This document shows positions 1-64,000 of a stretch of 64,000 bases of DNA, one piece after another. Source of the stretch: Malacoraja senta (lineage: Eukaryota). The stretch covers positions 124,001-188,000 of the forward strand of contig JAXLNO010005151.1 of the NCBI GenBank assembly GCA_038087875.1. The letters are read 5' to 3'. Position 1 is the stretch's first letter. Every line of letters begins with the position of its first letter. The translations under genes and the position numbers were made by a program. The notes beneath the pieces were generated by a model. It did no database searches and was not told the DNA's origin. It saw nothing but the letters and a program-made list of their open reading frames with translations.

Positions 1-152
1 TATAAAACGTCCACAATTATTATTCGGTATGTGCTTAAAGGTATTATCTGTGAGCGACTACTTTCAGTTGTGCCAAGTAATGATGGTACAGGACAGGGAC
101 TTTTTGATCTATTGATTGAAACATTACAGCATCTTAAAATTGACCCCCAAAA

Positions 153-1826
153 ATGTTTATCTGTATTATGTTTAACTATATTACAAAGTTAGAAACTAGT
201 ATTCCAAATCTATTAAATCTAATAACACAATTTGGTCAGTTCTCAGGATATAGGATTAATTGGAATAAAAGTGAAATTATGCCAATAACAAAATTCAACT
301 TAAATACAATACAACAATCCCCTTTTAAAATAGTTAAAGATAAACTTAAATATTTAGGAATCTATGTAACTAAGACATATACCTCTTTATTTAAACAAAA
401 TTTTCCATCCTTACTTAATAAATTACACAAACATATTCAGTACTGGAAAACACTTCCTATTTCAATGCTTGGTAGAATTAATGCTATAAAAATGATTTTC
501 TTACCGCAACTACTATATTTATTTCAATTAATTCCGATATATATTCCAAAAAACGTTTTCAAAAAAGTCGACTCCATTGTTTCAAGCTTTATTTGGGATT
601 ATAAGAATCATAGAATAAGTAAAAAACATTTATGGAAGTCAAAGAGCAACGGAGGTTTGGCCTTGCCAAATTTATTATTTTATTTTTGGGCAGTCCATAT
701 TAAAAACATGAATTTCTGGCTGGAAGAAATGGACCAACAACCAGAATGGTTAAGGATGGGAAAGGAAGACTGTTTACCTTTTGAAATAGGTTCGATTATA
801 TTTGCTACCACAAAATTGCATAAAAAAACCTATAAGGAAAACCCTATAATACATAGTGGAATACGAATTTGGAAACAATTAAAAAAGGCTTTAAAACTGA
901 ATAATATACCACTATGCCTTCCCATTGTAAATAATCCTCTATTCAAGCCATCCATATTGGATAGAGGTTTTATACAATGGAAAAATCAGGGAATTAAAAG
1001 GATTGGACATCTTTATAGGGAAGGCATCTTTCTGTCATTTCAAGAGTTACAACAGAATCATGGACTACACTCAAATAACTTTTTCAGATATTTACAAATT
1101 AGAGATTATGTTAAATCCAATACACAAGTTTATAGGACTAGGGAACCAGAAATTCTTGATGAATGTTTGAATACGCATCCTAACACTGAAAAATTAATAG
1201 CTTATATTTATAACATTCTCCTAAATAATGAGGAACCACCGATGGAACTATATATACATAAATGGGAAAATGAGTTAGGTTATCCTATTACGAAAGATAT
1301 TTGGGACGAAAGTTTACAACATATACATCAATGTTCGTTAAATGCCAGACATGCTTTAATACAATTTAAAGTCTTACACAGATTACATTATTCCAAAATA
1401 AAACTAAATAGAATTTTCCCACATATTTCTCCTATATGTGATAAATGCCTGCATCTAGAGGCCAATTTAACACATACCTTTGCAAATTGTATAAAAATTA
1501 AAAATTACTGGACTGATATTTTTCAAATAATCTCTGAAGTTGTTAATACCAAATTGGCTCCAGACTCAAAATTAATAATACTTGGGATATCAGAACAAAG
1601 TTTAACACTCACAACAAGCCAAAGAAACTTCCTTGACTACAGTATAATAACAGGGAAAAAATTAATATTAAAATTCTGGAAAGGCCCTACAACCCCCACA
1701 ATTAAAATGTGGATTGTGGAAATGTCGGAGACCCTACATCTAGAAAGAATTAGACTTGTCTTAATGGACAAGCAAGAACTTTTTGTTAAAATATGGGCTC
1801 CATTCATTGCCTATTTGAAGGGATAG
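153..1826 (+). CDS. C-terminal portion of L1-clade ORF2 (end of RT plus CCHC zinc knuckle), 5'-truncated
   Basis: Motifs FGQFSGYRINWNKSE, KYLGI, GRINAIKMIFLPQLLYLF, GGLALPN, CDKC...HTFANC. The ATG at 153 lies in the TSD, so it is not the element's own start. Confidence 0.85.
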   Translation: MFICIMFNYITKLETSIPNLLNLITQFGQFSGYRINWNKSEIMPITKFNLNTIQQSPFKIVKDKLKYLGIYVTKTYTSLFKQNFPSLLNKLHKHIQYWKTLPISMLGRINAIKMIFLPQLLYLFQLIPIYIPKNVFKKVDSIVSSFIWDYKNHRISKKHLWKSKSNGGLALPNLLFYFWAVHIKNMNFWLEEMDQQPEWLRMGKEDCLPFEIGSIIFATTKLHKKTYKENPIIHSGIRIWKQLKKALKLNNIPLCLPIVNNPLFKPSILDRGFIQWKNQGIKRIGHLYREGIFLSFQELQQNHGLHSNNFFRYLQIRDYVKSNTQVYRTREPEILDECLNTHPNTEKLIAYIYNILLNNEEPPMELYIHKWENELGYPITKDIWDESLQHIHQCSLNARHALIQFKVLHRLHYSKIKLNRIFPHISPICDKCLHLEANLTHTFANCIKIKNYWTDIFQIISEVVNTKLAPDSKLIILGISEQSLTLTTSQRNFLDYSIITGKKLILKFWKGPTTPTIKMWIVEMSETLHLERIRLVLMDKQELFVKIWAPFIAYLKG

Positions 1827-2171
1827 AGTGGCCCAGCGCGAAAGCCCGACTGAAGCTTGAACTCAGGATTAGATGTAATTATATTTCATAACCTACGAAC
1901 TTATCTCCTATGACGTATTATAAGTTATTCATTCCACCTCTTTTTCTTTTTTGATATTGTAATTCTTCTTTCTCTCTTTTCTTTCTTCTTTCTCTCTATT
2001 TTTCTTTTTCTATCTATATAAAAAAAAAACACTAGAAGCAGAAATAACTGACAATTGACAAATTTAATAATGTATGAGTGATTGATGTATATGAAAAGTT
2101 TTTTCTTCTATTATAATATGTTACTCTACATTGTAATATGTTTGCTTCTAATAAAAATTTATATCACAAAA
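164..2171 (+). mobile_element. 5'-truncated L1-clade (L1/Tx1-like) LINE inserted into the hAT transposase
   Basis: 15-bp TSD AAAAATGTTTATCTG at 149-163 and 2172-2186; T-rich 3' UTR; AATAAA at 2150-2155 and a short A tail; uninterrupted ORF2 C-terminal part. Confidence 0.92.
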
Positions 2172-2275
2172 AAAAATGTTTATCTGATAGCACAGATGGC
2201 GCTGCAAGCTACTATGGCCAGTATAATGGTTTACAAAGTAAAATTGCTGATGTGGCTGATCAACATGTTCATATA

Positions 2276-2330
2276 CAATACAATACAATACGGTTTTATT
2301 CGTCACATTGCACATAAAGTGCAAGTGAAA
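2276..2330 (-). mobile_element. 55-bp LINE 3'-tail fragment inserted in the hAT CxxH-motif region
   Basis: Removing it restores CAT ATA TGG TGC TAT GCC CAT (HIWCYAH). The minus strand ends GTGACGAATAAAACC plus (GTATT)n, like other LINE tails in the window. Confidence 0.65.
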
Positions 2331-4020
2331 TGGTGCTATGCCCATGTCTTGAATTTGGTGATAACTGAAACAACAAATGTTGTGAGCCTGCAGTTTCTTT
2401 TTTCAATTTGCTCCAGAATAGAGCAACTTTTGTGAAAGCATCATACAAGAGAATGGCTGTATGGATAGAAGTTGTTGGAAAACATCTAGGATAAGAAAAA
2501 AATGAAACGATTAAAGCTAATTGGTGAGACCAGATGGTCAGGAAAATCCAATGCAGCAACAACTATATTTGGAAGTTTTGATGATGCCGCTGCCAGTACT
2601 TTCGTAAATCTATTGACATGATTATCAATGATACAAGATTCAGAAAAGTTTGATGCAAAAACAAAACATGAAGCAAATGTTTTACTTCAAAGTCTTCTAA
2701 AGTTTGAAACCATATTGACAGCATTTCTTTACTTGTATATATTTGAAACTACAACCCGTTATCAAGTTATCTACAGACAAGTGGGTTAGATATGTTTACT
2801 GCATGGAGTTTGGTAGATTCAGCTACAACAAAGTTGAAGGAACAGACAAGAACATTTAATAACGTTCACAGCAAGGCTTTGGAATTTGTAAAGAAATGTA
2901 ATGACAGGATTTCACAGATGAATATGGATGAAAATCAAACATTGGAAATTATTGCGTTGGAAACAGCATTGCCAGTTAAGAGGCAGAGGAAGAAGAAAAG
3001 AATGGCAGATGAGCTTATTGATGATAAAAGAAATTCCTCAGATTCTCTAGCTGATTTTTGAGTAAATGTGTTTAACCCAATAATGGATCGCATTGTCCAG
3101 TCACTAGAATCACGCTTTGTACAACACAAACAGTTGTATAAAGATTTGTCCTGCTTGGACCCAGCAAAGTTTAAAACTATTGCAGAGAAGGGCCTTGAAG
3201 ATGAAGCATTGGAAGGTATTATTAAGCTGTTTCCACAAATCAGCAAAGATCAAGTAATATTGGAATTGTTTTCTTTTGCTTCAAACTTTGATGTATTAAA
3301 GTTGCTTAATGATGGTGAGAATATGGATTCCAGTTGCAACAATTGTAAAATGTGCAGCACTTGCCCATCGAGTGTACTAAACATTCTGGCATCCAACAGA
3401 CTTCATGACAAGGCATATGATAACCTTTATCAACTTTATAAAGTCATCTGCACACTATCAGTTACTCAAGTCCAATGTGAGAGGACATTTTCAAAGCTAA
3501 AGATCATAAAGACAAGGTTAAGAAATTCGCTGTCTGAGGAGAATTTGGAATCATACATGTTGCTAACCATTGAAAAGGAATTGTTAGATGAATTGGATGC
3601 AGAAGCAATTATTGGCAGATTCGCACAATCATCTAGCGAACACAAACGATTGCTCTTAATATAGTGGACTGCATGCAATGCTCTATTGTGCTTTTCAACT
3701 ATCTGTTAATGTGTAAATTGTGCAGTAAATTATTTTAAAATATCAACCAATTACTTAAAATTAAAAAAAAAAAAAATTATAACATTCTGTATTTACATTC
3801 GGTATCTACTGCCAGTAATATGTACAGTACATGTACACTGTAATTACTAAGAACCATTTTTTTCACAAAAATTTTAAATTGTACCCTTTTTTCCATATGT
3901 ATTTTTTGAAAATATTATTTATTCGTTATGAAAATTAAATGATAGCATTGTAGTTGTGGGTGGGCCCCCTTTGTCTCCTGGCAACCAATATTTTTAGACC
4001 CAGTCCGCCACTGCTTGCGG

Positions 4021-4852
4021 CACTCCACTCGCCACTTACTGCCATTCTGAAAAGGACCCGTTCACTCCTACTCTTTGCTTCCGGTCTGCCAACCAATTTT
4101 CTATCCATGTCAACACCTTACCCCCAATACCATGAGCTCTAATTTTAGTCACCAGTGTCCCGTGCGGGACCTTATCAAATGCTTTCTGAAAGTCTAGATA
4201 CACTACATCCACTGGCACCCCTTCATCCATTTTACTTGTCACATCCTCAAAAAATTCCAGAAGATTAGTCAAGCATGATTTCCCTTTCATAAATCCATGT
4301 TGACGGACTAATCCTTTTACTGCTATCCAAATGCCCCATTATTACCTCTTTAATAATTGACTCCAGCATCTTTCCCACCACCGAAGTCAGGCTAACTGGT
4401 CTGTAATTCCCTGTTTTCTCTCTCGCTCCTTTCTTGAAAAGTGGTATAACATTAGCTATCCTCCAATCCACAGGAACTGATCCTGAATCTATTGAACATT
4501 GGAAAATGATCACCAATGCATCCACTATTTCTAGAGCCACCTCCCTGAGGACCCTGGGATGCAGACCATCAGGTCCAGGGGATTTATCATCCTTCAGTCC
4601 CATTAGCCTACCCAATACTATTTCTCGCCTAATGAAAATTTCTTTCAGTTCCTCTACCCCCTTAGATCCTCTGTCCTCCAGTACATCTGGGAGATTGTTT
4701 GTGTCTTCCTTAGTGAAGACAGATCCGAAGTACCTATTCAACTCTTCTGCCATTTCCTTGTTGCCCATAATAATTTCACCCGTGTCTGCCTTCAAGGGAC
4801 CCACATTTGACTTTGCTACTCTTTTTCCCTTAACATCTTTAAGCTTCTTTAC
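4021..4852 (-). mobile_element. CR1-clade LINE ORF2/RT fragment (frameshifted)
   Basis: ORFs 4265-4804 and 4036-4290: KSPGPDGLHPRVLRE, NYRPVSLTSVVGKMLE, KSCLTNLLEFFEDVT, DVVYLDFQKAFDKVPH. Confidence 0.9.
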
Positions 4853-5129
4853 TCAATACTCTGACTGATGAAGGACAAAGTGCCAAAATATTTTTTGACC
4901 ACCTAATATACCAGCGACTCAACCTTCAAGGAACCATGCAACCATCAACCATTCCTCTGCCCACCTGGCTAATTGATCGAGATCCTGCTGCAATCTTTCA
5001 CAACCATTTTCACTATTTGCAAATCCACTCACTTCTGTATCATCAGCAAACTTGCTAATCTTGCCCTGTTCTGTGACGTTTCACAGAGTGCTGGAGTAAC
5101 TGAGTGCTGGAGTAATATTGCGAGGTCAG

Positions 5130-5990
5130 GCTGAGTACAGAAGTTGGGAGGTCATGTTGCAGTTGTATAAGAAGTTGATGAGGCCGCATTTAGAGTATTG
5201 TATTCAGTTCTGGGCACCATGTAATAGGAAAGATGTCATTAAACTGGAAAGGGTACAGTGAAGATTTACGAGGATGTTGCCTCAGGACTAGAGGGCCAAG
5301 CTATAGGGAGAGGTTGAGTAGGCTGGTACTCTATTTCATGGAGCACAGGAGGATGAGGGATGATCTAATAGAGGTGTATAAAATCATGATTTGAATAGAT
5401 ATGGTTGAGTCTTTTGCGCAGAGTAGGTGAATCGGGGAGCAGAGGACATAAGTTCAAGGTGAAGGGCTAAATCTTTAATAGGAATCTGACAGGTATATTT
5501 TTCACACAAAGGGTGGTAGGTGTATGGAACAAGCTGCCAGAGGAGGTACAGACAGGGACTATCGCAAAATTTAAGAAACACTTAAACAGGTATATGGATA
5601 GGACATGTTCGGAGAGATATGGATCAAATGTGGACAGGACTAGTGTAGATGGGACATGCTGGGCCGAAGGGCCTGTTTCCACACTGTATCTCTCTATGAC
5701 TATCTATCTTTCCCTCTCAAACCCATTCTCCTGCCTTCTCCCCATTACCTCTGACACCTGTATCAATCAAGAATCTATCAATCTCCTCCTGAAAAGTGTC
5801 CATTGACTTGACCTCCACAGCTGTCTGTGGCAATGAATTCCACAGTTCACCACCTTCTGACTTAAGAAATTCCTGCTCATCTTCTTCCTAAAGGAATGTA
5901 TTTTAATTCTGAGGCTGTGGCCACTGGTCCTAGACTCTCCCACTAGTGGAAACATCCTCTCCACATCCACTCCATCCAGGTTTTTACCAG
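5130..5990. mobile_element. Two CR1-clade 3' fragments in opposite orientation (about 5130-5700 +, 5717-5990 -)
   Basis: Decayed RPHLEYCxQFWAP and VGVWNKLPEEV motifs with the family 3' tail GAAGGGCCTGTTTCCACACTGTAT. Confidence 0.75.
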
Positions 5991-6159
5991 GCTGGGACAG
6001 ACGGCAACAGCTTCACACCGTGTCCCAAAGCTTGTGTCCTGTCCTGCTTCACCCAGGCAGCAGAGACGTTATAGGAGAGGGCAAGCACCGTCACAAAGTA
6101 GCTCACGATGGTTTGGGTAACATTCAGGAATGTCTATGCATGTCACATCATCAATATAA

Positions 6160-6450
6160 CTGAAGAAGGGTCTTGACCCGAAATATAATCTATACCTTTT
6201 CTCCAGAGATGCTGCCTGACCCAGTGATTTGCTCCAGCACTCTGTGAAATGTCACCTATCCATGTTCTCCGCAGATGCTGCCTGACTCACTGAGTTACTC
6301 CAGCGCTCTGTGACATGTCACCTATCCATGTTCTCCAGAGATGCTGCCTGACCCACTGAGTTACTCCAGCACTCTGTGACATGTCACCTATCCATGTTCT
6401 CCACAGTTGCTGCCTGACCCGCTGAGTTACTCCAGCACTTTGTGTCTATT
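6160..6450 (+). repeat. Penelope-derived 3' end followed by about 4 tandem copies of a ~66-bp unit
   Basis: The unit GATGCTGCCTGACCCACTGAGTTACTCCAGCACTCTGTGACATGTCACCTATCCATGTTCTCC recurs with few substitutions. Confidence 0.8.
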
Positions 6451-7365
6451 TTCCCTTCAGCCATGTGCCCAAGCCCACTCTCCCCTCTCCTTTCCTATGT
6501 TCCTTTCCACCCATAAACCTATCTCTACCTTTACATTTCACTCCTCTTTCAAATCTGCTCTACTTATCTACATGCATTTTTCTTCTTAACTTTTTAGTCA
6601 TAGAATGATGCAGTGTGGAAACAGGCCCTTCAGCCCAACTTGCCCACACCGACCAACATGTCCCATCTAAACTAGTCCCACTCACACGCGTCTGGCCCAT
6701 ATCCATGTAAACCTCTCCTATCCATGTACGTGTCCAAATGTCTCTTAAACATTAGGATAGTCCCAGCCTTAACTACCTCCTCTGGCAGCTTGTTCCATAT
6801 ACCCACCACCCTTTGTGTGAAAAAGCTACCTCTCAGATTCCTGTTAATTTCTGAAATATTGGTCATGAATTTGATGCAAAAATGCTCCAAAATAAGGCTC
6901 AGAATGCATCAGAGAGCATCTAAAACCCCTGGACCCTGGCATCGAGGGACTTCACACTTCACGCTCGTGATGTGCACAGCGCGCACATTATTTCACATTA
7001 CAATCATGCACAGCGCGCACATTATTTCACATTACAATCTTTTTTGTGATCCTGTCATGCCACCCCCCTTTTTGAAAAGCTTCGTACGGGACTGAGTTGG
7101 GAAGGCATGTTGGTGCTTTACAGGTCATCAGCCACTGTGTAGCACTGGGAGATGGTACTGATGAGTACAGTTTAGTCCTGGCACAGCAGTGTGTACTGAT
7201 AGGGACAGATCTATCACTGCATAACAGAGAATGCTGGAGAAACTCAAGAGGTCAGGCAGCATCTGTGGAGGGAATGGACAGACAACATTTTTAGTTGGGA
7301 CTATTCTTCACACTGATTGTAGTATGGGGGAAGAAAGCTGGAAAAGAAAGCTGCCGTCCAAAAAC

Positions 7366-7905
7366 GAAAACTTGAATAAGCCCTTGATATAAGCCTGGCC
7401 GATTGTTTCACTGAACACCTTCACTCATTCCGCCTGGACCTACCTGATCTCCCGGTTCCCAAACACTTTACTTCCCCTTCCCATTCCCACACTGACCTTT
7501 CAGTCCTGGGCCTCCTCTTTTGTCAGAGTGAGGCCAAACGCAAATTAGAGGAACAGCATCTCATATTTCACTTGGGCAGCTTACAACCAGTGGTATGAAT
7601 ATTGAGTTCTCTGACTTCGTAATCCCTGCATTCCCTCTCTCTCCATCCCTCCCCCACCCAAGTCGTACCAGCTTCAAAGTCCCTTCTCACCTAACAAACA
7701 GCTAACAATGACCTGTTTTCTTTATCATCATTACTTTTGTGCAAATCTTTCATTGATTTGATCTATAGCTCTCTACATCACCGTCTATATCTCCCTTCCC
7801 TTTCCGCAGTCTGAAGAAGGGTCTCAAACCGAAATGTCACCTTTTCTCCAGAGATGCTATCTGACCAGGTGAGTTACTCCAGCTTTTTGTGTCTATCTTC
7901 AGTGT
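7366..7905 (+). mobile_element. Penelope-like element 3' fragment (decayed GIY-YIG C-terminus plus hammerhead-like motif at 7811-7838)
   Basis: Clearly homologous to the better-preserved copies at 23907, 49160 and 56020. Confidence 0.75.
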
Positions 7906-8659
7906 AAGCTATAGCTTGCAAAAGGGTGGTTAATAAATATTATGTGAATGCTGCAGTGGGATTAAACAATGTCGACAATTGATGCGTAACTGACAGGAAG
8001 CAAAACTTTTTGTAAAATATCTCCTTTGTTCTGGAGGTGCATAACAATGTTGTCACTGCCCCTGTAGCATCTGGTGCCCTCTTGTGGTCAAAGTTACAGT
8101 AATCTGGCGGTTGCTGTCCACAGATATTTTATTACAAATTTGGAACAACAAAATTGATGCTGAGTCTCATCCCGGAATGTCAATAATTTCCTCCCTCCCC
8201 ACAGATGCTGCTCGACCGCTGAGTTCCCCTAGGCTCCAGCAGTTTGTTTGTTGCTCCAGATTATGAGAGGCGTAGACAGTCAGAACCATTCACCAGTTTG
8301 GAAATGCTCAACTTTAGAGGCCAGAGCTAGAAAGTGAAAAGGGGAAGGTTTAATGGAGAAGTAGAGGGCATGTTTCTTTATACAGTGGGCGGGCGGGGGG
8401 GGGGTGGAACGCACTGTATGGGTGGTGGTAGTGCAGATATGATAGTAGGATTTAAGAGACTTTCAGATATGCACATGGAAGTGCGGGGAATAATAATGAA
8501 TTTTATTTATGGGCGCCTTATACCGAGGTCTCAAGGACACCTTACAGAGATTTATGGTTAACATATAATCAGAATTAAAAAAATAAGTTATAAAGGCCAA
8601 TACACAAATCAGGGACAGAATTCCTTCCAAAAACACAAAAAAGAAAATCAGACCATTTT

Positions 8660-8965
8660 GTTTAGTTTTAGAGATACAGCGCTGAAATAGTCCCTTCATC
8701 CTACTGAGTCCGCGCCGACCAGCGATCCCCATAAACCAGCACCATCCGACACAGGTGAGACAATTTACCATTGTTTTTACCGAAGGACAATAACTTACAA
8801 ACCTGTATGTCTTTGGAGTGTGGGAGGAAATCAGAGCTCCCGGAGAAATCCCATGTGATCACGGGGAGAACGTACAAACACCTTACTGACAGCACCCGTT
8901 GTCAGGATCGAACCCGGGTCTCTGGCGCTGTAAGACAGCAGCTCCACCGCTGCGCCATTGTGCCA
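8660..8965 (-). mobile_element. V-SINE (HE1-like) tRNA-derived SINE
   Basis: Minus strand: tRNA-like head GTGGCACAATGGCGCAGCGGTGGAG...GGTTCGATCC, V-core GGGAGCTCTGATTTCCTCCCACACTCCAAAGAC, CR1-derived tail ending in (CTAAA)n-like repeats. About 15 further copies, e.g. 15455-15770 +, 20580-20880 -, 22480-22770 -, 33850-34170 -, 47527-47837 +, 48440-48750 -, 52710-53000 +, 62495-62790 +. Confidence 0.8.
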
Positions 8966-11797
8966 CCCCTAAATATGTTCACTATTCTATTGCAGAATCT
9001 CCAATCTCTCCCTCAATGTCAGCAAGGTGAATTTGAAGGAGCTAGTTATCGACTGCTGGAAGGAAGATGGTGTACAAGCCATAAGCTTCTGGGATGCACC
9101 GCAGCGGCAGAAGCAAATGACCACGGATCGCCCCACGGAACCCAACACGAATCGACCAGGCGGCCGCCGAGAACGAAGATGGACTCGGCCGGTCGCCTGC
9201 AGCCATATGTGGCGGCAGGTTTGGTTCGCCGGTGTGAAGAGCAACCCGGTGGAAGCTGCTGAGCTTGGCCCCGAAACCCGGAGAGTCGTGGAGGAGGGAG
9301 CCGCTGCCGCCGACGGACGCAAGGAATGGGCCGCTAAGAGAGGGACTGAGGTATTACCTCCAGGAGAGGAGTTGCCTCCCGGGACACAGAGCCAGTTGGG
9401 CGAGGAGAGGGACGTCTGTTGGCTGGCCGAGCTGGTCGAGGGTGACGGAGGAGGCCCCCCTGGCAATAGCCTGGGGTTTAACTGAGCTTACGTGGATCGG
9501 GGGCGCCCCAGTAAATCCAACATACGGACCGGACATTGGACTTTTTCTTTTTCTTTTGTAAATACTGCCAAATTACGGCGACGGGAGCAAGAATTTCACT
9601 GTGCAGTGCATAAGTGACAATAAAGAATCATTGAAACATTGAAGTCAGAATCAATACTGTAGAAGTGCGAGTGCTGAAGTGGGAATGGTGAAGAACTTCA
9701 AATTCCTCGGCATGAACAACCTGTTGCATTTTAGTCACTGGGGCAGAACTTTTAAAAGAATGGACGTTTAACAATCCATCTGCAGCAATATAGAAACAGA
9801 GAAAGCAGGTGCAGGAGTAGAAAATTATGGCCTTCAAGCCAGCACCGTCATTCAATATGATCATGGCTGAGCATCCAGAATCAATACCCTGTTCCTGCTT
9901 TCTCCCCATATCCCTTGATTCTGTAGCCCTAAGATCTAACTCTCTCTTGAAGACATCGAGTGAATTGGCCTCCACTGCCTTCTGTGGCAGAGAATTCCAC
10001 AGATTCACAACTATCTGGGTGAAAGCGTTTTTCTTCATCTCATTCCTAAATGGCCTACCCTTTACTCGTAAACTGTGACTCCTGGTTCTGGACTCCCCCC
10101 AATATCGGGAACATTTTTCCTGCATCTAACTGTCCAATCCCTTAAGAATTTTATATGCGTCTATAAGATCCCATCTCATCCTAAATTCCAGTGAATATAA
10201 GCCCAGTCAGTCCATTCTTTCATCATATGTTAGTCCCGCCATACCGGGAAAAGAAATATTTTACTTTTTTATTGAACAATATCCTTGATTTTTTTGCTTT
10301 AAAAAAAAACATTCTGTTCCAGTCCCACCACAGAGATTTTTTGCTATATAATTCTTTGGCTCCTTTCCGCCTTCAATCAATTGAAAGCCAGAGTGGTAAA
10401 GACACTATTCATAGCATTGAGTATAAGAGTCAGGAAGTCATATGCTGCTTTATGGAACTTCAAAGATAGACACAAAATGCTGGAGTAACTCAGTGGGACA
10501 GGCAGCATCTCTGGATAGAAGGAATGGCTGACATTTCTGGTTGAGTCCCTTCAGGCTGAAGAGGAAAGGGAGACATGGAGATAAGGAAGTGTAAGGTATG
10601 AAAGAATGACATCAAATGAGATGTAGTTCAAGGAAAATGTAGAATAGATCATTATTAGCCAGGAGTAGGTGTGAACGAAGCATACATAGATAATTTTTAA
10701 TCAGGGGGACAGTCAGACTGGTCGGAGAATAGAACTTCAGATAGGCCACTTTTAGAATATTATCGGCATTTCTGGTTGCCCCAATGCAGGATGAATTTGG
10801 AAGCATGGAATTTGTGCAGAGGTGGTTTGCCAGAATGATGCACAGATTAGATATTAGCTGGAAGGAGAGGTTGGACAGACTTAGATTGTAATCGCTAGAA
10901 TGCTGGAGGTTGATAAAAGTATATAAAACTATGAGAGGCATAGATGGGATAGAGAGTCAGAATCTTTTCCACAGGGTGTAAATATAAAGTAATGGAGAGC
11001 ATAGTTTTCAGGTGAGTGGGACATGGTGTAAAGGGCCATGTATTAACAGAAGGCTCAATGAGAGATTTCTGCACTGATGTTGAGACTGAGCTGCACATTT
11101 ACACCTAGACACAACTTTAAACTGAGCTCATGTCTCTCCTCCCAGCTGAAAAAAAAGACGCATGGTATTACCTCAAATAAGGGCTGGGAAATTATTACAC
11201 ATGCATTGTCCAATTTTTATTACTTAAGCAATAACAGTAAAGTGGACTAAAGACAGACACAAAAATGTTAGATAGAGCTCTAGAGGCTGGTGGAATCAAG
11301 GGATATGGGGAGAAGGCAGGCATTGATTGGGGACGATCAGCCATGATCACCATGAATGGCAGTGCTGGCTCGAAGGGCCGAAGGGCCTCCTCATGCACCT
11401 ATTTTCTATGCTTATAAAAAGATGGAGTAACTCAGCAGGTCAGGCAGCACTTCTGGGAAAAAGGAAAAGGTGACGATTTGTGTTGAGACCCTTCCCGAAA
11501 TGTCACCTATTCCTTTCCCCCAGAAATGCTGCCTGACCCGCTGAGTTACTCCAGCTTTTTGCATCTGCCTACAGTAAAACAAGCATCTGCAGTTCCTTCC
11601 TACACAGTAAAGTAGACTTCTGGTTTATCTAACACTGCAGTTTGTGGAATTGACTGCATTCTGAATTGTAAAATCATTATACTTTGAGAAACATCTATTC
11701 GGCTGTAAGATGCTATGTGAAATATGATTTTGTAATTGTTGTCCTTAAAACACCAATATAATCCCTACCATAAAACCCAATCCGTAAACTGTATTCA

Positions 11798-11905
11798 CTG
11801 GTAATTAGTGACGAGAACAAGTGGTCTCATTCCCATTGGATCTGGTTATCAGGTTTGTGTATACATGGACCAATAATTACCTTCACACCAGAGTTCTGTT
11901 AAAAA
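11798..11905 (+). promoter_or_regulatory. Putative MHC class I proximal promoter: X1-X2 (CTGGTAATTAG-TGACG), inverted CCAAT/Y box (ATTGG), forward CCAAT, TATA-like TTAAAA
   Basis: TGACG at 11809-11813; CTCATTCCCATTGG with ATTGG at 11835-11839 (21-nt spacer); CCAAT at 11870-11874; TTAAAAA at 11899-11905. It lies in unique, non-repeat sequence directly upstream of the leader exon. Confidence 0.6.
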
Positions 11906-11977
11906 CGTACAAGAGATTATGTTACTGTTGCTGCATTTACTCTGCTGGTTAAATAGTGCTGTGGGCGGCTGTTAAAC

Positions 11978-12029
11978 ATGCTTCTTTTTACCTTACTGAA
12001 CACTTACGGTGTGGCCACTGTCTCCTCTG
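11978..12029 (+). CDS. MHC class I-like exon 1 (leader peptide MLLFTLLNTYGVATVSS)
   Basis: ATG at 11978, 17 codons plus 1 nt, donor G|GTAAGC at 12030; the phase-1 join gives ...VSS-DLHHL. Confidence 0.75.
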
Positions 12030-12332
12030 GTAAGCAATACTGCTTCAACCTGTGAACTTTGAGGAAACAACAAAACTGATTATATTTACTGTTGCACAGT
12101 GCCTGTGTTTGCCCTGGGTTCATTGTCTTGGATGTATTAATTGAATGATTGAATTGAATGTATTAATAATTTTGGGTAACGGTCTTTCCTTAGTTGTAAA
12201 GGCTCCTGTGGGAAGTTATATATACTATGGTTACCTTGGCAATCCATTGAACAGAAGAACTGAATACATGTAAATAATGAACATAGAACATAGTACAATA
12301 CAGCACAGGAGCAGGTCCTTCAGTCCTTCAGT

Positions 12333-12360
12333 CTGAAGAAGGGTCTCGACCCGAAACGTC
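12333..12360 (+). ncRNA. Minimal type I hammerhead-ribozyme motif of Penelope-like element type (best-preserved copy)
   Basis: CTGAAGA-A-GGGT(CTCG)ACCC-GAAAC-GTC: CUGANGA and GAAA core boxes, 4-bp stem II, palindromic ACGT in place of stem III, GUC triplet. Stem I is only about 2 bp. Confidence 0.6.
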
Positions 12361-15300
12361 ACCCGTTCCTTTTCTCCAGAGATGCTGCCTGACCCGCTGT
12401 TACCTCAGCATTTTGTCTACCTTCGGCCCACAATGTCTGTGCCGAACAAACTAAACTAATCTCCTCTACCTGTATGTGATCTGTATCCGGCCATTCCCTG
12501 CCTATCTATGTACCTATCTAAAAGCCTCTGAAATGTAACTGTTATATCTGCCACCATCACCACAACCACCACTGGCAGCGCGTTACAGATGTCCACCACC
12601 CTCCACATAAAACAACTTGCTCCGCTCATCTCCTTTGAACATTGCCTCTCCAACCTTAAAGTGATGTTCTCTGGTCTTCAACATTTCCACCCTGGGAAAA
12701 AGGTTCTGGCTGTCCACTCTGTCTGTGCCTCTCACCATGTTGTGCACTTTCATCAGGTCTCCCTTCAACCTCCAGTATACAAGAGAAAACAATCCATGTT
12801 TGTCCAATCTGTCCTTGCACTAATGCCTCAGACAGAATTCAGGTGATGTGCACTTTCAATAAAGAAGTGACTTCTGCATTAGTAGGTGTTCCACCTCTCC
12901 AAGATTTCCTCAGCTGGTGTTAGACACCCACATGATGGTAAAATTCAGCCTGCATTAAATGACCAATCAATGTTGTGTTAATGTTTTTGCCATCTTGTTG
13001 TTTGTTGCATGCTTCCTGTCCTGCAGACCCTATCCATTACCCCATCACCACTTCCCCAGAAGACGATAATGAGATTTAAGAAGCTTGAGGATAGGCACGT
13101 GGATATGCAGGGAATTGAGGGATATGAATCATCTACAAGCATGAAGAGTTTAGTTGAACTTGACATCATGTTCGGCACAGACATTGTGGCCGAACTCCAG
13201 CCCATTACACCCTTAATGAACAAAAATCTATCAATCTCAATCTGGAAATTTTCAAGTGGGCAACATATTCAACAGATTACAGAATCGAGAACCAGAGGAC
13301 ATAGGTTTACATTGAGGGGGGAAATATTGAATGGGAATCTGATGAGCAATTTCTTCCCACACAATGGTACCTTTCTAACTATTCTGACATTCATCAAGGC
13401 TTGGAGATTACAAACCTACTCGTCCTGAAAGTTTCATCCCATTGTTATCAAATGAAAGTAAATATAATGGTGTTAAAGAAGGAACTGCAGATGCTGGAAA
13501 ATCGAAGGTACACAAAAATGCTGGAGAAAGTCAGCGGGTGCAGCAGCATCTATGGAGCGAAGGAAATAGGCAACGTTTCGGGCCGAAACCATATAATGGT
13601 GATGGCCATGTTGAAATAATAACATATAAAACAAAAATCCTCGGCTGTGGAGTGTTTTGGGAAGCCACATGGATTTTATCGTTACTGTATTCCACTCTTA
13701 GCCGTCTTATGTTTCTCCTGGTAACACTGAAACAGACACTTCTAACTCTGCCCTCGGGGCCCCTTCTCACTTCACTTAAACACATGAACTTTGACACTGT
13801 CTGGTGTGCTGCATGTAATCTTTATCACAGAACAAATACTGCTTATGCATGTGGAAACAAGAAACTGCACATGCTGGTTAATACACATAAAATACTGGAG
13901 TAATTCAGCAGGTCAGGCAGTATGTCTGGAGAACATGGTTAGGTGATGTTTCAGTTGACACAAGTGTAGGAAGGAAGTGCAGATGTGTAAGAAGGAACTG
14001 CAGAAGCTGATTTAAACCGAAGATAGACAATAAAGCTGGAGTAACTCAGCGGCACAGGCAGCATCCCTAGAGAGAAGGTATGGGTGACGTTTCGGGTCGA
14101 GACCCTTCTTCTGACTGCTGATGCAGATGCTGGTTTACACCGAAGATAGCTACAAAAGGCTGGAGTAACTCAGCAAGTCAGGCAGCATCGCTGGAGAAAA
14201 GGAATAGGTGGAGTTTCAGGTCAAGACACTGCATCAGACAGAGTCGGGGGTGCATATATTTCATTGTACTTTGTCATATCTCTCGGTTCTCTGTCCCCTG
14301 ACTCTCATTCTGAAGAAGGGTCTCGACACGAAACGTCACCTTTTCCTTTTCTCCGGAGATGCTGCCTGACCCACTGAGTTACTCCAGTATTTTGTGTCGA
14401 GTTTCAATTTAGGCCCTGTTTATCTCAGTCTCCACCACCCCCCCCCCCCCCATCTCTATGAGCTGTGTTGCAGCTGCCTATGAGGACCTGGACTCAATCC
14501 TGATCTCTTACAACCTGGCTTTTTTTTCCCCCTGCAAACGTGTGTTTGCTATGGTTATTCCAGTTTCCCCGCACGTCCCCAAAATGCCGGGCTGAAAGGT
14601 AAATTGGCCAGTGTGAATTGGTCATGCATATGTATTAGAATTGGTGGAGGGGATGAGGGAGGTGTTAATGGGAGATTGGCAAATATTAAAAGGGTTAGCG
14701 TACCACAGGTATAAATAGGTGTTTGATGGTCACCACGAACTTGGTGGGCTAAAGGGCCTTTTATGTGCTGTACCCAGTGAACATAAGTTTAAGATGAGGG
14801 GGGAATGATTTAATAGGAACCTGAGGCATAGCATTGTTACACAAAGGGTGGTGGGTGTACTGAATGAACTGCCGGAGAAGGTAGTTCAGGCGCGTACTGT
14901 CACGACATTTAAGAATCATTTAATCAGGTACATGGATAGGATAGGCTTATAAGGATATGGGCCTCAGTCAGCTGTAGAGCCCACATCAATGGATATTTCT
15001 CAGGTGGAGATTAACAGATTCTTGATCAGTATGGGTTTCAAGGGTTATGGGGTGCAGGCAGGAGAATGTGGTTGATAGGGAGAGATAGCTCAGCCATGAT
15101 TGAATGGCCGATGGGCTGAATGGCCTAATTATTCTCCTAGAACTTATGTACTGATGAAATACAGGTAGTGTAGATGAGGCATGTTGGTTGGTGTGGCAAG
15201 TTGAGCCATAGGCCCTGATTCCCTGCTGTATGACTCTTTGACTTTACCTCTCTATGATTCTATAAAGTCTCCTTGACATTGTCGTTTCTTAATATAATAA

Positions 15301-15961
15301 AATATTCTTCAAATTTTGGAATATTGTAACTAGTAGAACCTATCGACATGATAGACAATAATAGATCTTTGAAGATGGGAAACAATCCAGTAGGATCATT
15401 CAATACCTCGACCATAATTGGTGGAGTAGGTATCAGAGCCCATCATGCCAACTCTTGAAGAAGGCTCAGTGGTGCAGCGGTAGACTTACTCGATTACAGC
15501 ACCATAGACCCAGGTTGGATCCTGATTACGGATGCTGTCTGTACGGAGTTTGTCCATTCTCCCCATTACCGTGTGGGTTTTTCCCGAGATGTTCGGATTC
15601 TTCCCACATTCCAAAGACGTATAGGTTTGTAGGTTAATTGGCTTGGTCTAGAATGTAAATTGTCCCTAGTGTGTGTAGGATAGTGTTATTGTGTGGGGGT
15701 TGCTGGTCAGTGTGGACTCGCACGAAGGGCCTGTTTCCATGCTGTATCTCTAAGCTAAAAACTAAACTAAAGGCTCCTGACCCAAATTGTCACCTGATCA
15801 TTGATGCTGCCTGCCCCACTGAGTTCATCCAGCACTTGCATCTGCAGGTCCTTGTGACTCCCTTATTCAAAGTTATTGTATTGTTATCAGTTTTAGCATT
15901 AATAACTTAGTTATTTTCAGTGAATGATACAATCATACTTATTTTTGTTTATGCATTGCAG

Positions 15962-16222
15962 ATTTACACCATCTTGCATTTTACTACCTGTTGAACCATG
16001 GATTGAATGAGCTGCCTGAGTACAGTATGGTAGCAATGCTGGATGACGTCCAGATAGCATATTTTGACAGCACACTAGAGCGGGCTGTTCCCAGACAGCG
16101 ATGGATGGCCCAGTCTTTCCCGCATGATCACTGGGATTCAATGGCCATCACAGTTGCAGGTTTTCATGGGATTGTCAGAGGAAATGCTGAGATAGTCTAC
16201 CAACAGCAACATGGTATCTCGA
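15962..16222 (+). CDS. MHC class I-like exon 2 (alpha1 domain)
   Basis: Acceptor TTGCAG at 15956-15961, donor GTAAGT at 16223. Reads (D)LHHLAFYYLLNHGLNELPEYSMVAMLDDVQIAYFDSTLERAVPRQRWMAQSFPHDHWDSMAITVAGFHGIVRGNAEIVYQQQHGIS, matching the class I H3, LDD, FDS, PR..W and WD pattern. Confidence 0.92.
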
Positions 16223-17997
16223 GTAAGTGTCGTGAGCGGACCTGGGGTAGACACTCAGTGATGACACAGATGGATTTTGTTTTAGTTTTATTGTTGACAC
16301 ATGATTCTCTGATACACTTTTTTTGCGTTAGTCAATCACATCAAAGAAAACTATTCATAAATACAATCAAACCAAACTCGTACAATAGGTAGAGCAAAGA
16401 GTGCAGAATGTAGTTCTCAGCATTGTAATGTACCAGTGCCAGAGACAAAGTCCAGTGTCTACAATGGGGTTGAGGTGAACCCTAGCATAAGGGAGGACTG
16501 TTCAGAAACCTGATAACATAGGGGAGGAAACAGTTACTGAGTCTGGTGGTGCACGCTTTAATGCTTACGTACCTTCTGCAGGAAGAAGGAGTGACCAGAA
16601 CGGGACAAATCTTTGATTATGTTGTCTGCTTTCCTGAACCAGTTGAAATACAGATGGATTCACTGGTGGGGAATCATGTTTGTGTGATCGACTGTGCTAC
16701 ATCTCCACCTCTCTGCAATTTCCAGCGGTCTTGGGCAGAACTCTTTCCAAACTAAGTTGTGATGCAACCTGTCAGTATGCTTTCTATGGCACATTTGTAG
16801 AAGTTTGTAAGAGTCATTGGAGATGCCGCATTTCCTTAGTCTCCTGAGGCAGTAGGGGAACCAGAAACTCTCAACCTTTTTCACTTCAGCACCATTGATG
16901 CTGTTTCAGACATTTACTCCATAACATTTTGATAGAGACACGGCCCATCGTCTATATTTAATGTGTCCTAACTGCTGAACACACAGTCATAACAGTTGGC
17001 TGGTGATAGTCTCTTTATGGGTTAAGCATTTGATATTCAACACCAGTAATAAGTGGATGGATTGGATCATCTGTTTTGTTGGGCTGGAATGAGGGAGAAA
17101 CCATTAGTTTATTTATAGCCTGATCATCTAGAGATGGGATCTTGATTTAAGCTGGTTGATGGTGACTATGAGGTATTCCCTCAGTAATAATATTGTGTTA
17201 ATCCAGCATCCCCTCAATATTGGCAACAATCCTCAGAGGGTGTAGCAATCCCACACAGTGCAACAGCCTTGATGTACTTCCCATCTGCATTGCCTTAACC
17301 TTCAGACTGACCTGTTGGCTCTGTAGCATTGCCCATCTGACAATGCACTTCTTCCTCTGTTCTTTATGTACGACAGTGCAGAATCTGAGTTCCACCCTTC
17401 TGACACAGCAGAACTCCTTTAGTGTTACATCCGCAACAGTAAAGCTCCCCCCATAACACTTGAGGTTAGTCCATGCCCTCAGTATATAGACCATGGGTCA
17501 TTGAGTCACACAGCATGGAAACCGGCCCTTCTGCTCACTGAATCCACATTGATCATCCATTGTGCTAAGATGGAGTCACAGCAAACTGCAGATGCTGCCA
17601 ATCTGAATTTAAAACAAACAGGAGGAACTCAACGAGTCAGGCAGCATGCTGTGGAAAAATGGACAGAAAACATATGAGACCAGTGTAGCGGCACCAAACG
17701 TGGTGAATAAAGAGGAGACCTGTCAGGCCGGTTCAAACAGTTGTTTATTCAAGGGTCGACACGTTAGGTTGGTGCGCTAACTATTATTAATGTTGTTGCT
17801 GAAGCTGAGCGAGGTTGTTCCCTCGGGCTCAGCTACCGGTTGAAGACCTGGTGGTCTCGAGGTGAGATGACCTTATGTACCAGGACACTCCCTCTAGCCC
17901 ATGACGTCACGTGCCCGCCCTCGTACTTCCTGACGAGGGTTCGAGCATAAGTGGCCCGTGTATAGGCTGCCGCCACAGGACCCCCCCCAGAACCAGA

Positions 17998-18309
17998 GGA
18001 AGGAATAGCATAGTCGAGGGCGGCTTCTGCATGTGGGTCTGGGACACCCCGGGCGTGGGTCGGGACGGAGGGCCCACGGGCGCAGTAACGCTCTGCGTGG
18101 GCGATCCCGAGGTACCGAGGGGTGCGAGGGGACCGATGCAGAAACCGCCGGACGGAAGGAATAGCATGGTCGAGGGCGGCTACTGCATGTGGGTCTGGGA
18201 CACCCCGGGCGTGGGTCGGGACGGAGGGCCCACGGGCGCAGTAACGCTCTGCGTGGGCGATCCCGAGGTACCGAGGGGTGCGAGGGGACCGATGCAGTAA
18301 CCGCCGGAC
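17998..18309. repeat. 2 x 156-bp tandem duplication inside the LTR element
   Basis: GGAAGGAATAGCAT at 17998 and 18154; GACCGATGCA at 18131 and 18287. Confidence 0.9.
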
Positions 18310-18650
18310 AGAAGAGACACAGTCGCATCTCCTCGACCAGCTAAGGGAGAGTGTCCTGTAAAATGCGGCCCCCATGAATGGCTGGGAGACGTCGTCATCT
18401 TTGAGGGAAAACAAAACCCGAAATAAAATAAACAAACTAATTGCTGAACTCAGCGTGGTGCGTGGTGATGCAGTGAACACAAAATGAACAGAAAAAAAAC
18501 CCCCCACAAATTACAGTGCAATCAGTGCAAGTTCAAATTGTCCAATGTTCATAGTGCAGGATTTGAAAGCTGTGCAGCGTTGCAGTGACAGCCTCCGACC
18601 TGACAGTGGCGCTGTTGCCGGTAGTCAGGATGCAGGGACGACATCCAGCT

Positions 18651-18779
18651 GGAAGGTGGCGCTGTGGACGGCGGTGAGGCTGCAGTGACGGCATCCGGGC
18701 GGAAGGTGGCGCTGTGGATGGCGGTGAGGCTGCAGTGACGGCATCCGGGCGGAAGGTGGCGCTGTGGATGGCGGTCAGG
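18651..18779. repeat. About 2.5 x 50-bp GC-rich tandem repeat inside the LTR element
   Basis: GGAAGGTGGCGCTGTGGA at 18651, 18701 and 18751. Confidence 0.85.
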
Positions 18780-20205
18780 TGAGTTCGCTTTTCTCAGCGG
18801 CCATTTTAGTTGTAGTTTGTTCGGCCGCTTGTTCGGGAGGCCGCGGCGGCCATTTTGCCGGCCGGCTGAGGCGGCCTTCACCAGCAATTGAATCCCTGGG
18901 CCGGACAGGCAGACAGCCAGCGCCCAGGGATCTTCGGAGTCCACGCCGGTGAGGAGAAAAAGGCCGACTTCGGCAGGCGCCCCAGGTAAGACCGCCCTAT
19001 CGGGTGGCCAGGCCCTCGGCAGCGGCCGGCGGGGCCAGGTGCGGTGCAGGACGTGGAGCCGTTGCTGCGGTGAGGCCCTTTGCAGTGCTGGGTCCGCGAT
19101 GAGGTGAGGCCGGGGCACGGCCTGGAGCGGAGAGGCCCGGTGCAGTGCAGGGCCTGGAGCCATGTTCGCGGTGTGAGGCCGGGCCCTGGTCCGTTGTCGG
19201 GAGTGGGAGAGCGGCAGGTACTCTCTCCGCTCCAGGGGCCGTCGGGTTTGCTGTGGGCAGGAGGCTGCTACGCTCGCAGCTCCTGCAGCAGCTGGTGGGG
19301 CAACGGGGGCAGGTAAAACCTCTCCACTGCGGTAGTCGGCTCCGGGCAGGTCATGCGGGGGAGCTCGGTGGCCGTCACACAAGGCGGCCTGCCCCGTTGC
19401 CGGGAGCGGGAGAGCGGCGGCAGCCGTGGCTTCTTAGCTCCGGTGAGCAGCAGCTGGTGGGGAAGCGGCGGCATCCCAGATGTAGCGGCATACATTACCG
19501 CAGGGCCGGGTTGGCGGCAGCGTAGTTCTGCAGGGCTGGGCAGTCGGCTGCAGACATCAGGTCTCCCGAGGCTGCGAGCTTCAGGAGAAATCCAAATTTC
19601 AATTTGGACAGTCGGGGGTCACCAGTGTAGCGGCACCAAACGTGGTGAATAAAGAGGAGACCTGTCAGGCCGGTTCAAACAGTTGTTTATTCAAGGGTCG
19701 ACACGTTAGGTTGGTGCGCTAACTATTATTAATGTTGTTGCTGAAGCTGAGCGAGGTTGTTCCCTCGGGCTCAGCTACCGGTTGAACACCTGGTGGTATC
19801 GAGGTGAGATGACCTTATGTACCAGGACACTCCCTCTAGCCCATGACGTCACGTGCCCGCCCTCATACTTCCTGACGAGGGTTCGAGCATAAGTGGCCCG
19901 TGTATAGGCTGCCGCCACACCAGGACCATTTAGAGTGATGGGGTAGAGTGGAGAAAGCTGGAAAAGAAAAGTAGTCTGTGTAGGATAGTGTTAATATGCG
20001 GGGACCACTGGTCGGTGCGGACTCGGTGGGCCGAAGGGCCTGTTTCCGCGCTGTATCTCTGAGCTAAACCTGCTCCTGTGCTGTACAGCTCCATGTTGTG
20101 TTCTGTTATGCCTGTTTGTACCATGCTGAGAACTGATTTGTAAATTGCCTCTCCCTTCCATCCACTCTCCCCAACACAAATCCTCCACCCCTACCTCAGC
20201 CCCAG

Positions 20206-20480
20206 CTGTTTGCTTTGTGCAGGGTTTCTGCGGCTGTGAAGTGGACAGTGACAATTCCACTGATGGGTTTGTCAGACTGGGTTATGATGGGGAGGATGCC
20301 TGTGCTTTTGACAAGGACAGAATGCGCTGGATTGCACTACGTCCAGATTTCCAGATGCTAGCAGATCGGTGGAACGTCAACACCTTCATGACAAGTATTT
20401 TAAAGATCTCCTGGAGAAGGACTGTGTGAAGTGGCTGCGGATATATCTGGAGTGTGGACAAGAAGCACTACAGAGGAGAG
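20206..20480 (+). CDS. MHC class I-like exon 3 (alpha2 domain), one nucleotide short with a frameshift near 20391
   Basis: Acceptor CCCCAG| (an in-frame alternative exists at 20200), donor AG|GTACAC at 20481. Reads (T)VCFVQGFCGCEVDSDNSTDGFVRLGYDGEDACAFDKDRMRWIALRPDFQMLADRWNVNTFM, then in the shifted frame KYFKDLLEKDCVKWLRIYLECGQEALQRR. Confidence 0.92.
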
Positions 20481-21248
20481 GTACACGACGTAGGCACTCT
20501 GACTGATGGGCCAGAGGATATCCTCTGGATAGATCAGGTGGGAAATATCATGCACTTCAGGCTGTCACTTGAGTAATTATTTAGTTTAGTTTAGAGATAC
20601 AGCGCGGAAACCCACCGAGACCGCACCGAGCAGCCATGCCCGCACACTAACACTATCCTACACACACTAGGGACAATTTGCATTTATACCAATCCAATTA
20701 ACCTACAAATTTGTACGTCTTTCGAGTGTGAGGGGAAACCGAAGATCTCGGATAAAACCCACGCAGGTCACAGGGAGAACGTACAAACTCTGTAAAGACA
20801 AGCACCCGTAGTTAGTAACAAACCCAGGTCTCTGGCGCTGTAAGGCAGTAGCTCGATCGCTTCGCCACCCTGTTCTACAACGTGGGTATCAGTAAATTGT
20901 CTGGCAACGTGCCTCTTAGATGGAACCAGTGGGTAGGAAGTGCAAGTGAAAGATAAATATTGTACCAGTGTCCTTTATCCACAGTCATATAGATATTCAG
21001 GAAATGGAGGAATATGTATCTTGGTCTTATGTTTAGCACCGACCTTGTGGCCTGAAGGGTCTGTTGCTGAACTGATCAGAAACCCAATCAGATTCTCTAT
21101 TTGCCTCTATTACTCCTTGGGATGGTGACATTCAATTTCCAACAGTTCTCTATTTGAAGAACTTCTTCCTCCCATTCCCTCTTGGAATATTTAGTGTTAT
21201 TATTCAGCAGAGATTCATGAACAGGTAGAAGCAATCATGTCTACAGTA

Positions 21249-21398
21249 TCAATCCCAATGGTGAGTTATACTCCTCCATTGGGCCTGCATTCCCCTTTCA
21301 TCTGTGCTGTCATTTAAAGCCTGTCAATCCCAATGGTGAGTTATACTCCTCCATTGGGCCTGCATTCCCCTTTCATCTGTGCTGTCATTTAAAGCCTG
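21249..21398. repeat. Perfect 2 x 75-bp tandem duplication in class I intron 3
   Basis: TCAATCCCAATGGTGAG...AAAGCCTG at 21249-21323 and 21324-21398. Confidence 0.9.
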
Positions 21399-21759
21399 GA
21401 GCTAAGATAAGGAGCATGTCAGTGATATTAAAGCTAAATGTTTTGTTGTTTTGCCAGAAATGCAAAATGAAAAGAGAAAAGGCTGTAAACTTTGTGCAAG
21501 ATAGAACTGCAGATGATGGTTTACACTGAAGATAGAAGATGTTGGTGTAACTCAGTGGGTCAGATAGCATCTCTGGGCATTCCTTCTCTCCAGAATGCTG
21601 CCTGACCTGCTGAGTTATTCCAGCATTTTGGGTCTAGACTGAAAACTTAGTTCAGCCAGAGAAAAAACTCTGATTGGGAAAGTGGTGAGTTGCAGTGATC
21701 TTACAATTGAAGGCTTTTGTTCATGTCTTCACTGATTCTGACTCTTCTTACACTTGCAG

Positions 21760-22032
21760 AAACCCCTGAGGTGTTTATTGGGATTAAACGTGATGGGTCG
21801 CAATCACTGAGACTCTCCTGCCTTGTCACAGGCTTCTAGCCACGGGCCATCGATGTAACGTGGCTGAGAGATGGTGAGGGGGTCCATGAGTCTGAATCCA
21901 GTGATCTGTTGCCCAATTGGGATGGGACTTACCAGCTGAAGAATACAATTCAACTGAATAGAGAAGATGTGGCAAAATTCTCCTGTTACATCGAACATGC
22001 AACTCTGCTGCAGGGAGTCAATGTTCCACAGG
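21760..22032 (+). CDS. MHC class I-like exon 4 (alpha3 Ig-C1 domain) with in-frame TAG at 21837-21839
   Basis: Acceptor TTGCAG|, donor G|GTAAGT at 22033. Reads (E)TPEVFIGIKRDGSQSLRLSCLVTGF*PRAIDVTWLRDGEGVHESESSDLLPNWDGTYQLKNTIQLNREDVAKFSCYIEHATLLQGVNVPQ. Missed by the ORF track because of the stop. Confidence 0.93.
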
Positions 22033-23906
22033 GTAAGTGGCAAGTCAATGAGGCTGATCACTTGAGACCATAAATCTCCTGGACTGAGATAACAGTCTCA
22101 ACTCACACTCTTAACTAAGCTGTGGATTTAGACTTTAGGCTTTAGAGATATGCTGCAGATACAGGCCCCTCAGCTCACTGAGTCCTCGCTGAATAGTGAT
22201 CAACCCATACATTTACACTAACCTACACAGTACGGACAATTTACAATTTTACCTAAGCCAAGTAACCTACAAACCTGTATGTCTTTGTAGTGTGGGAGGA
22301 AACCCACGCAGTCACAGGGAGAACATACAATGTCCTTGCAGACAGCACCTGTAGTCAGGATCAAACCCAGGTCTCTGGTGCAGTAAGGCAGCAGCTCTAC
22401 CGCTACGCCACTGTGCCACCCATTATTAATTTGTGGTTATCTAATTGCTCATAATTATTGATAGTCAATGGAATGTGGTTTTAGTTTAAGAGATACAGCG
22501 CAGAAACCGGCCCTTCAGCCCACCGAGTCTGCGTCAACCAGCGATCCCTGCACACTTACATTATCTTACTTATTAGGGGACAATTTACAATTATACCAAG
22601 CCAATTAACCTACAAACCTGTATGTCTTTGGACTGAGTGAGGAAACCGGAGATCCAGGCAAAACCCACGCAAGTCCCGGGGAGAAGGTACAAAACTCTGT
22701 ACAGACGGGACCCGTAGTCAGAATTGAACCGGGTCTCTGGCGCTGTAAGGCAGCAGTTCCACCGAGTGGGCAAAGCAGAGCCAAATGGAATACAGTGTAG
22801 CAAGTGTCTGGTTTTACATTTTGGCAGTCGGAATAAAGACATAGACTATTTTCTAAATGGGGAGAGAATTGAGAAACCTGAGCTACAAAGTGGGAGTACT
22901 AGTGCAGGATTCCCAAATAGTTCATTTGCAGATTGAGTCAGTGGTAAGTAAGGCAAATGCAATGCCAGCATTCATTTCGGGGGGCGTAGAATATAAAAAC
23001 AATAATATAATGCTGAGGATTTATCGGGCACTGGTGAAGACACATTTGGAATATTGTGAGCAGTTTTGGGCTCCATATTAGAAAGGATGTGCTGGCTTTG
23101 GAGAGGGTCGAGAGGATGTATGTCCTGGGGATGATTGATTTAACGTATGAGGAGTGTTTGAAGTCTCTGTGCCTGTGCTCATGGGATTTAGAAGGATGAG
23201 GTGGGAATCTCATTGAAACCTACCAGCAGGGCCGGATTTAGATGAAGAGAGGCCCTAAGCTGTTCCACTTGTGAGGCCCCCCCCCCAATCCCCCACCCCC
23301 ACGACCAGAGGAAGATGGTCCACCAGATTGACACCGATTTGCAGCCGAGCGTGGCCAATGAGATAAGGGGCTGGAAAGCTGGGCTTTATTTATTTATTTA
23401 TTGCCACTGCTAGTGTCGAGTTATTGGCTTAAAATACTATTATTCTGAAATGGAGGGCAAGGAAAATTACTGAAGTGTTGTTTAGAGACTACAGTGCGTT
23501 GTGACAGCATATGTAAGAAAGGCCTATGACAGTGTCAAAAATATTATACACCTTGCAGGGCTCTCACTTAATTTTTTTTCTCTGTTGTCAGCCGGGCAAC
23601 CTTGGTAGCTTTTTAAGTTGCCAAATGACAGTTTAGGTGGTTATTTAAGATGGCTTGCATGACACGTGCGATAATGTGCTCGGACGACCAGTCAGAATTA
23701 TGCTCAATGAAGCATTCACATATTATTTCTGCTTCAAATAAAGCCACAAACTAAACATATTCACCAATCAGGACATGATATATACCACAATGACATGCAG
23801 CACAATTATAATACTGTATCTTAACTCTTTTTACACGTTGCAATGAATGCAATTTCTATTATTTCTTTCCACTTCCAAAAAAAAATGTGGTTGGATTATT
23901 CAGCGT

Positions 23907-24505
23907 ATGATCAACCTCGGTGAGACCAAGTGCAGGCTTGGCGATTGCTTCGCACAACACCTCCACTCAGTTCGCAATAACCAACCTGATCTCCCGGTGG
24001 CTCAGCACTTCAACTCCCCCTCCCATTCCGAATCTGACCTTTCTGTCCTGGGCCTCCTCCATGGCCAGAGTGAGGCCCACCGCATATTGGAGGGGCAGCA
24101 CCTCATATTTGCTTGGGTAGTTTACACCCCAGCGCTATGCACATAGGCTTCTCTAATTTCAGGTAGTCCTTGTTTCTCCCTCCTTCCCCTCCCATTCCCA
24201 GCTCTCCCACAGCCTACTGTCTCCGTCTCTTCCTTTATTTTTCATGTCATTCCCCCCCCCCCCCGACATCAATCTGAAGAAGGGTCTCGACCCGAAACAT
24301 CGTCTATTCCTTCGCTGCCTCACCCGCTGATTTTCTACAGCTTTTTTGTCTACCAATGGGATCCCACAACTGGCCACATCTTCCCATCTCCTCCCCTGTT
24401 GGCTTTCCATAGAGACCGCTCCCTCCATAACTCCCTGGTCAATTTGTCCCTTCCCACCCAAACCACCCCCTCTCCTGGCACTTTCCATTGCAACTGCAGG
24501 AAATG
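23907..24505 (+). mobile_element. Penelope-like element fragments (GIY-YIG C-terminus, hammerhead-like motif at 24274-24301) nested in the hAT
   Basis: GETKCRLGDCFAQHLHSVRNNQPDLPVAQHFNSPSHS in ORF 23847-24146. Confidence 0.8.
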
Positions 24506-24878
24506 CTACACTTGGCGTTTTAATTAAGTTCAAGACAATGGGGCTGTACATTGGCCATAAGGTTGCTGCCTAAAAGTGCCAGAGACCTGGAATTGATCCT
24601 GAATATGGGTGTTGTCTGTTTGGAGTTTGCTCCTTTTCACTTTGATCGCATGGGTTTTCTTCGGGTGCTCTTGTTTCCTTCCACATTCCAAAGGTGTGCA
24701 GGAACCTATTTCAGAACCAACCCTAAACGTAATATTTCCCTTTTGTCCAGAGATTCTGTCTGACCTGTTGAGTTACTCCAGCTTTGTGTGTCTATCTTCA
24801 GTTTAAACCAGCATCTGCAGTTCCTTCCTACACACACGATACTATACGATAGAACTTTATTAATCCCAGGAGGGAAAT

Positions 24879-24911
24879 TGTGTGTGTGTGCGTGTGGGTA
24901 TATATACTATG

Positions 24912-24942
<31 letters not shown>
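24879..24942. repeat. Compound (TG)n/(CA)n/(TA)n microsatellite
   Basis: Seen directly. Others at about 27395-27480, 34893-34915, 45570-45650 and CT-rich 47150-47290. Confidence 0.85.
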
Positions 24943-24943
<1 letters not shown>

Positions 24944-27900
24944 CAATACAATTACAATACAATTTTATTTGTCTTTTGGACAAATTTGTCATTTGGACCC
25001 CGTTGAGGTCCAAACGAAATGTCGTTTCTGCAGCCATACATTACAAAACGAAGAAGACCCGAGACACAACACAATTTACACATACATCCATCACAGCGCT
25101 GTGATGGAAGGCAAAAAAACGTATCTCTCCACTGCACTCCCCCCCCCCCACCCCCCCGATGTCAGAGTCAAAGTCAAAGCCCCCGGCGGGCGATGGTGAT
25201 TATCCCGCGGCCATTAAAGCCACGCCGGTTAATGCAGGGTCGCGCACCGCGTCTTGGTGTTAGAGCCCCGGCGCGCGCTCGCAAAGTCCGGCGGCCATTC
25301 CAAGCCGCGCGGGGCGGTGATGTAAAGCCCCCCTCCAGGTGCTCTTCAACCCCGCAACTCGGGCGGGAGAAGTCGCCGCTGCGGATGCCCCGAAAAGCGG
25401 TGTCCCACCAGGGGACCCACGGGCTTCCGGTGTTGCCATCCGCCAGACCCGCGGTTGTAGCCTCCGAATCTCCGGGGGTCGGGTAGCAGCAGCGATTGTC
25501 TCCACCACAGCTATAAATATACACCGTTTTGTTTTCTCGTTTATAACATTGTTTACAGAGTACTATGTTTACATATTCTGTTGTGCTGCTGCAAGTAAGG
25601 ATTTCATTGTTCTAACTGGGACGTGAGAGAATAAACTCTTGACTCTTGACTTACTTCGCTAATGTGTGGGAAAGAACTAGTGTACGGCTGATCAATAGTC
25701 GGCGTGGACTCGGAGGGCTGAAGGGCCTGTTTCCACGCTGTATCTTCAAATTAAGCTAAAGACACTAAAACCAGAGGGAGTCTAAAGAAGTGTTTCTACC
25801 CGAAACGTCACCCAATTTCTTCTATCCTGAGTTGCTGGCTGCTCCATGGAGTTCCCCCGCACAATTAAAGCATGGAATAGTCTTCACCCTACCATAGTTA
25901 CCCAACCAGATGCAACTAAATTTAAGGTACCTCTTTTTTCCCCAAGAACCCTTTTTTGCTTAAGTCCAAGTCAAGAGTCAAGAGAGTTTTATTGTCATGT
26001 GTCCCAGATAGGACAATGAAATTCTTGCTTGCTGCAGCACAACAGAATATGTGAACATAATACAGAACAGGAGATAAAAGTTCAGTGTGTTTATATACCA
26101 TAGACCATATATATACACAATAAATAAATAGATAAAATGCAATAGGCTGTTATTGTTCAGCCCTCTACCACCTCCAGTTTAAATTCCTTTTAGAATATTT
26201 ATGGAGGATCAGGAAACCAGAAGCGAGAGTTACTCCAGGGAGATACTCCTGATCCAGGGTCAGGGAGTGATTCTGTGTTAGTTTTCAGCGGTTGCGGCGA
26301 GGCAGCAATGGCGGCCAAATCTCCCACAATTCAAAGCGAGGGAGAAAGTGCCCAGCGCCGACCAGTTGCCGTGGCAGTGCGCATGCGCAGGGCGGCCGAT
26401 GACGTGCGGGCTGTGGTTGTGCGCATGTGCAGGGGAGGACGTGCTGGCCGTAGCAGTGTGCATGTGCAAGGCGGCCGGCCGTGCCGGCGGATGAGGAGCG
26501 AGCGGAGAACGGAGACCCGGACACGGAGAGTGACAGACGGAGATAGAGATAGAGAGGGGGCCGCCCCGCCCAGAGTTGAACGGCTGGTGTCCTGCCTTGG
26601 CCGGAGGCCCCCTATATTTCAGGGCCCCAGGCTTCAGCCTATGAAGCCTAGTGGTAAATCCGGCTCTGCGAGCCCCTCCTAGATCTCCAGGCCCTAAACT
26701 GAAGCTTGTCCATCTTATATGTAAATCCGGCCCTGCCTACCAGATAATGAAATGCCTGGTTAGTTGATGGGAAAGGAAGTTTTCAGTAATGGGAGAGTCT
26801 AGCACAGCCTCACAATAAAAATACCTACCTTCAATATGGAGATGAGGAGGAATCTCTTTAGTCACAGGGTGGTGAATCTGTGGAATTCATTGATACAAAC
26901 AGCTGTGTGGGTCAAGTCATTGCATATTTTTCAAGCAGAGATTGATAGGTTCTTGATGAGTACGGGTGACAAAGGTTACAGGGAGAAGGCTAGAGAATGG
27001 GATTTAGCGGTAAAAAATAGATCTGCTATGACTGAATGGTGGAGTAGACTCAATGGACTTGAAAGGCATAATTCCGCTCCAATATCTTATGGTCAAAATT
27101 ATTCTTATGTCACCCTTAACTCACCCATCCAAATGTAGGAACAGTGGAAGCAAGATAGGCTGATCCTGGACAAGGTCTCTTATCTTCTTCCTTGGGCATC
27201 TAGCTAATTTTCTGATAGTAGCTAGTTACACAAAAGACCAATAGTGGTGCCATATTATCAGGCTGAAGTAGCAGCACCTGTTCTGTAGCTGACTTATTTG
27301 TTCCAGACAAGACCTCTGCAAAGATCTTCACACCAGGGCCAAGCTGACATGGTTAAGATTGCTGGTCAGTACAAATAGACAGTAGTGTTAATGTCTGTGT
27401 GTGCCTATGTGTGTATGTGTGTGTGGGCTCATGTGTGTGAGACAGTGAGGGGGAGAGAGAGAGAAAGAGAGAGCATGTGTATGTGAGAAAATTAAACTCA
27501 GATATCATTGAAATATCAGCAAAGATTAAAACCTTTGAAGTTTTATCAACTATAAATGGGTTCACTTTTATTTGCTATAATAACAATCATCAACATAAGA
27601 AAATGGCCTTGTTGACCTCTACACTGTAAATAGTCATATATTTCTGACGTACTTGATTCTTTAAATTCTTAATTAAATGCTGCAGATAAAATCTCAATAC
27701 CTCAATGCTAATATGAACTTAATGATTTTTCATTGATCATTTTAAGCACATCCATCCTCTGTATAAATACTTAAATCTAAAACGTTATTACTTTTTAATT
27801 AGATATGAACAGTGCTACTTTAATTTAGATAATAAAATCATTACAATGTTGTTATTGATCACTAAATGTTTAAAATGCACTATACAGTGGCTTGCAAAAG

Positions 27901-28102
27901 TTTTCATACCCCTTGAACTTTTCCACATTTTGTCACGTTACAACCACAAACGTAAATGTATTTTATTGGGATTTTATGTGATAGACCAACACAAAGTGGT
28001 GCATAATTGTGAAGTGGAAGGAAAATGATACATGGTTTTCAAATTTTGTTACAAATAAAAAACTGAAAAGTGTCGCGTGCAAAAGTATTCAGCCCCCCTG
28101 AG

Positions 28103-29112
28103 TCAATACTTTGTAGAACCACCTTTCGCTGCAATTACAGCTGCAAGTCTTTTGGGGTATATCTCTACCAGCTTTGCACATCTAGAGACTGAAATTTTTG
28201 CCCATTCTTCTTTGCAAAATAGCTCAAGCTCAGTCAGATTGGATGGAGAGCATCTGTGAACAGCAATTTTCAAGTCTTGCCAGAGATTCTCAATTGGATT
28301 TAGGTCTGGACTTTGACTGGGCCATTCTAACACATGAATACGCTTTGATCTAAACCATTCCATTGTAGCTCTAGGGTCGTTGTCCTGCTGGAAGGTGAAC
28401 TTCCACCCCGGTCTCAAGTCTTTTGCAGACTCTAACAGGTTTTCTTCCAAGATTGCCCTGTATTTGGCTCCATCCATCTTCCCCCATCAACTCTGACCAG
28501 CTTCCCTGTCCCTGCTGAAGAAAAGCATCCCCACAGCATAATGCTGCCACCACCATGTTTCACAGTGGGGATGGTGTGTTCAGGGTGATGTGCAGTGTTA
28601 GGTTTCCGCCACACATAGCGTTTTGCATTTAGGCCAAAAACTTCAATTTTGGTCTCATCTGACCAGAGCACCTTCCTCCACATGTTTGCTGTGTCCCCCA
28701 CATGGCTTGTGGCAAACTGCAAACGGGACTTCTTATGGGCTTTTTTCAACAATGGCTTTCTTCTTGCCACTCTTCCATAAAGGCCCGATTTGTGGAGTGC
28801 ACGACTAATAGTTTTCCTGTGGACAGATTCTCCCACCTGAGCTGTGGATCTCTGCAGCTCCTGCAGAGTTACCATGGGCCTCTTGGCTGCTTCTCTGATC
28901 AATGCTCTCCTTGCCCGGCCTGTCAGTTTAGGTGGACGGCCATGTCTTGGTAGGTTTGCAGTTGTGCCATACTCTTTCCATTTTCGGATGATGGATTGAA
29001 CAGTGCTCCGTGAGATGTTCAAAGCTTGGGATATTTATTTATAACCTAACCCTGTTTTAAACTTCTCCACAACTTTATCCCTGACCTGTCTGGTGTGTTC
29101 CTTTGGCTTCAT
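28103..29112 (-). pseudogene. Tc1 DD34E-type transposase, disrupted
   Basis: MKPKEHTRQVRDKVVEKF...GYK*ISQALNIS (stop at codon 26), GRPPK, WSDE, KHGGGSIMLWGCF, frameshift near 28477, then FQQDNDP-RATMEW. The second D to E spacing is 30 rather than 34, i.e. a 12-nt deletion. Ends SPDLNPIE...AKGGSTKY. Confidence 0.92.
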
Positions 29113-29193
29113 GATGTTGTTTGTTCACTAATGTTCTCTAACAAACCTCTGAGGCCTTCACAGAACAGCTGTATTTATACTGAGATTAGATTA

Positions 29194-29535
29194 ATAATAA
29201 TAATAATAATAATGGATGGGATTTATATAGCGCCTTTCTAATACTCGGCGCTTTACATCGCATTATTCATTCACTCCTCAGTCACACTCGGTGGTGGTGA
29301 GCTACTTCTGTAGCCACAGCTGCCCTGGGGCAGACTGACGGAAGCGTGGCTGCTAATCTGCGCCTACGGCCCCTCCGACCACCACCAATCACTCACACAC
29401 ATTCACACGCAGGCAAAGGTGGGTGAAGTGTCTTGCCCAAGGACACAACGACAGTATGCACTCCAAGCGGGATTCGAACCGGCTACCTTCCGGTTGCCAG
29501 CCGAACACTTAGCCCATTGCGCCATCTGTCGTCCC
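29194..29535 (-). mobile_element. tRNA-derived SINE with L2-type tail and (ATT)n, inserted in the Tc1 5' region
   Basis: Minus strand: A box TGGCGCAATGG, B box GGTTCGAATCC, core GTTGTGTCCTTGGGCAAGACACTT, tail GTAAAGCGCC...AAAGGCGCTATATAAAT plus (ATT)n; likely TSD AGATTA at 29188-29193 and 29537-29542. Confidence 0.85.
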
Positions 29536-29853
29536 GAGATTACACACAAGTGGACTCTATTTACTAATAAGGTGACTTCTGAAGGCAATTGGTTGCACTG
29601 GATTTTATTTAGGGGTATCAGAGTAAAGGGGGCTGAATATTTTCGCACGCGACACTTTTCAGTTTTTTATTTGTAAAAAAATTTGAAAACCATGTATAAT
29701 TTTCCTTCCACTTCACAATTATGTGCCACTTTATGTTGGTCTATCACATAAAATCCCAATAAAATACATTTACGCTTGTGGTTGTAACGTGACAAAATGT
29801 GGAAAAGTTCAAGGGGTATGAATACTTTTGCAAGCCACTGTATATGCCAACAG

Positions 29854-30074
29854 AGAGGGCAGTGAAAGAAGATATGAAGATTAGGATCGTGACTGGAGCT
29901 GTAATTGTTCCTCTCATTCTCCTGGGGATCATCCTTGGAATTGGTTGCTGGAAGAAGAGGAAAAAGAGAAAACCTTTCAATGAACAGGTACCAGCTGACA
30001 ACAGCAGAGACCAGGAGAGGACCATGAAGCACAATCAGCTTCCTTTGGGATGCAGAGGAGGTCTACCGGAATGA
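29854..30074 (+). CDS. MHC class I-like connecting peptide/transmembrane/cytoplasmic exon (3' boundary uncertain)
   Basis: Acceptor CCAACAG| in phase 1. Reads (E)RAVKEDMKIRIVTGAVIVPLILLGIILGIGCWKKRKKRKPFNEQ..., a hydrophobic stretch followed by a basic stop-transfer cluster. Possible donors at 29988 or 30061; otherwise it reads to TGA at 30072-30074 at the edge of a CR1 fragment. Confidence 0.8.
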
Positions 30075-30530
30075 TGCCTGGATTAGTGGGGTATTAGCCA
30101 CAGGGAGAAGTTGGACAGACTGGACAGTTGGATTGTTTTCTCTGGAATGTCGGGGATTGAGGGGAGACCTGACAGTAATATATCAAACTGGGAGGAGTAG
30201 AGATAGGGTAGACCATCAGACTTTTTACCCAGGAAGGAAATATCAAATAAGAGCAGGTATTGCTTTACAATGAGTGGCAAAGTTAAAAAAAGATGTGCAG
30301 GACAAGTGTTTTACGCCAAGGGTGGCGAGTGACTGGAATGTGCTGCTGGAGGTGGTGGTGGAAGCAGATATGATAGTGGCATTTAAGAGACTTTTAGATA
30401 GGCACATGTATATGCAGGGAATGGGTGGATATGGATTATGTGCAAGCAGATAACAATTGGTCTTGGCATCATGTTCGGCACAAACATTGTGGGTCAAAGG
30501 GCCTGTTCTTGTGCTGTACTGTTCTATGCT
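30063..30530 (+). mobile_element. CR1-clade 3' fragment directly after the TM exon
   Basis: Matches other CR1 3' ends (ACCGGAATGATGCCTGGATT...GGGCCTGTTCTTGTGCTGTACTGTTCTATG). Confidence 0.75.
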
Positions 30531-33500
30531 CTTTATTGTATCAATGCTGACAGATGACTTTACATTCAGCCATTAATTTTTCAAATGCTGTCTTCATTGC
30601 AGTTACCCTGTGATTCCAAAGTCATACATTGCGCCACATTTTGGAATAAAAGGTCGCCTATTTGATTGATTGATACTTTATTATCACATGTGACATGTCA
30701 CAGTGAAATTCTTTGCTTTGCATAACATACACAAGGTATACATACACAAGTCACCATGTATAGGGTGTCGACACAGTTACAAAGTAATCATTACAGTCCC
30801 CAATGGTCCCTCTTTGTTCTCGGCAGCCCCTCCATGTTGGGTTCACCTGTGTTATCCGCGCCCCCCCCCCCCCCAACCCCGGGACCCTCTTTGTTATCTT
30901 TGTTCTCGGCAGTCCTCCCATGTTGGGTCCCTCTTTAAAATAGTTACGAAGAAGATTTATTTTCCAGGAGGTGTATGATTTGCCTCAACTTTCTATTCCA
31001 GCTGTGAAGACAAGGTGAATGAATATTTTCTAGGTTGAGATATAGAGAATTTTAGATCAGAAATGAATCAAAAATTGCAGGAATTATGCAGTAAACTGAT
31101 CAAAATCAGATTGGACATAAAGTTATTGAATGATGCAGTCTGTTCAAGGGGGCTTACAGCTGATTACTAATCTTATTTTATATAAAACATAAAAATGTTC
31201 ATCTCAGGAAGAGGCCCTTTGGCCCACAATGTCTGTGGTGAACATGATGAGATGCTAAACTGATCCCATCCAACTGCAACATGATCCATATCCCTCTATT
31301 TCCTGCAGATCAGTTTGTCGATCTAAAAGCCTCTCAAACATCATATACATATCTTGCCAGAGATAGACACAAAAAGTTGGAGAAACTCACCGGGTCAGTC
31401 AGCATCTCTGGATACAAGGCATAGGTGACATTTCGGGATGAGACCCTTGTTCAGACTCCAGAAATGCTGTTTGACCCGCTGAGTCACTCCAGCTTTTTGA
31501 GCCTATCTTCGGGTTAAACCTGCATCTGCAGTTCGTTCCTAGTTATTTTGCCACTTCTCTTTGTCACATACTGTAACCTGCATTCCTTGTTCACATACCT
31601 GATGGTGTAGTGGAGAAGTAATTGCCTTTGCATTTAATGCTTCACTCAGTGCTTCAAGTATTTGATGGGCCAGTCAACAAGGATCTTTGTTTTCAATACG
31701 AACCACGCTCTACACCACAGCTTAGATAATATTGCTTAGTTTAGTTGAGTGATACAGCATGGATGCAGAGCCTTCAGCTCATCGAGTTGATACCAACCAT
31801 CCAACACACCAGTTCTGTTATCCCTCTTTCACATCCTCTTTCGATACACTAGGGCAATTTTACAAAGGCCAACTCACCTACAAACCTGTACATCATTGAG
31901 ATGTGCGAGGAAACCGGAGCACCGGGAGAAATCACACGTGGTCACAGGGAGAACATGCAAACTCCACATAGACAACATCCCAGTCCCATGTCCTGTGAAT
32001 ATTTATGGAACATGGTAACGTATGGGGGCTGTGTTTTGTTGACCTGACAGATCACAGGTAACAATACTCATTATCAAAGCTGTGGTGTAATAGCTGTGGA
32101 AGTGTTTTATGTGCAACAGACTGAGAATTTCATTGTATATCCACCAGTGTCATTTCTGAATTATGAGCATTTAATAAAATACTTTTGAATGAGTTTTACC
32201 AAGACTTTAGCATGCTACACTGACCTATATACTTGTTTTGTCATTGTTAATACTACAGACAGCTATTTACTCAATCATAAGTTCATAAGATCATAAGTGA
32301 TAGGAACAGAATTAGGCCATTCGTCCCATCAATCATGGCTGATCTATCCTATCCTCCAAACCACATTTTCCTACCTTCTCCCCATAACCCCCGACACCCG
32401 TTCTATTCAAGAATCTATCTATCTCTGCCATAAAAAAATATCCATTGACGGCCTCCACAGCCTTCTGTGGCAGAATTCCACAGATTCACCACCCTCTGAA
32501 TAAAGAAATTCCTCCTCATCTCCTTCCTAAAGGAGTGTACTTTAATTGTGAGGCTTTGCCCTCTGGTGAGATGCTGACACTAGTGGAAACATCCTCTCAA
32601 CATCCACTCTATCCAGGCCTTTCACTATCAGGTAAGTTTCAATGAGGTTTCCCTCATCCTTCTAAACTCCAGCGAGTAGAGGCCTAGTGCCGTCAAATGC
32701 TCATTTGAACAGAATAACAACAACTTTACTCTTCATATAACCAATTGTCAAAACTCACACCTCCACATTCAGGGACAGTCTCTTCCCAATTGTTATCAGG
32801 TAACTGAAACCATCCTACCTACAACCAGGGTGCAGTCTTGAACTACTGTCTCCTGCATTGGAGATCCTTGGACAATCTTTGATCGGACTTTACTGCCTTT
32901 ATCTTGCACCAAACGTTATTGACGTTATTCCCTTTATCATATATCTGTACACTATGGATGGCTCGATTGTAATCATGTATTGTCTTTCCACTGACTGGTT
33001 AGCACATTTAGTTTAGTTTAGTTTAGAGATACAGGGTGGAAACAGGGTCCGCACCAATTCCCGCACACTAACACTATCCTACACACACTTGGAACAGGTT
33101 TACATTTATACCAACCCAATTAACCTACATACCCATAGTCAAGATCAAACCCGGCTGTGTGGCACATAAGGCAGCAACTCCAGTGTTGCATCACCATGTT
33201 GCCCTTATTGTTGTAGGATGTGCAGGGAATGGAGGTATATTATGTGCCGGCAGATAGGAGTTGGTCTTGGCATCATGTTCAACACAGACATTGTGGGCCA
33301 AAGGGCCTGTTCCTGTGTTGTACTGATCTATTGTGGTGATTGTGAAAACACATAATAATTACTTGATTGCTGATATCTTAAGTGTATTTACTAGGTACAT
33401 TAAATATTCAGACAAAACTAAATTCCATTCCCGAGTCATCTAATTCCCACACCCTAGTCAGCATGAAACATCAACTTTCTTGATGTACTGATATTTATTT

Positions 33501-34952
33501 TCTGTTAATATTTAACTGTGAGTTTAATGTTACACCAAATGATAATTGGCTTGTTTCCATCAGTGTTTGCAATCTGGATGACCCTGAATTTATTGCTTAG
33601 GTGTGAGATTCATCGCAAGGACTGAGATGAGGCAGAAACTTGACTGTTACAGACTTTTTGGAGGGGTTTGCAAGATTTTGACCCAACACCTCTGAAGGCA
33701 AGACAATATATTTACAAGCAGCCTCAACCGCACCTCAGACAGTGCCATCCAGGCACTCGTCACTGTCTGTGAAAAAACATGCCCTGCACATTTCCTTTAA
33801 ACATTCATCTTAAAACTATGCCCTCTTGTATTTAATGTTTCCATCCATGTTGAGTTTAGTTTAATTTAGTTTAGAGATACAGCGTGGAAACAGGCCCTTC
33901 GGCCCACCGAGTCCGCACCGACTAGTGATCCCTGGGCATTAGCACTATCCTACACACACTCGGGACGATTTACACATACACCAAGCCAATTAATCTACAT
34001 ACCTGTACATCTTTGGAGTGTGGGAGGAAACCGAAGATCTCGGAGGAAACCCATGCTGTCATGGAGAGAACGTACAAACTCCACACGTACAGCACCCGTG
34101 GTCGGGATCGAACCTGGGTCTCCCACGCTGCAAGCGCTGTAAAGCAGCAACTCTACCGCTGCGCCACAGTGACTGCCCCTGTTCTGACTATCTATCCTAT
34201 CTATACCTCTCATAGTTTTATGTACTTCTATCCGGTGTCCCATCAAACTCCGGCATTGTAGCGGAAGCAATCCATGTCTGTCCATATGTTTCATGTAGCC
34301 AACACACCCTAGTTGAGGCATCATTCTTGTAAACCTCTGCACCCTTTCCAATGCCTCTACATCCTTTATGTAATGGGTCAACAAAAACTACACATAATAC
34401 TCCAAATGTGGACTACCCAGCCCTATAAAACTGTATTATGACTTCCTGTCTCTACAAACCCAAGATTCAACCCCAAGATCTCTCTGTAGATTAATGCTGT
34501 TAAGGGTCTTGCCAATAACTGTATACTTTTCCTTTACATTCGACCACTCAAAGTGTAACATACTTGCTCAAAATGAACTCCATTTGCAATTTTCTGCCCA
34601 TTTCTGTATCTGATGTATTTCCCATTGTACACTTGGGCAGCCTTCTTCACTGTTCGCAACTCCATCAATGTTGGTGGCGCCTGCAAACTAACTAACCAAC
34701 CCAACCACTGGGTGGCGCCAGCAATGGCTGTCTCGCCAACAGTCTGTCTGTCCCTTCCTTCTTTGTGTTTTAACAGTTTGTGTTAAATCAGGGGTTGGCA
34801 ACCTACGGCCCAGATCCGGTCTGTAACTCGAAATCATCCGGCACGCAGGCGTAACACAAAACACACACAACACTTATCCGAGAGTAGTTCTCACACACAC
34901 ACACACACACACACAAACACAGCCAATTCCATATCACAATACCTGTCGACTC

Positions 34953-35270
34953 AAGGGCCTGTCCCACTGTACGAGCTAATTCAAGAGTTCTCCCGAGTTT
35001 CCCATGATTCGAACTCGGAGAATTACAGTAATAGCCGCTCGTAGGTACTCGGGGCTCTCGTGGACATTTTTCAACACGTTTAAAAATCTTCACGAGTCTT
35101 CACGAGCTTACCGCGTTTCCTGAGTACATGCCGTTAGCATTACGAGCCACTAAGAGACGTCCCGAGCTCCGACGTACCCGCTACGTACATTCTACGTACT
35201 TACCACGAGTTTGATTTTTTTTAAACTCGGGAGAGCTCTTGAATTACCTCGTACAGTGGGACAGGCCCTT
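34953..35270. mobile_element. MITE with ~50-bp TIRs (copy 1), PIF/Harbinger-like by inference
   Basis: AAGGGCCTGTCCCACTGTACGAGCTAATTCAAGAGTTCTCCCGAGTTT ... AAACTCGGGAGAGCTCTTGAATTACCTCGTACAGTGGGACAGGCCCTT; non-coding and CpG-rich. Confidence 0.8.
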
Positions 35271-38039
35271 AAATCTTTCTCCCCGTCCCTACCCTTCCAC
35301 CCCCTCTTCCATCCTCCCGACCACCCGAAGTGAAAGCGCCCCCCCCCCCCCCCCACCTCGGTGCTGCGGCTTGTGTGAAACTGCAGCGGGATGAGAGCGA
35401 CTTCGACAACGCTGTGCTGGAGCGGTTTCTTCGGGAGCCCAGCGGTGGACGGGCTGGAGGAAAACAAAGCATCAGCGAGGTCGGTGAGCAATTCCGCTCA
35501 GGCCACAGTGTTGCACTTTAGTCGTATTTGTCCCGGGGGTAATTGTCTTTTTGTTACGATTTTTTAAAACTATAATTAATTAATTATTAACTATGGTGAC
35601 AGATGTGGCCCTCCATCCACTCACAGACATGGGTCCTGGCTCCTATGCAGAACAAGGATGCTGACCCATGTGTTAAATGTATGTTTTTAGTGTTCTTTAG
35701 CTTGTTTTACGTGGGGTGGGGTGTGGGGTTGGGGGAAACCTTTTCTAATATCTTACCTCGATGGAGATGCGATTTTTTTCTGTATCGTATCTCGGTCCGC
35801 ACTGCAGCCTAACATCCAGGAGTTGCCGTCCTTTGGTGGAGGCCGACTTTTGACAGCTCCACCACGGGAGCCTGCGGAGTTACCACCACGCAGCTCACAA
35901 TCCCTTTGCCAGGGATCGACCTCGGAGCTCCAACTGTGGGTGCTTGCGGACTTAACATCACGGAGCTCGCGGTCTCTGGTCAGAGACCGACCTCGGGAGC
36001 TCCAAGCCGCAGGTGCTTTGACCACCCCAACACAGGAGCTTCTATCGCCCTGACACAGGTGCTTCAACTGCCCCGACCGCGGGAGAATAAAAAGAAAGAA
36101 GATTGGACTTTGTTACCTTCCATCACAGTGAGTAATGTGGGAATCTGCCGTGGTGGATGTTTATGTTAACTTTTATGTCATTGTGTCTTGTTGCTTGTCT
36201 TGGGCCAGGGGTGGGATCCAGTACAGGCAACGCCAACAACTTTAATGACAATCAAAATAAGAATGCAAGGAAACAACAAGAGATCCAATCAGAACATAGA
36301 CACAACATGCTGGAGTAACTCGTCGGGACAGGCAGCATTTCTGAAGAGAAGGAATGGGTGACATTTTGGGTCGAGACCCTTCTTCAGGCTGATGTCAGGG
36401 GAATGGGAGGTCGATAGATAAGGAAGTGTATAGATAAGGACGTGTAAGATGTGAAAACAGGACAAAGGGAATGGAGATCAAGGAAAATGTAGCAGCAAAG
36501 GAAAGAGATAAAGAAGGGAAACTCTCGGAAAAGATTGACAAGGGGGGAGATCTGCTACATAGTGAGAAGCTGTGGTAAATATATCACCTTTATTTAACAG
36601 CAAGCTGCTTCGATAAACAAATAAGTAACAAGCCAACAGATGGTTACACTGATAAAGTTATACCAACAAGGGTGTTTGCAGGTTCAAGTGCAACATAAAC
36701 TCTGGCCTTGAAGTATGATACTGTTTGGTTGGTTTCTGTGTGCGTACACAATGAGATTCTTTACAATGTAAATCAGAATATGAAAAACGGAGAAAAAAGT
36801 AAAATATATAGATTCATTCTTGTAAAACCTTTCACAACATTTTAAAAACATTTAGAACCACTGAGTATTTCTTGAAATGTAAACACTATTGAATGAATAA
36901 ACAGAGAACATTGAGCAGGATCACACAGGGATAAGCCCTAGCATCACAACGTCTGTGCTGGCTATGTTGCCTTTACAAACTAATCCCATCTTCCTGCACA
37001 TTGTCTATCCAGACTGAAGAAGGGCATCGATCCAAAACATCACCCAGTCCTTCTCTCCTGAGATGCTGCCTTTCCCGCTGAGTTACTCAAGATTTTTGTG
37101 TCTACCTTTGGTTTAAACCGGCATCTGCTGTTCCTTTCCACACACCCCTTCATTTCCTCTCTGTTCACATGTCACGACCCAAGAGAGACAAGAGAAAGCT
37201 TCTTTAATGAAATGTCTAATTAAATGTTCCAACAACAGAACAATTACATTATTACATGCAGCAGCCTAACAGGCCCATAAACAGAGTATAAATAGATAAA
37301 CAAGATAATAATAAAAATAAAAAATAAAAGAGCCACTGTGTGGCGCGACAGTCAAAATCAATTTATTAGTTAACATAAAACATAGAGCAGTACCACATAC
37401 ATGCCTGTTTAAATGCCTTTAAACATTGCTATCATATCTGTTTCCACTACTTCCTCTGACAGCATGCTCCAAGCACCCACCACTCTCTGTGTAAAAAATC
37501 ATTTAAGATTTACTCCTCTCTACTCTGTGTCTCTCATAATTATATATACTTCCATCAGGTGTCCCCCACCCCCCTCATATTCCAACTCCACAAGAGCAAA
37601 TGATCTAAGTTTGTCCAACCTGTCCTCACCGCTGACACTCTCAAACACTGCTTTCAATTTTCATTCAAAGGGAAATGTGATGAGCGACAGATGATCTGTG
37701 TTCTTCGGTGGTATCAACTGCAAGATAAATATCAATGAGGATTCTGGGATTAACCTGTATTCCTTAAATAACGTTTTGGGATTATTTTTTAGAGGGCTGA
37801 AATATATATCAGTCCATTCAGCCCAGCGAATCCACACCAGTCATTGACCATCCGTTCACACCAGTTCAGAGTGATCACATTTATGCATCACATTTTGACT
37901 TCACGGAGGCCAATTAAGCAACAAGCCAGCATGTGGTGTACGAGGAAGCTGGACCACCTGGAGGTAGCCAGCGCAGTCACAGGGGGAAGGTGCAAACTCC
38001 ACACGGACAGTACTTGAGGGCAGGATCAAGGCCAGGTCA

Positions 38040-38580
38040 TAAGGAATGGGTGTAGAATTAGGCCATTCGGCCCATCTAGTTCACTCCACCATTCAATCAT
38101 TACTGATCTATCTCTCCCTCCTCACCCCAATTCCCCTGCCTTCTCCCCATAACCTCGGACACTTGTACCAATCAAGAATCTATCTATCTTCGACTTAAAA
38201 ATATCCAGACGGCCTCCACAGCCTTCTGTGGCAACAAATTCCATGGATTTGCCACCCTCTGCCTTAAGAAATTTCTCCTCATCTTCCTAAAAGAACGTCC
38301 TTTAAATCTGAGGCTATGGCCTCCAGTCCTAGACTCTCTCACTAGTGGATACATCCTCTCCACATCCACTCTATCCAAACCATTCACTATTCTGTAGGTT
38401 TTAATGAGGTCCCCCCTCATTCTTCTAAACTCCAGAGAGTACAGACCCAGTGCTAACAAATGTTCATGATAGGTTAATCTACTCATTTCTGGGATCATTG
38501 TTGTAAACCTCCTCTGGACCCTCTCCAGAGCCAGGACATCCTTTCTCAGATATAGTGCCCAAAATTGCTCACAATATTCT
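38040..38580 (-). mobile_element. CR1-clade 3' fragment
   Basis: ORF 38184-38498 LYSLEFRRMRGDLIKTYRIV...RVANPWNLLPQKAV. Confidence 0.8.
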
Positions 38581-40729
38581 CTAGCACTGAGGGAGCAGCT
38601 CTGCTAGTTGTGCCATTGTGCCGGCCTGGTAGTATTTTGTTTTAACATGTGGTTGTAAAATTGCATCACAAACTCTGCAGAACGTCCCGTATAGCACTAG
38701 ATTCCACTGGTGTTTCTTTGGTGGGATATTGACCCGTGGCTCTCTGACTGAGAATGGAGATATGCTGTGGCTGACACCGCATGAAAAAAATGTTTTGCAC
38801 ACAACTCACAGTTACTTCTTGCCTGGGTGGATGGAGCCCGCAGCGGGGGCTTGGGTCAGTGCCACAAAGGTGTCCGGAGAGGACCCGGCAGCGTTAATGA
38901 AAAGGCCAGTGTGGCGGTCGATGATGGCGCCGACCAATGGACGAGAACGGACTCGTGGAATTGAGGACGCCGCTGCTGAGGGAAGGAGCAAAGGAGGACC
39001 CGGCGTGGGGGACGGAGATTTGTAACTTTGTAAACGCCCTTTATGAGCAAATATTTCCATACCTTGTGTGTGCAAGCAAAGAATGTCACTGAGACTTGTC
39101 ACATGTGACAATAAAGTATTCAATTCAATTCAATCAACAGCCACCTCTCATAATCTATTGATAACAGGCCTTTTGTTACAAGATGGCATTCTCTGGAAAG
39201 GCGTAGGTTATTTAAAAATGTTTTAATCAATTTCTCTGATACAAGTGCACTGACCTCTTGTTCTGCTTTAGCTGTAAGTAGACACACTCTCTACAATACC
39301 TTTCTCACACGACCGAACTTTGAGGATCAGTTTGCACATGGTATGTTTGAGAGCTATTTCCATTTACTGGGAGACATCACAGCCTAGCCTGAACTAGACT
39401 GCATGCTACTCTATAGTTAATGGTGAGATCAAGGCTTTTTGTCTGTCAGTCTGATATTGATTACAGTTGAATTCAGGAAACCCAATACCAAACACAGCCT
39501 TTCACAAGGAAAAGCAAACAAATTGTGGCATTTACTTCAAGAAATACTCACACTCCCTATTGGACAATGTTAATGAATTCTGCTTTCAAACAATGAGTTC
39601 AAACCATGCTAAACAAGTCCAAGGAATTCTTAATGTAAACAAAGGAACTGCAGATGCTGGTTTAAGCTGAAGATAGACACAAAATGTTGTAGTAACTCAG
39701 AGGCACAGGCAGCAGCTCTGGATAGAAGGAATGGGTGATGTTTTGGGTTGAGATCCTTTGGGGAAAAAATCATCCTGGCCTATGTGTAAATCGCATGTCA
39801 ATGAGAATGGAGATGTTGACTGAAATGTGAGTCAGTGGGATTTGGATGGAAATGTGAATGCACAGAATTTAAAAGTAGTCTATTGGATCTGAACACATCT
39901 TGGTCTGAAGTAGGGTCTCGACCCACAATGTCACCCATTCCTTCTCTACAGAGATGCTGCCTGTGAGTTACTCCAGCATTTTGTGTCTCTCTCCCATGTA
40001 AACTGGCATCTGCAGTTCCTTCCTACACATTTGGTATGTGAATCAGTATTGTGTGAATGGATAATTTTTTGAATGGGTATAAGCTTCAGAATGGTGTTGG
40101 TGGGGGCATTTTTGAATGGGGTATGTGATTCAGAATGAATGGAGGAATTTTTGAACGGGCATGTGATTCAAAATGGTGTGAACAGATCAAGTTTATCAAT
40201 GACAGATACATTTATGCAATTAATCTATATTTATCATATCTAATTTTATAACATAAATATGAACCAAATTGAATTAATTACGTTCCACCCTGTTACTTGA
40301 TCTTTTAGATAGTTGAGAAGGTATTGAAAGAGTTCCTTGTTCACTCAAGAACCCAGGCAATAGTGGACAGTTTATCAGCAAACACTTGGCCCAGTGCCTG
40401 AGGTGCTCCAGTCACTAAGTGATGGAAATGTATTTGTCATTCCACAAATCTCACATTGTGTAAGAGGTTGGGGTTGGAGTCTCAGCCCAACAGATCAGTC
40501 AGAAGAGGTACAGGAACAGAGGCAGGGTGAATGTGTGATTTGTAGACTATCAGATACAGAATATTACAGGTCAGGAACTCACCCTTTGGCCCACAATGTA
40601 TATGCCGAATGTAATGCCAAGATAAACTGACCTAGTCGAATGCAAACAGAAATTTTACATTCGATGAACACTTTCACATCATACAACCCATCTCCAATGA
40701 AAATTATCTCCTTCCTTCCATGACTTTTA

Positions 40730-41940
40730 GTTATGGAGTCATAGAGTGATACAGTTTGGGAACAGGCCCTTCAGCCCAACTTGTCCACACTGGGCAACAT
40801 GTCCCAGCTACACTAGTCCCACCTGCCTGCCTTTGGTCCATATCCCTCCAAACCTGTCATATCCATGTACATGTCTAACTGTTTCTTAAACGAGGGGATT
40901 GTCCCAGCCTCAATTACCTCCTCTGGGAGCTTGTTCCATACACCCACCACACTTTGTGTGAAAACGTTACCCTTCAGTTTCCTATTAAATCTTATCCCAT
41001 TGACCTTGAAACTATGTCATCTGGTCCTCGATTCCCCTACTCTGGGCAAAAGACTCTGTGCATCTACCCGAACTATTCCTCTGATGGTATTGTATACCTC
41101 TTACAAGATCACCCCTCATCCTCCTGCGCTCCAAGGAATAGAGACCCAGCCTACTCAACCTCTCCCTATAACTCACACCCTCTAGTCCTGGCAACATCCT
41201 TGTAAATCTTTTCTGACCAGTTTCAAGCTTGACAATATCTTTCCTATAACATGGTGCCCAGAACTGAACACAATATTCTAAATGCGGTCTCACCAACATC
41301 TTATACAACTGCAACATGACCTCCCAACTTCTGTACTCATTATTCTGACTGATGAAGGCCAATGTGCCAAAAGCCTTTTTGACCACCTTATCTACCTATG
41401 ACTCGACCTTTAAGGAACCTTGCACTTGTACTCCTAGATCCCTCTCCTCTCAACACTCCCCAGAGACCGACCATTTACTGTGTTAGACGTCCCAAAAAGC
41501 AACACCTCACACTTCTCTGTATTAAATTCCATCAACCATTCCTCGGCCCACTGGCCAATCGATCCAGATCCTGCTGCAATCGTTCACAACCATTGTCTAC
41601 CTGCAACCGTTCACAACCATCTTCACTATCTGCAAAACCACTCCCTTTTGTATCATCAGCAACCTTGCTAATCTTGCCCCGTATTATATCATCCAAATCA
41701 ATTATGTAGATGACAAACAGTAACGGGCCCAGCACCGAACCCTGAGTCACACCACTAGTCACACGCCTTCAATCAGTGAAGCAACCTTCCACCATCACCC
41801 TCTGCTTCCTTCCATGGAGCCATTTGCTATCCATTCAGCTATCTCTCCTTGGATCTCATGTGATCAAATCTTCCAGAGCAGCCTACCATGCGGAGCCTTT
41901 TCGAATACCTTTCTGAAATCCATGTACACAACATCTACAG
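40730..41940 (-). mobile_element. CR1-clade LINE 3' ~1.2 kb (RT C-terminus to tail)
   Basis: VTSGVTQGSVLGPLLFVIYI..KVADDTK, LVRPHLEYCVQFWAP, LERRRMRGDL; tail at about 40735. Confidence 0.88.
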
Positions 41941-43809
41941 CTCTGTAGAGCTTCCACAGCTTGAGTTGTGCAAAGTCATGGAGAACACATCTCCGGTCAG
42001 TCAGCTAATTTCCATTGTGTTCAGTGTGTTGGACTGAGGGAAAAAATGGGATTAAAGGATGAGATTCTTTCTCCAGTTGCTGTGATACATTGTAAATGGA
42101 TCGATTGTAATGTGTACGAAGGAACTGCAGATACTGGTTTAAACAGAAGATAGTCATAAAAAAGCTGGAGTAACTCAGCGGGGCAGGCAGCATCTCTGGA
42201 GAGAAGAATTGAAGAAAGTCTCAACCTGAAACGTCACCCATTCCTTCTCTCCAGAGATGCTGCCTGTCCTGCTGAGTTACTCCAGCTTTATGTGTCTATC
42301 TTCAGATCGATTACAATCATGTATTGACTTTCTGCTGACTGGTTAGCACACAACAAAAGCTTTTCACTGTAAACAGCTTTCACTATTTCACAATAAACTA
42401 AACTGAACTGAGACTATTAATACTTCATACCTGTGCATAAACCTGGGCAAATGAATTTTAAAATAATTCTTGTCTATAACCTGCTTATGTATTCAAGTGA
42501 CAGTGGGTGCATTGATTCAATGGTTCAATGGTACTTTATTGTCACATATACCTGGGTTCAGTGAAATTACTTTTTGCCTACAGTTCTGTCAAACATTTAC
42601 AATACACAAGGACAATCATACTTTAGTACAAGACTACAGGAAATATAGATTACATTGAGACAATACACAATTTGTATTGATTTCCATTAACATTTTGCAT
42701 AAATCAAAACTCCAAAGTTATAAACAATGTAGAGATTTAACTTGACCTGATAACCTATTGCTTTGGTGGCAGCACTGGTTTGGAGCTGCAGGGTTTAGCC
42801 CACAATGTTTGGTATTAGTGTAAAGTTCATAATATCAGGATTATTCTTGCATGGAACAGACACTGGTCCACAACCCCAACTTGAATCTGATTTCATGAAT
42901 TAATTGGCCATTGTACACTTGGCCAGACATTCCTTATCAAGATTACCATAAGGGACAACCTGCCCTGCCAATGTTACCTCAAAGTGACTATGAGTGTGGT
43001 GAACATGGATTGACTTGGAAAGTTTCCTGAAAGATCAGCACACATTGAAATGATAACGCAATCAACTGTTATTCGATGCACAGAGACTTTGCCCAGAGTA
43101 GGGGAATCGAGGACCAGAGGACATAGGTTCAAGGTGAAGGGGAAAAAGATTTAATAGGAATCCGAGGGTCAACATTTTCACACAAAGGCTGGTGGGTGTA
43201 TGGAACAAGCTGCCAGAGGAGGTAGTTGAGGCTGGGACTATCCTATCCTTTAAGAAACAGTTAGACAATCGCAGGCAAGTGGGACCAGTGTAGCTGGGAC
43301 ATTGTTGGCCGGTGTGGGCGAGTTGGGCCGAAGGACCTGTTTCCAAACTGTATCACTCTATGACTCTATGATATTATTAATAAAATTAATTAACAACAAT
43401 CAAGTAGATTGTTTGAAGCTGTTCCCATTCCTTATGCAGATCCAAGTAACCCAATCAAGGTAAATCAATGTTAGGTGCCTGGAAGATGTGGAGTACTCAA
43501 TAATCAAGATCTGGTACTTTAGTGACCTTCCTTCCTTCCTTCCATTATAAAGTCAAAAGTGATTGTCTGTTGTTGATTGCACAATGCTCAATTTCATTTC
43601 CTCATTTATTCACTGCACCACAAGCTTCAACCAGTGACAAAACACACTGCAGATACGTGTCATCTAGTCCATCAGAACATTCCAAACTCAACATCTCAAG
43701 CACAAGAACAACAAGGTCAGCAGATGTGTGGGAACCTGACCTGGGATCCATCCTGACTTAGAAATGAATCACCATTTGTTCATAATTGAGTTTGGTTTAG
43801 AGATATGTC

Positions 43810-44345
43810 ATGCCAGCAGTTCGAAATAAACAGGTCGGGAGAGGGTAGAAGGCTGGCACAGGGGGTCAAAGAGGATGGGGTTTGTAGGATAAGGAGGACT
43901 GTGTTTTCACCGGGAGATGAGGACTCCTTCCCGTAGAAAAAGGCTTGGAGGCGGAGGCAACTGAAGAAGATCTCTACATCATGGTGAGCCCTGAATTTGT
44001 TGAGGTGGGGGCGTAGGGATACAAAGATAAGGCCTCAGTTGAAGACTGACTGTTCTGTATCAGAAGGAAGTCGGGGGGGAAGGACCCCGGAGAGCTTTAC
44101 TGTATATTGTCGGGGCCAGCAGCGTAGAGGCCCAAGGCCGGAAAAGGGGCTTGCAAACCATGTGTTGATGTCTTTGGCCGACTGGTGGCCAGTGAAGAGG
44201 CGAGGATCGGCGGAGTCAATGGGCCCACGAGTGGCTAGAGTACAGGTAAAGGTTGGCGGCAAACATGGCCTGGAAGCTTTGTGGGCCGATGGTGGCATGA
44301 TCAACAGTGTCAGTAGGTCAGGCCTGGAAGCTCCATTAACCATTC
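43810..44345 (-). mobile_element. Probable Penelope-like ORF N-terminal fragment
   Basis: Minus-strand translation ...EQSVFN*GLIFVSLRPHLNKFRAHHDVEIFFSCLRLQAFF resembles the KGLxF...FFRRLRL..FF pattern recalled for Penelope ORFs. Confidence 0.55.
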
Positions 44346-47300
44346 TTCAGCCCACTTGTCTCACTGATCACGATCCAGCTGTAATTTTTGATAACTATGT
44401 TCACTGTTTATGATACCAACTAGGTCAATGTCATCTGCAAAGTTTCTAATCATGCCGCACATTTTCATCTAAGTTGCTTATATAAACCACAATCAGCAAT
44501 GGGCCCAGCACTGATCCCTGAGGGACACCTCTAGTCACAGGCCTCCAGTGTGAAAAGCACTTCCACTATCACCCTATGCTTCCATGAACGTAATTCTTTG
44601 TTTAGGCAGCTAGTTCTCCCTGAATTCCATGAGCTCTAATCATCCAGAGCAGCCTACCATGCAGAAACTTATCAAAGGCCTTGCTAAAGACCATATGTAC
44701 AATGTCTATGACCTTATCATCATCAACCTTCTTGGTTACTTTTTCCAAAAACTACCAGATTGGCGATGCATGATGTCCCACGTACAAAACCACACTGACC
44801 AGCCCCTGTCTCTACAAATGCATATTTACCCTATCTCTCAGAATCCTGTCCAGTAACTTCCCTACTGCAGATTGTAGGCCCACTGATTTATAGTTTCTAG
44901 GCTATGCCCTGTAGTCCTTCTAACAATGATTCATATCTCTCAGTCAGGGCGCTTGCAATTTTTTCTCTAGCTCCCCACAGTGTCCTCTGATATATCTGAT
45001 CAGGTCTGGGTGAATTATCTACTTTCATATGTCTTAGGATGTCCAGCACATCATCGGCCATAACACGGACTGTCCTCCAGACATCTCCATTTCCTGTTGC
45101 AAGCTCCCTCATCTTCAAATCTTTCTCCACAGTAAAAACAGGGGAGAAATACTCATTGAAAATCTTGCTCATCTCATGCAGCTCCTCACAGAGATGACAG
45201 CTTTTATTTTCTGAGTGGATTTATTCTTTATCAAGTTACCCTCATTCATTTAATATAGGAGCGAAGAAGACTGTAAAAACTTGTGAACACTGCCCAGTCC
45301 ATCACGGGTTCTGACCTCCCCACCATCGAAGGAAGCTCAAAAAGGCAGCAAGGATCATCAGAGACCCACACCACCCTGGCCACACACTTATTTCACCCCT
45401 GCCATAGGGTAGAAGGTACAGGAGCCTGAAAATTGTAACATCAGGTTCAGCAATAACTTCTACCCTACAGCCTTTAGGCTATTAAACACTACAGCCTTAA
45501 ACAAGCTCTTAACTACATAGACTATTGTTATTGTTGCACCATTATTGTTTGTTTTTTGTGTGTACATATGAGTGTGTGTGTGTGTATATATATATACGAA
45601 TATGGTCTCTATATATGTGTATTTGTGAGTATGTGTATACATACACACCCAGATATTTTTATTTCATGTTTCTTATATTGTTTACAGTGTACTATGTTTA
45701 CATATTCTGTTGTGCTGCTGCAAGTAAGAATGTCATTGTTCTATCTAGGACATCTCTATATAACTAAAAGTCTTTGGCTTGTTTGTGCCCACGATGTGTC
45801 TGTGTGTGTGTCAATCTGGTAAATTCCTGTCTTCTTCCTAATGCTAGGCCACAGCCTTCCTATTTTCACACATCTTACTCACATTTTTCCCGTGGTGGCA
45901 ATAAACATCTTCCCATCACATTTCCACCTATATTTCCGAAGTTATTAATCGTTAAATTTTAAAAAGTTTGATTTCTTCAAACTCTTCCATTTTGGAAACA
46001 AAATCCGAGTGACTTCACAATGCACTCGCGAGGCAGGACAGGGCCACTCCAGGAGGGACGGACACTCCAGTGCTCCAACCCTCCTTCCCCCCTCCCCACC
46101 CCCCTCCAGTGCACCAATCACGATGGGCTCTCAAGCTGCCGAGTGCCACACCCCCTGCCCCCTCCCCCTCATCATGATTAAAGTGTTTTTTTAAGCCAAA
46201 CGGGTTGCGTTGGGGGAACGGGTGAGTGCTGGAATATTGCGTTGGGGGAGCAGACCCAACGGGTCTGCACTTGGTCTGGTATGACAATAAAACAATATTG
46301 ATTCTTGAATGTACATAAAGTATCTTTGGATTCTTCTTTGCCAGAGTTGACAACAAAATTGATAAGTATATTAGGTAATGATAATTGTTATCTAAGATTA
46401 CAAAATAATGTTGATCAACCGGAAAGGTATGGAGGTGAGGGGATGGGAGGTGAGGGGGGGGCGGGAAGGAATGCCAGTTGAAATCTAACTCAAACAAGTG
46501 TGATTTGATGCATTTTGGGAATTCAAATCATGACTGGCCAAATCTATTGCAGGATTGTAAATGGAGCTGTACCTTGGTGTACAATTACATAGTTCCCTGA
46601 AAATAGCATCATAGTTTGATAGGGTAGTGAAGGGAATATATGTCTGAAGAATCGCCTCAATCCAAAACGTCACCCATTCCTTCTCTCCAGAAATATTGCC
46701 GCTGAGTCTCTCTAGCTTTTTGTGTCTATCTTCGGTTTACATTAGCATCTGCTGTTCATTCCTACACAGAGTATATGTTGTGCCTTGTTACCTCAGCCAT
46801 GGTACTGAGGACTAGGGTTGGGGTGTCGTGTTACAGTTGTACAGAATGTTGAACAGGCAACCATTAATCTGTCCAGGGGCTCAGCTGATTTGTTGCACAA
46901 TAGACTCTAATCCAAGTTCTGAACTCCGAAAAGAAAATCAAGAAATTCAAGTTGCCACTCATCCAGGGACTGAATAACAAAACACATCTTAGTGTTGCTT
47001 ATCTGGCTTGAGAACTCTTAACATTGATCTATTTTGCTTCATACTGTAGTCCATTTAATAAACTGGTCATCCCCAGACATCCTGTGTCCACACTTTCCCA
47101 AGGGCACCTCACCTATTTTCAGCTCTGCTCTCAACAAGTATCAATCACATTATCCCTCTCTCTATCTATCATCTCTCTCCATCTCACTATATATCTCTCT
47201 CTCTCTATCTCCCTATTTCCCTCCATCTATTTATCTCTCCATCTCTCATCCCTCAGCTCTATCTCTCTTTCCTTCATCTCTTTCATTTCTGCAAATTGAA

Positions 47301-48080
47301 ATCATTAATCAGTCTGAGAGCACTGTGTGTGACTGAATGACATCAGAGCATCAGTCCCTGAGGCATACCGCTGGTCACAGGCTTCCTATGTAAAAAAAAC
47401 AACCCTCCACTACCAATCTCTGACTCCTACCACCAAGCCAACTTTGTGTCCAATTGACTAGCTCACCCTGGATCCCATGTTTTCCAACCTAATGGACCAG
47501 CCACCCATGTGGGGCCTTGCTGAAGGATGGCATGGTGGCATAGTCTTAAGGCTACTGCATTACAGTGCCAGAGATCTGGGTTCAATCCTGACTACAAGTG
47601 CTTTTCTATATGGAGTTTGTACGTTCTCTCCGTGACCTGCGTAGGTTTTCTCCAAGATCTTCGGTTTCCTCCCACACTCCAAAGACGTACAGGTTTGTAC
47701 GTTAATTGGCTTGGTATAAAAGGTAAAATTACCCCTAGTGTGTGTAGGGTAGTGTTAAAATGTGGGGATCGCTGGTTGGTGCAGGCCCGGTGGGCTGTAG
47801 GGTCTGTTTCCTCACTGTATCTCTAAACTAAACTAAACATAGACAACATCTGTCATCCAATCACACACTGGGCAATTTACAAAATTCAATTAACCAACCA
47901 ACTCGCATGTCTTTGAGATATAGGAGGAACGGAGCATTTGGTGGAAATCCACGTGTCATAGGGAGAACAAGAAAATGATACACGTTGTACCCGAGATCAG
48001 GATTGAATCCAAGTTGCTGTAGCAGAGGGGCACCAATTCTGCCAGTTGCCTCAATGTACTGCCTTTTAAAAAGAAAATTC

Positions 48081-48397
48081 AAAGCCTGTCCCAATGTACG
48101 AGGTAATTCAAGAGCTCTCCCGAGTTTTAAAAAAAATCAAACTCGTGGTAAGCACGTAGATGGTACGTAGCGGGTACGTCGGAGCTCGGGACATCTCCTA
48201 GCGGCTCGTAACGCTAACGGCAGGTACTCGGGAAACGCGGTAAGCTCGTGAAGACTCGTGAAGATTTTTCAACATGTTGAAAAAAGTCCAGAGAGCCCCA
48301 AGTACCTACGAGCGGCTATTACCGTAATTCTCCGAGTTCGAATCAGGGGAAACTCGGGAGAACTCTTGAATTAGCTCGTACAGTGGGACAGGGCCTT
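48081..48397. mobile_element. MITE copy 2, inverted relative to copy 1
   Basis: Same TIRs; the internal sequence is the reverse complement of 34953-35270 with scattered substitutions. Confidence 0.8.
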
Positions 48398-49159
48398 TAA
48401 GCTGTGTCTGCGTTGTCCATGCACACACTCTCAGGGCAGAATTAGTTTAGTTTAGTTTAGAGATACAGCATGGAAACAGGCCTTTCGGCCTACCAAGTTT
48501 GCGAAGACCAATGATCCCTTTACATTGGCACTATCCTACACACACTAGGTACAAATTACAATTTACAAACCAATTAACCTACAAACCTGTACGTCTTTGG
48601 AGTGTGGGAGGAAACTGGAGCACCCGGAGAAAACCCATGCGTTCACCCAACATACAAACTCCGTGTGGACCGCACCCATAGTCAGGATCGAACCCTGGTG
48701 TCTGTTGCTATAAGGCAGCAACTACCGCTGCGCCACCCTGCCGCCCCTAAGTATAGATATAGGGAAAGATACAGCAGCCTGAAAACCGTGACAACCAGAT
48801 TCAAGAATAGTCTCTTCTCAGCAATCATCAGGCTCTTCAACACCACACAAAACTAACTTCAGCATCTATGATCATCTACGGACTGTCTTTGAATGTAATA
48901 TGAATTTAGTTTTTTGCACTATTATGATAGTCCAGTATTACAGTTATTAATTTATTGTTATATTGGTTGTTTTATATTATCTCTGTGTTATTGCAGTTAC
49001 ATGCAGGTGAAGCTGCAGCAAGTCAGAATTTTGTTGTTCTATTGTTGATACATATGACAATTAAACAACTCTTACCTCGCATTTGATTTTGGGTAAAGCT
49101 CACTCCATATTACCCCCACCATACACTCAGGAAAAGTACAAGGAACAAGTACATGTTTA

Positions 49160-50190
49160 AGAAAGAACTGCAGATGCTGGAAAAATCCAAGGTAGACAAA
49201 AATGCTGGAGAAACTCAGCAGTGAGGCAGCATCTATGGAGCAAAGGAATAGGTGACGTTTTGGGTCGAGACCCTTCTTCAGACTGATATGGGGGTGTGGG
49301 GCGGGAAGAAGAAAGGAAGAGGTGGAAATAGTAGGCTGTGGGAGAGCTTCGAAGGGGAGGGGAAGGAGGGAGAAAGCAAAGACTACCTGAAAATGGAGGT
49401 CAATGTTCATACCGCTGGGGTGTAAACTACCCAAGCGAAAAATGATATGCTGCTCCTCCAATTTGCGGAGGGTCTTACTCTGGCCGTGGAGGAGACCCAG
49501 GACAGAAAGGTCGGATTCTGAATGGGAGGGGGAGTTGAAGTGCTGAGCCACTGGGAGATCAGGTTGGTTAATGCGGACTGAGCGGAGGTGTTGGGCGAAG
49601 CGATCGCCAATCCTGCGCTTGGTCTCACCGATGTAGAGCAGTTGACACCTAGAGCAGCGGATGCAATAGATGAGGTTGGAGGAGGGGCAGGTGAACTTCT
49701 GCCTCACTTGGAAAGACTGCTTAGGCCCTTGGATGGAGTCAAGGGGGGAGATAAAGCGACAAGTGTAGCATTTCCTGCGGTTGCAAGTGAAAGTGCCAGG
49801 GGAGGGGAAGGTTAAGGAACGGGGCTTCTTCTCTTCGACTGTAGATGAGGCTCTCAGCAGGGTCTCTTCTATATCTCGTTGCTCCGCTCTCACTCCCCAT
49901 CCCCCCACTCGTGACAAGTCCCCCTTGTCCTCACATTACACCCTACCAGCCGTCACATACAACAGATAATCCTCCGACATATTCGCCACCTCCAACGGGA
50001 TCCCATCACTGGCCACATCTTCTCATCTTCTCCCCTTTCAGCTTTCTGAAGAGACTGCACCCTCTGTAACTCCCTGGTCAATTTGTCCCTTCCCACCCAA
50101 ACCACTCCCTCCCCTGGTACTTTCCCTTGCAACTGCAGGAAATGCTACACTTGTCGCTTTACCTCCCCCCTTAACTCCATCCAAGGACCT
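49160..50190. mobile_element. Penelope-like element with an inverted arrangement (49160-49805 minus, ~49860-50190 plus)
   Basis: ORF 49072-49917: SNLIYCIRCSRCQLLYIGETKRRIGDRFAQHLRSVRINQPDLPVAQHFNSPSHS (GIY-YIG-type). The plus part repeats the same upstream segment in the opposite orientation. Confidence 0.85.
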
Positions 50191-50999
50191 AGGCATGCCA
50201 TGCTATCCAAACAGATTGGATATACCATACACAGATATAATCAATTAAAAGGGGAATAATATCATGCAGCATAACAATCTCAGCATTGTAGCGCATCAGT
50301 TCCAGTGAGAAACACCAATGATCTCGGTGGATAGAGGTAAATCATACTTACCATAACCTACAGAAAAACTGTTCAGTAGCCAGATAACAGAGGGGAAGAA
50401 GCTGTCGCTGAGGCTGGTGGTACGTGCCTTCAATCTTCTGCACCTTCTGCCAAACGGGAGCCAAACTTATCCATGCCTTTCATAATTTTACATACTTCTA
50501 TCAGGGCTCCCCTCAACTAATTGGAGCAGGGAACCAATGTAAGGACAGTTTTGGCAATGATACAAAAATAGATGAAATGGCACGGTTTAATGAGGAAAGT
50601 ATGATTTTACAACAGGATATAGATAGCTTGAGTGATTAGTCAAAACCTGGCTAATGTGTTTAATGTGGGAAACTGTGAGGTCATGCTGAAGATAGACACA
50701 AAATGCTGGAATAACTCAGCGGGACAGGCAGCATCTCTAGATAGAAGGAATGGGTGACGTTTCAGGTCGAGACCCATTTTCGGACTGTAGAACTCTCGTT
50801 GGAGAGAGGAGAACTTCTTCAAAGTAGGCATACCTTGAGGAGATTTCTCAGTGGAGCAGCCAAATTGTGTAGGAAGGAACTGCAAATGCTGCTTCACACT
50901 GAAGGTAGACACAAAATGCTGGAGTAACTTAGCAGGACAAGCAGCATCTCTAGGTAGAATTGGTGATGTTTCGAGTCATGCTCTTTGGCATAAGGAATC

Positions 51000-51530
51000 A
51001 AGTCAGCTTGCCCCAATCAGTATCAATGGTGCCAAAGTAGAAATGGTTGAGAGCTTAAAATTCTTTGGTGTAAATATTACCAACGAACCTTGATGGACCA
51101 ACCACATTGAAGGGACAGCCAAGAAGGCACACCAATGCCTGCATTTCCTCAGACGACTGAGGAAATTTGGTATGTGTCCAATGACTCTTACCAACTTCCA
51201 TAGATGCACCATAGAAAGCATACTATCAGGTTACATCACAGCTTGTTTTCAGAATAGCTTTGCCCAAGACCACAAGGTATTGCAGAGAGGTGTAGATGTA
51301 GCACAGTCCATCACACAGACCAGACTGCCCATCGTTGTCTCCATTTACACTTCCTGCCTCTTCAGGAAGACAGCCAACATAGTCAAAGACCTTTCTCACA
51401 CTAGTGATTCCTTTTTTCTCCACTTCCATCAGGCAGAAGATGCAGAGCTTAAAGGTGTAGAGCACCAGACACAGGAACAGCTTCTTCTCCTCTGTTATCA
51501 GGCTTTTGAATGTTCCATGTGCTAGGACCC
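51000..51530 (+). mobile_element. Rex1/Babar-like LINE RT C-terminal fragment
   Basis: VEMVESLKFFGVNIT..KKAHQCLHFLRRLRKFG..LTNFHRCTIESILSGYITACF. Related fragments at about 16390-16900 (-), 45260-45490, 48770-48860 and 58800-59040. Confidence 0.7.
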
Positions 51531-54500
51531 ATTCCCAATTCTCCTTTACCTCAATATGGCCATTGGATTTTGTCTCTGGAACTGTTGTACAATAATGTTG
51601 AGAGCTATATTCTTCACTCTGTATCTTATCCTTCAGTCTGCCTATTGTACTTGCGTTTGGCTTGATAGTATTTATGTATACAACAGCAAACACAATGCTT
51701 TTCACCGTACCTTGGTACACATCACAATAACAAACCTCAAGCTAAACCTTAAATGGTGGATTATTGTCTAAATGGAGAGAGACTGTAACTGAGTGAAGTT
51801 CAGATGGGATCTTGGTATTCAAGTGCATGCATCAAATTAAGTTAGTAGCAGGCCCAGTAACCAATGGAAAAAATGCAGTCTTTACTGCAAAGGGGATGGA
51901 ATTTAAGAACAGGGAAGTTATATTGGAATTATGCAGGATGATAGTGAGTCAATAACTGGAAAACCGCACACAGTTTAACATTAAATAGGGTATAGGAGCA
52001 TTGGATGCAGACCAGGTGAAATTCACCAAACTAAGTCAAGAGATGAAAAGGTTGTCCCATCAAGAGCGGTAAACACTTTAGGTCTGCATTCCTTGGAGTG
52101 TAGAAAGTGATGAGTGACCTTATTCACACATGCAATATCTTAAGGGGCTTTTCATGATAGATGTTGAGATGTTTCACTGGTGGGAAAGTCTAAAAACAAT
52201 GGGAAACAACTACAGAATAAGGGACCAGTTGTTTAAAAGTGAGGTACATAAAAATGACTTCTTTCAGAACGGTGTGAATCGCTGGAATTCTGTGCCCAGA
52301 GGTGGTGGTGGCTAAGGCATTAGATATGCTTATGAACAGATAGAGAAATCTTTGAAAGATTCAGGCAATTGACGGTTTTGGGGTAAAGGAACAGAGGAGT
52401 AGTCCACTTCTGCTATTTTTACTTGTGTTGTGGACGATTACCCTCATGAATAAAGTTAGAACTTGCAACCAACATTTCAATCAGAGGGGCACAGCAGTGG
52501 AGTTACTTCCTTGCAGTACCTGTGACTCCGGTTTGATCCTGACTAAGGGTGCTGTCTGTACCAACTTTGTATGTTCTCTCTGTGACTGCATGGGTTTTCC
52601 CTGGTGCTTTCGTTTCCTCCCAGTTCCAAAGACCTGCAGGTTTATAGGTTAATTGGCATCTGTAAATTGTCCTATGTGTATAGGATAGAACTGTGTAGGC
52701 AGCATGGTGACGCAAAGGGGTGGCACGGAGTAGCAGCGGTAGAGTTGCTACAGTGGCAGAGACCCAGGTTTGATCTTGACCATGGGTGCTGTCTGTATGG
52801 ATTTTTTACGTTCTCCCTGTGACCTGTGTGGGTTTTCTCTGGGGCTTCCAGCTTCCTCCCACACTCCAAAGACATGCAGGTTTGCAGGTTAATTGCCCCA
52901 GGTGTGTGTAGGATAGTGTTAGTGTGGGGGGATCACTGGTCAGCATAGACTCAGTGGGCCTAAGGGCCTGTTTCAAGGCTGTACCTCTAAACCAAACTAA
53001 TCTAAGGAGCTGAGGCCAACTGAACAGTGATCATTTTATTGAATGGTGGGACAAGTTTGGTGACTATTCTCAGGGGCTGATAGCCTACTACTGTTCTATT
53101 TCCTCCTGTTCTTGATAGTTCCCCTCATGGAGGAAACTAGACCTTGGAGGCCAAGGTTTCAAACTGAGGAGAAAATTGTTTTATTTTTCTCCCAGATGAT
53201 AACGAATCATGGGAATTTTCAACTACAGATTGTAGATTCATTACGTTACTGAGAAGGATGGATTTGTTTCTTTGGGAAGTTGTTGGTTACTGGCTACAGA
53301 CTCTTCTGGTCATGAGTAGATCAGTCATGACCTAATTGAGCTGCAGAACAGACTTTACTCATGGCCAACAAGTACTTCATTTTTCTTGTGATCTCTACAA
53401 TTACCCACTACAATCATTGCACTCTTACTTGTTTATGATTGCACTCACGTATGGTGTATTATGACTGGATAGCATGCAAAACATGGTATTTCACCGTATT
53501 TTTGTACACATTACAATAATAAACTCAACTTTAGGGAGAAGGGAGCAGAATAATGTGGCCTCTATCAGTGGTTGAGTAATATGGACTAAAACATTGGTTT
53601 GGACTAATTCTGCCAGTGGCTTGTGGGCCTATTCCTGCTTCTCCTTTCTTGTGTTCATGTATTTGATGTCTCTTGCTTACTGTGGTCACTGCTGTGAGTT
53701 ATAACTCCAGTAACATAAGCAAATTAGTTCAGCACTATCCGAGCAAAATTAAAAGCATTTTTAAAAATGCAGACTTAAATCTGATGTAGTGAGGGAGAAA
53801 CACAGACATCTTTGGGTTGATTGAAATGATTTTGGTTAAGAGCTGAAAATTAAAATGAATAGAAATTAACATTTTGACTTTAGACTTCAGAGGTACATCA
53901 CGGAAGCAGGCCCTTCGGCCCACCGAGTCCTCGCTAACTCCCCGTACAATAGTACTATACCACGACAGGTGACAATTTACAATTTTACCAAAGCAAATTA
54001 ACCTAAAAACATGTACTTCTTTGAGATGTGGGAGGAAACTGGAGCACCCAGAGAAAAACAATGCAGTCACGCATGGAGATGCAGGGAGAATGTACAAACA
54101 CCGTACAGACAGCACCGTTAGTCAGAATCGACCTGAGTCTCTGCTGCTATAGGCAGCAACTCTACCGTTGCAACACTGAGGATATCTTGAATTACAAAAG
54201 CAATATTTTGGGCTCATCACCAACCATACCAGCACCTGCATTCTTTATATGGTACATTGATATGGAGTTTATTGCATTGAAACAGGCCCACAAGCCTGCC
54301 CTGTTGTTCAATACAATCCCTCAGTCATTCCTGATCTGGTTTGATTAGGATGCAAATAAAAGCTTTTCACTATATCACAATACAAGTGACAATAATAAAC
54401 CAATACCAATGCTATTGTGTAAGTTCTCCCCATATCGGATATAGATCCTTGATAAATTTGTAGACACCATCGCCGTCTATATCCACCACCATTTGCTCCA

Positions 54501-55699
54501 CAGTTTCAATGTCCAAACTAGCTTCCAATATAACTGTTTTACAGAATTCCATTTTGAGTTGAAAGATACAACATGGAAACAGGCCCTTCAGCCCACCATG
54601 CTGACCACCGGTCACCCCTTCACACTAGTTCAATGTTTTCCCACTTTTTTGTCCAATCCCCACACACACTAGGGGAAATTTACAGATGTCAATTAACTGA
54701 CAAACCCACACACCTGTGGAATGTGGGAGAAAACCAGAGCACCCGGGAAGAACCCAGATGGTCACAGGAAGAAGGAACAAAATCTATACAGTAGCTAGAC
54801 AAAAATGCTGGAGAAACTCAGGGGGTGAGGCAGCATCTATGGAGCGAAGGAATAGTTTTGGGTCAAGACCCTTCTTGGAGGGTCTCGACCGGAAACGTCG
54901 CCTATTCCTTTGCTCCATAGATGCTGCCTCACCCGCTGAGTTTCTCCAGCATTTTTGTCTACCTTCGATTTTTCCAGCATCTGCAGTTCTTTCTTAAAGA
55001 AAATCTACACAGACAATACCAGAGGTCAGGATCTAACGCTGGTCTCTGGTGCTGTGAGGCAGCAGCTCTACCTGCTGTGTACAGTGTTTGGTTTCCTCCT
55101 TTTTGTTCTGCATTGTAATGATTCAAGTCAGGATAGGCATTGGATTTATGGGTCTCCTGAATCATAACATAAGGAGCAGTTAGCAGCATAAGAATGGAGT
55201 TATCTGAAACGTAATTACAGTTCCAGCAACTACGCCCTGCCTTTCCATACCATTTGCTATAGAGTGCGATAAAACCAAAGTGCTGGAGTAACTCAGCAGG
55301 TCGGGCAACATCTCTGGAGGACATTGACAGGCGCTGTTTCAGATTGGGACCCTACTTCAGACTGACAATAGTCACCTATCCTTTTTCTCCAAAGATGCTG
55401 CTCGACCCGTTGAGTTACTCCAGCGCTTTGTGTCTATCGTCACCTATCTATGCCCTCTGGAGTTGCCACCTGACCTGTTGAGTTACACCAGCACTTTGGG
55501 TCTTTTGTTGTTGTAAATCAGCATCAGCTCCTCCTCGTGTCTCCATTACAGTCAATTGTTTCCTGCTGGTTCAATGACATCGCTCGACAACTGGTGTTGA
55601 CCCGTGGTATTTTGATTCTGATTGCATGATGAGATCCTGCTTTGATGTTGGTGAAGTTTGGCTCAGTTGCTGCTGTTGATGTGAGAGGTTGTGCGTGAA

Positions 55700-55751
55700 A
55701 TGATTCTGTTCATCTTGTTGAGTTTCTTCCGCGTACAAGGGGCTCAAGCAG
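55700..55751 (+). CDS. Candidate leader exon of a second gene (MILFILLSFFRVQGAQA), probably another class I paralog
   Basis: ATG plus 17 codons plus 1 nt, strong donor CAG|GTAAGT at 55752, signal-peptide-like with an AQA cleavage site. Same length and phase as the leader at 11978; lies in non-repeat sequence. Confidence 0.55.
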
Positions 55752-56019
55752 GTAAGTTAATGATTCTCATTTTATTCACTACTGGCTAAAAGCGTCTTGG
55801 CTTTATCTCAATCTTGACCGGAGGCGACTGAGTTTAAAAAAGCGCGCAATACACATTCAGTCTGATTCATGGTTCATGCGGACGGACGTTAAAAGGGTTT
55901 AATCTCCACTGTTTCAGTACAATCCAGACTGGAATTTCTGCTTTGATTTGCACAATGCCCCGTTTCCTTTGTGGAAGAAGGAACTACAGATATTGGTTTA
56001 AACTGATTTTAACTCGTGT

Positions 56020-56960
56020 AAAACAAACAGGAGCGAGGCATTCACTAGGGTTTCCTCGCTGCTCCGCTCTTGCTCTCCCTTCCCCCCACATTCGTAACAA
56101 GGACAGAGTCCCCCTTGTCCTCACCTTCCACCCCATCAGCCGTCGCACAGCATATGATCCTCCATCATTTTTTGCCACCTCCAACAGGATCCCAATACTG
56201 GCCACATCTTCCCATCTCCACCTCTTTCTGCTTTCCGTGGAGACCATTCCCTCCGAAATTCCCTGGTCAACTCGTCCTTTTCCACCCAAACCACCCCCTC
56301 CCCAGGTACTTTCCCCTGCAACCGCAGGAGATGCAACACGTGTCCCTTTCCCTCCCTTCTCGACTCCATCCAAGGACCCAAACAGTCTTTCCAGGTGAGG
56401 CAGAGGTTCACTTGCACCTCCTCCAACCTCATCTACTGTATCTGCAGTTGCAGGTGTCAACTTCTCTACATCAGTGAGGCCAAGCACAGGCTCGGCAATG
56501 ATTTCACTGAACTACTCCGCTCTGTCCATCTTAACCTACCTGATCTCCTGGTTGCTCAGCACTTCAACTTCCCCTCCCATTCACAATCTGACCTTTCTGT
56601 CCTGGGCCTCCTCCATTGTCAGGGTGAGGCCCAGTGCAAATTGGAGGAATAGCACCTCATATTTCACTTGGGTAGTTTACACCCCAGCGGTATGAACATT
56701 GACTTCTCTAACTTTAAGTTGCCCTTGCTTTCCCTCTCTATCCCCTCCCCCTTCCCAGTTCTTCCACTAGTCTTAGTGTCTTCAACTACATTCTATCTTT
56801 GTCCCGTCAACTCCCCTGACATCAGTCTGAAGAAGGGTCTCGACCCGATAGGTCGCCCATTCCTTCTCTCCAGAGATGCTGCTGGCCTGCTGAGTTACTC
56901 CAGCATTTTGTGTCTACCTTCGAGTTAAACCAGCATCTGCAGTTCTATCCTACACAAAGT
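56020..56960 (+). mobile_element. Penelope-like element 3' ~0.9 kb (GIY-YIG region, hammerhead-like motif at 56827-56854)
   Basis: FTCTSSNLIYCICSCRCQLLYISEAKHRLGNDFTELLRSV..VAQHFNFPSHS. Confidence 0.85.
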
Positions 56961-57189
56961 GCATTGTTTGACAGGTTCAAGTTTATGGCCAAATTCCTCG
57001 TATGTTGCAAAACATACTTGGCGAATAAAGTGTGATTCTGATTCTGATTGATCTGATTCTGAAATGTGGGAAGAGAGCGAGGCACTAGTACAATGCAAAA
57101 TCATTAAAAGATTAGCACACACTGTGGATTTTGCTATTGACTGAGTGACAACGCTTAGCTCCAAACGTGCGGTCGTCACGTTTATGTTG

Positions 57190-57670
57190 TTTAGTAGTGA
57201 TGTGGCCAAGTTTGCAGATGATGCTAAAATAGGTGGAGGGGCAGGCAGTGTAGAGGATGCAAGGACTTTGCAGAAGGACTTGTTCGGGTTAGGAGAGTGG
57301 GCAGAGAAGTGGCAGATGAAATCCAGTATAGCAAAGTGTGGAGACATGCATTTTGGTAATAAGAATAAAGGCGTAGATTATTTTACAAATGGAGAGAGAA
57401 TCCAGAAATCGGAGGCACACAGTGACATGGGAGTGTTGGTGCAGGACTCCTAAAAGGTTAATTTGCAAATTGAATCGGTAGTCAGGAAGGTGATTTATAT
57501 CAAGAGGACTGGAATACAAAAACAGAAAATGCTGCCCGATTTGTAAGAGTGTCAAAGGTCACAGGGAGATGACAGGAGAACGGCACTGAGAGGTAACGAT
57601 AGGTCAGCCATGATTAAATTGTGGAGTAAACTCGATGGGCTGAACAACCAAATTCTGCACCTTTGACTTA
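57190..57670 (+). mobile_element. CR1-clade RT fragment
   Basis: VAKFADDAKIGG..LQKDLFGLGEWAEKWQM..KCGDMHFG. Confidence 0.8.
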
Positions 57671-60600
57671 TGAAGTGAGTCAAAGTTCAGAACATGAGGG
57701 ATGATCTTTTTATTTCTCCCCAGACTGGTGTGTCTGGAACCAAAATTCACAGTTTAAAAATAAGGCTTCAGACATTCTTATGGCACCAAAACATGGTGAC
57801 ACTTGTGTATTGCCTAGGTTAGGTCTGCTATATGATTTTACCGTTGTATGCGAAACAAAGTATTTCACTGTACCTAGGTGCATGTGACAATAAAATATCA
57901 TTGAATCGTTGAATTCAGTGCAGTAATGAGATGAAATCTTTTCACCCAGAGGGTAATTAGTCTTTCAAATTCTCTGTCCAAGAAGGCTGTGGGCATTCAG
58001 TCAATCAGATGGAAGATGCTTGGATACAAAAGGAATCCAGAATTCGGAAAAATGGTTGTCTGCTGGAGGATCGGTTATGATCTTATAGAATATCAGAGAT
58101 TGGGAACAAAGGATGAATGGCAACATTTTGCTGATGTTAGGTTTGATCCCACTCCACAAGAGAATCCAGAAGGAAAGAGAGTATAGAGTGTTCAATTGTC
58201 ATATGTGCTGACTACAAAACAATGAAATTCTTGTAGCAGCTTAGCAGACCTGTAAGACAATACAAATAGATAACATACTAAAAATCCAGTTAATTGATAA
58301 TCCCAATACATGTGCAAAAACACCTCGAATGCTTAGTTTAACCAAAGACAGTCCATAGGTCTACAGGGTCCGACTCGACACATTACCTATCCATGCTGCC
58401 TGATCTGCTGAGTTACTCCAACACTTTATTTTGTTCATTAATCATAGCTGAGTTTAGTGTCGTTCAGGGTTCAATATACGGGAAGATTTTAATGATCACA
58501 TTCCAGCACGCATCTCTAGAGCCAAACAAAACAATGACATTCTCCTTTGATGGTAATAATCTAATTTGGTGAAAGGGGAAACAGGCTTAGATATAAAGAA
58601 TAACATTTATAGCAGTTCCAATGTAGGAAAATGCTTCAATGAGATTCGTAAGAATATTATTCTGTAACATTTTACTTCGAGCAGTATAATGGCATGACAT
58701 GACAATTAGCAAAATAAACATTTAAGGTGCATCTTAAAGGAAGGGATATTTAGAGAGCAATTCTATTACTTAGGCCTGCTCTTCAGATGAAATACTTAAA
58801 TTTGTGAATAATCAGGAAGTTATACTGCCCGGTTCATCGTGGGTTCTGACCTCACCACCATCTAAGGGATCCACACGAGACGCTGCCTCAAAAAGGAAGG
58901 CAACATCATCCCCCTGGCCACGCTTTCATTACCTCCCACCATGGGGAAGAAAGTATAGGTGTCTGAAAACCATGACAACCAGGTTCAAGAATAGCTTCTT
59001 CCCAACAACTATCACGCACTTGAACAATACACAACGCTAACCTCAACTGTGAAATTGTATGGACTGTATGCATGCCAAGGGAGGAGCTGCGTAGGAAGGA
59101 ACTGCAGATGCTGGTTTAAACCGAAGATAGACACAAAATGCTGGAGTAACTCAGCGGGTCCGACAGCGACTCTGGAGAAAAGGAATAGGTAGCGTTTCAG
59201 GTTGAGACCATTCTTCAGACTGATAGTCAGGGGAAAGGGAAACGAGAGATACAGGCGGTGATATAGAGATATATAAGAACAAATGATTGAAAGATATGCT
59301 TTGAATGAAAGAGCTGTTGGTCTTAGATATTGAAATACAATGATCAGAGTTTAAAATCTGAATATTTTTCAATCAGAAAGATGATGGGTGAATGGGATGG
59401 AGCAAGTTAGCACAATGATGACAAAGTTTGAAGAAGGGCCTCAATCTGATACATCACCCATTCCTATTCTCCAGAGATGCTGCCTGACCCACTGAGTTAT
59501 TCCAGCATTTTGTGTCTATCGCTAAGTGCTGGAGTAACTCAGCTGGTCAGGCAGCATCTCCGGAGAACGTGGCTAGATGACGTTTAGGGTAAACACCCTT
59601 CCACAGAGTGAAGAAGGGGTCTTGACCCGAAACATCTATCCATCATCACATATCCGTGATCTCCAGGGATGCTGCCGGACCCACTAAGGTGCTCCAGCAC
59701 TTTGTGTCTCTTCGTGAACCAACATTTGTAGTTCCTTGTTTCTACAATGTAAATTGACTGTCATTTGTAGGTAAGTGATAGAATCTGGAGAGAGATGATG
59801 GGAATTTGCAGAGAATAAGAATGAGTTGGTCAAGAGCAAGAGTTTAATTGTCATCTGTACTGGCAATGGAACAATGACATTCTTATACACATATTAAATA
59901 TACAACAATCAATGGTAAAATAAATTACTATTAGTTATACTAGGTAACCAGACCATAACAGTGGAAAAACAAACGTCCTTACTGCAACCAAAATAAAGTC
60001 CATCACAGATCAGAGTTGTTGAGGTAAGGTTGTGGTTCGTGTTGTGCAGTGTTTAAATGCCTGCTGCTCATGAGAAAAAAGCTGCTCTTAAACCTGGAGC
60101 TAACAGTTCTCAGGCTCTCTAACCTCAGAGACAGTTGATTGGTTCAACGGTATTTTATTTGTGGCAAGTACCGAGGTACAGTGAAATTCATTATTGTATA
60201 CAGTTTAGTACAAGTATCACTATATATAAGCCCTTAGATACATCTTAGATAAGCATCTCAGATACAGTATAAGTGTATAGCAGTAGTAAGCTGAGACAGT
60301 ATACAGTGTCGCCAGTTTATGGTGCCATTTTCACGTCCCAGTTGTTGTAAGTGAGGGTTCTTGGGTTGACCATGAGGCCCATTGTCCTGGTGTTGTTGCA
60401 GGGTTGACCTGTCCAATCGAAGCTGTGGTGTCCTCTACTGCTGCAGGGCGCAACTGGTCCATGTGCCCGGCCTCTTGGAGCAGCACCTGGAACAGCCGAG
60501 CCCCAGGCTGCTGCAGGGCCTCCAGCACCCACACCACTGTTGAGGCAGTCCATTCCCTCCCGCAGCCTGTCTGCCTATAAGCCATCCATCTGACTCCTTC

Positions 60601-63600
60601 CACTCTGGGCGGGCAAGCTGGGCCTTCCAGGTGGGTCCTCCATCCACGGTCCACAGCGAGCAAGAACTCAGTCCGTGATGGATGGGCCAGATCTTCCGGG
60701 CGAATTCCTGGTCCAGGGTGGCCGGCCCTGAGAGTATGGCCAGGGTGGTGTGGGTCTCTGATGATATTAGCTGTCTTTCTGAGGCAGCACCTCCTGTAGA
60801 TCTATTCAATGGTGGGATGGAATGGTATGGAATGAGTGCTTCATGGTCAGAGTGGACTGTCGGCTGAAGGTTCTATTTGTGTGTCTCTGTGACTATATGT
60901 GTGGAGAAGGCTTCAAAAGAGTAGGCGAAGGGGCATTCTAAATGATGGGATGCACATATCATTGTAAACGGGGCCCTCAAAGTATTGATCTGTAAAATGC
61001 TAAATCTGCATTTCATTGCAGGGGACTAGTGTTTAATGGTAGCCAATCCACATAAACACTTGTCTCGTCTATGGAGAGTTTTGCAGACTGCTCCAATTAC
61101 AATAAATTAATATATAACGAGTGGGGTACAAGAAGATACATTCCTTTTATCCATAGATGCTGCCTGTTCCACTGCGTTACTCCAGTATTTTGTCTCTATC
61201 TTTGGTGTAAGCCAGCATCTGCAGTGCCTTCCTACACAGACACAAGAAGGATCCCAACAATGGGTTCTGTTTGTATGGAGTTGATACGTTCTCCCTGTGA
61301 CCGCTCGGCTTTCCTCTGGGTGCTCAGAGGGCAGTGGAGGCCGGTTCTCTGGATACTTTCAAGAGAGAGCTAGATAGGGCTCTTAAAGATAGCGGTGTCA
61401 GGGGATATGACAAGAAGGCAGGAACGGGGTACTGATTGGAGATGATCAGCCATGATCACATTGAATGGTGGTGCTGGCTCGAAGGGCCAAATGGCCAACT
61501 CCTGCACCTATTGTCTATTCTCTATTGTCTATTGTTTCGTCCCACGTTCCAAAGACGTGTGGGTTTGTAGGTTTATTGGCCGCTGTAAATTGCCCCTAGT
61601 GTGTAGGATGTGAAACAGGGAAAACATAGAACTAGTGTATGGGTGATTGATGGTCAGTGAAGACTCAGTGGGCAGAAAGGCCAGTTTCCATGCTGCATCT
61701 GTTAAAAAAGATTGGTGAGCATGATACCCGAATTCAAACGTCACAGAGAAACCAACACATTTTAGTTTGTACAGACAAGAACACCCAAGAATGTTTGTAT
61801 TCAAACAGACCAACAAAGTAATAAAGGTTTGCAGGTACAAAGACCAACAGTGAGCATTGCTTAATCTAATCTTATACTCAGAACATTGTAGACGTAGGGC
61901 ATTCAGCACAGGGAGGCTGTCCCATTGAGGGGGACGAGAACAAATGAGGTACTGTGGGGATGGGGGCGCCACCAAGAATGAAGGGGGAACTGGTGGGGAT
62001 GGTGTCTGCTGCCATGTGCGGCAACAGGCAGTGGATAGGACTGTTCGGTACTTTGTAACTTTGTCTGCGCCAACACATGACGACATATTTGTACTGCCTA
62101 GGTTCAGTTTAATTTATTGTCACGTGTACCGAGATACAGTGAAAAGCTTTTTGTTGCTTACTAACCAGTCAGTAGAAAGACAATACATGATTACAATCAA
62201 TGCATTTACAGTGTAGAGACACATGATAAAGGAATAATGTTTAATGCAAGGTGAAGCCAGCAAAGTCCGGTCAAGGATAGACTGAGGTTGTGTGGAAAAC
62301 AAAGCATTTCACTATACACAGATACCTTGGGTACATGTGACAATAGAGTATCATTCAATCATTCTTTCATTCATCAGTCCTATTCCTCCCAATTTATTTT
62401 CCATATAACACTGGCACCCATGGCCGCCAATGCTCCTTTGATTTTCTTTGCCATTTACGTGTGTTGATCTGGCTAATGGGTTTTGTGAAGTACAGCACAG
62501 TGGTGCAATGGTAGAGAGTTGCTGCCTCATAGCGCCAGAGACCCAGGTTCAATCCTGACTTCAGGTCTGTCTATGTGGAGTTTGCACATTTTCACTGTGG
62601 GTTTCCTCCAGGTGTTCCGGTTTCCTCCCACAACCCAAAGGCATGCAGCTTTGTAGGTTAATTGGCCTATGTAAATTGCCCCTAGTGTATAAAGAGTGGA
62701 CAAGAAAGTGGAATAACTAGAGTGAATGGGAGATCAATGGTCAGCATGGACTCAGTGGGCCGAAAGGCCTGTTTCCGCTATAACTCTAAACTAACCTTAA
62801 AACCCACTAAAATTACTGATTTATTGCAAGTAGCTAGATTCAAAACTATTTAAACTACTGAAGACGGGTCCTGACTCAAAACATTACCTGTCCATTCCAG
62901 CCACAGATGCTGCCTGACTCACTGAGTTCCTCCAGTATTTCATTGCTCAAGATTCCAACATATCTTGATATATAACTACTTGTTTGAATAACACTGTTGT
63001 TTGGTATTTTTATGATCTTTTTACGGTAGAATTGCATGCTGAAATGTTCATACCTTGAACATAGTTGAAAAGGATAGTAATTCATTAATGCATGCAGGAA
63101 TAGTATTATTAAAATTGACTTTAGTAAAATACCGAATACACTGGCAATATGCAGTAGGTCAGGCCGCATCTGTGGGCAGGAAAGCAGAGCTAATGTTTCA
63201 GGCCAGAGACCCTTCAGGACTGGGAAGGAGGAGAAAGAAGAAAGGAGGAACTGAAGATGCTGGTTAACATAAAAAGATACAGTGTTGGAATAACTCAGTG
63301 GGACAGGCAGCATTACTGGAGAGCGTGGGATGCTAAGGTTTTGGGTCAGGACCATTCTTCAAACTGATTGTGGGGGTAAATAAAGTTAGAAGAGAGGAGG
63401 GGCAGAACAAAGTATGGCAGATGATAGGTGATAGATACCAAAATGAGAGAGCAGTCCTGAACTACTATCTGCATCATTGGTGACCCTCGTACTTTCTTTG
63501 ATCGGACTTTACTGGCTTTACCTTGCACTAAATGTTATTCCCTCATCATGTATCTCTACACTGTAAATTGTTAGTTTGTAATCATGTATTGTCTTTACGC

Positions 63601-64000
63601 TGACTGGTTAGCAGGCAACAAAAGCTTTTCACTGTACCTCTGTACACGTAACAATAAACTAAACTAAAATGTTGCAGAGAGGATTTTCCGACAGGCAAAT
63701 GATTGGACAAAGGCCAGAGATGAAAAGACAAAAGGAATTAAAGAATGGTGAATTGTGAAAATAGAGGAATGGATGAACGGGACGGGGGAGGGCAGAAATA
63801 GATGCAAGTCCAGATGGGGCACAGGGGAGGGCAAGAAATGGGGGGGTAGGTTACCTAAAATTCTCATCACTTCCCACCCAAACCATCGCATCCCAGGTAA
63901 TCTCCCCTGCAACTGCGGATGTAACATCTATTCCTGTACCTCCTCTGTGGTCTGCCCCGAGGGACCACAGCAGCCCTTCTAGGTGAGACGAGGTTCATGT

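What the first reader, a model, noticed from the sequence alone, without database searches (positions are those of the whole stretch)
15962..20480. Highly divergent non-classical class I groove: peptide anchors lost, groove-facing residues hydrophobic
Seen, using a by-eye alignment to HLA-A2 numbering: Y7F, Y59H, Y/R84Q, Y123A, T143L, K146R, Y159L; only W147 and Y171 are kept and the N86 glycan site is absent (H). Groove positions are mostly hydrophobic (F7, Y9, M24, M63, V67, F70, I73, V74, V81, V95, C99, V114, L116, L143, L159). The C101-C164 bond and beta2m-contact motifs (Q96, D119-G120, D122, P235, D238-G239) remain. Established: cartilaginous fish have classical UAA plus non-classical lineages (UBA, UCA, UDA, UEA, UFA), some proposed to bind hydrophobic ligands. 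Inference: a beta2m-binding, probably non-peptide (lipid-like) presenting lineage; whether it is a known or a new lineage cannot be told here.
Basis: partly seen in the sequence, partly recalled or inferred. Interest (0 to 1): 0.72.

Follow-up and report, generated by a model that had tools for sequence, protein, structure and literature searches.

The report
Broken skate UGA-sister class I gene
This is a real non-classical MHC class I gene of a skate, from an old shark-and-ray lineage with a greasy groove that lacks the peptide anchors and sits next to the lipid-binding-type gene UGA, but this copy is disabled by a one-base deletion and a stop codon.

Summary
Exons alpha1 (15962-16213) and alpha2 (20200-20480) encode a class I groove with F7, H59, Q84, A123, L143, R146, L159. 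W147 and Y171 are kept, and there is no N86 sequon.

These substitutions are not decay. The same residues occur in all 12 relatives found in sharks, rays and skates, including an intact-looking little-skate copy that is 92% identical.

The lineage forms its own clade (100/99) and is sister to UGA (99/97; PDB 9ch4). It is distinct from UFA (8gm8), from classical-type genes and from CD1. About 29 of 46 groove positions are hydrophobic and only 3-5 are charged. I found no published name for it; NCBI labels its members "MR1-like".

This copy is broken twice:
- A one-base deletion after 20390 leads to a stop at 20427.
- TAC has become TAG at 21837-21839 in alpha3.

Both lesions are unique to this copy. 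It shows no excess amino-acid change, so the inactivation is recent, or less likely an assembly error.

Lipid-type binding remains an inference. The scan has already reported this lineage, intact and broken, on other pieces of this genome.

The parts
15962..16213 (+). Alpha1 exon, open reading frame, phase 1 at both ends
   Evidence: AG at 15960-61 and GT at 16214-15. It is 93% identical in protein to P0001 and 96.8% identical in DNA to L001.
20200..20480 (+). Alpha2 exon, 281 nt where the relatives have 282
   Evidence: AG at 20198-99 and GT at 20481-82. Aligned with L001 and L002. Pfam MHC_I E 1.4e-08.
20390..20391 (+). Lesion 1: one A is missing between these bases (codon AAC of Asn in the relatives). 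The shifted frame ends at TGA 20427-20429.
   Evidence: Three-way DNA alignment, pairwise alignment, ORF end at 20429. Neither L001 nor L002 has this deletion.
21760..22032 (+). Alpha3 (C1-set Ig) exon
   Evidence: tblastn with P0001 gives 87% identity. Splice sites TTGCAG| and |GTAAGT.
21837..21839 (+). Lesion 2: TAG stop in place of TAC (the Tyr of the invariant GFYP motif)
   Evidence: L001 and L002 both have TAC. F-Y-P is invariant in the protein alignment.
29854..30071 (+). Connecting peptide, transmembrane and cytoplasmic exon with its stop codon; the frame is open
   Evidence: tblastn and translation. There is no tyrosine or dileucine sorting motif.
17679..19919 (.). A 2.2-kb GC-rich insertion in the alpha1-alpha2 intron, bounded by 299-nt direct repeats that are 99% identical. 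It is absent from the little-skate locus.
   Evidence: the repeat finder. L001 joins window 17683 directly to window 19919.
55700..55751 (+). Leader exon of the neighbouring UGA-type gene (MILFILLSFFRVQGAQAG, then GTAAGT). The rest of that gene is not in the window.
   Evidence: tblastn with skate UGA proteins P0154, P0156 and P0157.

Best explanation
The stretch is the groove-coding part of a four-exon-visible gene: alpha1, alpha2, alpha3 and a transmembrane/tail exon. I did not find the leader exon.

The gene belongs to a single- or low-copy non-classical MHC class I lineage found in sharks, rays and skates. That lineage is the sister of UGA, and in skates it lies just upstream of a UGA gene.

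Intact members would give a membrane-anchored heavy chain that pairs with beta2-microglobulin. The groove is lined mostly by hydrophobic side chains with very few charges. The most likely cargo is therefore a hydrophobic non-peptide or lipid-modified ligand shown to T cells or NK-type receptors. This is inferred, not shown.

This particular copy is a recently disabled duplicate or orthologue. A one-base deletion in alpha2 ends translation 12 codons later, before the Cys164 partner of the groove disulfide. A second, independent stop sits in alpha3. No functional heavy chain can be made from it as assembled.
For: Identity and anatomy:
- Exons and splice sites.
- Alpha1 matches P0001, a Leucoraja erinacea protein (XP_055486430.1), at E 8e-46.
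- The window is collinear with that locus over about 25 kb at 87-92% DNA identity.

Lineage:
- Eleven further relatives at 54-72% identity come from Pristis, Mobula, Hypanus, Pristiophorus, Heptranchias, Scyliorhinus, Stegostoma, Hemiscyllium, Mustelus, Cetorhinus and Chiloscyllium. Below them identity drops to 34%.
- In the careful IQ-TREE the lineage clade has support 100/99 and is sister to the UGA clade at 99/97, with batoids and sharks separated inside it (quick tree).
- The PDB titles identify 9ch4 as UGA and 8gm8 as UFA.

Groove:
- The anchor pattern F7 H59 Q84 A123 L143 R146 L159 is identical in every member that covers those positions.
- 28-31 of 46 groove positions are hydrophobic and 3-5 are charged. 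UGA has 21-25 and 5-6. The other class I sequences compared have 18-27 and 6-13.
- An AF2 model of the Pristis member has pLDDT 89. Its best solved match is UGA (Z 29.1, TM 0.89-0.92).

Disabled state:
- Both lesions are absent from L001 and L002.
- One of them is a base substitution, which is an unlikely assembly error.
- The window copy departs from no residue that is invariant in the other members.
- It has 8 derived amino-acid changes against 9 in the intact copy.
- dN/dS against L001 is 0.58, with dS 0.060 and non-coding divergence 0.079. The inactivation is therefore recent.
Against: - An assembly error at the one-base deletion cannot be excluded.
- No leader exon was found.
- No ligand, beta2m pairing or expression was tested.
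- Groove positions are not more conserved than the rest of alpha1-alpha2 (24/46 against 48/104 invariant, p = 0.6). Conservation therefore does not single out the groove.
- The nearest folds are class I type, not CD1.
- The tail lacks the endosomal YxxPhi motif that skate UGA carries. This weakens a strict CD1-like reading.
Confidence: 0.8

Rival explanations
1. The gene is functional and the two lesions are assembly errors, or belong to one defective haplotype while the other allele is intact.
For: - The copy has no change at any residue that is invariant in the lineage.
- It shows no excess of derived substitutions.
- All splice sites and the transmembrane exon are intact.
- The deletion lies in a two-base A run.
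Against: - There are two independent lesions, and one is a C-to-G substitution.
- Skates clearly carry dead copies of this gene: L002 has its own stop at Cys164 and a lost donor.
- Earlier scan notes report several other broken copies in this genome. I did not check those notes.
Confidence: 0.13
2. The anchor losses and hydrophobic residues are random decay that followed pseudogenisation of a classical-type gene.
For: The copy is broken.
Against: - The same residues are fixed in all relatives across sharks and batoids.
- The gene is nested in its own clade, far from the classical-type sequences.
- The window copy has about as many derived changes as the intact copy.
Confidence: 0.01
3. Intact members of the lineage do not present lipids. 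They might bind lipopeptides or small hydrophobic molecules in a class I-type groove, as chicken YF1*7.1 or MR1 do. Or they might act without any ligand as a receptor ligand, as HFE, MIC and TL do.
For: - After UGA, the nearest solved folds are chicken BF2 and YF1*7.1, which presents N-acylated amino acids. MR1 follows; no CD1 appears in the top 50.
- No endosomal sorting motif is present in any member's tail.
- An invariant extra Cys99 sits on the groove floor.
Against: - MR1's Schiff-base Lys43 aligns with Ala in this lineage (alignment).
- The sister lineage UGA is reported to bind CD1d-type lipids (PMC12562908, read).
- The very low charge count in the groove fits acyl chains.
Confidence: 0.3

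Closest known systems
UGA, shark non-classical MHC class I (PDB 9ch4; skate members XP_032898133.1 and XP_055521885.1)
   Same: - It is the sister clade (99/97) and the best structural match (Z 29.1).
- It is adjacent in the genome, both in this window and on the little-skate scaffold.
- It shares A123, L159, Y171, W147, the GFHG-KG stretch of alpha1 and the NKYFK-LLEKDC stretch of alpha2.
   Different: - Identity is only about 38%.
- UGA keeps Y7, Y59, K146 and the N86 sequon, and has F99 and F143.
- Its groove is less hydrophobic (21-25 of 46).
- Skate UGA has a YQNI tail motif that this lineage lacks.
UFA, shark non-classical MHC class I (PDB 8gm8)
   Same: - It is MHC-linked, non-classical and found in both sharks and rays.
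- It joins the UGA plus this-lineage pair in the quick tree (91).
- Its alpha1 has a similar MLDDLQ..DS..PRQQWMA stretch.
   Different: - It is a separate long-branch clade.
- Its alpha2 is very different.
- Its C-terminus has no cytoplasmic tail.
- P0001 matches 8gm8 only at E 3e-32, against 3e-60 for 9ch4.
MR1 (the name NCBI gives these genes)
   Same: Class I fold, with good HMM and Foldseek scores.
   Different: - There is no orthology in the trees.
- The ligand-capturing Lys43 aligns with Ala.
- MR1 is not reported in cartilaginous fish (table in PMC12562908).
CD1
   Same: A hydrophobic groove without peptide anchors. The related UFA and UGA are described as CD1-like lipid binders (PMC10751288 and PMC12562908).
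   Different: - The one CD1 sequence in the tree is distant.
- No CD1 structure appears among the top 50 structural matches.
- There is no tyrosine sorting motif.
Classical UAA and peptide-binding UDA of cartilaginous fish
   Same: The same domain plan, the C101-C164 disulfide and the beta2m-contact motifs.
   Different: Of the nine anchor positions checked, only W147 and Y171 are kept. UDA is described as keeping eight of nine; that is my own recollection of Almeida et al. 2020, a paper that is not held.

Membership tests
MHC class I superfamily | Alpha1-alpha2 groove domain followed by a C1-set Ig domain and a transmembrane segment, on separate phase-1 exons | tested here: met
   Pfam MHC_I matches on the exon translations. 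MHC_I plus C1-set on the orthologue. Exon structure. AF2 model with Z 26-29 to class I chains.
Classical class I (UAA type) | The invariant peptide-terminus anchors Y7, Y59, Y/R84, T143, K146, W147, Y159, Y171 | tested here: not met
   The residues are F7, H59, Q84, L143, R146, W147, L159, Y171, so only two are kept. This holds for the window and for all relatives.
UGA | Falls inside the clade that holds the 9ch4-type sequences | tested here: not met
   It forms a separate clade with 100/99 support and is the sister of UGA, not a member. Identity to 9ch4 is 38%.
UFA | Falls inside the clade that holds the 8gm8-type sequences, and has a tail-less C-terminus | tested here: not met
   It is a separate clade. 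8gm8 is titled UFA. This gene has a transmembrane segment and a 40-residue tail.
UEA / UCA | A multigene family reported in sharks only, with a hydrophobic groove (my recollection of Almeida et al. 2021; the paper is not held) | not testable with these tools
   No labelled UEA or UCA sequence was available. This lineage is present in batoids and has one or two models per species, which does not fit that description.
MR1 | Orthology to MR1 and the Schiff-base Lys43 in the groove | tested here: not met
   Lys43 aligns with Ala. Identity is about 31%.
CD1 | Clusters with CD1, has a deep two-pocket lipid groove and a YxxPhi tail motif | tested here: inconclusive
   The one CD1 sequence is distant in the tree. 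No CD1 appears in the top 50 folds. No YxxPhi motif is present. Groove volume could not be measured.
Processed or unitary pseudogene | Disabling lesions in an otherwise recognisable gene | tested here: met
   A one-base deletion after 20390 and a TAG at 21837-21839. Introns are kept, so it is not a processed copy. The lesions were not confirmed in reads.

The most novel reading that the evidence does not exclude
The UGA-sister lineage would be a third, still unnamed, ancient ligand-presenting class I family of elasmobranchs, with chemistry of its own. It has the most hydrophobic and least charged groove of the set. It carries an invariant free cysteine at floor position 99, seen in none of the other class I sequences compared here, which might capture a ligand covalently much as MR1 uses Lys43. 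It also has no endosomal sorting motif. In skates it would be undergoing birth-and-death duplication, with this window as one of the dead copies.
Probability: 0.1. Interest if true: 0.7.

Novelty: new member of a known kind. Interest (0 to 1): 0.3.

Why it matters
The copy in this window is dead, so it matters mainly as a marker in two ways.

That lineage stands beside the lipid-binding-type genes UGA and UFA. Cartilaginous fish therefore had at least three related non-peptide-type class I lineages early on, which bears on how old lipid or small-molecule presentation is.

Second, skates have duplicated this otherwise single-copy gene and lost copies again. The intact members, not this one, are the ones worth expressing and solving.

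Tried and rejected
Neither the lesions nor expression could be checked, and read laying was not usable.
- Naming the lineage from the literature failed.
  - The two Almeida papers are not held.
  - The supplement of PMC10751288 labels genes only as MHC-Ib.
  - Four further text searches found no paper on UFA or UGA beyond a review.
- Leader exon: tblastn with the shark leaders and a signal-peptide-plus-donor scan of 1-15960 gave nothing credible.
- Species: an exact look-up of a 557-aa window ORF found no record. I can only say the genome is a skate close to Leucoraja erinacea. I cannot say whether the window is a paralogue or an orthologue of L001.
- The TGA after the alpha2 donor looked like a third lesion, because two gene models (P0001, P0170) read through it. 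I rejected this, since ten other models splice at the canonical site and the site is intact here.
- A groove that is more conserved than the rest of the domain: not supported (p = 0.6).
Full report
**What is there**

On the + strand the window carries four exons of an MHC class I-type gene:
- alpha1, 15962-16213
- alpha2, 20200-20480
- alpha3, 21760-22032
- a connecting-peptide, transmembrane and tail exon, 29854-30071

All four have canonical AG/GT boundaries and the phase-1 junctions usual for class I genes. The exon translations match Pfam MHC_I. Alpha1 alone matches a 359-residue class I protein of the little skate at E 8e-46: P0001, XP_055486430.1, named 'MR1-like, partial'. I found no leader exon.

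**The observation**

I aligned the gene with a classical-type reference that keeps all eight peptide-terminus anchors. The window gene reads F7, H59, Q84, A123, L143, R146, W147, L159, Y171 and has no N86 sequon. C101, C164, Q96, YDGED and PNWDG are present.

**The lesions**

A three-way DNA alignment with two little-skate loci shows one A missing after 20390. The relatives have ATGAAC where the window has ATG-AC. The shifted frame stops at 20427-20429, upstream of Cys164.

In alpha3 the Tyr codon of the invariant GFYP motif is TAG at 21837-21839. Both little-skate loci have TAC.

A TGA just past the alpha2 donor is intronic. Two gene models read through that site, but ten others splice at ...LQRR|, and that donor is intact here.

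**What lineage it is**

A full-length search with P0001 found one or two models per species in Pristis, Mobula, Hypanus, Pristiophorus, Heptranchias, Scyliorhinus, Stegostoma, Hemiscyllium, Mustelus, Cetorhinus and Chiloscyllium. Identity is 54-72%, then falls sharply to 34%.

A careful IQ-TREE of 51 sequences gave these results (a quick tree of 90 rows agrees):
- The window and these proteins form one clade (100/99).
- Batoids and sharks separate inside it.
- The clade is sister (99/97) to the clade of skate and sawshark proteins that resemble PDB 9ch4.

Foldseek on an AF2 model of the Pristis member (pLDDT 89.4) returns 9ch4 first. Its title reads 'shark nonclassical MHC class I, UGA'. A model of the basking-shark protein P0019 returns 8gm8 first, titled '...UFA'.

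The gene is therefore neither UGA nor UFA. It is UGA's sister. It is also UGA's neighbour. A UGA-type leader exon lies at 55700-55751 in the window. On the little-skate scaffold the two genes carry consecutive accessions.

Papers that I could read name UAA, UBA, UDA, UEA, UFA and UGA. They describe UFA and UGA as CD1-like lipid binders (PMC10751288; PMC12562908). None names this lineage. The primary UDA and UEA papers are not held. From memory, UDA keeps eight of nine anchors and UEA is a shark-only multigene family. Neither description fits.

**Decay or design**

The anchor pattern is identical in all members that cover those positions. The one exception is W147L in the three orectolobiform sharks.

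Across 46 groove positions, the counts are as follows:

| Group | Hydrophobic | Charged |
|---|---|---|
| This lineage | 28-31 | 3-5 |
| UGA | 21-25 | 5-6 |
| Other class I sequences compared | 18-27 | 6-13 |

The window copy differs from no residue that is invariant in the other members. It has 8 derived changes against 9 in the intact little-skate copy. Its branch is as short as that copy's (0.050 against 0.048).

Against the little-skate locus, dS is 0.060, dN is 0.035 (ratio 0.58), and non-coding divergence is 0.079. The odd groove is therefore inherited and selected, and the inactivation is recent.

Groove positions are not more conserved than the rest of alpha1-alpha2 (24/46 against 48/104 invariant, p = 0.6). 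This does not support the 'unusually conserved groove' wording of earlier scan notes.

**How it most likely works**

Shown:
- the fold
- the domain plan
- the loss of peptide-end clamps
- the greasy lining of the groove
- kinship and linkage to UGA

Inferred: intact members pair with beta2m and carry a hydrophobic, non-peptide or lipid-modified ligand.

Several points caution against a strict CD1 analogy:
- After UGA, the nearest solved folds are chicken BF2 and the acyl-amino-acid presenter YF1*7.1. No CD1 appears in the top 50.
- No member has a YxxPhi or dileucine tail motif, while skate UGA has YQNI.
- MR1's Lys43 aligns with Ala.
- An extra cysteine at floor position 99 is invariant in the lineage and absent from the other sequences compared. 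Its meaning is unknown.

As assembled, this copy would give at most a 160-residue fragment, and probably a transcript subject to decay.

**Context and limits**

The window is collinear with little-skate scaffold JAMYXN010000384.1 at 87-92% identity. It also resembles a second, clearly dead little-skate copy on JAMYXN010000412.1, which has a stop at Cys164, a lost donor and no alpha1 exon. Skates have therefore duplicated this gene and lost copies.

I could not tell whether the window is a paralogue in the same species or an orthologue in another skate.

Earlier notes of this scan report the same lineage, both intact and broken, on other pieces of this genome. My tree and the PDB titles independently reach the same placement.

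**Verdict**

The lineage-level reading is reasonable but untested at the ligand level. This copy is an ordinary recent pseudogene of a lineage that is already in public annotations and has already been seen by this scan.

Noticed in passing
window 17679-19919: A 2.2-kb GC-rich insertion in the alpha1-alpha2 intron. It is bounded by 299-nt direct repeats that are 99% identical and holds internal 156-nt and 50-nt tandem repeats. It is absent from the little-skate locus, which joins the flanks directly. It looks like a young LTR-type non-autonomous element.
   Followed up: partly
window 55679-55753: A UGA-type leader exon. The first ATG is followed at once by TGA, where the skate UGA proteins have Arg. 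The second ATG, at 55700, opens a normal signal peptide that ends at a GTAAGT donor. The rest of that gene is not in the window.
   Followed up: partly
L002 (JAMYXN010000412.1) 11707-14226: A second little-skate copy of the same lineage is clearly dead. Its Cys164 codon is TGA, the alpha2 donor is GC, there is a 3-nt deletion in alpha3 and no alpha1 exon was found. Even so, NCBI models a 263-aa protein from it (XP entry behind P0177).
   Followed up: partly
P0001 and P0170 gene models; L001 10252-10263 and 12983-13021: The public models of the little-skate and zebra-shark genes use non-canonical junctions and so carry extra residues: GILTP in P0001, and a 13- to 16-residue linker before alpha3 in both. 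The canonical sites are intact in the little-skate DNA, so P0001's extras are probably annotation artefacts; the zebra-shark DNA was not examined.
   Followed up: yes
alpha2 codon 99 (window about 20223-20225) and all lineage members: The lineage has an invariant Cys at groove-floor position 99 (a CGC motif with Cys101), which none of the other class I sequences compared here has. It also has a conserved N-S-T sequon in the alpha2 loop in place of the usual N86 site.
   Followed up: partly
window 3068-3664, 28432-29022, 49072-49917: Transposon remains: a hAT dimerisation domain, a Tc1/mariner transposase HTH domain in the 7.8-kb alpha3-to-transmembrane intron, and a weak GIY-YIG (Penelope-type) match. 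A 557-aa ORF at 153-1826 has no Pfam match.
   Followed up: no
skate UGA proteins P0154 and P0156, cytoplasmic tail: Skate UGA tails carry YQNI, a YxxPhi endosomal sorting motif like that of CD1. The sawshark UGA models and all members of this lineage lack it.
   Followed up: no
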